A DNA stretch of 64,000 nucleotides from Verrucomicrobia bacterium UBA1319 (lineage in GTDB: Bacteria; Verrucomicrobiota; Verrucomicrobiia; Limisphaerales; UBA1319). The position numbers and the translations under genes were made by a program. The stretch lies in NCBI GenBank assembly GCA_002306985.1, contig DBTJ01000170.1:165-64164 (forward strand), in the 5' to 3' direction. The first letter of the stretch is position 1. Each line of letters starts with the position of its first letter. The notes under the pieces are model-generated. The model saw only the letters and a list, made by a program, of their open reading frames with translations. It did no database searches and had not been told where the DNA came from. This document shows, one piece after another, positions 1 to 64,000 of this stretch.

Positions 1-492
1 GTAGCACGGTTCGAGCTGTATGCGTGAAACTGACGCCGGGCGCAAATCTAGGCCCGGCCAATTGCCCCGACAACATCCATCTCCTTGTCCGCCTCGTTAC
101 CATTAGAAAACAAAGAGCCAAAAATTAGCGAGGCAATCCCATATAAAAACCCACAAAAACTGGGTTTGTGCCCCCGTGATACCCACCGATTACAACTTAC
201 TTTATCTGGTTTTAAATATGACAATTCACTACCAATATATGATTTTTATTAATATTATGGAATGATTTATGCTGCGTTATCCATGGTAATTACTTTCAAT
301 TTTATGAAATACAAACGTCTCTTCCCAAATCGTGACAGCCTAGCGATATTCGACAGAATATACTTGAATTCAACGTGTTATAGCCACAAACTGTTTTCGG
401 TTATGAATTACTTGTTCCTGGTTATCATGCTTCTTCGTAAAGCGATTGGGAATCGATGTAAACCTTCAGGAGCGATTCCCAGTTTATACGGC

Positions 493-3400
493 ATGCTTCC
501 CATCCGTTGTGGTTGGCTTGGGCTTTTTCTAATCCTGGCACCGCTCGCGCTGGCTGGGCCAACCATCGGGTTAGTGTCCAAGCCTATAGCTGGATTGCCT
601 GTCAGTGTTTCCGCCGCCGGCGACTCATATGCCTTAAACATCACCCCAAACGGCCAAAATATTCTTTTTCTAAGCTCAGCCAACAATCTAATAACCAATA
701 ACTTATGCATTGGTCTTTTTGATCTATATTTACAATGCCGCACTAACGGAGTGATTTCTTTGATCAGTGCGAATATTCAAGGAACAGGTGGCAACGACAG
801 TTCCTACTATGGAATAGCAACTCCCGATGGCCGGTTTGTCGTTTTCGAAAGTGACGCTAGTGACCTCGTAACCAATGACTTCAACGAGTCCGGCGATATT
901 TTTGTGCGCGACGTGCTCTCCGGCACCACCCGTTTGGTGAGTGTCAATCGAACCGGGAGTGGGAGCGGCAACGGTAACTCCTCAAATCCCGTGATTACAC
1001 CGGATGGGCGCTACGTGGCCTTTGTGAGTGAAGCCAGCGATTTAGTGGCGGGAGATGAAAATGGAATCCCCGATATATTTGTGCGTGATATGCAGACCGA
1101 AGAGACCATTCTGATCAGTGTCGGAGCTCAAGGAGGAACGAGTGGGGTGATCCGCGGATCGGATGCGCCCGCGATCACTCCTGACGGTCGGTTCGTCGCG
1201 TTCACCAGCGCCGCTTCCAATTTAGTGGCGAATGCCGTTTCGGCAGGGCAAGAAATATATGTTCGCGACCTGGTGGCAAATCAAACGCTTTGGGCTAGCC
1301 AAAATGCGAGCGCCAACACTCAACGCGCCGCGTATAACGTTTCGATCTCCGATGATGGAAAATACGTGGCTTTCAAGTTTTACACCGGCAAAACGTTTCA
1401 AATATATCGCGGCTCGCTGCTTGACCAAACCGTAGCGCTCGTCTGCACCAATGCAGTCGGCACTGGCTCGGTGGTTTCGGATGATTATGGCCCGATTATG
1501 ACTTCCGACGGCCGCTATTTAGTCTATTCGGAATACGGCTCCGATCAAAGCCTGCACTCCATCTGGCTTTGGGACGGCCAAACCCAGACCAAAACCTTAG
1601 CTAGCGTGTCACTAAGCGGACAACCCCTGGAAGCGGGGATTTGCGATAGCCCGGCGGTCACTCCCGACGGCCGGTATGTGGCCTTTCTAAGCAACGCCAC
1701 CAATTTGGTTGCCAATCCGGTCAATGGCGAATTCCAAGCCTACGTCCGCGACCTGCAAAGCGGCGTCACTACGCTCGCATCGGCGGATCCAGCCGGGGCT
1801 GCTTCCGGCTCAATTGATGGCAGCCTGCCGAGCCTTTCCGCGGATGGACGGTTTCTGTTATTCGACAGCCGCAGCGGGTCCTTGTGCCCCGAAGACCTCA
1901 ATGAATGCAGCGATGTTCTGCTGCGCGATTTATCCGTGCCGGTGACGGAACTCGTTTCCCGCGCCGCGCTCAGCATGCCCACTGGCGATGCTTACGCCGA
2001 CAGTATCATCGGCAATCAAGCGATGGATGCCTCCGGTCGCTATTTGGTTTTTACGAGTGAATCCGGCGATCTGGCGCCGGGCGACACCAACAAGGCCAGT
2101 GATATCTTCGTGTGCGACCTCCAAGTCGGTTCCAACACGCTGGTGAGTATCAACCAAGCCGGCACGGGCAGCGGTAATGGCGCCTCCTCGGGAGCCTCCA
2201 TTAGCGCCAATGGCCGCTATGTGGTTTTTACTAGCTTTGCCGGCGATCTGGTCCCTAACGACACCAACGAATTGACTGATATTTTCGTGCGCGACTTGGA
2301 GACCGGCGCGACACGCCTGGTTAGTGCCCGCGCCACGGGCGAAAGCCCAACCAGCACTTCACACGATGCCAGCATCAGCGCCGATGGCCGCTATGTGGCC
2401 TACTTAAGTTCTTACTCGGACACCCAAGTAACGGGCTCCGCCGCCAAGACCCACGGCAACGCTTTGCTCCGAGATCTGGTGACTGGGACCACCCGGCTGA
2501 TAGTGGCAAACACCTATCCCACCTCCTTGCAGATCAGTCCCGACGGTCGTTATGTCAGCTTTTTCCAAACAATCTCGTCCGCAGGAAATAAGCTCAGCGT
2601 GTTCGACGCGCAGACCGGTTTGATCCAATTGCTGGGAACCAGAGTCGTCGCCAACAGCTTCAGTGGGGACGGCACCAAATTGGTCTACATCGATTACTTG
2701 AATCTCACTAATTATTTAGTGGTGGTGGATTTGGCTCAGGGGACGAACGTAACCATGGCCTTGGGGCCGGGTAACTCGTCCAGGAGCCAGGCTTTGTCGG
2801 TGGGAAGCGATGGCCGTTGGGCGACGGTTTCCATTCGAGTCCCAGACGTGGGGCCGGGCACGAATCAGATCGAAAATGTGTGTCTTTGCGATATCCGCAA
2901 CGCCAATCTTGTCCTCGCCAGCGTGAACCAAACCGGCACGGCCGGCGGCAATGGCGCCAGCATTCGTCCGCGCCTCAGCAGCGACGGCCGTTATGTTGCT
3001 TTTCGCGGCACCGCCAGCGACTTGGTGGCGAACGATGTTAATGGCCTGAGCGATGTGTTTCTATTTGATCACCTGACCGGGAACACCTCATTGCTGAGTC
3101 ACGGGAAAGACGGCGTTTCCGGCGCCAATGGGTTTTCGCTAGGGGTAGCCATCGCTCCGGACGCGAAACGCGTGGTTTTCACCAGCGCGGCGTCCAATCT
3201 AGTAGATAACGACTGGAATAACGCAATCGACGTGTTTGCTTTGGAAATCGAACATGCCACGCCAAGTCCAACGGATCAACCCATCCGGCTGAGCGGCGCG
3301 ACCCAGCAGGACGGTCGGGCGACGATTCGATGGACAGCCGTTCCCGGCAATTCCTATCGCGTCCAGTATGCAGACTCACTGCAAGCATCCAACTGGCAAG

Positions 3401-3504
3401 ATCTGCCGGGAATAGTAACCATTGTGGGCGCTTCCGCTTGGCTGGTTGACGAAGTCACCCCGAGCGCTGCCCAGCGCTTCTATCGCGTGCGGACCGCCGA
3501 CTAA
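493..3504 (+). CDS. Secreted PD40/TolB-like beta-propeller repeat protein (about 16 PD40-type repeats) ending in the shared ...RFYRV C-terminal module
   Basis: The track ORF is 262..3504, but 262-492 is AT-rich and unlikely to be coding. The ATG at 493 gives a Sec-like signal, MLPIRCGWLGLFLILAPLALAGP. The unit (I/V)(T/S)PDGR(Y/F)V(A/V)FxSxASDLVxxDxNxxxDIFVRD recurs throughout. The last 73 aa (3283..3501) form the shared CTD. Confidence 0.85.
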   Translation: MLPIRCGWLGLFLILAPLALAGPTIGLVSKPIAGLPVSVSAAGDSYALNITPNGQNILFLSSANNLITNNLCIGLFDLYLQCRTNGVISLISANIQGTGGNDSSYYGIATPDGRFVVFESDASDLVTNDFNESGDIFVRDVLSGTTRLVSVNRTGSGSGNGNSSNPVITPDGRYVAFVSEASDLVAGDENGIPDIFVRDMQTEETILISVGAQGGTSGVIRGSDAPAITPDGRFVAFTSAASNLVANAVSAGQEIYVRDLVANQTLWASQNASANTQRAAYNVSISDDGKYVAFKFYTGKTFQIYRGSLLDQTVALVCTNAVGTGSVVSDDYGPIMTSDGRYLVYSEYGSDQSLHSIWLWDGQTQTKTLASVSLSGQPLEAGICDSPAVTPDGRYVAFLSNATNLVANPVNGEFQAYVRDLQSGVTTLASADPAGAASGSIDGSLPSLSADGRFLLFDSRSGSLCPEDLNECSDVLLRDLSVPVTELVSRAALSMPTGDAYADSIIGNQAMDASGRYLVFTSESGDLAPGDTNKASDIFVCDLQVGSNTLVSINQAGTGSGNGASSGASISANGRYVVFTSFAGDLVPNDTNELTDIFVRDLETGATRLVSARATGESPTSTSHDASISADGRYVAYLSSYSDTQVTGSAAKTHGNALLRDLVTGTTRLIVANTYPTSLQISPDGRYVSFFQTISSAGNKLSVFDAQTGLIQLLGTRVVANSFSGDGTKLVYIDYLNLTNYLVVVDLAQGTNVTMALGPGNSSRSQALSVGSDGRWATVSIRVPDVGPGTNQIENVCLCDIRNANLVLASVNQTGTAGGNGASIRPRLSSDGRYVAFRGTASDLVANDVNGLSDVFLFDHLTGNTSLLSHGKDGVSGANGFSLGVAIAPDAKRVVFTSAASNLVDNDWNNAIDVFALEIEHATPSPTDQPIRLSGATQQDGRATIRWTAVPGNSYRVQYADSLQASNWQDLPGIVTIVGASAWLVDEVTPSAAQRFYRVRTAD

Positions 3505-3593
3505 AACCGCCGCGACCTAACGCCAATAATCCCCTGGCAAACCGCGAGTTTTAGCCTATTTGGCCTGGGAAGACTGGCCGTCGCTTGGGGCAA

Positions 3594-3623
3594 ATTCACT
3601 TGGCCTGTGCCAGCCAAGTGAAT
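3594..3623. other. Perfect 11-bp inverted repeat (ATTCACTTGGC / GCCAAGTGAAT, 8-nt loop) about 90 nt downstream of the PD40 gene
   Basis: Read directly from the sequence. There is no T-tract on either side, so it is not a canonical intrinsic terminator. It could be a processing or binding site, or a weak terminator. Confidence 0.35.
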
Positions 3624-3988
3624 CCCTGAAAAAAAGCGCCTATTGTTCCCCTAAGCGTCGCGATCAGCAGTACCGTTGGAACCAAGATACGTTTTTGCAG
3701 AGTCCAGTTCATGGCTCAAAAAGCCGCATTCGACGTTTCGTATCGGTAAAATTCAAATTCTTGAGTCCCTCCCGATACCCCCGGTTGGTAATATCAACAT
3801 CCGCACGGCATCGGTTAAATCCTTTTGTCGCCTTACTTGCGGTGGTTGAAAAATTCAATTCCAACTCGCTCACGGATGTTTTTGGAATTGGATTACGGTG
3901 AATAAACCAGCGAAACGACCTCACTTCATCGCTTTATCGGTAAAACGAAGAACGCAGCATGTCGGTGTGGGAGTGAATCGTAGCCCCC

Positions 3989-4059
3989 CGCAATCCCGTT
4001 GCGCGATCGGCGAAGACGCGGCTAACCCGCAATCGTTCCGCAATGGAAACGCAATCCTT
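3989..4059 (+). repeat. Four CGCAAT boxes, three of them phased at exactly 11 bp (ccgcaatcgtt / ccgcaatggaa / acgcaatcctt at 4027..4059) and one more at 3989..3994
   Basis: Read directly. The hexamer starts at 4028, 4039 and 4050, one helical turn apart, in a gene-free spacer between the PD40 gene and tRNA-Ser. Confidence 0.6.
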
Positions 4060-4172
4060 TTCAGCTGTAACGGCGCGCCCCCGCGGTGAATTTTGGAAAC
4101 CGATGGCGCTTGCCTAGCTATCGGTTCGTATCGGCGAGGAAAGTTTCCGCGAAGCGCGGTTTAAAAGAAATT

Positions 4173-4260
4173 TGGCGGAGAGAGGGGGATTCGAACCCCC
4201 GTTGCATTGCTGCAAACACGCTTTCCAAGCGTGCGCGATCAACCACTCTGCCATCTCTCC
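4173..4260 (-). tRNA. tRNA-Ser (anticodon GGA), class II with long variable arm, CCA encoded
   Basis: The reverse complement reads GGAGAGA-TG-GCAGAGTGGTTGATCGC-G-CACGC-TTGGAAA-GCGTG-TTTGCAGCAATGCAAC-GGGGG-TTCGAAT-CCCCC-TCTCTCC-G-CCA. It has a 7-bp acceptor stem, a perfect 5-bp anticodon stem with loop TTGGAAA, a 5-bp variable-arm stem and a canonical GTTCGAATC T-loop. There is one A-C mismatch in the D stem. Confidence 0.9.
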
Positions 4261-4355
4261 AGGCCAGCGCAAATATTTTGCCCTAGCCGCCGTCCCAACG
4301 CAACGTTTTTTCAAAACGGGTTTTTTACTAACTTCAGCCCTTCCAAATGTCGGGG

Positions 4356-5339
4356 TTATTCCATCGGGAATTTAAAACCCCAGGAGGCGCGGAGGGAATC
4401 CATGATTTCGAGGATGGCCAGGGATTCGTCCAGCGGCATGAGGGGACATTCGAGGCGGCCCTGGCGCAGGCAATCCATCACTTCGAGGATTTCGAATTGG
4501 TAGCCGCCACCCGGGTACGGCAGGCGCACGGTTTCGACCGGATTTTTTCCGCGCGTTATCATGAACGCGCTGGGTTTCCAAAGCGGGGCATCAATGATCA
4601 GGCTGCCTTCCGTGCCATAAAACACGGCCTGTTTCGAGGAGGTCACGGTAACCGAGGCGGACAGCGAAGCCAGGATGCCCTTCGGAAATTTAAGGATCGC
4701 GGCGAATTGTTCATCGACGCCGGACGCCGTCATAACCGCCTGGCCGGAGGTGGACAACGGGCGGCCGAAGAAATGGCACGCTAAAGAAATCACATACACC
4801 CCCACATCCAATAGCGCGCCGCCGCCCAAGGCGGGATTGAGCAAACGGCCTTGGGGATCGCGCCCCGCGTCATGACCGAAATCCGCCGTCATGGTTTTCA
4901 CCGCGCCAATGGCGCCCTCGCCGAGCACGGAGCGACAATGCTTCACGAGCGGGAAAAAGCGCGTCCACATGGCCTCCATGAGAAAGAGCTTTTTGCTGCG
5001 CGCCAGGGCGATGAGACCGCGCAACTGGGCGGCGTTAATAGTGAACGGCTTTTCGCACAAAACCGGTTTGCCGTTCTCCAGCATAAGCCGGGCGTTCTCG
5101 GCGTGGGCTTGATTGCGCGAGGCGACGTAAACAATATCGATTTCCGGATCGGCGGCGAGTTTCTCGTAGCTATCCCAAACCCGTTGAGGCCGAAAATCCT
5201 GGGTAAAACTGGCGGCGCGCTCGCTCGAGGTCGTCGCCACGGCGGCCAGGCGGGCGCCCGGCGTGGTCACCAGGTCGCGCGCGAATTTGCGGGCGATATT
5301 CCCCGCTCCCAGAATGCCCCAACGAATGTTTTCTTCCAT
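4356..5339 (-). CDS. Gfo/Idh/MocA family NAD(P)-dependent oxidoreductase
   Basis: The N-terminus MEENIRWGILGAGNIARKFARDL is a Rossmann GxGxxA motif, and EKP is present (CEKPF). The track ORF starts at a TTG (5396) that would overlap the trpA 3' end, so the first ATG at 5339 is preferred. Confidence 0.85.
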   Translation of the reverse strand: MEENIRWGILGAGNIARKFARDLVTTPGARLAAVATTSSERAASFTQDFRPQRVWDSYEKLAADPEIDIVYVASRNQAHAENARLMLENGKPVLCEKPFTINAAQLRGLIALARSKKLFLMEAMWTRFFPLVKHCRSVLGEGAIGAVKTMTADFGHDAGRDPQGRLLNPALGGGALLDVGVYVISLACHFFGRPLSTSGQAVMTASGVDEQFAAILKFPKGILASLSASVTVTSSKQAVFYGTEGSLIIDAPLWKPSAFMITRGKNPVETVRLPYPGGGYQFEILEVMDCLRQGRLECPLMPLDESLAILEIMDSLRASWGFKFPME

Positions 5340-5376
5340 AAGCAAAGTTCGATTTAAGGTCGCCCACCTGGCGGCC

Positions 5377-6174
5377 TCAAGCGCGCACGGCGTCAACCAG
5401 CGTTTTCACAAAGCCGGCCACTTGGGGCACCAACTCGGGCGACGGGCCCCATTGGGCGATCCGGTTCACAATGGCGCTTCCCACCACCACGGCATCGGCG
5501 CTGGCCGCCACTTCGCGCGCTTGGACCGGCGTCGAAACGCCGAACCCGACCGCGATGGGCAAATCCGTATGCGCGCGAATCGTGGCGGTCTTGGCGGCAA
5601 TCGTGTCCGCCACTTTTTCCTGCATGCCGGTGACCCCTTCGCGCGACACGTAATAAATAAAGCCGGAACCGCGTTTGACGATTTGCGCCACGCGCGCTTC
5701 CGGCGTGGTGGGGGCCACTAAATAAACGGAGCAAAGCCCGGCTTGCTTCATCAAGGGCTCGAATTTGCCCGCCTCTTCGGGGGGGAGATCGAGCACGAGC
5801 AACCCATCCACGCCCGCCTGCGCCGCTTGCGTCGCAAATCGTTCCAAGCCGAAACGGTGAATGAGGTTAAAATAAATGTAGAGAACGATGGGCACTTGCG
5901 ATTCCCGACGGATGGCGGCCACCGTTTCGATCACTTTGGCGGGGGTGGCCCCCGCTTCCAAACCGCGCTGGGCGGCCAACTGGTTGACGATGCCATCGGC
6001 CAACGGATCACTGAAAGGAACGCCCAATTCGAGGACGTCCACCCCGACCCGATCAAAAGCGATGGCCAGCCGCCGAGTGGCCTCCAAATGGGGATCGCCC
6101 GCGCCGATATACACCACGAGGCCTTTTTGGCCTTGAGCCCGCAACCGTTGAAACCGTTCGACAATGCGATTCAT
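5377..6174 (-). CDS. trpA: Tryptophan synthase alpha chain
   Basis: From the internal ATG at 6174: MNRIVERFQRLRAQGQKGLVVYIGAGDPHLEATRRLAIAFDRVGVDVLELGVPFSDPLADG...GFIYYVSREGVTG. The length of 265 aa is typical for TrpA. Confidence 0.9.
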   Translation of the reverse strand: MNRIVERFQRLRAQGQKGLVVYIGAGDPHLEATRRLAIAFDRVGVDVLELGVPFSDPLADGIVNQLAAQRGLEAGATPAKVIETVAAIRRESQVPIVLYIYFNLIHRFGLERFATQAAQAGVDGLLVLDLPPEEAGKFEPLMKQAGLCSVYLVAPTTPEARVAQIVKRGSGFIYYVSREGVTGMQEKVADTIAAKTATIRAHTDLPIAVGFGVSTPVQAREVAASADAVVVGSAIVNRIAQWGPSPELVPQVAGFVKTLVDAVRA

Positions 6175-6299
6175 GACGCCGGGATTTTCGTTCGGAGCTT
6201 CCCCGGAGGCAAGCGGCAAGTTTGAGAAACAACGAGCCGGAATGGGCCGCCGCCGGAAGCCTTGCTTCCCGAACCCAGGTTTGCGATGGTAAACCCTTG

Positions 6300-8516
6300 A
6301 TGTATTGGACACCGAAAATCGCGAGCCGATGCCAACTGGCCATCCACCGGACGGCATCCCTATGGATCTTGCTGATTTTGCTGGCCTGGACCGGTTGCGC
6401 CACCCGCCAGCCAGCGTCCGCCCCGGCCGCCAGGCAATCGCTGCCGGAAGCCGCGGCCACCTTCGACGCGGCTTGGGACATCATTAACCGCACCCATTAC
6501 GACACGAATTTCAACGGGGTAAATTGGCGGCGGGTGCGGGAGGAATTGCGGCCCCAGGCGGAGGCGGCCACTTCAACGGAGGCATTACGCGCGGTCCTGG
6601 AAGCCATGGTGCATCGGCTGGGGCAATCGCATTTCGGCATCATCCCTTCCGGCCCCAATTTGCGCGCCACCTCGCCACCGCCTAATATTTCCGCGACCAA
6701 CGCCCCGGCGCCTAAACCATCCCCGGTGGCAACCGCCGAGCCCGAGCGCGCCGCCGGAGATATCGGCATCGAATTGCGCCTCTGGAAACGCCAATACCTC
6801 GTCAGCCGTGCGCATACCAATAGCCCGGCGTGGCAAGCGGGCGCGCGCCCCGGTTGGTTGCTGGACAAAGTTAATGGCGTGCCCGCGAAATCGCTGGCCG
6901 CCGGCGCCAAGGGGTACAACCGCCGCCACCGCGAGGAAATCGCCTGGGCGGCGATGTGCGAGTTGCTCAAAGGCGCGCCCGGTTCCCGGGTGGAGTTGGA
7001 GTTTCTCGACGGCCAAAACCGCAAAGTGGCGATCACCTGCGAACGGGCGCCAACGGCAGGGGCCGCCACTAAACTCGGTTTTCTGCCCACTTTCTACGCG
7101 CGACTCGAAAAAGCCCATTTGCGGCTCTCACCCAACACGCGGGCGGGCCTGATTCGCTTTAATATTTGGATGCCTTCCCTATCGGCCGCCTTGGATCAAG
7201 CCATCGATGAGATGCGTAATGAGGATGGCATTATCATCGATTTGCGCGGCAATCCCGGGGGGCAAGTCACCATGGTGATGGGCATGTCCGGCCATTTTCT
7301 CGGAGACCACTATTCCTTGGGGGCTCTACGCACGCGCGACGCCGTGTTGCACCTGACGGCGAACCCGCGTCTGGTGGACGCCTCCGGGCATAGCGTCCCG
7401 CCGTTCGCGGGACCGGTGGCGATTCTGGTGGATGATTGTTCTTTTAGCGCCAGCGAGATTTTTGCCGGCGGCATGCAAGCCATCGGCCGGGCGCGCGTCT
7501 TCGGGCAATCCACCGCCGGCATGGCCTTGCCGGCCACCGTGGACACACTGCCTAACGGAGACCGCATGGTCCATGCGTTTGGCGATTTTGTGGCGCCCAA
7601 CGGCACTCGCTGGGAAGGCCGGGGTGTCATTCCGGATACCGCGACGCCACGGCGGCGCGCCCGCTTGCTGGCTGGCCATGATGACGCCTTGGAAGCCGCC
7701 GAAGCCTGGATCGCCGCCCAAAAACGCCATCACACGCCCCCCAGTCCACTAGCGGTGATTCCCCCAAGCGCGCCCACCACCAACCACCTGGCGGCGCCCG
7801 CCACCGCGCCCGCGGCGCGCGATGCCAGTCTGCCGTCGGCGGCCGAAGTGCTGGCCAAATATGTGGCCGCCTGCGGAGGGCGTGAAGCGCTGGCCAAGCA
7901 TCACTCGATGCATTTCAAAGGCACCGTCCGGTTGCCGGCGCAGGGATTCAATGGCCAGACGGAGATTCTACAGGCGCGCCCAAACAAGTTTTTGACCCGC
8001 ATTTCGTTTAAATCCAAGCTGCTGGATTTGCGAATGACCCAAGGATACGACGGCAAGACGGGCTGGATGATCGATCCCACCGCGGGGCCCATGCTAATGA
8101 AAGGCAATTCGTTAAGCCAATTGGAGGACCAAGCCGACTTTGAAGCGCTCTTCCACGACGCCCGGCTCTACCAGAGCATGGAGATCACGGGCCAAGAGTT
8201 ATTCGAGGGGAAACCGTGCTATAAAATGCGCTCGATCTCGAAAACCGGCGCGGAATCGACCGAGTTTTTTGACGTCGAAACCGGCTTGATCGCCGGCACC
8301 ATATCCCGGCAGGAAACGATCCTCGGCAGCATTCCCGCCACCACCGTGCTTTCCGACTACCGGCGCTTCGACGGTCTGCTGACGCCCACCCGATACACCA
8401 TCAAATGCATCGGCTTCGATATCATCACCGTTATCGAAAGCCTGGAATTCGACCAGGTGGAGGATTCGGTGTTCGCCCTGCCGCCCCAAATCGAGGGGCT
8501 TCTGCAAAAACCATGA
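6300..8516 (+). CDS. S41 (tail-specific/C-terminal processing type) peptidase, probable lipoprotein, with an extra C-terminal LolA-like/lipoprotein-sorting-like domain
   Basis: S41 signatures IIIDLRGNPGGQV and FSASEIFAGG are present. The ATG at 6300 gives MYWTPK...LWILLILLAWTGCATRQ, a possible lipobox. The C-terminal ~230 aa (AEVLAKYVAACGG...YKMRSISKTG...) resemble LolA-like beta-barrel proteins; this is from memory and unverified. Confidence 0.78.
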   Translation: MYWTPKIASRCQLAIHRTASLWILLILLAWTGCATRQPASAPAARQSLPEAAATFDAAWDIINRTHYDTNFNGVNWRRVREELRPQAEAATSTEALRAVLEAMVHRLGQSHFGIIPSGPNLRATSPPPNISATNAPAPKPSPVATAEPERAAGDIGIELRLWKRQYLVSRAHTNSPAWQAGARPGWLLDKVNGVPAKSLAAGAKGYNRRHREEIAWAAMCELLKGAPGSRVELEFLDGQNRKVAITCERAPTAGAATKLGFLPTFYARLEKAHLRLSPNTRAGLIRFNIWMPSLSAALDQAIDEMRNEDGIIIDLRGNPGGQVTMVMGMSGHFLGDHYSLGALRTRDAVLHLTANPRLVDASGHSVPPFAGPVAILVDDCSFSASEIFAGGMQAIGRARVFGQSTAGMALPATVDTLPNGDRMVHAFGDFVAPNGTRWEGRGVIPDTATPRRRARLLAGHDDALEAAEAWIAAQKRHHTPPSPLAVIPPSAPTTNHLAAPATAPAARDASLPSAAEVLAKYVAACGGREALAKHHSMHFKGTVRLPAQGFNGQTEILQARPNKFLTRISFKSKLLDLRMTQGYDGKTGWMIDPTAGPMLMKGNSLSQLEDQADFEALFHDARLYQSMEITGQELFEGKPCYKMRSISKTGAESTEFFDVETGLIAGTISRQETILGSIPATTVLSDYRRFDGLLTPTRYTIKCIGFDIITVIESLEFDQVEDSVFALPPQIEGLLQKP

Positions 8517-9589
8517 GAACTTCGGATTTCGACTACGATTTGCCGCTGGAACGCATCGCGCAAACCCCGGCGCCCCACCGCGACGGGTCGCGTTTGCTCG
8601 TGGTGGACCGGGCCACCGGCGGCTTGACGCACCACCTATTCCACGACCTGCCGCAATTTCTGCGCCCGGGCGACCTGCTCGTACTCAATAATAGTAAAGT
8701 CCTGCCCGCCCGCCTGCGCGCCGTCAAACCGGACACCGGCGGCCGGTGTGAAATTTTACTGCTGGAGGAAAACGCGGTGAACGATTGGAACGTGATGTTC
8801 CGTCCCGTCAAGCGCGTGCGGCCCGGCACCCTCTTGCGCCTATTGCGGCCGGATGGCCAGGCATCCGAAGTGCGAGTGGAAGTCGTCGCCAAGTTTGAGG
8901 AAGGCCATTGCCGGTTGAAATTTTCCGGCGCGCCCGACTTGCGCGCGCGGTTGGACGAATTAGGTGAAATGCCCCTGCCCCCTTACATCGAACGCCCGGT
9001 GGGCAACCGCAACCCGGAGGATCGCGAGCGTTACCAAACCGTCTTCGCCAGCCAGCCAGGCTCGGTGGCCGCGCCCACGGCGGGCCTGCATTTTACCCCG
9101 GAATTGCTCGCTACGCTGACGCGGATGGGAGTTTCCATTTGCTATGTGACCTTGCATGTCGGCGCCGGAACCTTCGCGCCCGTGAAAACGGAAGAACTAT
9201 CCGAACATCCCATGCACGAGGAATATTTTGAACTGGAGGCGGCCTCCGCCCAAGCCCTCGTGGCCGCCAAGCGAGAACAACGCCGAGTGGTCGCGGTGGG
9301 CACCACTTCCATGCGCGTGCTGGAATCGGTGGCCGCCCAAAACCAGGGGCAAATCGTACCCACCCATAGCCGGACGCGGCTGTTCATTTATCCACCCCGC
9401 AAGTTCGAAGTGGTGGACGTGTTGCTGACGAATTTCCACCTACCCAAATCGACGCTGCTCATGCTCGTGAGCGCTTTTGCCGCGCCGGAATCTTTGGCGG
9501 GTCGGGACCTAATTTTAAACGCCTATCAGGAGGCTATCCGCCAAAAATATCGCTTCTTCAGCTATGGCGACGCCATGTTGATTCAATAA
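8513..9589 (+). CDS. queA: S-adenosylmethionine:tRNA ribosyltransferase-isomerase
   Basis: [30 protein letters not shown]...[19 protein letters not shown]...[12 protein letters not shown]. The ATG at 8513 overlaps the TGA of the S41 gene (ATGA). Confidence 0.92.
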   Translation: [358 protein letters not shown]

Positions 9590-9847
9590 GATCATCACCG
9601 CGAATTCACGCTTTACCACCGGGGTTTTGCGTTTCAAAACCGCGAAGATCATCCAACTCCAGCCTTGGTCTTTCATGCGGTAAAGAGCCGGGTATAGCGA
9701 GCCTTCCTTCACCACCAGCACTTCGTCCGAACGCTGCTGAATGCGCTGAGCGATGGCGTAGCCGCGCTTCGAACCGGCTTTGAGGGTCTTTAACATGAGC
9801 AGATCCAAAGTCCCTTGCGGCAGGTCGACTTGGCCATTTGGCATCAT
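9515..9847 (-). CDS. PadR-family winged-helix regulator with an aberrant C-terminus, probably a truncated remnant
   Basis: The N-terminal 63 aa are classic PadR (QGTLDLLMLKTLKAGSKRGYAIAQRIQQRSDEVLVVKEGSLYPALYRMKDQGW). The expected continuation (W..EWG.SENNRRAKYY.LT) is absent in all three frames. The tail runs 75 nt into the 3' end of queA on the opposite strand. Confidence 0.5.
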   Translation of the reverse strand: MMPNGQVDLPQGTLDLLMLKTLKAGSKRGYAIAQRIQQRSDEVLVVKEGSLYPALYRMKDQGWSWMIFAVLKRKTPVVKREFAVMILLNQHGVAIAEEAIFLADSLLIGV

Positions 9848-10041
9848 TCAAGTTATCCCTAGACGTTCTATTGGAGAGTCGCGTGCCTACCTGGAATGTC
9901 AAGGGGACGCCAAAAATATTCTAGCGGCGCAAGGCGCGGGACACGCCCCGGCTAATGGCCTATGGCGTTTTTATAACGGCCATCGGCGGCGCTCGAAAAC
10001 TCGGAGTGGTTGCGGACAGTTTGATCGGACAGGCTCCGGTC

Positions 10042-13000
10042 TTACTTGCCAAAGAGAGGGCTCGTCAAACGGTAATAGCGGCTGGCACTACCGGTATACA
10101 AAGAGTCCACGATCTCCACCGTTCGCCCTTCATCCGTCGCGGCGACGGCCGCCAAAACCTGCCATTGGCCCTGGTTCAGCTGATCGCAATATTGAACGGT
10201 GTACGCCCGCCCCGCCGCCGCCTTGAAGCGCAGCCGGATGGCCAGGGCCGGGGAGCGGACCCATTCGACCGTATCGATTACGGGCGCCGCCACCGCACCC
10301 ATCCCCGGGGTGCCGCCCAAGGTCGCGCTGGCGGCCCAACTGGCACCATCATTCGCGTTGGCGCTAAAGGAAGGATTTTTCCAGACGAGAGAATAACCAG
10401 CCCCGTCGGCGGCGGTAGGCCAGGATGCTTTGTCGTTATAAGTGAACGAGAACACCACCGTGTCGAGCGCATCCACCAAAGTCAGCGTTTCCCCGCCATT
10501 ATCCAAGTTGCCGGTGAACACGCCATTCACGGCGACGCCCGGATATTTGGCGGCAAGCGCTTCGGAATTGCGTGCCAATAGGAAATCCTGACCGGCGCCC
10601 AGGCGGGTCCCATTCGTGAAGGCGAAGCCGATGCCGGCCGTGAATTTAAGCCCATCCAGGCACAAGCGGTTTGTACCCGTATTAAACAGCTCGATAAAAT
10701 CATACTCGTTGCCATTGGTGGACCCCCAATCGGGCGCGTGATACATCAGTTCGCTCACGACCAGGCGACTCCAATCCTGGGTGGGATAAAACATGGCTTC
10801 CACGAGCGCGCTCCATTGGGTGCCACTGAGCGCCCTCGCCCGCACTTGGGTTGGAACCGTCACCACCAACGGGGCGAGATATAATTGCGCGGCGGCGGCA
10901 AGCACCCCGGTGCCGATTGTACGCGGGTCGGCGCCGTTGGTCGTAAAGTAAATCGCGCCGCCGCTATTGGTATGCGTGAGGGTTAAGTGAAAGTCGGCGG
11001 GCACGGAACCCCCATATTGGCTGAAGACGGGCGCCGAGATGGCGGGATATAAGCCCGCGCTTTGGAATTGCCGCAGCACGATGACGCCGCGTTGGGGCAG
11101 ATAGGTATTGAGAATCCAATCGCGCTCGGCCCGCCACTGCGCTAGGGTGCGAGGAGTGGCGGTGGTGTCATCACCCCACCGCGCCGATTCAACGAGCACG
11201 GCCGATTCGACTTGGGCGGCCAACTGACGGTAACGCTCGATGAGCGAGGCGGGCGAGAGCACGCCATCCTGAAAGAACCAGCGCTGCACGCGGTCGGCAA
11301 AATCCAGCTGGTACTCGCTTAGATTCTTCAAATAGTAATGGGGTTCACCCACCCAAGCGGCGGCGATGTCCGGGCGCGGCGCTTCCATGGTTAGGGGGGA
11401 ACGCTCTCGATTGTTGCCCATCGTGTTCTCGAAGTCCCAGGTGTAAAATTTGAAGCCGGTGCTATTGGTGGATGAGTCGCGGCCGAACCAGAAATTCTTG
11501 TTGGGCCAATCCCAATTGCCGCCCCACATGTTCAAGATCATGTAATCGATATAATTAGTTTTGTCCAAGTACACGGGAGAGGCTGGATTACGCGTTCCGT
11601 CGACGGCTTTACCCTGTAATTTCTGGTATTGAGCCAAAGTGGTGGTTTGGCTCGCCAGTTGGGTGAATTGGTTCCACGCGTCAGAATTCCCGCTTTTAAC
11701 ATCGCCCGCGTTGTTTGCGTCCCAAGCAGCCGCGTCACCCCCATAGTAACTGGCGGAGAAATCCTCATTCGGCCGCTCGGCCACGTTGTAGAGGCCCCAG
11801 TACAAGCCATTCAAATACAGGTGGACGAATCGCCCGTGAGGCGCGGCCTCGCCCATGGCCAATTGCAGGCGCCGGCCAAATTCGTCCCGGATGAACTGCA
11901 CGGTCGCGCCCGCATCCCCCCATGAATAGCCGTCATTGGCGCCGGCGCGAAACACGAGTGTATCGAAGGATTCGGCGGCGCCGCTTTCCTCGAACACGCG
12001 ATGGCGCAGTTTGGACGCCCCGTATGTTTCCTTGAAGAGCGCGCGGAAGGAGTGCTTATGCGTCACGCCCGAGTAACGGAAATAGCCACCCTGGATCCGC
12101 AAACCGCAATCCACCCGAAACTCGCTCACCTGATTGGTTCCCACCCATTCCAAGCTCACGGGCCGCTCCCAAGCCACCCCATGGCTGTCGGGATACGCGT
12201 AAATGCCGTCGCTCTCATCGAAGAGATTGGAAATTGTGGTGGTGATGAACACCGAGGGCAGCGAGCGCAGGGCATCCGTCATAGCCTCGGCGCCCACCGC
12301 GGTAATCCGGCTATCCAAGTTGTAATCCGCCGCCAATCCGGCCCACTGGGCGGGGTAACCCTCACTGATGGCGGAGGCTAGGTTTTGGGTGATCACGCTG
12401 GTAACGAAGACATAGGAGCGAGTCTCCACCGCCGAGGGAGCCCACCCGGCGCGGAACGCCGCCGCGCGCAACGGGGTGGTACGATCCACAGCGATTGGCC
12501 CGGAGTAAACCAGCCCGTTCAAAGTGTCTGGCGGCGTCCCGTTAGTGGTATACCGGATCTCGGCCCCATCGGTGGCGGTGGTGAGTTCCAGCGTGAAGGG
12601 CGCGGTGAACACCCCGGAATCCACGCTGAAGAGCGGCTTCGTTACCAACCCCAGCCAGCCGTCCGAATTGGCCGCGCCGGGGGTTGGCGCGGTAAAATAG
12701 CGCGGGCTGGAAAGCCGCGTCGAGCTGGCGGTAAGCTCCGGCAGGATGAGCAGCGTGGCGTCGTCCGCCGCAACGTTAAGCGCCTGGATTGCCAGTACAT
12801 TTTGCCCCTCGCGTAAACTTCCCAGAGCGGTGGACAAATCCATTTCCTCGCGCTCCGTGGCGGCGAGCTTCTCCGTTGCCGTGGCGTTCCAATCCAAGAC
12901 CGCGGGCGCGTTGCGACGGGCCACTTCAACTCCATTAAGGTACGCGACGAAGCCATCGTTGTAGCGCAGACTCAACGCCAACCGGTCCAGCGCGGGAGTC

Positions 13001-14217
13001 GCGGCCTCGCGCAAGGTGAACGGTAGGCGCGCCAACACGGTGGCGTTGGAGGACCCCATTGCCGCGCCGATGTCGGTCTCCAGCCAATCCGCGACGCGCG
13101 GGACGAGCGAGTTTCCGAAGACTTGCACTTCGGCCAGCGACAGCACGTCGAACTCGTCCGAATTGCCGACGCCGCCGGTGCCTGAAAGATCGGGGTCGGG
13201 CGTCCGGGTCACTCGCACCCGACCGCCCGCCACCGGCCCGCCGGTGAGCGCCTCCAGGTCGAGCGTGAGGTTATCCGGCGACTCGAGGGCATTTTCGGGA
13301 TTCAACCAGGCCGAAACAAAATTGGTGGCGGCGCCATTCGCGCTGAGCACGCGCACCGTGATGTCGCGCAAGCGCGACCCGCAACAGCTCACCCGATTCC
13401 ACAGAACGATGCGGCTGAGGCTGTAGTTGGTTCCCAAATCGACTTCCCAGGTGGCCGGCGTGTTCATCCCGGCCAGCGTATGCGTGAAGGTATTGATGTC
13501 GCCATCCACCGCGTTGCCGGAGGCATAAACAAAGTCGAGCGTGGATGATTGAGTGGTGGTTTTGCCCAAGGCCAAATTCGTGACCGCGCCCGAAGTAACG
13601 TTGGTTCCACCTCGATCAAACCCCAAGCCGACGGTCCCTTCCGTCCAGGCGGAGTCATCGAACTCCACCGCCGGCCAATCCGCCGGATAATCCGTCACAC
13701 TGCGCGGCACGCGCCATTTGGCCACCGCTCTCCTAGCGATCAACGCGAGATTGGAGACGGTCACCGACAATCCATAAGCGACTCCTTTGAATTGAGTGGG
13801 GTAGACTGGCGCGTACTCATGCGCCACCGTCATACCATCGGCTTCGATCAGCGCCAGATACCCCCCGGCGCCGCTCAAGCGAAAATTTGCGTGCAACTCC
13901 GCGCCCGCCACCGCGCGATCTTTCCCCGAGGCGAAGACCACGAGATACCCGCCCGCGGCGAGGTTCGTACTGGGAAAGGCCCACCGCCCGAAGTTGGCGC
14001 GGTCATCCGTCAAACGCCATCCGGCCAGATTCACCGGCGCCGCTCCGGCGTTATAGAGTTCAATCCAATCGGAGGCGTCCTGATCCTCATCCAGGAGGGC
14101 GCCGTCATTGAGCGCCATGAACTCGGAGATATACACGGTGTTTGCGGCCAGCGCGGGAGACGCCGAAACAACCGCCGCCAACAGGAAAATAAATACCCGC
14201 TGCAAAGAAGGCGACAT
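10042..14217 (-). CDS. Secreted CotH-kinase-family protein with two lamin-tail domains (LTD), an F5/8 type C (discoidin) domain, Fn3-associated domains and the shared C-terminal module
   Basis: Signal peptide MSPSLQRVFIFLLAAVVSASPALA. LTD1: ISEFMALNDGALLDEDQDASDWIELYNAGAAPVNLAGWRLTDD. Discoidin: NLALGKTTTQSS...AVDGDINTF...WEVDLG. CotH core: GLRIQGGYFRY..HKHSFRALFKETYG...YIDYMILNMWGGNWDWPNKNFWFGRD. LTD2: VVSELMYHAP...YDFIELFNTG. CTD at 10045..10278 ending SRYYRLTSPLFGK. Confidence 0.85.
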   Translation of the reverse strand: MSPSLQRVFIFLLAAVVSASPALAANTVYISEFMALNDGALLDEDQDASDWIELYNAGAAPVNLAGWRLTDDRANFGRWAFPSTNLAAGGYLVVFASGKDRAVAGAELHANFRLSGAGGYLALIEADGMTVAHEYAPVYPTQFKGVAYGLSVTVSNLALIARRAVAKWRVPRSVTDYPADWPAVEFDDSAWTEGTVGLGFDRGGTNVTSGAVTNLALGKTTTQSSTLDFVYASGNAVDGDINTFTHTLAGMNTPATWEVDLGTNYSLSRIVLWNRVSCCGSRLRDITVRVLSANGAATNFVSAWLNPENALESPDNLTLDLEALTGGPVAGGRVRVTRTPDPDLSGTGGVGNSDEFDVLSLAEVQVFGNSLVPRVADWLETDIGAAMGSSNATVLARLPFTLREAATPALDRLALSLRYNDGFVAYLNGVEVARRNAPAVLDWNATATEKLAATEREEMDLSTALGSLREGQNVLAIQALNVAADDATLLILPELTASSTRLSSPRYFTAPTPGAANSDGWLGLVTKPLFSVDSGVFTAPFTLELTTATDGAEIRYTTNGTPPDTLNGLVYSGPIAVDRTTPLRAAAFRAGWAPSAVETRSYVFVTSVITQNLASAISEGYPAQWAGLAADYNLDSRITAVGAEAMTDALRSLPSVFITTTISNLFDESDGIYAYPDSHGVAWERPVSLEWVGTNQVSEFRVDCGLRIQGGYFRYSGVTHKHSFRALFKETYGASKLRHRVFEESGAAESFDTLVFRAGANDGYSWGDAGATVQFIRDEFGRRLQLAMGEAAPHGRFVHLYLNGLYWGLYNVAERPNEDFSASYYGGDAAAWDANNAGDVKSGNSDAWNQFTQLASQTTTLAQYQKLQGKAVDGTRNPASPVYLDKTNYIDYMILNMWGGNWDWPNKNFWFGRDSSTNSTGFKFYTWDFENTMGNNRERSPLTMEAPRPDIAAAWVGEPHYYLKNLSEYQLDFADRVQRWFFQDGVLSPASLIERYRQLAAQVESAVLVESARWGDDTTATPRTLAQWRAERDWILNTYLPQRGVIVLRQFQSAGLYPAISAPVFSQYGGSVPADFHLTLTHTNSGGAIYFTTNGADPRTIGTGVLAAAAQLYLAPLVVTVPTQVRARALSGTQWSALVEAMFYPTQDWSRLVVSELMYHAPDWGSTNGNEYDFIELFNTGTNRLCLDGLKFTAGIGFAFTNGTRLGAGQDFLLARNSEALAAKYPGVAVNGVFTGNLDNGGETLTLVDALDTVVFSFTYNDKASWPTAADGAGYSLVWKNPSFSANANDGASWAASATLGGTPGMGAVAAPVIDTVEWVRSPALAIRLRFKAAAGRAYTVQYCDQLNQGQWQVLAAVAATDEGRTVEIVDSLYTGSASRYYRLTSPLFGK

Positions 14218-14229
14218 GATGCCTGATTG

Positions 14230-14254
14230 TGCCAGTCAAACCGCTGGACTGGCA
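14230..14254 (-). other. Perfect 8-bp stem hairpin (TGCCAGTC-N9-GACTGGCA) in the 90-nt gap between the alkD-like stop and the CotH start
   Basis: Read directly. There is no T-tract. It could be a weak terminator, attenuator or binding site. Confidence 0.3.
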
Positions 14255-14307
14255 AGCTTCGGCTGCGCGCGCAACCGCCCCGGGCACCGGGCCACCCGGG
14301 CCACCGT

Positions 14308-15018
14308 TCAGACCAATCCCTTCAAGTACAACTGGCGACGCGGTTCGGGAAAACGCTCGATGGCATAGCGCAACATGGTCCGAGACATGGCGCCATATCG
14401 CGGCATTAAGAAGGCCTCCAGTCCCGCTTGCCCGCAACGCTTACCCGCCTCCCGCAACATCCACCCTACGGCTTTGTGGATCAAATCATGGGGATCGCGC
14501 AAGAGCCGGTTGGAAATTTCGAAAGCGGGCCCTGGATCACCGCTTCGCGTGTAGGCGAACGTGGACAGCACGGCGATGCGGCGGGTCCACAAGTGATCGC
14601 TCAGCGCCCATACCCGCAGCTTGGGCAGCAAGGTCTCCTGGGTGAACGTAGCGCCGAGAATCACCGGCGCGGACAAATCCACCAAATCCCAATTATTGAT
14701 ATATTGAAAGTGCCGCTCATAATGGGCCGCGACGGCTTCGCGGCGGGCCGGAGAAGCTTTGGGCATTTGCAAGGTCCATATCAAGAGCGCCAGCAAGCGT
14801 TCCTCGTGGATGGGCGAACGCAGGAGCTCGATAACTTCGTCGTCAGCAACGCGCTGAAATTCCCGGGCCACGCGGCGAATTTGCGGCACGGTCACGCCGA
14901 TAAAACGATCGCCCTCGGCGTATTCGCCCGGGCCGGTTTTAAAAAAACGCTGGAGCCCCGCGGCTTTTGGTTTATCCGCGCAAGCATGCAAGGCCGCGAC
15001 GATTTTTTTCATAGGCAT
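14308..15018 (-). CDS. DNA alkylation repair protein (AlkD-like HEAT-repeat family)
   Basis: MPMKKIVAALHACADKPKAAGLQRFFKTGPGEYAEGDRFIGVTVPQIRRVAREF...NNWDLVD...IHKAVGWMLRE is typical of the DNA_alkylation family. Start chosen at the first ATG (15018) downstream of the exbD stop. Confidence 0.8.
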   Translation of the reverse strand: MPMKKIVAALHACADKPKAAGLQRFFKTGPGEYAEGDRFIGVTVPQIRRVAREFQRVADDEVIELLRSPIHEERLLALLIWTLQMPKASPARREAVAAHYERHFQYINNWDLVDLSAPVILGATFTQETLLPKLRVWALSDHLWTRRIAVLSTFAYTRSGDPGPAFEISNRLLRDPHDLIHKAVGWMLREAGKRCGQAGLEAFLMPRYGAMSRTMLRYAIERFPEPRRQLYLKGLV

Positions 15019-15058
15019 GAACGGTCGGTAACCCCATCCATCACGCGCCTCAGCGCCG

Positions 15059-15472
15059 CTAGGGTTTGGCGTTTTTCGTGAAGGCGTTAACGAATTTGAT
15101 GTTCGCGTTTTTGGCCACATCCATCACTTTGACAACCTGACCCCAGGGCGCTTCAGTGTCCGCGCGAATCACGAGGGACAACTGGGGGTTCTTAAGCAAA
15201 CGAGCTTGCAACTCGATTTCTAAACGCTCGGCGGTAATGGCGGTGGGGCCCAAGTATAAAAAGGGCTGGGTTTTGGCGATGGTCACCAAAACACTGTTCT
15301 CGGAAGCGCCCGTCTTGGATTGTTTGGATTCCGGCAGCGCCAGCTTCAAGGCGGGAGCCTGCTTGAAGGTGGTGGTCACCATCAAGAAAATCAGCACGAC
15401 GATCAAAATATCGATCAGCGAGATAATAATGATGGCCGGAGGCTGGCGGCGCTTGCGGATGAAGAATTTCAC
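15059..15472 (-). CDS. exbD: Biopolymer transport protein ExbD/TolR
   Basis: 137 aa with an N-terminal TM (IIIISLIDILIVVLIFLMV), followed by an ExbD-type periplasmic domain. There is a 4-nt overlap with exbB. Confidence 0.9.
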   Translation of the reverse strand: MKFFIRKRRQPPAIIIISLIDILIVVLIFLMVTTTFKQAPALKLALPESKQSKTGASENSVLVTIAKTQPFLYLGPTAITAERLEIELQARLLKNPQLSLVIRADTEAPWGQVVKVMDVAKNANIKFVNAFTKNAKP

Positions 15473-16089
15473 GCGGCCACCTTTTTCTTGCGTTTAAACT
15501 GGCGGCGCAGGAATTCATCGCACATTCGTTCCATCTCGACCGTCATCGTTTCCACTTTGCGCACAAAATAGCTCCAGGCCACCAGCGATGGAATGGCGAT
15601 GAGCAAGCCCATCAGCGTCGTGTTCAAGGCGATGGCGATGCCCCGGGCAAAGGCGGAGTTGTCGGTCACGCCTTGCTGCCCCATGTCGCCGAAAAGAGTA
15701 ATGAGGCCGTGAATCGTGCCGACCAAACCCAGCAAAGGGGCAATGCCGACGATGATTTCCAGGACGAGCAGCCCGCGTTCGAGCTGCACCACCTCATGCC
15801 GCGCCTGGGATTGCAGCACGTCCTCGGTTTCGGCCTTGGTGGCGCTTTGCTGTTCAATCGCCAAAACCAGTAACCGGCCGATGGGTGAAGGGTTGCCATC
15901 GGAGACGCGCCGGAGGGACTCGGCATCCTCCACCGTGTTGCAATGATCCAGGCATTCCTGAATGCGCCGGGGAATGACCTTGTTCCAACGCAACGCCAGC
16001 CCTCGTTCGATGATAAACGCCACGGCCACCACGGAAGTGGTTACCAACAGGACCATAAAAGGCCCGCCTGCTTTGAAGAATTCAAACAT
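15469..16089 (-). CDS. exbB: MotA/TolQ/ExbB proton-channel protein
   Basis: 206 aa with three TM segments and the conserved C-terminal half GIAPLLGLVGTIHGLI...AIALNTTLMGLLIAIP. Confidence 0.9.
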   Translation of the reverse strand: MFEFFKAGGPFMVLLVTTSVVAVAFIIERGLALRWNKVIPRRIQECLDHCNTVEDAESLRRVSDGNPSPIGRLLVLAIEQQSATKAETEDVLQSQARHEVVQLERGLLVLEIIVGIAPLLGLVGTIHGLITLFGDMGQQGVTDNSAFARGIAIALNTTLMGLLIAIPSLVAWSYFVRKVETMTVEMERMCDEFLRRQFKRKKKVAA

Positions 16090-16094
16090 AAGCT

Positions 16095-17228
16095 TTATTC
16101 GTAATAAAAAGTAAAACGGACTTCGCGAAAATTAACGCCGATTTTGCGTTTCATGTCGGCCGGCCACGGCGCGTAAGGCACCGGGTCCAGCACAGCCTTT
16201 TGACAAACAATCGCCAGCAAATCGCCCGCGTCATTTTCCGCCACCCGCATATTCGTCACCCGGCCATCGGACATCATGCGGAATTCCAACACCACTTTGC
16301 CGGTCTTGCCCCGAGTAAAATCTTGCTGCTCGAGTAATTGGAACCAGCGTTGTTGGATGGCAATGATGACTTGCTCATCGTAGTTGCCGAAGGGGCTTTC
16401 CTTGACATCCAAGGAGGACACCACCCCGCCGCGACTCACGCCGCCATCTTGCCGCATCTTGTTGCCCGCTAGCAGGCCCATATCGCGTCGTTCCGCCGGC
16501 AACGTGCGCCGCCGAGGTTTGGCCGCTGGCGCGGGCGTTTCCGGAACGGCCTCGCGCGCGGGAGTAGCCTCAGCGCTTAGGGGTTGAGGCTTGGCTTCGC
16601 TCATATTGCCAGCCGCCACTTTTTCCACCGGCTTGACCTCTTCGAGCTTGGGTTGCGGCTTCGTTTCGGGCTTGGTTTCCGGCTTGACCTCGGGCTTGAG
16701 CTCCGGGATGGGATTCACCACCGGATCTTCGATCGGTTTCGGCGGCGGCTGGGGTTTGGGATCGGGTTTAAGCTCGGGCAGAGGTTTAGGATTCGGCTTG
16801 AGCGTATCCACCGTCTTTATGATCTTCGTCTGCTTTCCATCAACCTTGGGGGTTTTGGTGTCCTTTTTAGGATCGGGATTGGCGGCCAGCGAATTGCGCG
16901 CGGAATAAAGCGGGGTTTCCGGCGGCGCCTGAGCGGTAGCTAAGGCGGGATCGACTTCGACATATAACAATGGGGCGTCCTCCTTTTTGGCTTGCTCCAA
17001 CTTCAACGGATTCTTCTCATTCTTCGCCAACTGTTTGGCCAATGCCGATTTCGGCGGCAACACGCGCATCCAGGAGGGTACCGAGGAATCCTGCCACCAA
17101 CCTTCATGGACCCCAATTTCGACAATGCATAAAACCTCGATGTGGAACAGCACGGACAAGGCAAAAGCCTGGACGAGCGGATTGTTCCGCCATTTTCGCC
17201 ACCAAGCTAAGATGCCCCGCATCACCAT
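16095..17228 (-). CDS. TonB-family energy transducer (N-terminal anchor, long Pro/Lys/Glu-rich linker, TonB C-terminal domain)
   Basis: The linker is KPDPKPQPPPKPIEDPVVNPIPELKPEVKPETKPETKPQPK. The C-terminus VVLEFRMMSDGRVTNMRVAENDAGDLL...VRFTFYYE is TonB_C-like. It lies 5 nt upstream of exbB. The start (ATG 17228) is uncertain. Confidence 0.75.
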   Translation of the reverse strand: MVMRGILAWWRKWRNNPLVQAFALSVLFHIEVLCIVEIGVHEGWWQDSSVPSWMRVLPPKSALAKQLAKNEKNPLKLEQAKKEDAPLLYVEVDPALATAQAPPETPLYSARNSLAANPDPKKDTKTPKVDGKQTKIIKTVDTLKPNPKPLPELKPDPKPQPPPKPIEDPVVNPIPELKPEVKPETKPETKPQPKLEEVKPVEKVAAGNMSEAKPQPLSAEATPAREAVPETPAPAAKPRRRTLPAERRDMGLLAGNKMRQDGGVSRGGVVSSLDVKESPFGNYDEQVIIAIQQRWFQLLEQQDFTRGKTGKVVLEFRMMSDGRVTNMRVAENDAGDLLAIVCQKAVLDPVPYAPWPADMKRKIGVNFREVRFTFYYE

Positions 17229-17404
17229 ACGGTCAGAATGCCGCACTTGAACCGGCCTAGCAATAGGAAGTTGCACCCGCAGGGTTGCTTGCTTTTTCTG
17301 GTTTTAGGCATAAAATGCCGGGGCTGTAGATCACTAGCTGGCCCAATCCAACCTCAATGGCCCCGATGAAGCCAGCCGATGGGTGATCTGGCCGTATCTT
17401 AAAT

Positions 17405-18610
17405 ATGAAGCACATCATCTTTTTGGGCGATGGCATGTCCGATTATCCCGTGGCACGGTTGGGAGGGAAAACGCCATTGCAAGCAGCACGCAAACCGCAT
17501 ATGGATCGGATCGCCCGGGAAGGCACTTGCGGATTGCTGCGCACCATCGAAGACGACGTGGCTCCCGGCAGCGGGGCGGCCAACCTGGCGGTCATGGGAT
17601 ACGATCCGCGCCAAGTGCTTCAGGGAAGAGGGGTTTTGGAAGCGGCAAGCATGGGTGTGGACATCCGGCCAAACGAAATCGCCATGCGCTGCAACCTCAT
17701 CTGCCTGGTGGACGGCAAAATCAAAAACCACTCCGCCGGTCATATTACTTCCGAAGAATCGGAGGAGATCATCAAAACCATCGAGGCCGAACTCGGTTCG
17801 GTAGCCGGGCATTTTTATGCGGGCGTGAGTTATCGCCATTTATTTGTGGGCGTGGACCTGGATCCTAGGCTGGATTGCGCCCCCCCGCATGATTATCCGG
17901 GAGAATCCGCAGAGGCCCACTGGATCAAGCCTAAAACCCCGGAAGCCAAAGCCACCGCCGATTTGCTCAATGACTTAACTCGCCGCTCCTGGGCGATACT
18001 TAAAGATCACCCCATCAACCGCAAACGCATGGCCGCCGGCAAAGATCCCGGCAACTCGATTTGGCTCTGGTCACCCGGAAGACGCCCGAAAATGTGGACC
18101 TTCCCGGAACGCTTCGGGGTATCGGGCACCGTTATTTCCGCGGTGGATCTCATCCGGGGAATCGGCGTTTACGCAGGCTTGAAAACCGTGCGCGTCCCCG
18201 GGGCAACCGGCCTGTATAACACGAACTATGAAGGCAAAGCCGACGCCTGCCTTAAAGCCTTGGAAACGGACGATTTTTGCTATGTCCACGTCGAAGCCCC
18301 GGACGAAGCGGGACATGACGGCAACCTGGAGCTGAAGATAAAAACGATCGAAGATCTCGACGCGCGTCTGATAGGCCGCGTACTTGAAGGCATTGAACGC
18401 CAAGGTCTTGAAGCGGTGGTGGCCGTTTTACCCGATCACCCTACCCCCGTCGAAACACGCATCCACGCGCGCGACGCGGTACCCTTTGCCATCCGCGATC
18501 CGCGCCGCAAAGGTGATAGCGTAACCCAATACGATGAAGTCAGTTGCGCCAAAGGCAGCTTCGGATTACTCCACGGTGATTCCTTCATCCGGCAAGTGTT
18601 CGGTAAATAG
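17405..18610 (+). CDS. apgM: Cofactor-independent phosphoglycerate mutase, archaeal/ApgM type (alkaline-phosphatase superfamily)
   Basis: MKHIIFLGDGMSDYPVARLGGKTPLQAARKPHMDRIAREG...YVHVEAPDEAGHDGN...VLPDHPTP. Confidence 0.82.
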   Translation: MKHIIFLGDGMSDYPVARLGGKTPLQAARKPHMDRIAREGTCGLLRTIEDDVAPGSGAANLAVMGYDPRQVLQGRGVLEAASMGVDIRPNEIAMRCNLICLVDGKIKNHSAGHITSEESEEIIKTIEAELGSVAGHFYAGVSYRHLFVGVDLDPRLDCAPPHDYPGESAEAHWIKPKTPEAKATADLLNDLTRRSWAILKDHPINRKRMAAGKDPGNSIWLWSPGRRPKMWTFPERFGVSGTVISAVDLIRGIGVYAGLKTVRVPGATGLYNTNYEGKADACLKALETDDFCYVHVEAPDEAGHDGNLELKIKTIEDLDARLIGRVLEGIERQGLEAVVAVLPDHPTPVETRIHARDAVPFAIRDPRRKGDSVTQYDEVSCAKGSFGLLHGDSFIRQVFGK

Positions 18611-19422
18611 GCCTCCCGATCTTTGAAGCAAACTCATTCATTCCGTCCTAAGAGAAACCGGACGACCGGCCCGGAGGTTTCGCTATCGGCGCGCGTCCAC
18701 GCGAGCCTTCTCTTTTATAAACACTTACAAACTTTAAAATTGCGACAACTAACATATTACGCAACTCCGCTTGCATCTCGGTGTTTACTATCTGGCGGCG
18801 GCGAGGCGATTGGACCGGCGTAAGGTCGACCGACACGTTTAAATGACGGCGGAGATATAGGAAAAACCAATTCTGATAATTTTGAAAATTGATGACCTGA
18901 ATGGGAGCGGGTTTCATCGATCTTTATGTCTATTAAACACAATGATCGAGCCAGCTCGCCTAACCGGGATCTCCCGCTTGAGGGTGGAACCGGGAAGGTA
19001 AACCCGCCAACTGCCGGAGATTTGGGTTATACTTTGGTTTGCAGGATGTTCGGTGGCGAAAAGCTTTGCTGCAACCTTTCGTGGTTCTCCGTTGTCCAGC
19101 CTTCAATAAGACGAATTTTTAAGGTCTGGTTTTCCCCAGTGGCTGGCGGCGTCTCAGCCGATATTTTGACGCTAATTCCACACCTCATTCCCAGCATTTG
19201 GAATCACCCATTTTCGCAAGTCACTGTCCCGGCGAACACTCGTAATTTTTGGATTGGCACCGTTTTTGCTACGATAATCGTTAGCTACAACCAAACGCCG
19301 CCAGGGCGGCAAGGAAAACACCAAGGCACACACCTGATTGGGCCTGAAAGAAGCTGGCCCGTAAAAAAAATGCTTCGATTCGAGTGGGGGTATTGCGGTT
19401 AATTGGAAGACGAAAACAAAAT

Positions 19423-22197
19423 ATGAAGAGTATCAAAGGCTGGATGCTGAATTGGCCCGTGTTTCGAACCGGAAACTCCTGGGGTCATCTACCTGCCCAT
19501 CGAATCATGGTTGTCTTGTGGCTTGCTCAAACCCTGGTAGCCGGAGTTCTGGCAGCAGACACAAATTATTCGCGGCGGGTGGAGTTTTTAGAGCCCCAGC
19601 GCACGGTTTACTACCTCGATCCCACCAGCACGACAACGAACGCCTCCCCGGCAAAATCTTCCCTGTCGAGCGGCAAAGATACCTGGACTCGCGCGGTAAA
19701 ATCTAAAGGAGCGTCAAATTCGATATATTTTGGCAGTCGACTCGTCCTTAAGACCAAAACCGGGACTAATGTGGAGGCTGTGATTTCCGGACGCGGGCTG
19801 CAAATCGCCCGCGAATTGCCCAACGGCATTTACATATTGCAGGCTACCAATAGCGCCGCCGCCATTGATGCCGCCGAAGCCCTGGCCAAAGAACCGGGTG
19901 TCACCATCAGTTATCCGGTGGCCCGACGCGCGGCCCAAAAACTGGGCCGTTTCTCCGCCAAACCAAACGACACCTATTTTTCCAAGCTCTGGTATTTGGA
20001 AAATCGCGATGACAATGGCACCCCGCTCGGCATCGACCTGAACACCCGCGAAGCGTGGTCCGAGACCACAGGCAAAGGCATTATTGTGGCGATCGCCGAT
20101 GACGGTGTGGACTTAACCCATCCCGACCTAGCCGCTAACGTAACCACCGGACCGCACCACAACTTCGATGACAGCTCCGCTGATGCCAACCCCCAATTTA
20201 GCGATTCCAACCACGGCACCCCGGTGGCAGGACTGGTCGGCGCGGTGGGTAACAACGGTGTGGGCGTCTCGGGCGTCGCGCCTCAAGTCTCGCTGGCCAG
20301 CTGGGTTATTTGGGGTTCCCCCATCGGCGGCAGCGATCAAATTATCAGCGACGAAGCGCTTATGGAGATGTTTCAATACCAGTCCAACGTGGTATCGATT
20401 CAAAACCACAGCTGGGGCAACGCCAGCGGCACTCAATCCGGCATCGACGCTTTGAGCGACATTGGCATCGCCAACGCCGTCACCAAAGGTCGCGATGGAA
20501 AAGGCGCCGTGATCGTGCGCGCCGGCGGCAATATGCGCTTACCCCTCGATTACGGAACCTACGTCGTGGCCGGGATGAATGCCAACGACGACGGATTCGC
20601 CAGCGACCCACGGGTGATCGCGGTGGCCGCCGCGCGGTATGACGGGCTTTTTTGCAGATATTCCTCTCCCGGAGCTTGCCTCCTGGTAGGGGCGCCCAGC
20701 GGCGACCCGGACCAGGACTATGGCACCGAAGATCCCGCCGCTCCCAACCTTATGACCACCGACCGACAAGGTTCGGCGGGCTACAACTCGAGCAGTTCAG
20801 GCGCGGGCAATAACTATTGCTTCGGAGATACGGGTTTCAATGGCACCTCGGCGGCCACGCCGGAAATCAGTGGGGTGGCCGCCTTAATCCTCTCGGTCAA
20901 CACCAACCTCACCTACCGCGACGTGCAGCAAGTCTTGCTTCAATCCGCGCATTACCTGAACACGAACGACGGCGATTTGCACACGAATGCGGCGGGATTC
21001 ACGATCGGGCATAATCTTGGTTACGGCGTTCCCGACGCGGGATTTGCGGTCGCCCTGGCGAAACATTGGTCGAACCGGCCGGCCGCCACCGAAGTGACGT
21101 TCGGCCCGGCGTCCGCCTTGCCCGCAATTCCCACCAACGCCCTCCGGGTGGTATGTGGCGGCGAAGGTATCGACGCGGCGCTCACCTCGATCAGCTGCTG
21201 GCCAAGCGATGGCGTCCATGCCGACGCCTCCACCGCGGCCCTGCCACTGGTTTACGTGGGCCAGGCTACCAACACCCTTACCGTGGATTTAAAAGGCAAG
21301 GCGGCGTTGATCCAGCGCGGGGTGAATTACTTTGAGGACAAAATCAACCATGCCGCGGCGGCGGGCGCGGCGTTCGTTATTATTTTCGACAACACCACCT
21401 CCACCACCCGCGTGTTGATGCAGGCGCCCTTCGCTTCCATCCCGGCGGTTTTCATCAATAAAGCCAGCGGCGAAGCGTTGCGCGATTATGCGCAAAGCCA
21501 GCCCGACAATACCGCGCAAATCGTTTACTCGCCCGCCACCGCCACGTTCGAGGTGACCAATACGCTCGCTTGCGAGCATGTGGGCTTGAAATTGACCACC
21601 ACTTCCACTTCGCGCGGCGACCTGCATATTGCCTTGGTCTCGCCTTCCGGTACGCGCAGCGTGCTCCAAAACATCACCACCGACGACTCTTCGGCTCCGG
21701 ACGGCTGGACCTTCTGGTCCGTGCACCACTTTTACGAAAGCAGCGTGGGCCAGTGGAAACTTGAAATTGGCAATGAATTATCGGCTTCGACCAACGTAGT
21801 TACCGAAGCCCAGCTCATAATTCAAGGCGTGGCGATCACCGATACCGACCACGATGGTTTGGATGACAATTGGGAAATGGCCAAGTTCGGCACGCTGGCG
21901 TACGACCTAACCGACGATCCCGATGGCGATGGCTATAGCAACGCTCGCGAGCAATGCCTGGACACCAATCCGTCGGTCTACGATCCCATCCTGGGTTTTG
22001 ACATTTCGTACTGGGATTCCAGCCACGTCCGGATTGCGTTGCCGGCGAAATCGGGCGCCAGTTACAATGTTCTGTCCACCTCTAACCTAAGCCAGACTCC
22101 CACGGTGGTGACGAATGTGGCGGGCCGCTTGCCGGAAGTGGAAGTCGTGGTGCCAGCCACGACTAACGCCTTCTTTTACTTGGTCCCCACGCGGTAA
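19423..22197 (+). CDS. Secreted S8 subtilase of kexin/furin type with PA domain, proprotein-convertase P-domain, TSP3-like Ca-binding repeats and a divergent copy of the shared C-terminal module
   Basis: Catalytic triad contexts: VAIADDGVDLTHPDL, HGTPVAGLVGAVGNNGVGVSGVAP, GTSAATPEISGVAALI. PA domain: LKGKAALIQRGVNYFEDKINHAAAAGAAFVIIFDN. P-domain: CEHVGLKLTTTSTSRGDLHIALVSPSGTRSVLQ...WTFWSVHHFYESSVGQWKLEI. TSP3-like: DTDHDGLDDNWE..DDPDGDGYSNAREQ. The start could be 19423 or a downstream ATG (MVVLWLAQTLVAGVLAAD). Confidence 0.85.
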   Translation: MKSIKGWMLNWPVFRTGNSWGHLPAHRIMVVLWLAQTLVAGVLAADTNYSRRVEFLEPQRTVYYLDPTSTTTNASPAKSSLSSGKDTWTRAVKSKGASNSIYFGSRLVLKTKTGTNVEAVISGRGLQIARELPNGIYILQATNSAAAIDAAEALAKEPGVTISYPVARRAAQKLGRFSAKPNDTYFSKLWYLENRDDNGTPLGIDLNTREAWSETTGKGIIVAIADDGVDLTHPDLAANVTTGPHHNFDDSSADANPQFSDSNHGTPVAGLVGAVGNNGVGVSGVAPQVSLASWVIWGSPIGGSDQIISDEALMEMFQYQSNVVSIQNHSWGNASGTQSGIDALSDIGIANAVTKGRDGKGAVIVRAGGNMRLPLDYGTYVVAGMNANDDGFASDPRVIAVAAARYDGLFCRYSSPGACLLVGAPSGDPDQDYGTEDPAAPNLMTTDRQGSAGYNSSSSGAGNNYCFGDTGFNGTSAATPEISGVAALILSVNTNLTYRDVQQVLLQSAHYLNTNDGDLHTNAAGFTIGHNLGYGVPDAGFAVALAKHWSNRPAATEVTFGPASALPAIPTNALRVVCGGEGIDAALTSISCWPSDGVHADASTAALPLVYVGQATNTLTVDLKGKAALIQRGVNYFEDKINHAAAAGAAFVIIFDNTTSTTRVLMQAPFASIPAVFINKASGEALRDYAQSQPDNTAQIVYSPATATFEVTNTLACEHVGLKLTTTSTSRGDLHIALVSPSGTRSVLQNITTDDSSAPDGWTFWSVHHFYESSVGQWKLEIGNELSASTNVVTEAQLIIQGVAITDTDHDGLDDNWEMAKFGTLAYDLTDDPDGDGYSNAREQCLDTNPSVYDPILGFDISYWDSSHVRIALPAKSGASYNVLSTSNLSQTPTVVTNVAGRLPEVEVVVPATTNAFFYLVPTR

Positions 22198-22284
22198 ACA
22201 ATTCTCCGCATTAAACCGTGAGTCCCAGGTTTGGGTAACAGCGGAACCTAGACATCGGAGTGGCTCCCGGCCATAAAAAACGAA

Positions 22285-22306
22285 CGGCGCGCGTTTGCGC
22301 GCGCCG
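22285..22306. terminator. GC-rich hairpin (CGGCGCGCG-TTTG-CGCGCGCCG) between the two protease genes; its T-tract lies on the minus-strand side
   Basis: Read directly: a 9-bp perfect stem. The plus strand has AAAAAACGAA before and CTCTTGG after. The minus strand therefore reads stem + TTCGTTTTTTAT, a canonical intrinsic terminator, although both flanking genes are on the plus strand. Confidence 0.6.
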
Positions 22307-22384
22307 CTCTTGGTATCCCCCCCCCATCCGCCACGCTTGCCGATTGAACTTATGGCAGACGGACAATTATTGAGGAGCAACTGT

Positions 22385-25300
22385 ATGGAGAACCGCAAGT
22401 CTGTCCTCCCGAAATGGGCGGATATTTGCCTACTCTTGGTTTTATTCGCCAGCGCGGGCTTCGGAGCGCCGGCGCCCCGCTACCGTTCGGACCGCATCTT
22501 AATCCAGCCAAAGGCGGGGGAAGATTCCGGAACGCTCGCGAAAAAACACGCCGCCAAAGGGGTATCCATCCTGCACGAATACGGCAACCTGCGCCATCTC
22601 CAAGTCTTGGGGCTGGCCACCAACATGGAGGTGCTGGAGACGGTCCGCGAGTATCAAGAAAGCGGGCTGGTGGAGTACGCGGAACCCGATTACATTCTGC
22701 GCGCCTCGCTGGAGCCAAACGATCCGAGTTTCACTAGCGGCACCTTGTGGGGCCTAAAAAACACCGGGCAAAGCGGCGGCCGAGCGGGCGTTGATATTGC
22801 CGCGACCAACGGTTGGGCCATCACGCATGACGCTTCCTCGGTGGTCGTCGCCGTAATCGATACCGGCGTCCGTTACACGCACCAAGATCTAGCCTCCAAC
22901 ATGTGGATCAATCCCAAAGTGGTGGCGGGCAGCGGCGTCAGTCCCTATGGCACCAATGTGCTGGGCGTAAACAAAGATCCCATGGATGATGGCGGCCATG
23001 GCACCCATGTGGCCGGCATTATTGGGGCCGTGGGCAACGACGGGGTGGGGGTGGTGGGCGTGGCTTGGAAAGTCCAAATCATGGCCCTGAAATTCCTGGA
23101 TAGCACGGGGAGCGGCTCGCTTTCCGACGCCATTCGCTGCCTTGATTATGCCCGGCAAAACGGCGCCCACATCGTCAACGCCAGCTGGGGTGACACTAAT
23201 TTTTCGCTCTCGCTTTACAACGCCATCGAACAAACTCGGCAGGCGGGCATTATCTTGGTGGCGGCCGCCGCCAACGATGGTCTGAACACTGACGTGTACC
23301 CCAATTATCCATCGGGCTATCCTTTGGATAACGTGGTGTCGGTGGGAGCGATCGATCGCTATGGCGACCTCCCCTCCTATTCGAATTACGGCGCCCGGAC
23401 AGTCCACTTGGCGGCCCCCGGCTCCGCGATCTATTCCTGCTGGTACACCAGCGACTCGCAATACGCCACCGCCTCGGGCACATCCATGGCGACGCCTTAC
23501 GTGGCCGGTGTTTTGGCGTTACTCAAATCCACTTATCCGACGGAAAATTACCGTCAGCTCATCGCCCGGCTGATGGCCAACACCACGCCACTAACCACGC
23601 TTGACCGGAAATGCGTCTCCGGTGGAATGGCCAATCTCGCCGCCGCCTTGAGCGCGGAAACGGTGCCCAGTTTTACCGCCTCCGCTTACGCCGGCAGCGC
23701 GCCCTTACAACTCTGGGTCACCAACACCTCCATCGGCGCGACGGGCTGTCGTTGGGATTTTGGCGATGGCTCCCCGGCGGTCACTGACACCACGCCCTCC
23801 CACGCCTATGCCACTCCGGGCTTTTACACCACGACCCTCACAATCACCAACCGCTCGGGGACCGCCATTTCCACCGCGCGTGAAATTGCCGTTTTAGATA
23901 ATTATCTAATGCAATCGACCAACTACAATTGGATCGATACCAGCCTTTTGAGCCGGGTGACCTTGACCACCAACGACATTAGCGACGCGGTCTCCCTCCC
24001 GTTTCCCTTCGTGTTCTATGGTAAAACCAACACGCAACTTTACATCGGCGCCAATGGCATTCTGGGATTCAAAGCGGCGGAATTGAATCTGGCCGATAAT
24101 GTTAATTTCCCCAGCGTGCAAACCCCGCACGGAGTGATCTGCCCGTACTGGGATGGACTATCCGTGCCCAGCAGCGGCGGAATATATGCGGGCGCGGTGG
24201 GCGAGGCGCCTAACCGCAAAATGGTCATCTCTTGGGTGGGGGTGTACAGTTCATCCGCTCCGCTCACCTTTCAAGCCGTGCTCAGCGAAGGCTCGCCCAA
24301 TATCCTATTCCAATACAAGGAAGTTACCCCTAACAATTCCCGCGGAGCCGGTCGTCGGGCCACCGTGGGGATCGAAGATGATTCAGGCACCGTCTGCGCC
24401 AAGTATACGTATAACGGATCGCCCTCGATACTCGCCAATCAACAAGCCTGGTTGTTTACCCCGCAAGTTTTCGTGTATGAGCCCCCCACCGTGGCTTTGA
24501 CCAGCCCCACCAACGGCACAGTGTTGACCGCCCCGGCTAGCTTGGCTTTAACCGCCGAGGCGGCCAGCACTGGCAGTGTCATCACCCAAGTTGAGTTCTT
24601 GGCGGGTACCCAGTCTTTAGGAATCGACACCACTAGCCCGTACCAACTGGCCTTCTCCAGCTTAGGCTCGGGCACCTATGCTCTGACGGCAAAAGCCACC
24701 GATGCCAAGGGCGCATCCACCACCTCTGCCCCCATTCAGATCACCATCGACCAGCCGCCAGTGGTAGCCATTGCCAACCTAGCCGATGGCGGCAGAGTTT
24801 CCGCTTCCAACCCATTGACGTTGGTGGCGGAGGCAACCGATAGCGATGGCCAGGTGATAACCATCGAGTTTTATTCGGGAACGAACTTGCTAGGCATAAC
24901 CAGCGGCAACCAACCAAGTGTCACGCTCCAGGCGTTTCCCGAGGGAGTCTATATCCTATCGGCCCGAGCCGTGGACGATCTGGGCATTGCCACGATTTCC
25001 CCTGCCATCACCATCACTTCCGTGGCCCCCCCAACCGTCACTTTGACGGCCCCTGTGGACGGAGCCCAATTTTCCGGGGCGACCGCGCTTTCCTTGCAGG
25101 CACAAGCGTTCAACACCGGCGCGGCGGTGACCCAAGTTGAGTTTTTCGCCGGCGCCAACCTCTTAGGGATTGCCACCCATAGCCCCTATAGCTTGGAGGT
25201 TTCGAGTCTAACCGCGGGCCGGTACCGCCTGACCGCTCGAGCCACCGATGAGTTGGGAGGTATCGGTTGGTCCAGCGCAGCCAACATCGTCATCGACCAG

Positions 25301-27706
25301 CCACCCAGCGTATCGCTCATAGCCCCGGCCAACGGGGCGCGCTATTCCACGGCAGCCACGGTCGACTTGAAAGCGGAAGCCAGCGACGCGGATAATCCGG
25401 TGGCCTATGTTGAATTTTACGAAGGCACCACCCTTTTGGGCGTGGTTTCCAATAGCCCGTACAGCCTGAAATTAACCGCTCTTCCGGCAAACGAACACCC
25501 TTTCACGGCACGCGCGGTGGACACCTTGGGAGTGACGAGTATTTCGAGTTCGATCACCATCACCTCGGTTCCCCCGCCGGCTGTGGCTTTGAACTACCCC
25601 ACCAATGGATCGTTATTCCTAACTTCGGATTCGCTGTCGCTTCAAGCCAGCGCCACCAGCACCGGAGCAACCGTGCTCCAAGTGGAATTTTTCGTCGGCG
25701 CCAACTCCCTCGGCACAGTCACGAATAGCCCGTATACCTTAAGCATTGCCCCGCTTGAAACCGGCGCTCATCCACTCACCGCCAGGGCCACGGACGAACT
25801 GGGAGGAACCGGGTTCTCGGAAATTGTGAACATCGTCGTCGATCAACCGCCCAGCGTTTCCCTCCTCAGCCCCGCCAATACGGCGCGTTACGCCTCCGCC
25901 AGTCCCCTCACCTTGCAAGCGGCGGCGACCGATAGCGATGGCGCCATTGCCCGAGTGGAGTTTTACGCCAGCGCCAATCTGCTCGGAACGGTCACCAACC
26001 CGCCTTTCAACCTGGCCCTGGAGCCATTGCCCGCTGGCGACTACACCATCTTCGCAAAAGCCGTGGATAATTGGGGGGTAGCCACCGTTTCCAGCTCGAT
26101 AACCATCACCTCCATACCTCCGCCAACCATTGCTTTAACCGCGCCCGCCGCTGGCGCCGTGCTAGCGGCGCCGGCGAATTTCACCCTAGAGACTAGCCTG
26201 TCAAACACTGGGGCCGCGGTGGTGCAAGTCGAATTCTTCGCCGGCGCCCAATCGCTGGGCACGTCGAGCAATAGCCCATTCTCCGTACCGATTACCAATT
26301 TGCCAGCGGGAACTTACTCACTCAGTGCCCGAGCCACCGATGAACTGGGAGGCGCTGGCGTATCCAGCAATGTAAATATCGTAATCGACCAACCCCCGTC
26401 CGCAACCATGTCCTCGCCCATCAATGGGGCGCGAGTTTCCGCTTCGCTGCCGCTACTTTTGCGAACGGAGGCAACCGATGCGGACGGCTCGGTGGCGCGC
26501 GTGGAATTTTACTCCGGTACCAATTTATTGGGAGTCGTCACCAACACGCCTTTTACATTCTCACTGGTCCCACCCTCGGCGGGTGCCTGCGAATTTTCCA
26601 CCCGAGCGATCGACAACTGGGGCATCGCCTCCGCTGCAAGCGCGATCACCATTACGTCCGTACCCCCACCCTTAGTGGCATTAATCACCCCTACCAACGG
26701 CACCGTGCTGGCGGCTCCGGCTACTATCACTTTGCGGGCGGATCTCCTAAGCTCCAACGCCGCCATCTCGCAGGTCGAATTCTTTGCGGGCGCCAATTCC
26801 CTGGGCATTGCAAGCTTCAGCCCCTTTGCCATTCAAGTTGCCAACCTGACCGCGGGAACCTATAGCTTGAGCGCGATAGCAACCGATGAGTTGGGAGGCA
26901 CCGGCATATCCGGCAACACGCCCCTGCTCGTCGACCAACCGCCAACCGTAGCGCTGCTGAGTCCAACGAACACCGCTCGTTTCTCGACTTTCACTCCAGT
27001 CACTTTGCGGGCCGACGCAGCCGACACGGACGGCCAGGTGGCATATGTGGAATTTTATACGGGCGACCAACTTCTTGGAACCGTCACCAACAGTCCTTAT
27101 AGCCTCGCTATTGGCGCGCTTACGGCGGGCGAATACAACCTCAAGCTCCGGGCGGTCGATGATCTGGGCATTGCGGCCATGTCCAGCCCCATCGTCATCA
27201 CTTCCGTGCCCCCGCCTTCGGTCACCCTGGAAATCCTCGATACCAACGCGGCCTTTACCGCGCCCGCCACGGTGAAACTCCAAGCCACCGCCACCAGCCC
27301 GGGCGTCACCATCGCGCAAATCGAATTCTTTGAATCGCTCGTTTCCTGGGGCTCACTCCCGACCAATCCAAGCGTATTGGTGGTTTCTGATTTGCCGGCG
27401 GGGCATTATTCCCTCACGGCGCAAGCGACCGATGAACTCGGCGGCGTGGGCGTCTCCTCTCCGCTCAATTTCACCGTGGAAGCCGCAACCCCCATCCGGC
27501 TGCTTTCCGTTGAAACACTAAAAAACGGCGGATTTCAATTCCTCGTCATCGGACTGCCCGCCAATAGCGTCGTCGTCATCGAGGCCTCCACCAACTTGAT
27601 CGATTGGACAAGTATAACCACGCAAAGCGCGAGCGGCATTTCCCTATCTTTCACCGACACCAATGTCATCGCCTTTCCCGCCAGATATTATCGCGTGGTA
27701 AAATAA
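22385..27706 (+). CDS. Secreted S8 subtilase (I9 propeptide, catalytic domain, PKD domain, NIDO-like domain) fused to 11 tandem Ig-like domains and the shared C-terminal module
   Basis: Signal peptide MENRKSVLPKWADICLLLVLFASAGFG. Catalytic triad contexts VAVIDTGVRYTHQDL, HGTHVAGIIGAVGNDGVGVVGVA, SGTSMATPYVAGVLALL. PKD: CRWDFGDGSPAVTDTTPSHAYATPGFYTTTLTI. NIDO-like: LPFPFVFYGKTNTQLYIGANGILGF...CPYWDGL. The repeats follow, and the CTD at 27491..27703 ends ARYYRVVK. Confidence 0.85.
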   Translation: MENRKSVLPKWADICLLLVLFASAGFGAPAPRYRSDRILIQPKAGEDSGTLAKKHAAKGVSILHEYGNLRHLQVLGLATNMEVLETVREYQESGLVEYAEPDYILRASLEPNDPSFTSGTLWGLKNTGQSGGRAGVDIAATNGWAITHDASSVVVAVIDTGVRYTHQDLASNMWINPKVVAGSGVSPYGTNVLGVNKDPMDDGGHGTHVAGIIGAVGNDGVGVVGVAWKVQIMALKFLDSTGSGSLSDAIRCLDYARQNGAHIVNASWGDTNFSLSLYNAIEQTRQAGIILVAAAANDGLNTDVYPNYPSGYPLDNVVSVGAIDRYGDLPSYSNYGARTVHLAAPGSAIYSCWYTSDSQYATASGTSMATPYVAGVLALLKSTYPTENYRQLIARLMANTTPLTTLDRKCVSGGMANLAAALSAETVPSFTASAYAGSAPLQLWVTNTSIGATGCRWDFGDGSPAVTDTTPSHAYATPGFYTTTLTITNRSGTAISTAREIAVLDNYLMQSTNYNWIDTSLLSRVTLTTNDISDAVSLPFPFVFYGKTNTQLYIGANGILGFKAAELNLADNVNFPSVQTPHGVICPYWDGLSVPSSGGIYAGAVGEAPNRKMVISWVGVYSSSAPLTFQAVLSEGSPNILFQYKEVTPNNSRGAGRRATVGIEDDSGTVCAKYTYNGSPSILANQQAWLFTPQVFVYEPPTVALTSPTNGTVLTAPASLALTAEAASTGSVITQVEFLAGTQSLGIDTTSPYQLAFSSLGSGTYALTAKATDAKGASTTSAPIQITIDQPPVVAIANLADGGRVSASNPLTLVAEATDSDGQVITIEFYSGTNLLGITSGNQPSVTLQAFPEGVYILSARAVDDLGIATISPAITITSVAPPTVTLTAPVDGAQFSGATALSLQAQAFNTGAAVTQVEFFAGANLLGIATHSPYSLEVSSLTAGRYRLTARATDELGGIGWSSAANIVIDQPPSVSLIAPANGARYSTAATVDLKAEASDADNPVAYVEFYEGTTLLGVVSNSPYSLKLTALPANEHPFTARAVDTLGVTSISSSITITSVPPPAVALNYPTNGSLFLTSDSLSLQASATSTGATVLQVEFFVGANSLGTVTNSPYTLSIAPLETGAHPLTARATDELGGTGFSEIVNIVVDQPPSVSLLSPANTARYASASPLTLQAAATDSDGAIARVEFYASANLLGTVTNPPFNLALEPLPAGDYTIFAKAVDNWGVATVSSSITITSIPPPTIALTAPAAGAVLAAPANFTLETSLSNTGAAVVQVEFFAGAQSLGTSSNSPFSVPITNLPAGTYSLSARATDELGGAGVSSNVNIVIDQPPSATMSSPINGARVSASLPLLLRTEATDADGSVARVEFYSGTNLLGVVTNTPFTFSLVPPSAGACEFSTRAIDNWGIASAASAITITSVPPPLVALITPTNGTVLAAPATITLRADLLSSNAAISQVEFFAGANSLGIASFSPFAIQVANLTAGTYSLSAIATDELGGTGISGNTPLLVDQPPTVALLSPTNTARFSTFTPVTLRADAADTDGQVAYVEFYTGDQLLGTVTNSPYSLAIGALTAGEYNLKLRAVDDLGIAAMSSPIVITSVPPPSVTLEILDTNAAFTAPATVKLQATATSPGVTIAQIEFFESLVSWGSLPTNPSVLVVSDLPAGHYSLTAQATDELGGVGVSSPLNFTVEAATPIRLLSVETLKNGGFQFLVIGLPANSVVVIEASTNLIDWTSITTQSASGISLSFTDTNVIAFPARYYRVVK
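24482..27480 (+). repeat. In-frame tandem array, period about 546 bp (two-domain A+B Ig-like cassette), 5.5 copies
   Basis: A-units start at about 24482, 25024, 25568, 26113, 26660 and 27205 (PPTVALTSPTNG.., PPTVTLTAPVDG.., PPPAVALNYPTNG.., PPPTIALTAPAAG.., PPPLVALITPTNG.., PPPSVTLEILDT..). B-units start at IDQPP(V/S).. and end ITITSVPPP. About half of the residues look conserved between copies by eye, so the repeats are diverged and not recent. Confidence 0.85.
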
Positions 27707-28028
27707 CGATAGCTTGCGCGGGTAAATTCATTACCACACCCATCAGAAGCGGTTATAAAACAAAAAACACCTCCCGCTCGGTAACTTTCTTCCACTCGGC
27801 TGACTGGGCTGGCCGAAACAACAACCAGCGCGGAATTTGTCCGACTTCGCTCACCCTGCGGCCATCGCCGTAAATACAACGACGCGGCGGTCCGGCGCGA
27901 GTGGTTTCGGCTTAACGCCCGTAGCTCAAAGGGATAAGCTCAACCTCGTTTAATTATTATCATTAAGCTTCCTCAAGATTCTTTACGGCCATAGTTGCCC
28001 GACTCCCAAGTCTGCATTATGATTACAC

Positions 28029-28799
28029 ATGACGAGATACGCACTTATTGCCGACATACACGCGAACTTGGAGGCTTTACGTTCCGTGCTGACCGACATC
28101 CAAGAACAACAGTGCAGTCACATCGCTTGCCTGGGTGATATCGTTGGCTGCAATGACAACCCTAAAGAATGTTTGGATCTCATTCGTGGGGCCGGGATTC
28201 CGTCCATCAAAGGAGACTACGACGAGTATTGTTCCAACGCGGCTCCGCTAGATGGCTTTAACCGCGAAGCCGCCGCTCACATTCAGTGGACCCGCAACCA
28301 ACTGAGCGAGGCGGATCGGCAATGGCTTCATCAACTACCTTACCAACTCGAATTGGAAGATTTTGTCCTGGTCCACACTTCGCTGGACCGCCCGCAGCGT
28401 TGGGCGTGCGTACTGGAAACCGCCGCCGCCGGGTATCATTTTGCCAATCAAAAAGCCCGCGTCTGCTTTTTCGCGCACACGCACAATCCGGTGGTGTACA
28501 TCAAAAAAGACAACGTATGCGAGCTTTCCTACACCGAATTCAAAGTGGAACCGGAAGTTAAGTACCTGGTCAACGTAGGCAGTGTGGGGCAAACCGAGCC
28601 GCAAACACGCACCGACATGGCGATTTACGCCATTTACGATTTGGAAAAGCAAGTCATCCGGCTGCGCTCAGTGAATTATGCCAAACCCGCGTTGCCGCGC
28701 CCAGAACCGGAGGCGTTGGCCCCGGAACCGGCGGCCTTACGCATTCCGATCCGAACGGTACAGCCCGTCAGCACGCCCCAGTTGCCTGGGGCGGCATGA
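28029..28799 (+). CDS. Metallophosphoesterase (calcineurin-like, YfcE/MJ0936-type) with a Pro-rich C-terminal tail
   Basis: YALIADIHANLEAL...CLGDIVGCN...VLVHTS...CFFAHTHNP..VGSVGQ are the metallophosphoesterase D-x-H / GD / GNH-type blocks. Confidence 0.8.
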   Translation: MTRYALIADIHANLEALRSVLTDIQEQQCSHIACLGDIVGCNDNPKECLDLIRGAGIPSIKGDYDEYCSNAAPLDGFNREAAAHIQWTRNQLSEADRQWLHQLPYQLELEDFVLVHTSLDRPQRWACVLETAAAGYHFANQKARVCFFAHTHNPVVYIKKDNVCELSYTEFKVEPEVKYLVNVGSVGQTEPQTRTDMAIYAIYDLEKQVIRLRSVNYAKPALPRPEPEALAPEPAALRIPIRTVQPVSTPQLPGAA

Positions 28800-28819
28800 C
28801 TTTGCGCCGATTTTGAAAA

Positions 28820-28835
28820 GCCCGCCTAAGCGGGC
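28820..28835 (-). terminator. Candidate intrinsic terminator for the AsmA-like gene
   Basis: The minus strand reads GCCCGC-TTAG-GCGGGC followed by TTTTCAAAAT, about 100 nt downstream of the AsmA-like stop in a convergent intergenic region. Confidence 0.5.
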
Positions 28836-28937
28836 CGTCAAGGAGTCTTTCGTTTCCCAAGGAGAGTATCGGCTAGATTCACCAACCGCGCCGCATTCAC
28901 TCATTTCGTTCTCCGAATGAAGCGGCGCTGAATGATT

Positions 28938-31900
28938 TCAACGACCTTTGCGGAATATATTGAGAATATTCAAGGCCTTATTGACATTGGTATTTGAGCC
29001 CGCCGGAGAATTGGAAACGGCGGAAACCGCGTTGGTGGCGGCCAGCGCATCCAAAATATTGAGTACTTTGGTGGCGGTGGCATTAGTGCCCGCCGCGGTC
29101 GTAATCGCGTTGGTCGTGGAGGTTGTGCCGCTGAGAATGCTCGTGATATTCGTCAACACCTTCGATCCGGCGAACGCAGGCAAGCCCGCCACCGATTGCA
29201 GACTCATTTTTGCCAGCTCTAATTTACTGATTTCCGGTTTGGGCGATCCCAGCGTGCCTTTGACTTGCACAAATGAAGGCAGCGTGACGAACGTCGCGTT
29301 CGTGGGCGTGCTGCTCGGCACCAGATTCGCTTTCTGCGCCACGGAACGTTCCAAAGCGATATCCACGGGTAAGGCTAGCGTCGAATTGGTTAATACGGAA
29401 GCCAGTGTGATGGTGCCTTGGCTGGTGGCCTGGAAGGAAGGGGTATAAACGGTCAGGCTTTGAAGTGTAACAATTCCCGGTCCCGCTTTGGCTTGCGCCA
29501 CCATTCCGTTGACCGGTGAGTTCAACAGCTCAGGCAACCGCAGCACCGTCAAGATCGGCGTAAGCAAAGATTTCGACCAAGCGCTCACCAATACGATATT
29601 GGCATTCGTGAGCGTGAAGGAAATCTGAGCCGCCAAATTCGATTGGATACTGGGATCCGTAATGCCCGCCCCTTTGATCTGGGCATCCAAGGTCACATTA
29701 CCTTGGTATTTCCCATTGGCCCCGGCCACGAAGGTATTTGCCAACGGTTCCACAGGCATATTAGTAGTTTGCATGGCCAGATCATACGTGTATCCCACCA
29801 CCCCCAAATTCAACGCCGCAGTGGCTTTGACCGGAGTGCCGTTCAGGTTGAATCCGAACGGATTGATTTGCGCGTTGCCGCCGTTGAGTTTGGTGGTAGC
29901 CACCAAATTACTCAGGGCTATGTCTTCCAGATAAAGCCGGCCCACTTTCAGATCGGCGCTAAAATTCTGGAAGGGCAAGGTTATGGCCGCCGGCTCGGTT
30001 GGCGCGGCGGTGGTGGTTTTCACATTCTTGGACGCAGCGGCCGGTTTGGCGGCAGTGGCAGCCGTTGAGGTCGTGGTGGCGTTGGTTTTCGCCAGCATCC
30101 GCCAATACGGCGTCAAATCCAAAGAGTCGGCTTGCGCCACCAGTTGCCCCGAATAAGCGTTGCTGGCGGATAGATCCAATTTGCCGGTGACCTGGAATTC
30201 GTTCGATCCCAGCGTGGTCGGATTCAAAGCCACCAGGAATTGCCGCAACTCCAGCAATTTGGCTTTAATGGAAGCATCCCATTTCAAGGTGATGTTCAGC
30301 GGCGTCCCTGAATTCGTCCCGCTGGCGGCAGTTTCCGCCACAAGTAAGTTGGTGACACTTAAGCTCGATTTAAACTGGGAATCCTTATCGGGCGAATAAT
30401 CCACATTCCCAAAGCCGTTGATACTGACGGAGGCGAGTTTTTTGGGCGCAAGATAGTTTTCCACCCACGCCGCCAAGCCTTTTTCATTCACGTTGGTCAC
30501 GCCATAGGCAAGCCGCGCCGCCAAGGTTTTTAGGTCTAAGTTTCCAGACAAAGCCACCACGCCTCCGGAACGAACGCCCCCTTGTTCGGGCCCAAGCTTA
30601 AGCAGGCACTGGCTAATATCTACCGCGTTGGACTGGCCCATCGCCGCATCTAGGACCCATTCAAAATTGAGCGGGGTGGCCGGCAATTTTTTGGCCGGAT
30701 CGGCAAAGGTTAGCCCCCCCATTTTAAGATCGGCTTTGATCGCGGTTTTACCCGCTGGATCGTAGGCAACGCTGCCTTCGGAACTCAGCGAAAAGCGCGG
30801 CACCGGCATCGAGGAAAGCAAAGGCGCCAGGAATGGGCCGGCCGCGTACTGGTTCAAATCGATGGTGTTGAAGGTGAATTGCGCGGTCTTTTTGGAAAGA
30901 TCGTAAACCCCGCTCAGGCCAAGGGAACCTCCGGAATTGAAACTGTCTTTCGCCGTGATTTTCAAACCGTTTAGATGAATGCTATCCTCTTTGGCATCCA
31001 CTTCACATTCCACTTGGGCGGTGTAATTCGTCAGCCGATACCCGGCGCAATCGCCGGTAAAACCGTCGATTGAAACGCTGCCGGAGACCATTTTTTGCAA
31101 GGGCGGATACTTTTGCGCCAGCAGCAAATTCAATTTTACCAAACCGCTGGAGCAATGGATTTGCGCCACCGGATATTGGGCCAGCAAAGCGGCCAGATTG
31201 CCTTCCAGAACCAACCGCAAATTGCCGTTGGTGGTGGACAGGGAGTAATCTCCCGAGCCGCTCGCCGAAATGGTGGCCACCGGCGCGCTCTCCCGGGCTT
31301 CGAAGGTATAGCTTTCGAGCACGAACTTGCGATAATCCTCCATCCGCCCCTTCAGCTGACTTTGCAGCGAAGCGAAAGCCAGGCGATTGGTGCCCACGGT
31401 AACCGCGAAATCGCGGGCATATAACCCCAAATCCGCGAGCAACACCTTGCCATCCTTCTGCGCGGTGACTTTCCCCGCCACCGCCAAGGTGCCGGAAGGC
31501 GTATTGGTCCCCGCAAACACGCTCCAGTCTTTCAAATTCAAATTGGTCAGGGACAACACCAGGCTGGCTTCTTGAAATCCCGCTTGTTTTTGTCCCCAAT
31601 TCAAATTCATGGCGCGATCGAGTTTGGCGGATAAAAAGTCTCGCCCGGCGATCGTGCTGGCCAAACCCAAGCGCTGAACGATCAACGACTGGGCTTTGAA
31701 ATCGAGGTTAACTTGATAGGAAAAATCCGCGTTGATCGCGGGCGTTGTCTGGCGGTTCTGGAGCAGCGTTAACTGCCCGCCACGCCAATTGCCGCTCAAG
31801 GAAACAATATTCCCCCCTTGGGTCACATCCAGCATATTGGTGGCGTCCAAGGTGGTTTGCGCGAAGTCCAGCCCGGCGGCCGCGCCCGCCAAGTTTAATA

Positions 31901-32870
31901 TCTGACGGTTGATCGAAAGCAATTCGAGCTTCAAACGGCCTTCATTTTTGGTCCGATCGAACGGTCCGCTTAGATTCAATTGGCCCAAGGCGGCCCCGGC
32001 TTTTTCAAAGCGCAAATTGAGCTTTTCCACGTTGTTGGGGGTCAGCGAGCAATCCAGCGTCGCCGCCAGATTGGCTCCGTCCGCCCAGGCGCCCTGGGCT
32101 TGGGTCACTTCGACTTTGGTGGAACCCGACACCGCTTCCGGAATCAGATCAGCCCCGACTCGATAGGTGTAATTGCCCGCCAACTTGCCTTGCAGCAAAC
32201 TCGGCGTGGCATTCGTGCGGTTGCGAATTTCATATTTGACGGCCGCCTCGACGACGAGCTTGCCGGGCTGGCTGTTTTGAAATTTATCGATCGTGAGGTT
32301 CAAGCCGGAGATCTCCGCTTGATCGCTGCCGGAAGCGCCCTGCGTCACGTAGCGCACCGTGCCCCGCTGGATGGCGATTTGGTTCAAGGAAATCTGAAAA
32401 GGAGCCGTTTTCACCGCGGCGGCTTTGGTTCCCTGATTTTTAGCCATGCCATTGAGTAAAGCGTTTAAATTATCGTTCTTCCCATCGTCCGATTTCACCC
32501 AATTCACCACGGGGGCCACCAGGTTCACCTCGTGAATCTCATATTTCCCGCCGAGTATGCCGAACAGGCTGAAGTGCGCGCTGACCTCCTGCGCGCTCAA
32601 AAGGGGTTCCGCCCCTTCCGGCTGCAGCGAGAACCCCCGAATGGTCAGCGACCCCATGAGCGGGCTGGCCGAAATGCTATCGGCGGTGACTTTGGCCGCG
32701 AGGACGGCGCCCGCCTTGGGTAAAACAAACGATTTGAGAAACGCCGAACTGGTGACAATTAAATAGGCGATGACCATCAAACCCGCCAGACCGCCCACCC
32801 CGACACCCAACCAAAAGCCGAGCCGGCGTTTGGCCGGAGCGGCGTTTGACCGCGAACTATCTTCACTCAT
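28938..32870 (-). CDS. AsmA/TamB-like large envelope protein (N-terminal membrane anchor, long beta-rich body, Thr/Ala/Asn-rich tail)
   Basis: The ATG at 32870 gives MSEDSSRSNAAPAKRRLGFWLGVGVGGLAGLMVIAYLIV, followed by SAFLKSFVLPKAGAVLAAKVTADSISASPLMGSLTIRGFSLQP (AsmA-like N-terminus). About 1310 aa. It starts 4 nt after the hldD stop. Confidence 0.72.
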   Translation of the reverse strand: MSEDSSRSNAAPAKRRLGFWLGVGVGGLAGLMVIAYLIVTSSAFLKSFVLPKAGAVLAAKVTADSISASPLMGSLTIRGFSLQPEGAEPLLSAQEVSAHFSLFGILGGKYEIHEVNLVAPVVNWVKSDDGKNDNLNALLNGMAKNQGTKAAAVKTAPFQISLNQIAIQRGTVRYVTQGASGSDQAEISGLNLTIDKFQNSQPGKLVVEAAVKYEIRNRTNATPSLLQGKLAGNYTYRVGADLIPEAVSGSTKVEVTQAQGAWADGANLAATLDCSLTPNNVEKLNLRFEKAGAALGQLNLSGPFDRTKNEGRLKLELLSINRQILNLAGAAAGLDFAQTTLDATNMLDVTQGGNIVSLSGNWRGGQLTLLQNRQTTPAINADFSYQVNLDFKAQSLIVQRLGLASTIAGRDFLSAKLDRAMNLNWGQKQAGFQEASLVLSLTNLNLKDWSVFAGTNTPSGTLAVAGKVTAQKDGKVLLADLGLYARDFAVTVGTNRLAFASLQSQLKGRMEDYRKFVLESYTFEARESAPVATISASGSGDYSLSTTNGNLRLVLEGNLAALLAQYPVAQIHCSSGLVKLNLLLAQKYPPLQKMVSGSVSIDGFTGDCAGYRLTNYTAQVECEVDAKEDSIHLNGLKITAKDSFNSGGSLGLSGVYDLSKKTAQFTFNTIDLNQYAAGPFLAPLLSSMPVPRFSLSSEGSVAYDPAGKTAIKADLKMGGLTFADPAKKLPATPLNFEWVLDAAMGQSNAVDISQCLLKLGPEQGGVRSGGVVALSGNLDLKTLAARLAYGVTNVNEKGLAAWVENYLAPKKLASVSINGFGNVDYSPDKDSQFKSSLSVTNLLVAETAASGTNSGTPLNITLKWDASIKAKLLELRQFLVALNPTTLGSNEFQVTGKLDLSASNAYSGQLVAQADSLDLTPYWRMLAKTNATTTSTAATAAKPAAASKNVKTTTAAPTEPAAITLPFQNFSADLKVGRLYLEDIALSNLVATTKLNGGNAQINPFGFNLNGTPVKATAALNLGVVGYTYDLAMQTTNMPVEPLANTFVAGANGKYQGNVTLDAQIKGAGITDPSIQSNLAAQISFTLTNANIVLVSAWSKSLLTPILTVLRLPELLNSPVNGMVAQAKAGPGIVTLQSLTVYTPSFQATSQGTITLASVLTNSTLALPVDIALERSVAQKANLVPSSTPTNATFVTLPSFVQVKGTLGSPKPEISKLELAKMSLQSVAGLPAFAGSKVLTNITSILSGTTSTTNAITTAAGTNATATKVLNILDALAATNAVSAVSNSPAGSNTNVNKALNILNIFRKGR

Positions 32871-32874
32871 AAAA

Positions 32875-33810
32875 TTACAACCTTTCTTTTCCTTCCAAAA
32901 TAGCAATATAATCGGCAATCCCGGCGGCGGGCCCGTATTGGGGCTCGAACTGGAGCTCTTTGCGAGCCAGTTCCATGTCCGCCTCGGTATGATTCTGATA
33001 AAAGGCTCCGTAAGGATTCTCGATGTACTCCGTTTTCAAATTGGCGCCCAAGGCGCGATTGATTTCGCCGATGACCTCGTTGAATGAAAACGGCTGGCCG
33101 GAGCCGCAATTATACACCCGGCTGCCGGCGGCGGAGAGCGCCCGCTGGAGCATGGCCACCACGTCTTTGACGTACACAAAATCGCGCTTTTGCTCCCCCG
33201 CGCGAAACACCCGCGGATTGCGGCCCGCCTTCATTTGCAGGTACAGTTGGTAAATCATGCTGGCGGCCGCCTTCTTATGGGCTTCTCGAGGGCCGTAAAC
33301 ATTAAAGAAACGCAGGCCGGTGATTTTCCAGGCGGGATGTTTGCGCCCGTACTCCCGGGCCCAATTGTCCAATTGCACCTTGGAAAAAGCGTAAATATTC
33401 GCGGGCTTGGGCACTTGATCCTCGCGCATCAAGCTGCCGCCCATGCCATAGGTAGCGGCGGAAGAGGCGTAAACCACCGGCATCCCCGCCGGAGCGGCGA
33501 ATTCGGCCAGCTTGCGAAAACCCTCCACGTTGTCATGCGCCTGAAGCAACTGGTCGTGAACGGTGGTATCGGTAATCGAGGCCAGGTGGAAGATAGCGTC
33601 GAACACGGTATCCTTAAACTGGGCATTCCAGTCCAACCGTGACACATCGGCGGCAATGACGCCACCGCGGAAACCTTGCAGATTGCGAAAATCGCCGGAG
33701 CGGAAATCATCCACCACTACGATCCAAGCGTCCGGGTACTTCGCTTGCAGAGCCAAAGCCAGATTCGAACCGATGAATCCCGCGCCGCCAGTAACTAATA
33801 TGTTACGCAT
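32875..33810 (-). CDS. hldD: ADP-L-glycero-D-manno-heptose 6-epimerase
   Basis: ILVTGGAGFIGSN, YASSAATYG, LRFFNVYGPREAHKKAAASM, KRDFVYVKDV and YQNHTEADM closely track the E. coli HldD/RfaD blocks. Confidence 0.85.
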   Translation of the reverse strand: MRNILVTGGAGFIGSNLALALQAKYPDAWIVVVDDFRSGDFRNLQGFRGGVIAADVSRLDWNAQFKDTVFDAIFHLASITDTTVHDQLLQAHDNVEGFRKLAEFAAPAGMPVVYASSAATYGMGGSLMREDQVPKPANIYAFSKVQLDNWAREYGRKHPAWKITGLRFFNVYGPREAHKKAAASMIYQLYLQMKAGRNPRVFRAGEQKRDFVYVKDVVAMLQRALSAAGSRVYNCGSGQPFSFNEVIGEINRALGANLKTEYIENPYGAFYQNHTEADMELARKELQFEPQYGPAAGIADYIAILEGKERL

Positions 33811-33946
33811 CCAGCCTAAACTAACGGATAGAACCGCTTTCCGTCAACCGCTCTCCACCTAAGTGAAAACCATGCCGACACAACCTTCCCGCGCCATTTG
33901 CGACCCGGCAAAGGTTAAAGCCAACACGAACCTTCCCCTCTCGTTT

Positions 33947-34603
33947 TTATCGCCGCTCGATTAACTCGCTGGCCGGAAAACGGACTTTGGCCAATTTGGC
34001 ATACTTATCCTCGGCATCACGGTAACCGGCGGCACAGGCAACCACTGTGGCGAATCCCTGTTTGGGCAAGTCAAGGATTTGGTCGTACTTATCAACGTCC
34101 AACCCCTCGATGGGACACGTATCGATCCCCATCAAAGCCGCGCAGGTCATAAAATTGCCCAGCGCAATATAGGCTTGGCGGCTAGCCCATTGATTGATTT
34201 GCAGGCTCAGCGGTCCTTCAACCAATTTTCCGACCATTAAATTCCGATACAACTCCAGCTTTTCAACCGGCGTGCCGCGCACTTCGGAAACTCGGCGCAA
34301 ATGGTGGTCAAGATGGGGAACGCCCACGTTTTTAAGAATCGCAAACACCACGTAGTGAGAACAATCAACCACCTGGGGTTGATCCCAAGTCACTGGCACC
34401 AATTGTCGGCGCAACGCGGGATCCGTAAGCACTAGAAACTTCCAGGGCTGCAATCCGAAAGAAGAGGGCGTCAACACCAACGACTCTTCCAAAGTACGCC
34501 AATCCGCTTCCGATATCTTCTTCTGAGCATTGAACCGTTTAGCGGCATATCGCCAGCGCAAAGCCGAAAGCAAATCCTCATTCGAAATCGTCCGAGTATT
34601 CAT
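33947..34603 (-). CDS. Nitroreductase-family NAD(P)H-dependent oxidoreductase (NfsB-like)
   Basis: LLSALRWRYAAKRF...SSFGLQPWKFLVL...the nitroreductase fold signature, about 218 aa from the ATG at 34603. Confidence 0.8.
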   Translation of the reverse strand: MNTRTISNEDLLSALRWRYAAKRFNAQKKISEADWRTLEESLVLTPSSFGLQPWKFLVLTDPALRRQLVPVTWDQPQVVDCSHYVVFAILKNVGVPHLDHHLRRVSEVRGTPVEKLELYRNLMVGKLVEGPLSLQINQWASRQAYIALGNFMTCAALMGIDTCPIEGLDVDKYDQILDLPKQGFATVVACAAGYRDAEDKYAKLAKVRFPASELIERR

Positions 34604-35217
34604 ATAAGGATCATTAATCCGCAACCTGGCGCAAGTAAAGCCCCGTCTAGGATAAGGATTGCCCCTAAGTTAAGACATTCCACGATTCCGCATTAATTTT
34701 TCCACAAACCCGTTGCGAGCCGCCCTTAAATTTAATCACTGCACATTGATTCCGAGATGTTTCTAAAATTATCTCCGCCGATGCGCGAAAAGCACGCCGC
34801 TGGCACCCCACACTCCAAGTATACGATGTTCTGCACTTTGGCGGTTAAATCCAATTGACCGACTCTTTTGTTTCCCAAATGGCTCAAACTGGCGCTAAAT
34901 GCCCCCATTGAAGTAGGAAAAAATGGCCAAAAAGGCACAATGTGAGACAAAGTGGACCTGAATCGAGGGCTTGTTTTGAGGCGTGAATCCACGTCTCGAA
35001 TTGTGGATTTCCACACAATTTAGGGCGTTTTAGCCTTGGATTGCCATAAAAGCATACAGTCCGGCAGCCAATTACCCTGCTTGCTATCAGTCAGAAACAG
35101 AAGGAGAGAGGCCTTTGCGCCGGGCTTTCAGGACCACTAGGCCCGCCATCACCAAGGACCTTTACTTTTCGCTCAAGTTTTTAGGGAAATATCCGATATA
35201 GTATGTGGCATGCGAAA

Positions 35218-35226
35218 TGCTATAAT
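35218..35226 (+). promoter_or_regulatory. Extended -10 promoter element TGCTATAAT
   Basis: An exact TGnTATAAT was read at 35218..35226 inside a 1-kb AT-rich gene-free spacer. No good -35 is present, and extended -10 promoters do not require one in the sigma-70 model. Whether this applies to this phylum is assumed. Confidence 0.4.
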
Positions 35227-35239
35227 TTAACGTGCGAGT

Positions 35240-35341
35240 ATGAGCAATAGTTCGCAAAACAACGTTAATCCGCCCGCCGCCACTCTCAGTGTGACGGCAA
35301 AAGTCCACAATTATCCTCAACACTGGACTGCGGTTCAGTGA
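35240..35341 (+). CDS. Hypothetical 33-aa small ORF (MSNSSQNNVNPPAATLSVTAKVHNYPQHWTAVQ) between the extended -10 box and the terminator; alternatively the transcript is a non-coding sRNA
   Basis: ATG at 35240, TGA at 35339..35341. The RBS is weak (GCGAG) and no homology is recognised. Confidence 0.2.
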   Translation: MSNSSQNNVNPPAATLSVTAKVHNYPQHWTAVQ

Positions 35342-35363
35342 GTTCTTCAAGGCTGTAGGTTGA

Positions 35364-35398
35364 CTGGCGGCCGGCGTAAGCTGGCCGCCAGATTTCTT
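35364..35398 (+). terminator. Intrinsic terminator: CTGGCGGCC-N10-GGCCGCCAG followed by ATTTCTT
   Basis: A 9-bp perfect GC-rich stem was read directly. A T-rich tail is present on the plus strand only. It lies 23 nt after the small ORF stop and about 230 nt upstream of the GT26 gene. Confidence 0.6.
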
Positions 35399-35629
35399 GG
35401 CTGTGGTACGATATTATACTCAATCCACGTGATTACAAGGATAATCCGTACGAAATAACCCTTAAGCACCCATTGGGAGCGCCATTTCTGACCAGCCCGG
35501 CCAAATCGCGTAAAAGCGGATAATCTCCATCACTCGGGATATCCGAACGCAGGACGGGTTTTTCCGAGTTGCCATCCGTTGTTTTGGTATTGGATCGTCG
35601 GATTGGGTGTGTTAAAGAACCCATCAAGC

Positions 35630-36436
35630 ATGCAGCATAGATCCATGATTGCAACCGAATCGCCCAACCCAAGCGAGCCTTCACGCGTGTCGATTTTCGG
35701 CACCCCGATTCAGGTTGCCACGTATCAAAGCATGGTCGAGTTGGTGAACCGTTGGAGCCGGGAACCAGGCGTTAAAACGGTGGCGGCGGTCAACGTTCAT
35801 AATGTAACCCTGGCGGCGGAGGACCCGCGACACGCCGCCAATTTGAAAACTTTCGACGCCATCGTGCCGGATGGGATGCCGCTCGTCTGGTGGATCAACC
35901 GTTTCTCCGCGCATCATCTTAAAGATCGGGTTTACGGTCCCAGCCTTATGCTCCATTGCCTGGATGCCAGCCAGCAATGGGAAGGGTCGAATTATTTGCT
36001 GGGCAGCACTCCCGAAGTATTGAAGAACCTGCAAATCAAACTTCACGAGCGTTTTCCCAAAGCCAAAATCGCGGGCGTTTACAGTCCGCCCTTTGGCGAA
36101 TGGTCGGCGGAGGAAAACACGAAAATCTTCCAACTCATCCGCGCTTCGGGGGCCCGGTTTATTTGGGTGGGGCTGGGATGTCCCAAACAAGAACGCTGGC
36201 TGGCCATCCACAAGCCGCAACTGCCCGAGGGTATCTATTTTGGCGTGGGCGCGGCCTTCCCAATGCATGCGGGCATGCTCAGGCAAGCTCCCGGCTGGAT
36301 GCAAAGAAACGGGTTGGAGTGGATTTTCCGGCTCATCATGGAGCCGAAACGCATGTGGTTGAGAACCGTCAAGTACAACACGCTCTTCACGTACCATACC
36401 ATCCGGCACGTGATGGGCAAAAAGCCCTCGCCTTAG
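35630..36436 (+). CDS. WecB/TagA/CpsF family (GT26) glycosyltransferase
   Basis: VSIFGTPIQVATYQSMVELV...AAVNVHNVTLA...FDAIVPDGMPLVWW...YGPSLM...FIWVGLGCPKQERW...GVGAAF. Start at 35630 or 35645. Confidence 0.85.
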   Translation: MQHRSMIATESPNPSEPSRVSIFGTPIQVATYQSMVELVNRWSREPGVKTVAAVNVHNVTLAAEDPRHAANLKTFDAIVPDGMPLVWWINRFSAHHLKDRVYGPSLMLHCLDASQQWEGSNYLLGSTPEVLKNLQIKLHERFPKAKIAGVYSPPFGEWSAEENTKIFQLIRASGARFIWVGLGCPKQERWLAIHKPQLPEGIYFGVGAAFPMHAGMLRQAPGWMQRNGLEWIFRLIMEPKRMWLRTVKYNTLFTYHTIRHVMGKKPSP

Positions 36437-36479
36437 CGTTTCGTGGCCGAAACGTGAATCCCGGTAAAAACGCGCGGGA

Positions 36480-37550
36480 TTAAGCCGTCAACAGCGCCAC
36501 CAATTCGCGCGTCACCCGGTCCCAATTATGTCGCGCATGCAACGCGCGCGCCCATTGGGCGACGGTCTCACTTGGGCACGCCAAAGCCTTATCCATAGCC
36601 ACGCGGAACGATTCGTAATCTTCGTTCTGAAACGGCAACCCCAGCCCAAGCATGGCTTCCTCCGTAGGCGGAATGGCGGAGAAAACCGGCGCCGTACCGT
36701 GCAGCGCGGCTTCCACGGGCGGCATGCCAAACCCTTCGTTGCGGGTGAAATAGACCAAAGCTTTGGACGCCCCCATGGTCCGGTTAAATTCCGCCGCGGG
36801 CAAACGCTGTAACCAACGCCAGCGCGCGGGCAAAACCGTCCCTTCAGGCAGGCTGCCTACGCAGAGGATCTGGCCCGCAAATCGCGATTGCCGCTCCCAT
36901 CGAGAGAGATATTCCACCGCCCGGGGCGTGATTTTATTCGGCCAGCGACTGACTAGCGCCAATATTTGGTCCTGTTTTTCCTCGGCTGGAATAGGCGCCG
37001 CAAAACCAATGCCGATGGCCACGAGCTTGGGCTCCGGATACCCGCACGCCCGCGCTTCCGCGTTTATTTGCCCTTTCGTGTATTCGGAATTGGTCACGAT
37101 AACTTGGGCATAACGCAAGGTTGCCTCCACGCATTTGCGGAAATACCAGGACTTGAATTTGGGAAAGCCGGGAATGCCCTGCCGCCAATATTCGTGGTAC
37201 ATGACGTCATGCACGTAGGCCACCGTGGGGCAAGGAGGCCGCCTCATGAAAGACAAGTACCCTTTAGGCATGAATAGCCAATCGGGCCGCAGCCGGTGAA
37301 CTTCGCGGTTAAGGCGCACTTGATCCCACCACACCCGGCGACCCATCGAATCGGTCACCCCCGCGAACTGGATATTCCGCACCCCCGCGATTTCCACACC
37401 GGACGCCGGGGTGTTCAACACGGTGAGTTCAACCCCTGGATGGGCGGCCAAACCTTTCGCCAAGTGGACCGCCACATTATAGGTACCCACCGACGTGGTC
37501 CGCGCGAAATTCTGGTCGGCCAGCGATATGATTACTTTGAGCTTCTTCAC
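36480..37550 (-). CDS. GT4-family glycosyltransferase
   Basis: The C-terminal half has the EX7E motif (NEGFGMPPVEAALHG). A GTG at 37550 (VKKLKVIISLAD..) is preceded by GGGGGAG. The track start at 37571 is also a GTG. Confidence 0.8.
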   Translation of the reverse strand: MKKLKVIISLADQNFARTTSVGTYNVAVHLAKGLAAHPGVELTVLNTPASGVEIAGVRNIQFAGVTDSMGRRVWWDQVRLNREVHRLRPDWLFMPKGYLSFMRRPPCPTVAYVHDVMYHEYWRQGIPGFPKFKSWYFRKCVEATLRYAQVIVTNSEYTKGQINAEARACGYPEPKLVAIGIGFAAPIPAEEKQDQILALVSRWPNKITPRAVEYLSRWERQSRFAGQILCVGSLPEGTVLPARWRWLQRLPAAEFNRTMGASKALVYFTRNEGFGMPPVEAALHGTAPVFSAIPPTEEAMLGLGLPFQNEDYESFRVAMDKALACPSETVAQWARALHARHNWDRVTRELVALLTA

Positions 37551-37728
37551 AAACACTCCCCCGCCGCGCACTCACTCGCAAGGCTAGAGGTCTGGCCAGC
37601 ATCGCAAAACCCGGGCGGATTTCAACGTTTACTGAAACTGGGGCGCCGCAAAATGGAACCCGTTTCGCGACCAAGCAGTCCCACTCGTTAAGTTCGAGAT
37701 GTTGCTCCCATCGCTATGAACCCGCCTT

Positions 37729-38517
37729 TCATGGTTCATCGAGCGAGTTCCCCACCGAGGGTAGCGACCCGTTCTGCTCGATCAAACGCCGCAGTTCAGG
37801 CTCGATTTTTCCATAGCCAGAGGGCGCCAGATGCAAGGTATCGAGGTAATCGGAAAAATCGTTTTCCCCGGATGATCGGCCCCGTAAAATCATCCCCGCA
37901 TCAAGCAAATCGACCCCTTCCGTCTGGGCGAACTCACGGGTCAACCACGCGTTCACCTCCCGCACTGAGATAGGGATGAGTGGCGACCAAACCAGCCGCC
38001 GCGCCAGAGAAACTTTCCCGGGGGGAATAATCAACGTAAGAATCACGCGCGCTCGATGCCGTTGGCAAATCCGCACGATTTCGCAAATATTGCTGGCGCA
38101 CACCCGCTGGATATCCGCCGCTGAGCCGGGAAAAACCCCAATGGCTTTCAGATCGTTTATGCCCGCTTGGAACACTACCACCGCGGGTTTTGCCGCGCGC
38201 ATATCCGCCTCCGCATGGAGCCGGATTTGCGCCGTAGTTTCGCCGGGCGCGCCGGCATGAAGAGTGAAAAAACGATCCGCCGGCAAATTGGGCCAGGCCG
38301 CCGCCCGCGAATCCCCCAAAAATAACACCCGCAACCCATCCGGCCGGCCAGCCTGAACCAGTCGGGGGGGCGCGCCAGCCCACAAACGAACCGAAAGTTC
38401 ACGCGCGTACCATTCCCGCGCCAGCCAAATCAGGGTCAGACAGGTGGCAAAGAGCGTCAAAACCACCAGGCCGCACCCCCAGAAACACCACCGCCCGCGC
38501 TGGGATAACAAGCTCAT
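37729..38517 (-). CDS. SGNH/GDSL hydrolase-family protein, membrane-anchored
   Basis: Block I VLFLGDSRAAAW, block III FQAGINDL, block V LDTLHLAP (DxxH). N-terminal TM CFWGCGLVVLTLFATCLTLIWL. Its ATG overlaps the TGA of the upstream AT3 gene (ATGA at 38514..38517). Confidence 0.78.
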   Translation of the reverse strand: MSLLSQRGRWCFWGCGLVVLTLFATCLTLIWLAREWYARELSVRLWAGAPPRLVQAGRPDGLRVLFLGDSRAAAWPNLPADRFFTLHAGAPGETTAQIRLHAEADMRAAKPAVVVFQAGINDLKAIGVFPGSAADIQRVCASNICEIVRICQRHRARVILTLIIPPGKVSLARRLVWSPLIPISVREVNAWLTREFAQTEGVDLLDAGMILRGRSSGENDFSDYLDTLHLAPSGYGKIEPELRRLIEQNGSLPSVGNSLDEP

Positions 38518-39644
38518 CCGGCGTTTTTCGCGGGGACGGCCCGCTTGTACTTGGACATGAAAGGTCGCTCCAAATATTTAAAGCTCAGAGCGCCCAAGGG
38601 AATAGCCAGCAATGCACCCAGCGGATGCCAGGCGGCGGGCATCAGTCCGCCAATCGTGAGCGGTTGTTGCCAAAGGTACATGGAATAAGTGCGATTCCCC
38701 AGAAAATGAAAGGCATTCCCCAGCCAACCTTTGGGCGCTATGCCTTGAAGATAACATCCCAAGCATCCCGCCACCAATAATGTGCCGGCGAGCACCACGG
38801 CGTTTTTGCGCACGGCGAGCACGGTTGGAACCAAAGCAATCAGCGACAACGCGCCAATGCCGGCGAGCGGTTTGCCGAATTTGCCGCAATGGACTGGGTA
38901 CGTGGCTCGCAAAAACTCGCAGAAGAAACCCGCCATCATCGGCCAAGCCGCCACCTGAAAAGTATAGGGATTTTCCAGTTTCCACACCACGCCGGTCACG
39001 CCTCCCCCCATAAACAGAGCGAGTAACCCGCCATAAACGGCCAATCGCCGTTTGGCCGAGGCGCCTCCGGCATAGAAAATCAGCGGGGCAAGCAGGTAAA
39101 ATTGCATCTCGCAGGCGAGGCTCCACAAGTGGCCGCTGAGGTTCTCAGGAATCCCCTCATGCACCGGCATATAATAGTTCCGATAGTAAAGAAAAGCGCT
39201 GGGTAGCCCTTGAAAAAAGCAGCCTTTAAATCCGCGATCCACCAACGGCGGGCCGGCGATTAAAACCAAGCCCGTCATGCATAGCAGGTAAAAGTACTTG
39301 GCGGGCACCAGGCGCTTGGTGCGCCGATACCAAAAATCACAGGCTCTTTGCCACTTTCCCTGGGGACCTCGCGAAAGCGAGCGAAACACCAGAATACCGG
39401 AGACAAAAAAGAATAAGTTCACCCCCGCCCGACCTATGCCTGGAACCCGGCCGGTGACAAAGAAACCATGGGAAATAAGCACCAGGAGCAGCGCCAGGCC
39501 GCGCCATTGATCCAGCGAACGATCCGAAGCAGACTGAACAACCGCCCCACGGCCCGCTGGTTGGGCCGGACTTACGGGCGATGGCGGCTCGACAGCAGAG
39601 GCTCGATTCGCCATGTTTATTGCTACTTTCGAAGGGTCGCTCAT
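38514..39644 (-). CDS. Acyltransferase family 3 (AT3) integral membrane O-acyltransferase
   Basis: LDQWRGLALLLVLISHGF.. plus about 10 predicted TM segments typical of Acyl_transf_3. The start is uncertain (ATG at 39644 or 39614). Confidence 0.8.
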   Translation of the reverse strand: MSDPSKVAINMANRASAVEPPSPVSPAQPAGRGAVVQSASDRSLDQWRGLALLLVLISHGFFVTGRVPGIGRAGVNLFFFVSGILVFRSLSRGPQGKWQRACDFWYRRTKRLVPAKYFYLLCMTGLVLIAGPPLVDRGFKGCFFQGLPSAFLYYRNYYMPVHEGIPENLSGHLWSLACEMQFYLLAPLIFYAGGASAKRRLAVYGGLLALFMGGGVTGVVWKLENPYTFQVAAWPMMAGFFCEFLRATYPVHCGKFGKPLAGIGALSLIALVPTVLAVRKNAVVLAGTLLVAGCLGCYLQGIAPKGWLGNAFHFLGNRTYSMYLWQQPLTIGGLMPAAWHPLGALLAIPLGALSFKYLERPFMSKYKRAVPAKNAG

Positions 39645-39828
39645 CGCGCAAACACTAAACGAGCCCGGAACCAGGTCAATCGGGATTTGCCATTTGCGAT
39701 TGAAAAACCAAACCTCGTTTTGATCCGAGGCGAGCCCTAGGCGCGGGCTGAGGTAATTCAATGACCAGATTGCTCTTCAAGGAGCGCCTAGAAAACCTCC
39801 GCGGCGAAAAGCGGATAAGTGAAAAGGT

Positions 39829-40620
39829 CTAATAGCACTTCACCAATAGCTGAGCGCAATCCTCAAACAAAAGGCCGAAAGACAATTGAGGAGAACAGCG
39901 AAAAACGAATTCGCCCAATACCCGATTGCTTTTGAAGTACAGGCCCGGCCGATTTTGGTAATGGGGCGCGGTACGATAATAAGCAAACACATTGCCGAAG
40001 GAACAGCCAATCACCTGCCCGCAGTGTTTTTCCAAATCGCGCTTAATTCCGGCGTAACTGTAATAGTTAATATGGCCAATGCCCGCCGCCGCCTCTCGGC
40101 GCGGTTTCCCGCGCTTGGCCCAATTCCAAACCCGGGGAAACCAGTTGTCCTCCAACGGCACTTTGAAGAAGGCATATTTGGCGAAACGCTGGATTTCGGC
40201 CAGGGCGCTGGCGGGATCATTCACATGCTCGATGACATCAATCATCAAAATAAGGTCGACTTCCTTTTTTTGAAGCGAGGTTCGCCCGATATCCTCTTGG
40301 AGCAGTTTCCGCAGATCGGGATTCTGCTGCTTTTGCACTTCAAGCATGCCCGGGCTGAGGTCTAGAGCGTATTTCGTCACTTGGGCGGCATACCGCTGCT
40401 GAAGATGCTGGGAAACCGCCTTTAGGATCAACTCTCAGCCCCCGCCGCAGTCCAATACCACCGAGTGTTAAAGCCAGCCAGCCGCCTGCATGAATCCATC
40501 CACGAGCGGCAAGAGCAGGTCGATTTTCCAGGGGGAATCCACTTCATGCAAAGAAGGATTATGCGCAATATACCGATCTTGGGTATAGAGTTCGCTAGCC
40601 AGTTTTCCCCTGTCGTTCAT
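39829..40620 (-). pseudogene. Class I SAM-dependent methyltransferase interrupted by two in-frame stop codons (TAA at 40468..40470, TGA at 40435..40437)
   Basis: My own translation of a single minus-strand frame from the ATG at 40620: MNDRGKLASELYTQDRYIAHNPSLHEVDSPWKIDLLLPLVDGFMQAAGWL*HSVVLDCGGG*ELILKAVSQHL...DLSPGML...DLILMIDVIEHV... The two stops bracket SAM-binding motif I (VLDCGGG). The track ORF 39829..40431 is only the 3' part, starting at a TTG. Confidence 0.8.
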
Positions 40621-40938
40621 TCCCAGCCAAGCTACGGTCTTCGGTTGGAAACGTCAATCACCCCGCGCCAAGGAAACATTGACTATTCTATTTTCCCGCC
40701 CAAACTCAAGCGCGCTCACCAGCGACTACAAGTCTGTTCCCGTAAGGCCGCCGCGTTTTCTTAAAAACGAGCTCTCGCAACGTCAGCCTTTGGCAACCAA
40801 ACACCAGCTCGGCTTTTCCGCGCGCCCCCAAAAGCCAACTCACCGCAAAGAGTTGATCTTTTTTCTTTTTTAGGCAAGCTCGGCGGTGACATAAACAATG
40901 AAGTATAGGTCCTGTGGACGAGCCGTATATCTTTTAAT

Positions 40939-41682
40939 ATGAACGAGCAAGAAATCCAGCAATTGCGAGCGGAAGTTGCCCAAATTACCTGGTATCACAC
41001 TTTCGATTTGGGCCATGGCGTGGTGACCCCTGGAATGGACAATAGCCCTAAAAAACTCTCTCGGTTGCGGTTTCCCGATTCTTTCGCGGGTAAAACGGTG
41101 TTGGATGTTGGCGCCAGTCAGGGATTCTTCTCCTTTGAAGCTGAAAAACGCGGCGCCCAACGGGTGCTCGCCACCGACTCGTTCCACTGGCTGCAAAAAA
41201 CGCACATCACCAAAGCCGGTTTCGACTTGGCCAAGAAAGTGTACCAATCCAAAGTCGAGGAAAAGCTGATTGACGTGCTCGAATTAAGTCCCGCTGCAGT
41301 CGGCACCTTCGATGTCGTCCTATTCCTAGGAGTGCTTTACCATATGAAACACCCGTTGCTAGCGCTGGAAAAAGCCGCCAGCGTGACCAAAGACATGATG
41401 ATCTTGGAGACGGTGGTGGATATGCTGGGCTGCCGCCGCCCGGCGATGGCTTATTACGCGGGCACCGAATTATCCGCCGACCCGACCAACTGGTGCGGCC
41501 CCAATCCAGCGGCTGTCGCCGCGATGCTAAGAACTGTGGGCTTTAAACGGATTGAAGTAGTCGCCGGCATCCGGCCGTGGTGGTTTCGAGCAGCCCGGGC
41601 CTTTTATTATTGGAAAACCCGGGGGGTGCAAATGATTCCCTTAGTGCGAACCGACCGCATTGTGATCCACGCCTGGAAATAG
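40939..41682 (+). CDS. Class I SAM-dependent methyltransferase (DUF1698/CmoB-like N-terminus)
   Basis: ITWYHTFDLGHGVVTPG...GKTVLDVGASQGFFSFEAEKRGAQRVLATD...FDVVLFLGVLYHMKHPL. Confidence 0.8.
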   Translation: MNEQEIQQLRAEVAQITWYHTFDLGHGVVTPGMDNSPKKLSRLRFPDSFAGKTVLDVGASQGFFSFEAEKRGAQRVLATDSFHWLQKTHITKAGFDLAKKVYQSKVEEKLIDVLELSPAAVGTFDVVLFLGVLYHMKHPLLALEKAASVTKDMMILETVVDMLGCRRPAMAYYAGTELSADPTNWCGPNPAAVAAMLRTVGFKRIEVVAGIRPWWFRAARAFYYWKTRGVQMIPLVRTDRIVIHAWK

Positions 41683-41695
41683 CGGCCAAGGAAAA

Positions 41696-42904
41696 ATGAT
41701 GCCGCCGGACCACCGGATCAACGCCCTCCATGTGGCGCCCCATCTGCAAAGCTTGGGCGGCATGCAAGCGGTGCTTAGGCATCATTGGGCGCACGACCAG
41801 GAGGCCGATATTGAATCTCGCCTCGCGGTGCTCTTCGAACGCCAGACCCGTAATCCGGAAAAGGCGGACGCCTTGGGCTGGAATTGGCGATGGACCATCC
41901 CGCAAATGGGCCGAGCTTTTGAACAGCTCATGCGCCGTTATCCCGGCCGCCTATGCGTTTATCACAATCTTTGGGGCCTCCCCTTTTTGGCGAGTGGCGA
42001 CCGGGCCAGCCGCCGGATCGGTTTTCTGCATTCCAGCACTCCTAGACTGGAGGCGGAATTACTGGCGCAACGGGGCTTGCTCGATGGCCTCATCGCCGTC
42101 AGCCCAGCCCAAAGCAGCCTGGCCCATAAATGCCTGCCAGAACTGGGCGCAGATCGAATTCGCTTGCTGCCCCTCCCGATCGATCCCCCCAAAATCGAAC
42201 CCGCGCGCGGCGTTCTGGAAAACCGACCGATTGTCCTAGGGTATAGCGGGCGTTTGGTGAAGGACATTAAACGCGTCGACCGGCTCCCCGAATTAACGCG
42301 CCAGTTATCTCAACGCGGGGTCCGCTACCGGCTGGAATTATTGGGCGATGGCGCCGATGGCACCTGGCTGAGAAAGCAATTGGCCGGAAACCCCGCCGTC
42401 GTGTTCCATGGGATTCAATCCGGCGCGGCCTACTGGAAACTATTGGCGGGGTGGGATCTCATGCTCTATGTGAGCGATTCGGAAGGCACTCCGGTAAGCC
42501 TGCTCGAGGGATTAAGCATGGGGGTCGCTCCCCTTTTTCCGCGCCTCGCCAGTGGCGGCACGGCCTACACTCAAAAAGTCGACGAGCGCTTGATTTATGA
42601 CGCGGGCGACATGGGGGCCGCGGCGAACACCATCCAGGCATTGGCGCAAATGCCCGCCGCAAAGTGGGAACTATGGCGACGGCGGTGTGTCGATGCGGTG
42701 CGGAATCATTTGGGCAGCGCCTACATCCACGCATTCCGAGACTTTTTGGAGGCAATCGAAAAGGCTCCCCGCCAGTCGGCCTCCGTTTTTGAAACTCGCC
42801 CTTTTTACGCCACCGATCGCCTGCCTTTGGGCCTGCTTTCCCGCCTGACGCCGGATGCCCTTTTGAAAAAAACTCCGTTTAGCGTCGTAACGGCTAAATC
42901 TTAA
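41696..42904 (+). CDS. GT4-family glycosyltransferase
   Basis: GYSGRLVKDIKRVD...LELLGDG...SDSEGTPVSLLEGLSMGVAPL (EX7E). RBS AAGGAAAA precedes the ATG. Confidence 0.75.
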   Translation: MMPPDHRINALHVAPHLQSLGGMQAVLRHHWAHDQEADIESRLAVLFERQTRNPEKADALGWNWRWTIPQMGRAFEQLMRRYPGRLCVYHNLWGLPFLASGDRASRRIGFLHSSTPRLEAELLAQRGLLDGLIAVSPAQSSLAHKCLPELGADRIRLLPLPIDPPKIEPARGVLENRPIVLGYSGRLVKDIKRVDRLPELTRQLSQRGVRYRLELLGDGADGTWLRKQLAGNPAVVFHGIQSGAAYWKLLAGWDLMLYVSDSEGTPVSLLEGLSMGVAPLFPRLASGGTAYTQKVDERLIYDAGDMGAAANTIQALAQMPAAKWELWRRRCVDAVRNHLGSAYIHAFRDFLEAIEKAPRQSASVFETRPFYATDRLPLGLLSRLTPDALLKKTPFSVVTAKS

Positions 42905-42982
42905 AAACAACCCTGATTCCGATTACGGGACTGAAGTATTTCCCACGACGAACATCCCGCTGGCTCCACCACCGCGCCCCCG

Positions 42983-44503
42983 TCATGACTCCGCATTCAA
43001 CAACCGCATCCGGGCATTCAAGTGATAGCTGACCACGATTAAAACACCCGTCTGCAAGGAGAAGGATTTCAAGGCGTACTCGCTATCCCCGTGGAGAAAA
43101 ATAAACGTAAAAACGCACAAAATCCAAAAACTACTGACCAAGCCGCTCATGCGTAAAAACATGTCGCCACATCCCAAAATTCGAAGCTTTTGAAGATTCT
43201 TCCAAGCCAGACGCGTGCCGGAAAATATCAAAATCATCATAAAAAGAGTACCGAAAAATCCGGTATTGACCATCAACCCGATGACCCCGTTGTAAAAGCG
43301 CCCTTGATTGATGTGCAGTTGAATCATGGTGGGATCCCAACGCACCGAATAATCATCGAGCGATTCCACACCGAAACCACGTCCCAACCAGAAATATTCC
43401 GGCATCATTTCCCAGCCGATCTGCCGCAGCACGCGGCGGGTTACCAAAGTGCCGAAACCATCATCGTAAGCCATATAATCGATGGAAATACCGGGCAAGA
43501 AAGACAGTCCGCGCTGAATCGCCAGCGGCATGCGATCGGCAAATTGATAACAGGCACCCAGGAGAATGGCCAATCCGGCGAGACCGGAAAAGATGTGTTT
43601 CCAGGATAGAAACCGCTGGGCATAACAACACAGAAAAATCACCACGACCGAGGTCAATACCAGAATACGATGGCCGCTTAACAAGCCAACCATAAACACA
43701 CTGAGACTCAAGGGCAGTAAAAATAAGCCTTTACGCCCGAAAAACTGCGCCATCGAATAGCGAATAATCAAGAAAAACAAGAAACCCTGCCCCATCTCAC
43801 GCAGGGACTGAAAGCGTCGGATGCCAAACGCTTGGGCTTTCATTTCAAAGCCCATCGCATCGCCAGGCAGCTCAAAAAACTGCATGATAAACTGGATTTC
43901 CTTGGGCGCCCGCGACCATACGAAATCGGAAATGACGTAAGTGGTGCTCAGCAAACACTGCAAAATCAACAGCCGAGTCAGGGTTTTTTCGCTGGGACGA
44001 TAGAGCACGAAGAGCAATGGAAAGATCGCGCAAATAAGCTGTTGAAAATAAAACCGCCCGCCCATCTGGCTGGAACCCATAATGCGCAAGCCAACCCCTC
44101 GAAAATACATGAGCGACAACAGCACGAGGCAATAGCCCAGAATCCCAATAAAAATCCACCGGTGCCGATGAATATCTTGAAAGGCATCCCGCGCGTATTG
44201 CCGCATGAATAAAGTGACCACTACCCCCGACCAGCCCAGAAAGGCGGCAAACTCCCACATCATAGGGCGCCCGGGGAAATAGGGAACAATCAAAGCCGAG
44301 CTAAAAGCCGCCACGGAAAGATAAACCGAAATGCGCGAATGGTAAGGCAGCGAGATCAACCAAAAAAAACCGGCGGTCGCGGCCAGCGCCAAAAAAGAAT
44401 CGTACGCCAGGTAAAAACCAAGAAATATCACAGCCACCAGCGTTCCCGCCAGCCAAGCTACTTGGTTAAACTGTATCCGACTATCTAAGATGTTCGACGC
44501 CAT
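42983..44503 (-). CDS. O-antigen ligase/polymerase-like (Wzy_C-type) polytopic membrane protein
   Basis: At least 10 hydrophobic segments. A large loop is followed by WLGRGFG...RFYNGVIGLMVNTGFFG, resembling the O-antigen ligase family C-terminal signature. The gene is visibly more AT-rich than its neighbours. Confidence 0.65.
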   Translation of the reverse strand: MASNILDSRIQFNQVAWLAGTLVAVIFLGFYLAYDSFLALAATAGFFWLISLPYHSRISVYLSVAAFSSALIVPYFPGRPMMWEFAAFLGWSGVVVTLFMRQYARDAFQDIHRHRWIFIGILGYCLVLLSLMYFRGVGLRIMGSSQMGGRFYFQQLICAIFPLLFVLYRPSEKTLTRLLILQCLLSTTYVISDFVWSRAPKEIQFIMQFFELPGDAMGFEMKAQAFGIRRFQSLREMGQGFLFFLIIRYSMAQFFGRKGLFLLPLSLSVFMVGLLSGHRILVLTSVVVIFLCCYAQRFLSWKHIFSGLAGLAILLGACYQFADRMPLAIQRGLSFLPGISIDYMAYDDGFGTLVTRRVLRQIGWEMMPEYFWLGRGFGVESLDDYSVRWDPTMIQLHINQGRFYNGVIGLMVNTGFFGTLFMMILIFSGTRLAWKNLQKLRILGCGDMFLRMSGLVSSFWILCVFTFIFLHGDSEYALKSFSLQTGVLIVVSYHLNARMRLLNAES

Positions 44504-44851
44504 TTTTTTGCTTTTCCGCTAGCGTTTCCATTCCGCCAATGAATTTCCGAGCTGCATTCTGGGCTCGCAACCGATGCTAATCAAGTCTCTTGTGCTAGGC
44601 AAAACACACTTATTTAGGCATGGATTTGAGGGGGGATTGGAGCCTAATCCTCCCTAGCCGCTCAGGGAGAGCTAGGGTGCCTGGAGAAGAACCTTGATTC
44701 CACGGATGTCCTTGGCGATATTCGCATTCAGCAGCCGCGTCCACAATATGAAATTCGCCTGTCCAATCGATGGTTTTCCAGATGGGGATGAATCATTCCT
44801 TGGCCCCTGTAATCCCCCCGCTAGGGCGCGAGTTTTCCCGAGTCTTTGCGT

Positions 44852-45970
44852 ATGGGCATGAATATTTTGCATCTCACAGGCGATCGGGAAGATACGGGGG
44901 GAGTATTATCTGTAATTCGCAATCTCCAGGAAGCCAGCCGCCCATGGGGCTGGCGGCATACGGTCTGGGTTCATCATTCCTTCCAACAGAAACGCCTACC
45001 CACCTTAGACTTACGCTTTAGTCGATGGAGCTGTTCCGAATCCTCGAAGCATGGGTATCTGTTTTGGTGCGCGTTCCGCTCCTGGCCGGAACTGAAGCGG
45101 CTACTGGCTACCGAATCGTTCGACATCGTCCACGCGCACACCCGCTGCACCGCTTTGCTGGCATGGATGATCGCTCAAAGCCTGGGTCGCCGCGTGATTT
45201 TTACTAATCACAACTACGCCCGGCGAACGGGTTTATACCAAAAAATCGCGCGCAAACCGGGGGTTTACACCGTGCTGCTAACTCCCAATATGGCGCGTCA
45301 TTACGGCATTGCCCCCGAACCGCCACGGGTGAACGTTATTTCCGCGTGCTGCGCGGATCGACAATTCGAGGAACCGCTGGTCGCTCGCGCCATTTCGACA
45401 CCGCCACCGAAAACCGTCCGCTTTGCCGGTGTAGGCACGATCCAGCCCTTCAAGAAATGGCATTTGTTGGTTGACGCTTTGCTCGCCTTGCCGGAAGCCG
45501 ACCGACAGCGGATCGAAATATCCATCTGGGGGCCAGTGCTTAACCAACCGGAAGCCGTAACCTATGATCGCGAGCTTCGGCAGGCGGTCGAGCAACATCG
45601 ATTAGCGGGCAACATACGGTTCCGCGGCCCCACCAACGCGGTCAACGACCGTTTGCGGGAATGCGACTGGTTTATCCTACCGACGACGAAAGAACCTTGC
45701 TCGGTGGCGCTTTGTGAGGCGCTAGCCTTGGGCATACCGGCGCTAGTTTCCGCCAGCGGGGGCAACATCGATATTGTGGCGGCGGGTAAAACCGGTGTAT
45801 TCTTCGAATCAGAAAACCCGCACGATTTAGCCGCCCGGTTAAAGGATATTTTATCCGGCAAAGTCGCGCCCGCGCCGCCCGAAATAATTCGGGAATCGGT
45901 GCGCGCGCGTTCCGCCACCCAAGTGGCGGGGCTATACGGCGAGCTCTATCAGCAAGTGCTGCGATTTTAG
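44852..45970 (+). CDS. GT4-family glycosyltransferase
   Basis: MGMNILHLTGDREDTGG...FILPTTKEPCSVALCEALALGIPALVSASGGNIDIV (EX7E). The first ATG is at 44852; the track start at 44846 is a TTG. Confidence 0.8.
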   Translation: MGMNILHLTGDREDTGGVLSVIRNLQEASRPWGWRHTVWVHHSFQQKRLPTLDLRFSRWSCSESSKHGYLFWCAFRSWPELKRLLATESFDIVHAHTRCTALLAWMIAQSLGRRVIFTNHNYARRTGLYQKIARKPGVYTVLLTPNMARHYGIAPEPPRVNVISACCADRQFEEPLVARAISTPPPKTVRFAGVGTIQPFKKWHLLVDALLALPEADRQRIEISIWGPVLNQPEAVTYDRELRQAVEQHRLAGNIRFRGPTNAVNDRLRECDWFILPTTKEPCSVALCEALALGIPALVSASGGNIDIVAAGKTGVFFESENPHDLAARLKDILSGKVAPAPPEIIRESVRARSATQVAGLYGELYQQVLRF

Positions 45971-45987
45971 TAGAGAAAGGATTCCCA

Positions 45988-48477
45988 ATGATCGGCCATC
46001 GTCCCGCCCTTACCAACCGATGCCGGGCGACCGGTTGGCGAAGCCTATTCACCCTGCTCCTAGCGGGCCTGACCGCCTGGGCGGGCGAACCAGTTTCACC
46101 ACCGCCTGCCCCCAATAGCGCCGCCGTGCCCGAGCGCATCGTTTTCGCGGTCCGTCAGCAAAACTACGACGGCCATTGGTACGCCAATTTTGGCTATTAC
46201 GCCGACAGCCAGGACCGCAAAGCCTATCGCGCCGAAGGGCGCCTCTGCGTGCTCGAAACCGCCACCGGCAAAGTTCGCGATCTGATAAACGATCCCGCCG
46301 GGTCCATTCGCGACCCCCAAGTCCACTACGATGGCAAAACCATTCTTTTTGCCTACCGAAAAGGCGGCACGGATAATTACCTGCTCTATGAAATCCAGGC
46401 CGACGGCACCGGTCTTAAACAGTTGACCGATGGTCCGTATGACGATTTCGAGCCCACTTATTTGCCTGACGGAGACATTGTGTTTGTCTCCAGCCGCTGC
46501 CGCCGCTGGGTCAATTGCTGGTTAACCCAGGTGGCCGTATTGCATCGCTGCGATCGCTCCGGACACCATATTCACCCGATTTCCGCGAATATTGAGCAGG
46601 ATAATACCCCATGGCCGCTGCCCGATGGCCGCATCCTCTATACCCGGTGGGAATACGTGGACCGCAGCCAGGTGGATTATCATCATCTATGGACCGCCAA
46701 TCCCGACGGCACCAGTCAAATGGTCTATTATGGCAACCTGCACCCTGGCATTGTCATGATCGACGCCAAGCCCCTCCCCGGCACCGATGACATTGTGGCG
46801 CTGTTTTCTCCCGGCCATGGAAACAAGGAGCACGCGGGCGCCGTTACCATCCTTTCCTCCCGTCAAGGCCCCGACCAACCGGCGGCGGCGCGCCGCATTA
46901 CCAAAGGGGAGGATTTCCGCGATCCCTATCCGCTGAATGCCCGCGAATTCTTGGTGGCGCAATACGCCAGCATTCAATGGTTGAATACCGAGGGTAAAAC
47001 TCGAGAACTCTATCATTTGCCCAAAGAACTCGAAGCGGCGGGAGCGTGGTGCCATGAGCCGAGGCCCTTGGCGCCTCGCGCTCCCGAAGCCGCGATTCCT
47101 TCGCGCATCGATGGCTCAAAAACGAGCGGCCGCCTGTTTCTGGCGAACATCTACGAAGGCCGTAATATGACGGGCGTGCGGCCTGGTGAAATCCGCAAAC
47201 TCCTGGTCATGGAAAGCCTGCCCAAACCCATTAATTACACCGGTGGCATGGAGCCTTTATCCTACGGCGGCACCTTCACTCTATCCCGAATCCTCGGCAC
47301 GGTCCCGGTCGAAGAGGATGGCTCGGCGTTCTTCGAGGCGCCCGCGTTGCGCAGTTTATTTCTCATCGCGCTGGACGAGCAAAACCAATCGATCAAGCGC
47401 ATGCAAAGTTTTCTCTCGCTCATGCCGGGAGAAACCACCAGTTGCGTCGGCTGCCACGAGAACCGCGTCCAAGCGCCCACGGCGATCAAATCCAAACTTG
47501 CCAAGGCTGTAAGCCGGCCGCCCAGCGCCATCCAGCCCATCGCGGGCATTCCCGAGGTGTTCGATTTCCCCCGCGATATCCAGCCCATTCTGGACCGCCA
47601 CTGCGTGCGGTGCCATGGCTGGGAAAAGCGGGAAGGCAAAGTGGTTTTAGCCGGAGACCACGGCCCCATGTATTCGCACAGTTATTATACGCTGACTTGC
47701 TGGCACCAAGTCGCCGATGGCCGCAACGAGGCCAAAAGTAATCTGGCTCCAAAAACCATCGGAGCCACCGCCAGCCCGTTGATGGCCAAAATCGATGGGC
47801 GCCACCATGGAGTTCGCCTCTCGGAACCGGAAGCTAATATGATCCGGTTTTGGATCGAATCCAGCGCCCCCTATCCCGGCACCTACGCGGCGCTAGGCTG
47901 CGGCATGATTGGCGGTTATCATGAAAACCAAATTGAAAAAACCGGTAACGATTGGCCTGAGAGCAAAGCCGCCAAAGCAACCATCGCCCGCCGTTGCGCC
48001 GCCTGCCACCAAGGGAGATTGATCCTACCTTCGGGCTTATCGGACGAGCGGGAAATCTCCTTCTGGCGCCCGGATTTCAACGACCCCCGGTTATTGCTGA
48101 GCCGCCATATCGTGTTCAATTTAAGTCGTCCGGAAAAATCGCTCATGCTGCTGGCCCCCTTGGCCGCCAACGCCGGAGGCTACGGCTTGTGCCAGGACTC
48201 GCGAACCAATGGCGCGCCCATCTTCGCCAGCCCGCAAGATCCCGATTATCAAACCCTGCTGGCCTTGAGCAAGGCTGGACAAAAGGAGCTTGAGCGGCAT
48301 CGTCGCTTCGACATGGCGGGATTCCAGCCTACCCCCATGTACCTCCGGGAAATGAAACGGTACGGCATCTGGAATCCCGATCCGGGCTCCGCCGCCGCGC
48401 CGGTTGATGTCTATCAATTGGATCGGGCGTATTGGCGGGAAGTCACCGGCTGGCAAACCCGTGAAAAAAACAAGTGA
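45988..48477 (+). CDS. Secreted beta-propeller (TolB/HzsA-middle-domain-like) protein with three CxxCH haem-c motifs, including a PSCyt1-type planctomycete cytochrome c domain
   Basis: Signal peptide MIGHRPALTNRCRATGWRSLFTLLLAGLTAWAG. Propeller: HYDGKTILFAYRKGG..LYEIQADGTGLKQLTDGPYDDFEPTYLPDGDIVFVSSRC, LPDGRILYTRWEYVDRSQVDYHHLWTANPDGT. CxxCH at 47443..47457 (CVGCH), 47602..47616 (DIQPILDRHCVRCHG, PSCyt1-like) and 47995..48009 (CAACH). Confidence 0.7.
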   Translation: MIGHRPALTNRCRATGWRSLFTLLLAGLTAWAGEPVSPPPAPNSAAVPERIVFAVRQQNYDGHWYANFGYYADSQDRKAYRAEGRLCVLETATGKVRDLINDPAGSIRDPQVHYDGKTILFAYRKGGTDNYLLYEIQADGTGLKQLTDGPYDDFEPTYLPDGDIVFVSSRCRRWVNCWLTQVAVLHRCDRSGHHIHPISANIEQDNTPWPLPDGRILYTRWEYVDRSQVDYHHLWTANPDGTSQMVYYGNLHPGIVMIDAKPLPGTDDIVALFSPGHGNKEHAGAVTILSSRQGPDQPAAARRITKGEDFRDPYPLNAREFLVAQYASIQWLNTEGKTRELYHLPKELEAAGAWCHEPRPLAPRAPEAAIPSRIDGSKTSGRLFLANIYEGRNMTGVRPGEIRKLLVMESLPKPINYTGGMEPLSYGGTFTLSRILGTVPVEEDGSAFFEAPALRSLFLIALDEQNQSIKRMQSFLSLMPGETTSCVGCHENRVQAPTAIKSKLAKAVSRPPSAIQPIAGIPEVFDFPRDIQPILDRHCVRCHGWEKREGKVVLAGDHGPMYSHSYYTLTCWHQVADGRNEAKSNLAPKTIGATASPLMAKIDGRHHGVRLSEPEANMIRFWIESSAPYPGTYAALGCGMIGGYHENQIEKTGNDWPESKAAKATIARRCAACHQGRLILPSGLSDEREISFWRPDFNDPRLLLSRHIVFNLSRPEKSLMLLAPLAANAGGYGLCQDSRTNGAPIFASPQDPDYQTLLALSKAGQKELERHRRFDMAGFQPTPMYLREMKRYGIWNPDPGSAAAPVDVYQLDRAYWREVTGWQTREKNK

Positions 48478-48556
48478 TCGTCAATTCGCGCCGCCTAAAT
48501 CAAAACCCTTCCAAGCGCGGCTAACCAGTGGGCCGCCGGACGTGGAGGAAAGACGG

Positions 48557-49150
48557 TTAAAACCGTGACTGCTTGGCCAGGCGAAGGATTTCCTGGAGCA
48601 CGCGTTCGCGTTTCTGACGCAGGCCTTGGCCGAGGTTATCGATACGTATTTGGACGGGATGGGCGTTCCAGCTTCGCCAGATATCTCGATCCAATTTTTG
48701 AGCGGCGAGCAGGCCTTCATGCCGTAAGTCATCCCCTTGGTAACAAGCCGGCTTATCCACGGCGCAACTGGTGAGATGAATCACCGCGGCGTAACGCGCC
48801 AACACGTTCGCTTCCGTTAGCGCCAGCCTGCGCCGCAAGGCCGACCAAGCGGGCGCGGATAGGTATGCCTTGGCATCCAGAATCCCGCGATCTTCAATTA
48901 TGACACCCCCCCGCCGCGCGCTCGCGACAGCGGCATCTTCCATCGCCATCTGAAACCGCGCAATGAGCGCCTGCAATTCCAGTTTTTCCGCGCTCGCGCG
49001 CGCGGGACCAAGAATGGATATCGCCATCCGGGCCGCCTCCGGCAGGCAAGTCACGGACACTCCCTGAGTCACTAGCGCACGCGCCAGCCAGCGACAAATC
49101 GTGGTCTTTCCCCCGCAAGGGCCGCCAGTGATAACGATGGGTTTACGCAT
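48557..49150 (-). CDS. P-loop NTPase, AAA_28/NadR-kinase-like ATP-binding protein
   Basis: Walker A ITGGPCGGKTT at the N-terminus and IIEDRG (Walker B-like). 197 aa. Confidence 0.65.
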   Translation of the reverse strand: MRKPIVITGGPCGGKTTICRWLARALVTQGVSVTCLPEAARMAISILGPARASAEKLELQALIARFQMAMEDAAVASARRGGVIIEDRGILDAKAYLSAPAWSALRRRLALTEANVLARYAAVIHLTSCAVDKPACYQGDDLRHEGLLAAQKLDRDIWRSWNAHPVQIRIDNLGQGLRQKRERVLQEILRLAKQSRF

Positions 49151-49216
49151 TTAAGCAAAGAGCGGCTGAACGCGCAATCCGCTCAGCCGCTATTTAAATG
49201 CCGTTTTTCGAAACGA

Positions 49217-50449
49217 TTATTTCCCGCCGCCCAAATCCAGGCAAACCAGCCCGCCTTGGGTGGTGCGGCAATAGAGCAAACCGTTGGCAAGGACGGGCAC
49301 CGTCCAATATTTGCCAGCGATTGCTTTAGACGTGGCTAACACCTTAAATCCCGTGGGTTCGGCGGCGGCGACCAAAATCGTCCCTTTGCCAGTCAGTACG
49401 ATCAGTTTGCCATCGGCCACCATTAAGCCACCGGTGGCATCGACCGTTTGCGCCCATTTTTCCGCGCCGGTCTTCCAATCCACGCACCGTAGCGCCCCTT
49501 CTTTGTCGGCGTCGCCATCCATGCCGTACAAGTAGTCTCCCACGCGCACGCAGCTATTGAAATGATTGCGGAGGATTTTGCTTTGCCACACCACTTTGGG
49601 CGCCCCTCCCTCCAGGGAGAGCAAGCAGCAGCCTTTGTTATACCCGGAAGAAATGAACACTTCGTTTTTCCAGAGAATGGGGTCGGCGGCGTTGACTTCG
49701 TAGGACGTCTTCCAGGGATGCCGCCAAAGCTCCTTACCATCCTTGAGATTCACGGCCACCACCGATTCTTTCTCCAAGAACATCACCCCTTTTTGCCCGC
49801 CAAATTCGCCCGGCACCGCCGTCGAATACCCGGCTTCGACGGGGCTGGATTTCCACACGGTTTTCCCGCTCGTTTTTTCCAGCGCCAAGCCGCCCGCGCC
49901 GATGTTCAAAACGAGCAAATCGCCCGCCACGAAGGCCGAGCCCGCGTAGCCCCAAGTGGGAGATTTCGCTCCGGCTTCCTCGGCGGCGTTTTTGGACCAG
50001 ACCACTTTGCCTGTGTTGGCGTCCAGACAAAACACCTGGCCGTGTTTACTCACCGTATAAACTTTGCTCCCTTCGACCGTGGGCGTCGCATGGGTGCCGC
50101 CTTCATAATATTTGTCATCCAGCGCGCAAGGGTACGAATAGCTCCAGATTTCCTGGCCCGTTTTGGCGTCGTAACCATAGACCCAATCGGTGTCTTTATT
50201 CTTATTGCCCATGGTGTAGACCTTGCCGTTGGCGACCGCCACACTAGAAAGTCCCACGCCTACTTTCGCTTCCCACAATTTCTTAGGTCCCCCTTCCGGC
50301 CAAGCCGCCGTCCAACCGGTTTCGGTGGAGATGCCATCGTGGTTAGCCCCGCGAAAACCGGGCCAATCGTTCGCGTCGGCCGAAAACGTCAGCGCGCCTA
50401 GCAATAATCCCGCCGTGATACAGGCGGCCACAGAGTTTATGGTTCGCAT
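49217..50449 (-). CDS. Secreted PQQ-like (BamB-type) beta-propeller repeat protein
   Basis: The ATG at 50449 is preceded by AAGGAG and gives the signal MRTINSVAACITAGLLLGALTFSADA, followed by NDWPGFRGANHDGIS. Repeated G.VY..... / W motifs are typical of PQQ_2/PQQ_3 propellers. Confidence 0.82.
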   Translation of the reverse strand: MRTINSVAACITAGLLLGALTFSADANDWPGFRGANHDGISTETGWTAAWPEGGPKKLWEAKVGVGLSSVAVANGKVYTMGNKNKDTDWVYGYDAKTGQEIWSYSYPCALDDKYYEGGTHATPTVEGSKVYTVSKHGQVFCLDANTGKVVWSKNAAEEAGAKSPTWGYAGSAFVAGDLLVLNIGAGGLALEKTSGKTVWKSSPVEAGYSTAVPGEFGGQKGVMFLEKESVVAVNLKDGKELWRHPWKTSYEVNAADPILWKNEVFISSGYNKGCCLLSLEGGAPKVVWQSKILRNHFNSCVRVGDYLYGMDGDADKEGALRCVDWKTGAEKWAQTVDATGGLMVADGKLIVLTGKGTILVAAAEPTGFKVLATSKAIAGKYWTVPVLANGLLYCRTTQGGLVCLDLGGGK

Positions 50450-50559
50450 ATAAATGGACTCCTTACGGCTCGTGTTCATGGCGGCCCTTATACCCGCAAC
50501 CCAAGACCTGCGCAAAGCAAAACCGTATGACGCCCACCGCCTAAACCGGAAGCCGAATT

Positions 50560-51144
50560 TTATGGGGCAGCCTCGGCGGGCTGCGGCGTGGCGAGCAACT
50601 GCCGCTTCTCCGCCACGATCGTGTCGAACAATTTCTCCAAGCCCGGATGGATGCCGCGAATTTGACCAATGACTTCCACCGACCAATCCAAATAGCCTAG
50701 CTTTCGTTCCAAACTCCAGCCGCCGGGATTGGTAAAATTCATGTCATCCAGATTGCAGATTTTATCCGCCACCCGGATCAACCGCGCCCGGGACGTAAGC
50801 TTTGCCGCCCGCTCAACCTGCAACCGCTTGCGATCCGGCCGGGGCAACGTTTTATCGTCCGTAACCTCCAACACCAAGCGCCGCACCGCCTTGCCAAACC
50901 GAACTTCGATTTCTTCGGCCGAGGTCTCCGTATCCTCAATCGTATCATGCAATAGCGCGCCTTGCAGGGTCAGCAAATCCTTGACCCCGGCCACCCGCGC
51001 CAACAGGGCCGCCACGGCGATCGGATGATTAATATAAGGCGTGGCCTCGGCGTCATTGCGCCGCTGGCCTTTGTGTTTGCGCGCGGCAAAATCCGCCGCC
51101 GCCAGCAATCCCACCTCGTTCGCTCCTCCCATCTTCAATTCCAT
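50560..51144 (-). CDS. HD-domain (p)ppGpp pyrophosphohydrolase, single-domain small alarmone hydrolase (Mesh1/SpoT-HD-like)
   Basis: AADFAARKHKGQRRNDAEATPYINHPIAVA...ALLHDTIEDT... are the RelA/SpoT hydrolase-domain motifs. At 194 aa it has no synthetase domain. Confidence 0.8.
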   Translation of the reverse strand: MELKMGGANEVGLLAAADFAARKHKGQRRNDAEATPYINHPIAVAALLARVAGVKDLLTLQGALLHDTIEDTETSAEEIEVRFGKAVRRLVLEVTDDKTLPRPDRKRLQVERAAKLTSRARLIRVADKICNLDDMNFTNPGGWSLERKLGYLDWSVEVIGQIRGIHPGLEKLFDTIVAEKRQLLATPQPAEAAP

Positions 51145-51260
51145 GCGTTAAAAATAACCGATCGCCCTGGAAAGTCCACTCACCACCCCAGCCTCCCTCA
51201 GCCCCAGGCAGTTGCCGAGCCGCACCGCATTCCAAAGCGGAGCGTTTTTCAAAACCAAAC

Positions 51261-51286
51261 GGGGGCTAGCCACACCTGCCGCCCCC
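51261..51286 (-). terminator. Candidate intrinsic terminator after the TPR/ankyrin gene
   Basis: The minus strand reads GGGGGC-N14-GCCCCC followed by GTTTGGTTTTG. The loop is rather large. Confidence 0.4.
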
Positions 51287-51319
51287 CTCAATCGCTACCC
51301 TTTGCTTGAGAAAGCTCGA

Positions 51320-54007
51320 TTATTTCTCGCGGTCAGGAATGTAAACCTCGTCTCCATCTTGGAGCCAAAGATCGTTGGGAAACTTGATGGTCTCCAAATT
51401 ATAAGTCCATTCCCGCGTAGCCCCTCCCTGCTTGCGCACAATTTTAACCCGCGTGGGGTCGGAGGTGTTTAGCAGGGCTTTTGTCGAATAGACCACCGAA
51501 TGGAGCCAGAACGAATGGAATGAGCGCCAGTCGGTCCCAATTGACATCGGCCCAAGCGGGACTGGTACATTCGTTGCTTTTCGTAGCAAGTCCGTTTTCC
51601 CCTCATGGACGCGGATGGAGACCTTCCGGTTGAGGTTAGCTAATAGTTCCATCATGGTCTTTGGTAAACTCGGGACAGGGGCTTCTCCAGCGAGAACCGT
51701 TCGTTCGGGAATTTCCACAATATCCCCCCACGCCAGTGGCACATCTTTCCAAGCCACCGCCTCGGTTTGATTTGTCGGGAATGGGCATGAAATCACGGTC
51801 TCCCGCCAGGATTTGAGATCCAATCTCCGAAGGGAAGCTTTTGACCAATCGGGATAGGGCATATCACTGCGATCCAGGTAAAAACTCGCCAGCTCCAGCA
51901 AGGTAAAACTATTCGCCCCCGCCTCATCTTTCCGTAAAATCCTGAACGGTTCCCGACCCGCATATTTCACCGAGAGGTGCTGTGCGCGGCTGAATTCGGC
52001 TTGCGCGCCGTGAGCGCTCAGGATTTTGGCTATTTCCTCGCAGTCCGTGACGCTCCCTAAGGTTGCTCGCCCCGACCCCGGTAAGCGAGGAGCATCCATT
52101 TGGATTCGCAGATCGGAAGATGCCAGCGCTGTGGGTTTGTTCTCGGAATCGATCACTTTACTTTCGCGGGTTTTTTCCAGAGCTATATCCAAAGGCGTGC
52201 GTTGCCATGAATCCAAAACATTGGGATTCGCTTTTTCCGCTAGCAAAGCCACGCAATTCGTCGAACCCGCCAGCACGGCGGCATGCAAAGGCGTGGTCCC
52301 ATCGCCCTGCGGGTGGTTAACGTCAGCGCCATGTTTAATCAAAAAGGCGGCCATTTCTCGATTACCATGCTCAACAGCCGAGGTCAGTGGCGTAGGCTGG
52401 TTTCCAGTATTGACAGCGCCATTCACCGGAGCGCCCGCGCGCAGTAATTCTTCGGCGATATCCAGAAGGTTTCTATCCACCGCCTGGATTAGCGGTGGAA
52501 AATCGGGAATCGCAATTTGCGCTTTATATTGGAGAAGCAGTCTCACCAAGTCCAATCGGCCACGCGTTACCGCCGCATTCAAAGGATAACTATCACAACT
52601 AAGTTGTTGGCTCTGAAGTTGAGATCCATCGGGAATAGCCCCAGGTATAACTGGCTGGTTCTTAAGTTGAAGTTGAGATCCATCGGGATTAGCCCCGGAT
52701 TGAAGCAGCAACTCCACACACTTGAAGGACCCGCTGCCGCGAATCGCGGCCAATAATGGTGTCGCCCAACCTCTCGGCGCAGCGATTGGTTTGATGACAT
52801 TCGGCTCCGCATGGTACTTTAGCAGGATGGAGACGGCTTCGACGTTATCCATCCCAGCGGCGAGTTGCAGTGGTGTTTGAAAATTTCCATCCCAAACATT
52901 TAGATCGGCTTTTTTCTCGCCTAGCCATTCCAATAACGCTAGCCGGTTGAATTGCACCGCATAATGCGCCGAAGTGAATCCTTGTTCCGCAACCACGCGT
53001 CCATTACGGAAGCATGGCGCGTTTAAATTCGCTCCTTTGTCAACGAGCAGTATCGCCATACTTTTGTGACCGCTTTTCACGGCTAAATGAAGCGGCGTCA
53101 TCCCATCGATATTTTTCTGAAAATTAACGTCCGCCTTGGCGTTTAAAAGAGCTTCGGCAATGGGTTGATACCCTTTTTCTGCCGCGAGGCACAATGGATT
53201 ACTCCGTCCTTTGTCGGGATCCGCGCCAAAGGAAAGCAAAAGTTCAACCATTTCCAGACTGTTAGCCAGCACCGCGGCAGACAAAGCCGTATACGTTTCA
53301 CCGGACCTTGAAAAATTAACCATCATCACGTTGGGATTAGCTTTGTTTTCCAACAAAAACCGGACCACTTTCAACTGTTTGCCCTCGGCAGCTTTAACCA
53401 GGGGAATCGCGCTTCCAGACGTTCCATTAATCAAATCCGGACTGTCTTTGAAGATTTTGGACAGCCGCTCGATTTCCTGGCTTTCATTAGCCTTTTTCTC
53501 GTCGGACTGAGTCTTAAGCGGGGTTGGGTCAACATTGGATTTATCTGGCGATGCGGGATTCGATATCCCTGCCAGCCCCTCACTTACCCCTAGTCCCGCG
53601 AGGTTTTGCTGGCTGAGTTTAGCGATGGGGAGTTGATCGGAGAAATCACGCAGGACGCGCTGGTACTGAGCCACCGCCTCATTGGTCATACCTTTTTTGC
53701 GGTAGCATTCCCCGAGCCGAAAAACGGCGGTGGCGGCCAGCTTGCGTTGTTCATCCGCTTGGGCGATTACTTGCTGGTAGCTCTGGATGGCGACATCCAG
53801 GTTTTGATTCGCCTCCTCTTCAAAGAGTCCTTTCTGCAACCAGCTCACCGCCGTCTCGGCCGCGGAGACGGGCAGATTGAGCAACGCGAGCAACAAGGCG
53901 AGGCGAATCGCGCGTTGGACCGTCCGATAAAGGATGGCGTGAATGGCAGGCTGACCCGCGGGCGGGTTGGCCGCGATTTCATTCGAAATATTAAATTCTA
54001 TATTCAT
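51320..54007 (-). CDS. Signal-anchored TPR + multi-ankyrin-repeat protein with two C-terminal beta-grasp/SLBB-like modules
   Basis: N-terminal hydrophobic segment AIRLALLLALLNLPVSA. TPR: AIQSYQQVIAQ...FRLGECYRKKGMTNEAVAQYQRVL. At least 10 ankyrin units (e.g. GMTPLHLAVKSGHKSMAILLVDKGANLNA; GTTPLHAAVLAGSTNCVALLAEKANPNV). C-terminal WGDIVEIPER and LQDGDEVYIPDREK resemble SLBB/soluble-ligand-binding beta-grasp ends. Confidence 0.78.
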   Translation of the reverse strand: MNIEFNISNEIAANPPAGQPAIHAILYRTVQRAIRLALLLALLNLPVSAAETAVSWLQKGLFEEEANQNLDVAIQSYQQVIAQADEQRKLAATAVFRLGECYRKKGMTNEAVAQYQRVLRDFSDQLPIAKLSQQNLAGLGVSEGLAGISNPASPDKSNVDPTPLKTQSDEKKANESQEIERLSKIFKDSPDLINGTSGSAIPLVKAAEGKQLKVVRFLLENKANPNVMMVNFSRSGETYTALSAAVLANSLEMVELLLSFGADPDKGRSNPLCLAAEKGYQPIAEALLNAKADVNFQKNIDGMTPLHLAVKSGHKSMAILLVDKGANLNAPCFRNGRVVAEQGFTSAHYAVQFNRLALLEWLGEKKADLNVWDGNFQTPLQLAAGMDNVEAVSILLKYHAEPNVIKPIAAPRGWATPLLAAIRGSGSFKCVELLLQSGANPDGSQLQLKNQPVIPGAIPDGSQLQSQQLSCDSYPLNAAVTRGRLDLVRLLLQYKAQIAIPDFPPLIQAVDRNLLDIAEELLRAGAPVNGAVNTGNQPTPLTSAVEHGNREMAAFLIKHGADVNHPQGDGTTPLHAAVLAGSTNCVALLAEKANPNVLDSWQRTPLDIALEKTRESKVIDSENKPTALASSDLRIQMDAPRLPGSGRATLGSVTDCEEIAKILSAHGAQAEFSRAQHLSVKYAGREPFRILRKDEAGANSFTLLELASFYLDRSDMPYPDWSKASLRRLDLKSWRETVISCPFPTNQTEAVAWKDVPLAWGDIVEIPERTVLAGEAPVPSLPKTMMELLANLNRKVSIRVHEGKTDLLRKATNVPVPLGPMSIGTDWRSFHSFWLHSVVYSTKALLNTSDPTRVKIVRKQGGATREWTYNLETIKFPNDLWLQDGDEVYIPDREK

Positions 54008-54031
54008 ATCGTCGCGATCATAAATATTCGC

Positions 54032-54730
54032 TCAAGCCGGTTTGTCATGGATTTGCAAAAACCGGTAACCCGCGCCGTGAACCGTCTCGATCCAACGCGG
54101 ACGCTCCGGGTCGGGCTCCAACTTGGCGCGCAAACTGGCAATGTGATTGTCCACCGTGCGGGTGGAGGGAAACGCGCCGTAGCCCCATACAACATCGAGA
54201 AAGCGCTCGCGGGAAAACACCTCGCCCGGAGCTTCCGCCATGAGCCGCAACATGGCGAATTCTTTGGTGGTGAAATGCAGTTCCTGGCCGCCGCGCCACG
54301 CCTTTTGCCGGATGAAATCGACCCTTACTTCGCCCATCCGCAATTCCGTGAGAACCTTCTCCTGGCGCTCCACGCGCCGCAGTAAGGCCCGCACGCGCGC
54401 CAGCAACTCCTCGGTGCTAAAGGGTTTGATCAGGTAATCGTCCGCGCCGGAATCCAATCCGGTGACACGGTCCTCGACTTGGCCTTTGGCTGTGAGCATT
54501 AAGATCGGCGCGACAAACCGGACCCGTCGCAAAGCGCCGCAGACGGCAAACCCATCCAAGCGCGGCATCATAATGTCAAGTAACACCAAATCGGGTTTCT
54601 CTTTGAGCGCGCGTTCCAGGCCGGTTTCACCATTGGCTTCCGCCATGACGCGATGCCCCTCGGCCTCCAAGCAATCTTGCAACGCCAGGCGCATGGGCCG
54701 CTCATCTTCAATAATCAAGACGCGTGACAT
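54032..54730 (-). CDS. OmpR/PhoB-family response regulator
   Basis: Receiver: VLIIEDERPMR...DLVLLDIMMPRLDG...LTAKG. Winged helix: LTTKEFAMLRLMA...TVDNHIASLRAKLE...IETVHGAGYRF. Confidence 0.92.
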   Translation of the reverse strand: MSRVLIIEDERPMRLALQDCLEAEGHRVMAEANGETGLERALKEKPDLVLLDIMMPRLDGFAVCGALRRVRFVAPILMLTAKGQVEDRVTGLDSGADDYLIKPFSTEELLARVRALLRRVERQEKVLTELRMGEVRVDFIRQKAWRGGQELHFTTKEFAMLRLMAEAPGEVFSRERFLDVVWGYGAFPSTRTVDNHIASLRAKLEPDPERPRWIETVHGAGYRFLQIHDKPA

Positions 54731-54739
54731 AATCGTGTT

Positions 54740-56797
54740 CTATTTTAATAAACCCGGATCGGAATTTCCCGCCGCCGAGCCATCCCTGGAGAATGGCAAT
54801 TCCAAAGTAAACCGACTCCCCCGCCCCACGGCGCTACGCACCCGCACCCGGCCGTGATGCGCCTCGGCAATGTGCTTAACCAAAGTCAGCCCGATGCCAA
54901 TGCCCGCCGATTCACGGCGCAACTCCGAGCCGCGCCGGTAAAACTGCTCGAAGATGCGCTCGTGCTCCTCGGATGGGATGCCCGCCCCATGGTCCTCGAC
55001 CCACAAGCAAAACGCTTCCGGGCTGGCCTCCAGCCCAATGGCCACCTCGCTGCCCGCCGGGGAATGTTTCACCGCATTGTCGATCAAATTCACCAGCGCT
55101 TGCTGGAGGGCGCGCGCATCGCACGCGAGCGAGTACGTGGCGGGTTGGGATGGTATGCGCACAGCCAACTGGACTTGCCGCTCGGCGGCATAGGGTGCCA
55201 GCACCTGGACGGTTTGCCGGACCAAGTCCTCCAGCGCCACCGGCTCCGGGTTGAATTCCTTGCGGCCTTGCTCGAGCCGGGCGAAATCGAGCACATTTTC
55301 AATCAATCCAGACAATCTGCGGCATTCCTGCACCATATAACGGAAATATTCCTGGCGTTTTTCGGGCTGGGCGATTTTGCCGCGCTCCAAACTTTCGGCC
55401 ATCAACCGCACGGAGGCCAGAGGCGCGCGCAACTCATGGGTCACGCTCGAAACGAAATTGGTCTTCATCTCCAACAGCCGCTGTTGCCGCCGAAAGGCGC
55501 GGCGCGTGGCCGCCAACCCGATTAGCGCGCCCGCCGCCGCCACGACGATCAACACCCCGAACCACCACGCCCGCGCCCGCTGATGGCCGTAAAGCCGTCC
55601 GGGATTCGCCAGCCACAAGGCCACTTTCAACGGGCCCGCCGGGCCGGGCGCATGGGCCGATCCCAGCACTGGCACCCGGTTGGTTACATTCAAGCTAGGG
55701 AGCGTGGAAAACATATTCGTGCCCGCCAATTCGACCGTCAACGCGACGTAATCAGGCATCGATTTAGCCTGGCGTACGGCTTGTTCCAACCGGTGGCGAG
55801 CCATGTCCTGGGGCTGCCAGATCACCCAGCCTTCCTTCGTTAAAACCGTGCCTAGCCAAGTAGCCTCGGCCTCGGTCCAAAACCAGACCGGCGCCACGGA
55901 CTCCGTCGTGCCCGCCCCGGCAACCAAGGCATGCAAACGCGCCTCCTCCTGATGGAACAAAGCTCGGGTGATTTCATGGTTTTGCCAAAGCGCCAGCCAG
56001 GCGGGGGCATTCCCCTCCGAAGGCCACTTTTCGGCCGAGAGCGCCAAGAACTGGGCGGAAATGGGCGATGGATTGGTGATCCAATTCACACACAGCGCAC
56101 GCAGACTTAATGGGGGCGCGTTCGTTGATCCCTCCCAAGCCGCTCCGTCCGTCCTGGACTTGAATATTTGCCAGCGGCGCCAATTCGCCAGCGACTGCAT
56201 TGGCACACCGCTTTCGGCTAAAGCCCGGGGAAATTGCTCGGCAACAAAACGGAACTGTTCCTCCGCCTCGGACCGACCTTGACGTTCCAAGGTCAAGGCG
56301 TAGTGATAGTGCGCCACCGCTAGAAACGGCGCGGGCGGCCCCGCAGCGAGGAAACGGCTCCACCCCTCGGGCGAACCCGCCTCGACATCGGCTTTAGCAG
56401 CCGGCGCGCGCGCCGCCTCCCAGAGTCGCCGCTGCCCTTCGGTGAGGGTATTCGGGTCCAATGCCAGCGGAGTTGGCGCGAGTGCATACGGCGGTGGATA
56501 GGATAACTGGCCTTGCGCGTCGAAAAAGGCGGGATAAAAGTTCGCCGGCTGGGCGGCGGAATCCAAATCGAATCCAGGCCGTAGCGGGGCGATAGCGAAC
56601 GAAACCAGCGCGGCCTGGCATTGCCGAGCCAGATCATCGGCCAATGCCAGACAACGTTCCCGAGCTTCATTCTCCGCCAAGTCGCGATCTTGCTGGATAA
56701 ATCTCACACCCAAGACCGCCAAAATCACCACCGGCAGGATGAGCAGGAATCCCTGCCAAATCCATCCGGAAGATAGGTGCCGTCCGATGTTTCCCAT
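54740..56797 (-). CDS. Sensor histidine kinase with a large (~380 aa) periplasmic sensing region
   Basis: Two TM segments (WIWQGFLLILPVVILAVLGV; WWFGVLIVVAAAGALIGLAA). H-box FVSSVTHELRAPLASV, N-box LVNLIDNAVKHSP, G-boxes VEDHGAGIP and GIGIGLTLV. Confidence 0.92.
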   Translation of the reverse strand: MGNIGRHLSSGWIWQGFLLILPVVILAVLGVRFIQQDRDLAENEARERCLALADDLARQCQAALVSFAIAPLRPGFDLDSAAQPANFYPAFFDAQGQLSYPPPYALAPTPLALDPNTLTEGQRRLWEAARAPAAKADVEAGSPEGWSRFLAAGPPAPFLAVAHYHYALTLERQGRSEAEEQFRFVAEQFPRALAESGVPMQSLANWRRWQIFKSRTDGAAWEGSTNAPPLSLRALCVNWITNPSPISAQFLALSAEKWPSEGNAPAWLALWQNHEITRALFHQEEARLHALVAGAGTTESVAPVWFWTEAEATWLGTVLTKEGWVIWQPQDMARHRLEQAVRQAKSMPDYVALTVELAGTNMFSTLPSLNVTNRVPVLGSAHAPGPAGPLKVALWLANPGRLYGHQRARAWWFGVLIVVAAAGALIGLAATRRAFRRQQRLLEMKTNFVSSVTHELRAPLASVRLMAESLERGKIAQPEKRQEYFRYMVQECRRLSGLIENVLDFARLEQGRKEFNPEPVALEDLVRQTVQVLAPYAAERQVQLAVRIPSQPATYSLACDARALQQALVNLIDNAVKHSPAGSEVAIGLEASPEAFCLWVEDHGAGIPSEEHERIFEQFYRRGSELRRESAGIGIGLTLVKHIAEAHHGRVRVRSAVGRGSRFTLELPFSRDGSAAGNSDPGLLK

Positions 56798-56885
56798 GCG
56801 TCATCTTTTTAGCCTATGAAGAGTCAGACTCCCAGTCGATTTGTCACGAAAACGTAAAATCCTCCGGAACGGAACGGCCAAATAG

Positions 56886-56924
56886 AAACCGCCCTGGAAG
56901 GTGTTTATTCTCCCAGGGCGGTTT
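56886..56924 (-). terminator. Intrinsic terminator of the giant adhesin gene: AAACCGCCCTGG-N15-CCAGGGCGGTTT
   Basis: A 12-bp perfect stem begins 14 nt after the stop. The minus strand continues CTATTTGG, so T-rich sequence (GGTTTCTATTT) spans the stem end. The plus strand continues TGTG, giving TTTTGTG together with the stem's terminal TTT, so it could work in both directions. Confidence 0.65.
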
Positions 56925-56937
56925 TGTGAAACGCGGA

Positions 56938-59900
56938 TCAAGGCGTTGAAACTCGGTAAAAACGTTGCTCCCATTTGCCCGGCTCGGAATCCGCCACCCA
57001 AATCGGCGGGTTCACTAGCAGATTGGTGGAGATGGGTTGCCATTGTTCCAAATCGCTCGAGGCTTCTAAAATGGCAAGATGCCCCGCCGCCCCGTTGATT
57101 TGAATCAGCGTGTTGGTCTCCGTTCGAATGAGCTGCAACTTAGCCCCGGCAATTTCCAGCGGCACGTATAGGTCGCTGATGAAAGCGGCGTCCAAGCCCA
57201 TGGAGAAACTCGCGTCCTTCACATAACGCCAGGTGAAAACATTCGTCCCCGCATTCACGGCGAACTGATATGTTTGCCAGGGCGCTTCCCCCGACCAGCT
57301 CTGTTGCGCGACTCCGTTGACATAGAATTTGAGAAAATCCCAACCTGCTTCGGAACTTACCCGCACATGGAAGGAAGCCACCCCAGCCCGGGTTTGGACG
57401 CGCAACTGAGCCACGCTTTCCACCCCGTCGCCAATAGCGCCCGAACGCAGCGCATAGGGCTCGGCCGCGCTGGCGTCATCTTGCTGAATTTTCCATGGCA
57501 ACGCCCCGGCGGCGCTCCAGGGCGCGTTGGTGGCGGCGGCCGAAGTAAAGGGCGGCGCGAAGTCGTAGGTTAAAATGGACGGTTCGAACAAAGCCGTCAG
57601 GGAATAATCTTGGTTGATCGACAAAACGAGCGGATTGGCGGTTGAATTGGTGGCGCCTTGCCAACCTGTGAAGCGGTAATCGGCCAGCGGCACCGCGATG
57701 AACTGTTTCACCGTCCCCGCCGCGTACCGGCCGGAGGCGGGACTGACCACCCCCGCCAATGAAGTTGCCGAACTCACCGTGTAGAATGGCCCCTGGTTGA
57801 CATTGTGGATCGTCAGCGTGCCGGTGACCGCCCCCAGGGCGGTGCCACCCTGCGCGTTGGTTAATTTCAATACCACCGTCTTGTCGTCCCCAGAATCGCC
57901 GATGTCGATGAGCGGAACCGTGAAACTGAGATTCGTCACGCCCGCCTTGAACACCAAAGTGCCGCTCACGGCTGTGTAATCCGCGCCGTGGCTGGCCGTG
58001 CCATCCTGCGTCGAGTAGTCGACGCTGGCGGCGTTGGCGCCCGAGCCGGTACGGGTGACCGAGATCGTGGCGACGCCATCATTGGAATCGGCCGTGTAAT
58101 CCGTCGCGGCAAACGAAAACGCCCCGAGTAAGCTTTCGATGGTAAGCGTGGCGGAAAGCACCCCATCCATCTTAAAGCCGGAGGGAATATTGGTGAGCTG
58201 CAACCCAACCGAGAGATCCCCTTGCGCCAGGCCGCTGTTGAGAATGGGGACGGTGAAAGTTTTCCAAGTTTCGCCGGCGGCAAAATCCAGGGTTCCCTGG
58301 GTGGCGGTGTAGTGGACTCCGGCCTTGGCCGTGCCGTCGACCGTCAGGTAACCCACGCTCACAACCGTATTCGTATGGCCGGAGCGTTTCACGGAGATGG
58401 TGGCCTGGCCGCCATTAGCCAACACTTGGTAATTGGCGGAAGTGAATTGGATTTTATTCGGGACATACACCTCGTCGCTATGAACACGAGCGATGCGATT
58501 GCGCGCCAGGCCGCGCACGGTGGTGAAATCACCGCCGATAATCACCGCCGAGTCCGGTTGAACCACCAGGCAGCGCACCAAGTCGTTCGCTCCGCCGCCA
58601 ATGCTGAAGTCCTCATCCAGGGAGCCATCGGCGTGTAAGCGCCCGAACCGATTCATCACTTGGCCATCGAAACTGGTGAAAGCGCCACCTAGAAACACCT
58701 TGCCATCGGCCTGAAAGCCCACCGCATAGACCGCGTCATTAGCGCCTGTTCCAGGATTGAACGCGCGGTCCAACGTGCCATCGGCGTTGAGCCGAGCGAT
58801 GCCGTTGCGCGCGCCCCCCGCGATCGCATGGAAATCGCCACCGATAAGGATGCGGCCATCGGGCTGCACCGCCAACGCGCGCACCGCGCCATCCGGGCTT
58901 CCGCCCGGGAATCCCGAGATGACCGTTCCATTCGCCGCCAACCGGGCCAAATACGGCAGACTCGATCCGTTCATTTTAGCGAATGCGCCCCCCGCCAATA
59001 CGGAGCCATCGGCCAAGGGCGCCACCGCGTAAACGGCGCCTCCGCTAGCGCCGGCGCCGGGATTGAAAGCGGCATCCAGCGAGCCATCGGCGCGCAACCG
59101 GGCGAGCCCATTGCGGCTAGCCCCGCCCACGGTCGCGAATTCGCCCCCAATCCAAATGGCGCCGTTCGCCTGCAGCGCCACCGCCCGAACCGCGCCGTTG
59201 ATGCTGGTTCCGATAAAGGAAGCGTCATTGGTGCCATCGGCGTTGAGCCGAGCCACCCGCATGCGGCTGGCATCGTTCAGTTGCGTGAAATCCCCCGCAA
59301 TCACGACCCGGCCGTTGGTCTGCACCGTCGTCGCATACACGGATTGATCGGTGCCGCCGCCCGGATTGAGAAAACTGTCCAAATAGCCATCCGTATGGAG
59401 CCGGGCGACATGGTTCAAGATCACCTCGTCCAGGCGGGAGAATTCGCCCCCCACAATCACCTTGCCATCGGACTGCAAGGCTAGTGTGGCTACGGTGTCG
59501 TTGGCGCCTTGGCCGGGATTAAATTGAGCATCGACGTAACCCGGAGTTTCATCGTCCAAGATCGTCACGAGCAGGTTGGTGAGCGAACCCAAGCTGATGG
59601 CGCTCGCCGGCGTCGCCGTTTGAGCGCGCGGATTGCTTAGCCGCACGGAAAACTGCCGATCCCCATCGCCCAAAACATTATCGATGATGGAAACCTTAAT
59701 CGTTTTCTCGGTTTCCCCAGCATGAAACTCCAGGACGCCGCTGCCATTGGTGCTGTATTCACTAGAATCCCCCAACAGGCTGGCGGTGCCGGATACGGGC
59801 GCAAAATCCCGGTTGGGCAACGCGGTGCCCGCCTGGGTGGCGTAATCGACGCTCACCGGCCATAAAGTGCTGCCGGACCGATGAATCGTTAGCGTAACAC

Positions 59901-62900
59901 TGCGAGCGTACTCCTCAATCGCGCTGGCGGCGGTGGTGAATTCCAAGTGGCAAGCGTCATCCACAATGACCAATGCGGCGGTGCCGGGGGTGCCCAGCGC
60001 GGCTTTACCCGTAGTATTAGTCAAAACTAATAGCGCGGTCTTATCACCCTCGGCTAACGGATTACCCAATATCGGAACCAAGAAGCTTGCCTCGGTCTGC
60101 CCGGCGGCAAAGTTGATCGTGCCATTGGTAGCCGTAAAATCCACGCCCGCTTGAGCGGAGTTGGTGGTTTCATTCAAGTTTTTAACCAGATAATCCACCG
60201 TAACCGCGTTGGTGAGGAAACCCTCGCGCCGCACCTTAACGGCCATACTGCCCGCGGCTTTGACCGCCCGGTAAGTGCTTTGCACGAATTGCACGCTGCT
60301 GCGATCGTCCATGATCGTGAGCAACGCTTGATCCTGTCCGCCCAACGGCGCGCCGTCCGAAGCCTGGCGCAAGGCCAGATTCACCGTTCTGGCAGCTCGC
60401 GCCCGGCCGTCGTCCAGCAACGTCACGGGCAGGTATTTGAGCGTTTCCCCGGCGTAAAAAGTGAGGGTGCCATTGGTGGCCAAGAAATCCACGCCATTGG
60501 TGGCCGTGCCCGCCGTGGCAAAGAATGCCACCGACACCACCACCGAAGTATCCCCGGTGCGGTGGACGGGAATTTGCGCGAGGCCCGTAACGGGCGCGAG
60601 GTAATACCGAGATTGGACGAATTCGACCGCGCCATCGTTACCCACGATATTCAAGGTGGCGGAAGCCGGATCGCCCAGCGCGGCTCGGGGGGCTTCCAAG
60701 AGCGTCAACGTCACATCGGCCATGAACTCCTGCACCGAATCGTCAATGGGGACAACGGGGATGGCTAACGAACTCGCGCCATCGGGAATTACGGCGGGGC
60801 TTTGAATCGCCTGGTAATGGCGGCCATTAACCGCGCGGCCGGACAGCGCGAAGTACACTTGTTGCGCCCCATTGGTGCCGGTCCGACGCAAGGTAAAGAC
60901 GCCCGCCTTGGCCCCGGCCTCGGTGGCCGCGGGATCGGTCGCCTCGACGGTCACCACGGAGGCGTTATCATCGACAATCGTGAGGGTGTGCGTTCGATAT
61001 ACTTCGAACACCGCGTTCATGGGGACCGCGGTGACCACCACATTGGTGGTGTAATTGGTAATGGAAGCCGACGCGTTATTGGGATCGGTTTGAACGTCGA
61101 TCACGACTTCATTGGTGACGTTAGGGGCGGGCTCAACCAATTCGATCACCAGACTTCGATCCGCCCTGGCTTGGTGATTATTTAGCAACGGGAGGCTGAT
61201 ATATTGCACCCGGCTTAAGTACATATCCGCTTCACCGGAGGCGGGATTATTGGTAAAAATCAATCGTCCGGTGGCGTTCGTGGCGGGATAATCCACCCCC
61301 GCGATCGCGGTGCCGCCCGTGATTTTATAGTCCACCGTCACATCGTTGCCTTCGGCGGGATTTGCCGAAACCATCACCGCCACTTGAGCGGAACCGACCG
61401 ACACCGGCACGCTCGAAGTTAGCTGGGTGAAGCCCACGCCCACCTGACCCGAGCCGCTGCCCGTGATGGTGATGGTCGCTTCATAGGGCGATCCCAGATT
61501 GTAGGCCGTTCCCGGCAGCAGCAACAAAGTGACCGATTCATCGGGACTCTCCGAAATATCGTCGGTCAAAGCCGTAAGCGTGATCGTGGCTTGACTCGCG
61601 CCCGCTGGAATTTTAACGCGATTGCCCAGGCCGGCGTAATCGATGAGCTGACGGGCCGTGCCGCCCGCCTGAAAATTCACCCATAAATCTCCGCGCGCCC
61701 CTCCCGCGCGCTGAACGACAAAGTCGGCGGCGCCACCCGCCTCCGTTACCGTCGGCGAGCTGGCCGTAATGCTGACCACCGGCAAATCGCTATCCTGAAT
61801 CGTAAGCGTGGCGCTGTCCGGACTGCCAATGTTATACGTCGGGCTATCCGAAATGAAGGCCACCACGGTGAGATCCCCTTGCGCTTGGCTGTTGTATCTC
61901 GGCGTGACCTCAATCGTGCCCGTGGCTTCCCCCGCCGCCAGGGTCAAAGCCCCCGGCAAGGCGCGGTAATCCTGACCGCTGACGGCGGTGCCGGTAACCA
62001 AATAATGAACCGTAAGATCCGCCGACAAGTCGCCCCCGCGAGTCACGGTAAAAACTCCGGCTTGGCCGCCACTTTCCGTCACCGTGTCTTGGGTGGCCGC
62101 AATCGTAACGAGCGGCAAATCGCTTTCCACAATCGTCACGCTGGCGGAGCCACTACCCACATTGTACGCGGTGTTCGTCAAGATCGTCGCTTGCACCGTT
62201 TCGTTTTGCTCCAGGTATTTGTCCGGCAACACTACCACGGGCAACTTGATAAAAGTCTCGCCCGCGGGAATGGTGAGGTAATCCGGCAGCGCCACATAAT
62301 CGGCGGCGGCGGTGGCGGTCCCCCCCCATTGCAAGGCCACCGTCACCGGCAAATCCAGCCGACCGTACCGGGTCAAGATGAACTGCCCGGCATCGTTCGC
62401 GCGCTCCACCACCAAGGGATCGCTTGCCACAATCGAAACGGTAGGCAACGTTGGCGGTTGACCCCGCAATTGCAGTTTCGCTTCGGCCACGGAACCGGGG
62501 ATATAATCGGGGGTGGTTTGAAACCAGGTCGACACATTATTATTGGTTTGTATCTCCCAGCCGGTGAAATTGACCCAAGTAATGTTCGTGGGAACCGTGG
62601 GGTCGTAAATGCGCGGCGATTGCAATGGATGCATGAGTGACAACGCCACGTAAGTATCTTCTCCCGGCGTCGTGCTCGCCACCGGGGTGATCGTAATGTT
62701 GGTGGTCACCGCGCCCGTGGCAAAATCGACGTATTGAAATTGATAAATGCTGGTGATCGCGCCGAACGGATCGGAATTGACGTTCGTCAACGAAATTTGG
62801 TTTTTATACGGCGCGTACTCCTTGGTCATAGCCGTGCCACCCAACAAGAAAATGGCGCGCAAGGAGGTGTTTGTATCTCCCGTCCGGGCCAAGCTGAACG

Positions 62901-64000
62901 CGCCCGCGGAAACCGGTTTTTTGCCGGCATTCGAACTGGTCGTCACCGTGATATGGGGTAATGGTTGGGCTTGAAAATTGGCGTCCGTCGCGTCGCGGTC
63001 ACCCAATTGCAGCGGCAAGGAAAAATTGAGGGGGGCGGTTGAATATCCCAACAAATAGACGCCAATCGGATAGGCGGCGTTGGTGACCAGGTTGACCAGG
63101 GTATAAGCGCCATCGCTATCGGTATAGGTGGCTTGATAATCGGCGGCCAAATCGTTGTTCGTCAACGCGCCGTTGCTAACCCGCATGCCGGCCACCGGAT
63201 TCCCGGCGAGATCCAACACCCGGCCGCTAATGCGCACGGTATCCGGGTTTCCAACCCGAACGGCCACATGCTTGGTGGTGACGCCGCCTTTCATATCGCT
63301 TACCTCGCAACGCACCACAAAATCGCCATTGGTTGTCCAGGCTTTCGTGACACTCGGAGAATTGAGTCCAAACGCGCCGTCGCCAAAATCCCAGAAGTAA
63401 GACAAAGTATCGCCGTTCGCGTCGGTCGCGCTCATTTTAAACGTAACGGTCTGACCGCGCGCCGCCTGGTTCGTGGAATAAGTCATTTCGGCAACCGGCG
63501 GTACATTCGTGGCATAGGTCCCGAAGTTGACCACCACGTCGAACCAAGCCTCCAGCCCACCCCCTCCTTTTCCCACCGGAGTGATGTGGATATTGGCTTC
63601 CGCGTCGTTAAAAGTCCGCCCCACCTGGATCGCCCCATCGGAGGAGCCTTTCGGCGAACCGGGAGTCGTGTCCAGAAGGTGGCTATAACCAATGGCCTGT
63701 TGCCAGGGCCCCCAATGCAGTTCCACGCCATTGAGCAACCCGGCATTATCGCTGTAACGCGCCCGGGCGCTCACCCAATAGGTACGCTGGTCGTCTTTGC
63801 GCACGGTTAACGCATAAGCGCGCCCAGTTTCCAAATCGGGCGTATCATGAACGTAGACGCGGTTAGTGCCATTGCTGGAAATCGCGTTGATATACGCGGG
63901 CGGGAGCCAGCCCAATAGAAATTTTCCCACCACGTTGAAATGACCGTTCAAGGACGAAGCGACATTGGTTTCACCCGGGGTGGCCGACTCCCCGCCTCCG
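56938..64000 (-). CDS. Giant secreted multidomain protein, N-terminus outside the window: PKD, carboxypeptidase-regulatory-like, at least 10 Calx-beta domains, 7-bladed delta-60-repeat propeller, InlB-B-repeat-like domain, jelly-roll domain and the shared C-terminal module
   Basis: The frame stays open from 63951 to the window edge (my translation ...[24 protein letters not shown]), so the gene is 5'-partial. PKD: [32 protein letters not shown]. CarboxypepD_reg: [23 protein letters not shown]. Calx-beta units such as [54 protein letters not shown]. CTD at 56941..57144 ending QRFYRVSTP. Confidence 0.85.
   Translation of the reverse strand, partial: [2353 protein letters not shown]
58470..59545 (-). 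repeat. Seven delta-60-type repeats (~50 aa each) forming a predicted 7-bladed propeller inside the giant protein
   Basis: The unit FNPGxGANDxVxAxAxQxDGK(I/V)xxGGxFTxxxGxxRNxIARLxxDGxLDxx occurs 7 times ([49 protein letters not shown]). Coordinates are approximate. Confidence 0.75.

Follow-up and report, generated by a model that had tools for sequence, protein, structure and literature searches.

Four proteins of otherwise different architecture, encoded in the window (the whole 64-kb stretch of DNA analysed here), end in what are, by sequence, copies of one domain of ~70-75 residues. It belongs to a very large and predominantly terminal family of PVC bacteria, mainly Verrucomicrobiota, which has no Pfam or NCBIfam entry. 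We tentatively read this module, with slightly less than even confidence, as an envelope-targeting C-terminal domain that follows the logic of the T9SS CTD without being homologous to it. Coordinates of the modules and of their carriers are collected in Table 1.

Table 1. C-terminal modules and carrier proteins in the window
Feature	Position	Strand	Remarks
FYR-type C-terminal module, subtilase 2	27482..27703	+	ends ...ARYYRVVK; stop at 27704-27706; outside-only profile E=3.3e-21 to 2.8e-20 (aa 1736-1808 of the stop-to-stop ORF)
FYR-type C-terminal module, PD40 protein	3277..3501	+	ends ...QRFYRVRTAD; outside-only profile E=1.8e-13 to 1.9e-13
FYR-type C-terminal module, CotH/LTD protein	10045..10287	-	ends ...SRYYRLTSPLFGK; outside-only profile E=1.3e-9 to 5.6e-9
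FYR-type C-terminal module, Calx-beta/DUF5122/PKD adhesin	56941..57144	-	ends ...QRFYRVSTP; outside-only profile E=5.3e-16 to 5.7e-15
C-terminal tail, subtilase 1	21988..22194	+	unsupported as a copy; at best decayed, or an unrelated small beta-rich tail
Carrier 1, subtilase 2	22385..27706	+	Pfam scan; signal peptide 22385-22465, MENRKSVLPKWADICLLLVLFASAGFG, read from sequence
Carrier 2, PD40 beta-propeller repeat protein	493..3504	+	Pfam PD40 E=7.6e-24; likely true start 493; signal peptide 493-558, MLPIRCGWLGLFLILAPLALAG
Carrier 3, CotH/LTD protein	10042..14217	-	Pfam scan; signal peptide 14146-14217, MSPSLQRVFIFLLAAVVSASPALA
Carrier 4, giant adhesin	56938..63999	-	PKD, Calx-beta x10, DUF5122 x6, module (Pfam scan)

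The homology was established by searching all six reading frames of the window with a profile made of 30 sequences, none of them from the window. The tails of subtilase 2, the adhesin, the PD40 protein and the CotH/LTD protein were its only matches, the next best having an E-value of 0.5. That this outside-only profile recovers exactly four tails argues for true homology and excludes chance. Pairwise identity between the four is 22-36%, and leave-one-out tests with three-sequence HMMs gave weak results (E=3e-6, 0.01, 0.09 and 0.7). The CotH/LTD copy is a member of the YTVQY subfamily, the same subfamily that was recovered from metagenomes. The signature of the domain reads G-x-x-Y/V-x-V-E/Q-A/Y-S-x-N/D-L-x-x-W ... 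D ... R-F/Y-Y-R-V/L. Across an alignment of 34 sequences RFYR never varies at its R, Y and R, and conservation is 90% or higher at L, W, F and V; 92% of terminal copies have Asp at the acidic position of the motif. The motif drawn earlier in the sequence-only reading was thus broadly correct. Its five tail translations were exact, each tail closing a long ORF.

That reading had counted five proteins with the module, the fifth being subtilase 1. Four of them are upheld by the outside-only profile and subtilase 1 is not, so that the density is four copies in 64 kb instead of five. The subtilase 1 tail was matched neither by the tail HMMs nor by the outside-only profile, its alignment to the module with hhalign reached a probability of 1.6% (E=0.031, 35 columns), a homologue search found none, and its single-sequence AF2 model is poor (pLDDT 61). 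On these four grounds it was rejected as a fifth copy. It could nevertheless be a decayed one, because it has the same place and length, a GxxYxV..SxNL stretch, and FYxV near the stop.

The carriers have little else in common. Subtilase 2 consists of a signal peptide, a fervidolysin-like prodomain, Peptidase_S8, PKD, ~11 Big_7 domains and the module (Pfam scan), and carrier 3 of a signal peptide, two LTD, F5/8 type C, CHB_HEX_C/Fn3_assoc, CotH and the module. The N-terminus of the giant adhesin lies beyond the window, its stop-to-stop frame reaching the window end; as called on another contig bearing the adjacent gene, its product has 2854 aa. A signal peptide is present in all 4 window proteins whose N-terminus is visible (subtilase 1 included). 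Outside the window, 72 of 90 carriers were scored positive against 242 of 663 control ORFs, with a heuristic so crude that several of the scored negatives visibly carry a signal peptide. The passengers are unrelated and diverse: proteases, CotH, adhesins and BspA-type LRR_5 proteins. The proposal that one module is common to otherwise unrelated signal-peptide proteins was therefore borne out. The LRR paralogues also include more divergent copies, ending in RFFRL(R/H)R(P/Q), which are missed by the profile; a search among the LRR paralogues for a different terminal sorting signal ('choice of anchor') found none.

At E<=1e-3 the family comprises at least 58,810 representative clusters (50% identity), and 9,728 at E<=1e-10. 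Its main concentration is among Limisphaerales/Pedosphaera-group Verrucomicrobiota; one carrier, an ORF of 6593 aa, comes from a MAG labelled Omnitrophota. Genomes hold many paralogues: with one narrow pattern alone, two MAGs yielded 5 loci apiece, and 26 bystander carriers were counted in 1.23 Mb. The database names of these proteins derive from the passengers alone. Pfam and NCBIfam scans detected no family covering the five tails (E<=10), nor any model covering nine multi-copy family members (E<=1); no curated model, whether of sorting domains, of FN3 or of anything else, was matched. A profile search of PDB sequences gave nothing below E=0.087, and in the literature searched on Verrucomicrobial C-terminal sorting domains and on the RFYRV motif no account of the module was found. 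From the AF2 model of the subtilase 2 copy (pLDDT 92.2), it is confidently predicted to fold independently into a six-strand beta-sandwich. When this model was compared with the PDB using Foldseek, no match reached E<=1e-3 and only generic FN3/Ig matches appeared.

The position of the module was examined in two samples. In a phylogenetically lumpy genome sample (one passenger family is common to 73 of 95 carriers), seeded with the mid-domain peptide VV[VI]EASTNL (subfamily alignment), the module lies at most 5 residues from the stop in 92 of 98 complete ORFs, whereas random placement would put ~1% of modules at an ORF end. The 6 exceptions have 79-545 residues beyond it, and 93 of 99 carriers have a single copy. 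In a metagenome sample, seeded with a query lacking the last strand (subfamily alignment), all 17 full modules were terminal. In a separate set, 71 of 71 word-index matches end in RFYRV. This confirms the C-terminal bias suspected from the window: an internal frequency similar to the terminal one was not seen, nor was a match to an already known sorting domain. The stronger expectation, that the module is exclusively C-terminal, did not hold. Among the best-scoring 150 representatives, 149 entered the array analysis, and all 149 have 2-11 tandem copies, 138 of them ending with a copy. These arrays are mostly near the C-terminal end, and some proteins are dominated by them: P0077 packs 8 copies into 802 aa, for example, and P0072 has 5. 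In 344 internal copies the W is kept in 99% and RFYR in 70-83%. This means that the RFYR strand is a signature of the fold and not itself a terminal tag.

What sets terminal copies apart is found downstream of this strand. In ~80% of them, 4-5 residues follow FYR, and 51-76% (four datasets) have Pro at the very end, compared to ~10% of control ORFs; internal copies have no Pro at +4. In the window, 3 of the 4 tails end in a residue other than Pro. This terminal-specific tail of 4-5 residues is new support in favour of the sorting route proposed from the window alone.

Compared to known systems, the module resembles the T9SS type A CTD (TIGR04183 / PF18962, Por_Secre_tail) in several respects: it is a beta-sandwich of ~70-80 residues, stands last (92/98 and 17/17) in proteins with a Sec signal peptide, has diverse passengers that include BspA-type LRR proteins and proteases, and is lineage-restricted with many paralogues per genome. 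BspA-type LRR proteins of Tannerella bear a classical T9SS CTD (PMC8869499). Unlike the T9SS CTD, however, the module has no sequence match to Por_Secre_tail (five tails at E<=10, nine members at E<=1), and no T9SS CTD structure was present in the 50 best fold matches listed. Its hosts are Verrucomicrobiota and not Bacteroidota/FCB, it occurs in tandem arrays (2-11), sometimes internally, and it has its own W/RFYR signature and Pro-ended tail. To our knowledge, T9SS CTDs occur as single copies, and T9SS is not known in Verrucomicrobiota. A 2026 paper independently raises the possibility of a T9SS-like CTD system in Akkermansia, a member of this phylum (PMC13524802). Other C-terminal signals are more remote. 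PEP-CTERM, LPXTG and GlyGly-CTERM had been set aside for lack of a terminal TM helix or basic tail, and both the sequence, with no TM segment or charged tail, and NCBIfam, with no match to any of the three, agree; in contrast to PEP-CTERM/exosortase substrates (TIGR02595), module tails end 3-8 residues past a beta-strand, without a hydrophobic helix. PPC (PF04151) is likewise a C-terminal beta-sandwich of ~70 residues on secreted proteases, sometimes duplicated; a role in secretion or binding is assumed for it, followed by removal upon maturation. Yet carriers and tails have no PF04151 match, and the passengers of the module extend far beyond peptidases.

For an envelope-targeting domain, the steps could be as follows. 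The Sec signal peptide would bring the carrier to the periplasm, and a lineage-specific outer-membrane partner would recognise the folded terminal domain together with its short, usually Pro-ended tail. Through this recognition unrelated passengers (proteases, CotH, BspA-type LRR proteins, adhesins) would be exported to the cell surface and/or kept there. We infer that such a partner and route exist and that the module decides localisation, being subsequently cleaved or retained.

A candidate that we take seriously, while finding it somewhat unlikely, is a module that is retained for binding or assembly and plays no part in translocation. It would attach to the surface of its own cell (LPS, capsule glycan, surface protein) or to itself, so that passengers are held non-covalently or assembled on array scaffolds, as with SLH, CWB, LysM, choline-binding repeats and dockerin-cohesin. 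The dockerin, SLH, CWB and choline-binding modules act by binding a surface partner, and like the module they mostly sit at the C-terminus of many unrelated exported proteins within one lineage, sometimes as arrays. Mostly C-terminal arrays of 2-11 copies, up to proteins that are mostly array (P0077, P0072), are typical of avidity anchors; they also weigh against a pure export tag, because such a tag needs none. On the other hand, a single copy in 93/99 carriers provides little avidity, and the fold and sequence of the module are unrelated to those of dockerin (Ca-binding, helical) and SLH (helical), the host being diderm. The terminal Pro suits a domain which is kept in the mature protein and has to resist exopeptidases, and could simply shield a retained extracellular domain from carboxypeptidases, but a lectin needs no fixed tail length to a free C-terminus. 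Some resemblance to carbohydrate-binding domains exists: a short central motif, YxVxxSxD/N..W, is common to the module and to CBM32 or F5/8 type C (discoidin) domains, the profile gave a sub-threshold match (E=0.09, ~40 residues) to the discoidin (CBM32) domain of a Paenibacillus glucanase/chitosanase, F5_F8_type_C appeared on one family member at E=0.18, and AlcCBM31 fragments were also sub-threshold. However, a discoidin domain is twice as large as the module, no fold-level match is significant, no CBM, lectin or anchor family is matched significantly, and carbohydrate-active enzymes are not the main passengers. A binding module and an envelope-targeting one would equally be expected to sit at the C-terminus of diverse passengers with signal peptides. 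That the module is instead a generic FN3/Ig-like structural domain, an end-cap or spacer that serves folding and stability and has no other function in common, seems quite improbable to us. It is a small, arrayable, all-beta sandwich, as are FN3, Big and PKD domains in their arrays, Foldseek ranks FN3 scaffolds and Ig-like domains as its nearest, though non-significant, neighbours (TMq 0.5-0.64, E>=0.08, probability up to 0.98), internal copies show weak, sub-threshold Tissue_fac (FN3 clan) fragments, and the signature is retained in these copies. Six strands are predicted for it, the FN3 and Ig fold being a seven-strand Greek key. But the module stays below Pfam thresholds for fn3 (PF00041) and any Ig family. 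Moreover, a spacer need not be last in 94-100% of carriers, nor bear a fixed-length, Pro-ended tail specific to terminal copies, a feature that spacers lack; Big_7, PKD and Calx-beta sit internally in the very same window carriers (Pfam scan).

The genes surrounding the carriers bear on one further mechanism. No candidate export machinery was found in the window or adjoining 73 related loci; neither T9SS machinery (SprA/Sov, PorV, PorU, GldKLMN) nor the T2SS core genes GspD/E/F are encoded in the 64-kb window. Most of the apparent 'recurrent families' at the 73 loci are antisense shadows of LRR carriers. The genuine recurrent neighbours are DUF1559 pseudopilin-like proteins, ABC ATPases, histidine kinases, ECF sigma factors and BamB-like proteins, which we rejected as evidence of machinery because they are ordinary expanded PVC families. 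An S41/PDZ peptidase at 6222-8516, considered as a reader of the C-terminus, is not recurrent near carriers. We regard it as very improbable that the module is a recognition handle, in the periplasm, for a type II secretion-like (pseudopilin-based) PVC system. T2SS substrates fold in the periplasm, which suits a folded beta-sandwich, and the commonest genuine neighbour is a protein with prepilin-type N_methyl and DUF1559 (10/73 loci). The DUF1559 family is greatly expanded in PVC bacteria, though, and if this expansion holds, the ~9 per Mb at the loci would be the background level. We know of no T2SS that uses a modular C-terminal signal, and the absence of GspD/E/F from the window also speaks against it. 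In Omnitrophota (PVC), T2SS-like loci are reported to adjoin the genes of giant extracellular proteins (bioRxiv 10.1101/2023.11.21.568195), which favours this mechanism, as does the 6593-aa carrier from the Omnitrophota-labelled MAG.

Soil, fresh water and peat are rich in Verrucomicrobiota and their PVC relatives. How the very large sets of proteases, adhesins and polymer-degrading enzymes of these bacteria pass the outer membrane and stay on the cell is largely unexplained, and the module bears on this question. Since a large terminal family has no Pfam or NCBIfam entry, its proteins being named after their passengers, it represents a large annotation gap; it is also a ready classifier for the exported and surface proteome of Verrucomicrobiota and PVC relatives, and a concrete hook toward a partner or machinery. 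It is an unlikely but conceivable extension of the envelope-targeting reading that Verrucomicrobiota and some other PVC bacteria possess an undescribed pathway of outer-membrane export and surface attachment, analogous and unrelated to T9SS, which reads the FYR domain and its Pro-ended tail. If so, the cargo of this pathway may amount to dozens to more than 100 proteins per genome, and the FYR domain would be a handle for finding its machinery.

Five long ORFs of the window had been read as ending in one C-terminal module of ~70 residues, closed by an RFYRV-like strand. All five translations were exact, each tail terminating a long ORF (table below), and a Pfam scan of the carriers agreed that their passengers, i.e. 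the remainder of these proteins, are unrelated to each other. Pairwise identity between the tails is 22-36%, and tiny leave-one-out HMMs built from them gave marginal E values (3e-6, 0.01, 0.09 and 0.7). The decisive test was a profile made from 30 outside sequences only, run on the six-frame translation of the window. Exactly four tails were recovered, those of subtilase 2 (E=3.3e-21), the adhesin (5.3e-16), the PD40 protein (1.8e-13) and the CotH protein (1.3e-9); the next-best match had E=0.5, and no internal copy was found by this profile in the six frames. The tail of subtilase 1 was missed by the HMMs, including the outside-only profile, hhalign gave it a probability of 1.6%, a search for homologues was empty, and its single-sequence model was poor (pLDDT 61). 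The sequence-only reading of a single shared module therefore holds for four tails, not five.

Carriers, neighbouring genes of the window and ORFs of two related loci
Feature	Position	Strand	Remark
PD40 protein ORF	262..3504	+	ends in tail
S41 peptidase	6222-8516	+	Tricorn_C1 and PDZ domains; between two cargo genes
CotH/LTD protein ORF	10042..14217	-	ends in tail
ExbB-family gene, directly followed by gene for 393-aa protein	15469-17276	-	393-aa protein with weak TonB_C match only; pair lies between CotH and subtilase cargo genes
158-aa ORF	18926-19402	+	no Pfam match; just upstream of subtilase 1
Subtilase 1 ORF	19384..22197	+	ends in tail
Subtilase 2 ORF	22295..27706	+	ends in tail
506-aa ORF	42983-44503	-	no Pfam match; inside glycosyltransferase cluster
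829-aa signal-peptide protein	45988-48477	+	hydrazine-synthase-alpha middle domain, PD40 repeat, cytochrome c haem motifs
BamB-like PQQ_2 propeller	49217-50686	-	
895-aa protein	51320-54007	-	N-terminal TPR repeats, then long ankyrin run; adjoins two-component system
Calx-beta/DUF5122/PKD adhesin ORF	56938..>63999	-	ends in tail; gene called on another contig, 2854 aa
Pro-ended terminus of adhesin tail	56941-56952		
Related locus L047, ORF	9826-12717	+	generated strand coordinates; ends ...NRFFRLHRQ
Related locus L047, adjoining ORF	12558-14345	+	generated strand coordinates; ends ...NRFFRLRRP
Related locus L043, open frame	2-19780	+	6593 aa, N-terminally incomplete, module at end

An exhaustive profile search over 1.84 billion cluster representatives returned 58,810 family members at E<=1e-3, 9,728 at E<=1e-10 and 155 at E<=1e-30. 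Source names of these sequences, where given, describe only the passenger ('proprotein convertase P-domain', 'RCC1 family', 'PKD repeat protein'). The two adjoining ORFs of L047 end in more divergent forms of the module, both missed by the profile at E<=1e-3, meaning that the counts underestimate the family. When one genome per GTDB species was scanned with the mid-domain peptide VV[VI]EASTNL, 73 loci were found, nearly all in Verrucomicrobiota MAGs (subdivision 3, Limisphaerales, Pedosphaera), a few being labelled Omnitrophota, Lentisphaerales, Pontiella or Binatia, or evidently mislabelled. The window is of verrucomicrobial origin: its QueA shares ~62% identity with proteins named Limisphaerales and Pedosphaera. 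The giant carrier of L043, from a MAG labelled Omnitrophota, connects the module family with PVC giant proteins.

The position of the module was measured in a genome and a metagenome sample, whose seeds carry no stop-codon information. Translated in six frames, the 73 genome loci (1.23 Mb) gave 99 ORFs in which the profile of the 34-sequence family alignment found the module, as a single copy in 93 of them. A real stop is present in 98 of these ORFs; in 92 the module lies at most 4 residues from the end, and 6 run on for 79-545 residues. As 73 of 95 carriers have one common passenger family, the BspA-type LRR_5 proteins, this sample amounts to ~20 independent architectures. For the metagenome sample, the query came from the YTVQY subfamily, to which the CotH copy belongs, and was cut short of its last strand. 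In all 17 complete modules the (F/Y)YR strand is present and a stop lies no more than 5 residues from the module envelope; one additional locus gave a partial match only. By chance, a 75-residue domain in proteins of ~600 residues would lie this close to the end (<=5 residues) in ~1% of cases. Word-index matches ended in RFYRV plus 0-3 residues in 71/71 cases.

The module is thus C-terminal as had been proposed, but not exclusively so. The best 150 of the family representatives all had more than one matched stretch, and the 149 analysed carry 2-11 copies each, usually packed against the C-terminus, with a copy at the very end in 138. In 344 internal copies the Trp is kept in 99% and R-F-Y-R in 70-83%, so that the RFYR strand marks the fold and does not by itself tag the terminus. 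Two proteins of the family, P0073 (2290 aa) and P0153 (1100 aa), repeat part of the module (profile positions ~26-73) at a strict spacing of 199 residues, P0073 doing so 11 times; there the module sits inside a larger repeat unit.

What follows the strand is specific to the terminus. Across 307 terminal copies, (F/Y)YR is followed by 4 residues in 56% and by 5 in 24%, and Pro is the final residue in 60% (51% for word-index matches, 56% for representatives, 69% for genome loci and 76% for metagenome loci), against ~10% of control ORFs from the same loci. No Pro enrichment was seen at +4 of internal copies. Since the Pro-ended tail is restricted to terminal copies, selection acts on the free C-terminus itself. 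In the window, only the adhesin tail ends in Pro. S41 enzymes of the Prc/Ctp type that bear a PDZ domain recognise C-terminal residues, and the S41/PDZ peptidase of the window is, speculatively, a candidate reader of the conserved tail; clustering of ORFs from the 73 loci did not find it recurring near carriers elsewhere.

AlphaFold2 gave a confident model of the module from the 34-sequence alignment (pLDDT 92.2, pTM 0.76), a six-strand beta-sandwich with RFYRV as its last strand. Pfam and NCBIfam had no match to the tails at E<=10, and on proteins with 2-8 copies they gave no covering model, only sub-threshold fragments (Tissue_fac, AlcCBM31, choice_anch_C, F5_F8_type_C). The profile search of PDB sequences yielded no chain that is a significant relative, its best match (E=0.087) being ~40 residues of a CBM32-type discoidin domain. 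Foldseek returned nothing at E<=1e-3; the best neighbours were FN3 scaffolds and Ig-like domains (TMq 0.5-0.64), and the T9SS CTD was absent from the best 50 matches. Membership of PPC, fn3 or CBM32 was rejected, and the most fitting description of the module is a derived FN3/Ig-like sandwich constituting its own family.

Signal peptides are directly readable in the PD40 protein, the CotH protein and subtilase 2, and also in subtilase 1. A crude heuristic was positive for 72/90 carriers against 242/663 control ORFs; several of the 'negatives' plainly bear a signal peptide. No recognisable secretion system was found in the 64-kb window, which holds housekeeping genes (trpA, queA, a phosphoglycerate mutase), a glycosyltransferase-rich polysaccharide cluster (~35-46 kb), an AsmA/DUF748 protein, a two-component system and the further genes of the table. 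No ORF of ExbD size is among the listed ORFs of at least 150 aa. The long ankyrin run of the 895-aa protein would not be expected in a bacterium. Clustering all ORFs of the 73 loci produced mostly antisense shadows of LRR genes. The genuine recurrent neighbours were N_methyl/DUF1559 pseudopilin-like (prepilin-type) proteins, in 10/73 loci, an ABC ATPase, histidine kinases and an ECF sigma factor; BamB-like propellers lie near carriers in 4 loci, as in the window. These are presumably ordinary expanded PVC families and were not counted as evidence of machinery, the DUF1559-type and BamB-like neighbours being probably background.

How is the module used? We tentatively favour, at somewhat under even chances, a C-terminal domain that targets its carriers to the envelope and is recognised by a partner specific to the lineage. 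A module retained for surface binding or assembly, a reading not cleanly separable from envelope targeting, is the less probable of the two, and is favoured by the tandem arrays and the protective terminal Pro. The positional data speak against a generic structural cap, which we find improbable. The sub-case of a handle for a T2SS-like system is speculative and very doubtful.

The combination of features seen here is the one by which the T9SS CTD and PEP-CTERM-type signals were earlier recognised: a last domain on signal-peptide proteins with unrelated passengers, many paralogues per genome, lineage restriction and a terminal-specific tail. Passengers also overlap classical T9SS cargo in the BspA-type proteins, Tannerella BspA bearing a T9SS CTD (PMC8869499), and a 2026 paper, based on a single Akkermansia sulfatase, proposes that this phylum may possess a T9SS-like system (PMC13524802). 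Membership of the T9SS CTD family was rejected (model unmatched, wrong phylum, arrays present), and the tails have neither TM helix nor basic tail, confirming that they are not PEP-CTERM, LPXTG or GlyGly-CTERM signals. The likeness to a T9SS CTD or a dockerin-type module would lie at the level of architecture. The module is a real and very widespread C-terminal cargo domain on exported proteins, its function being putative.
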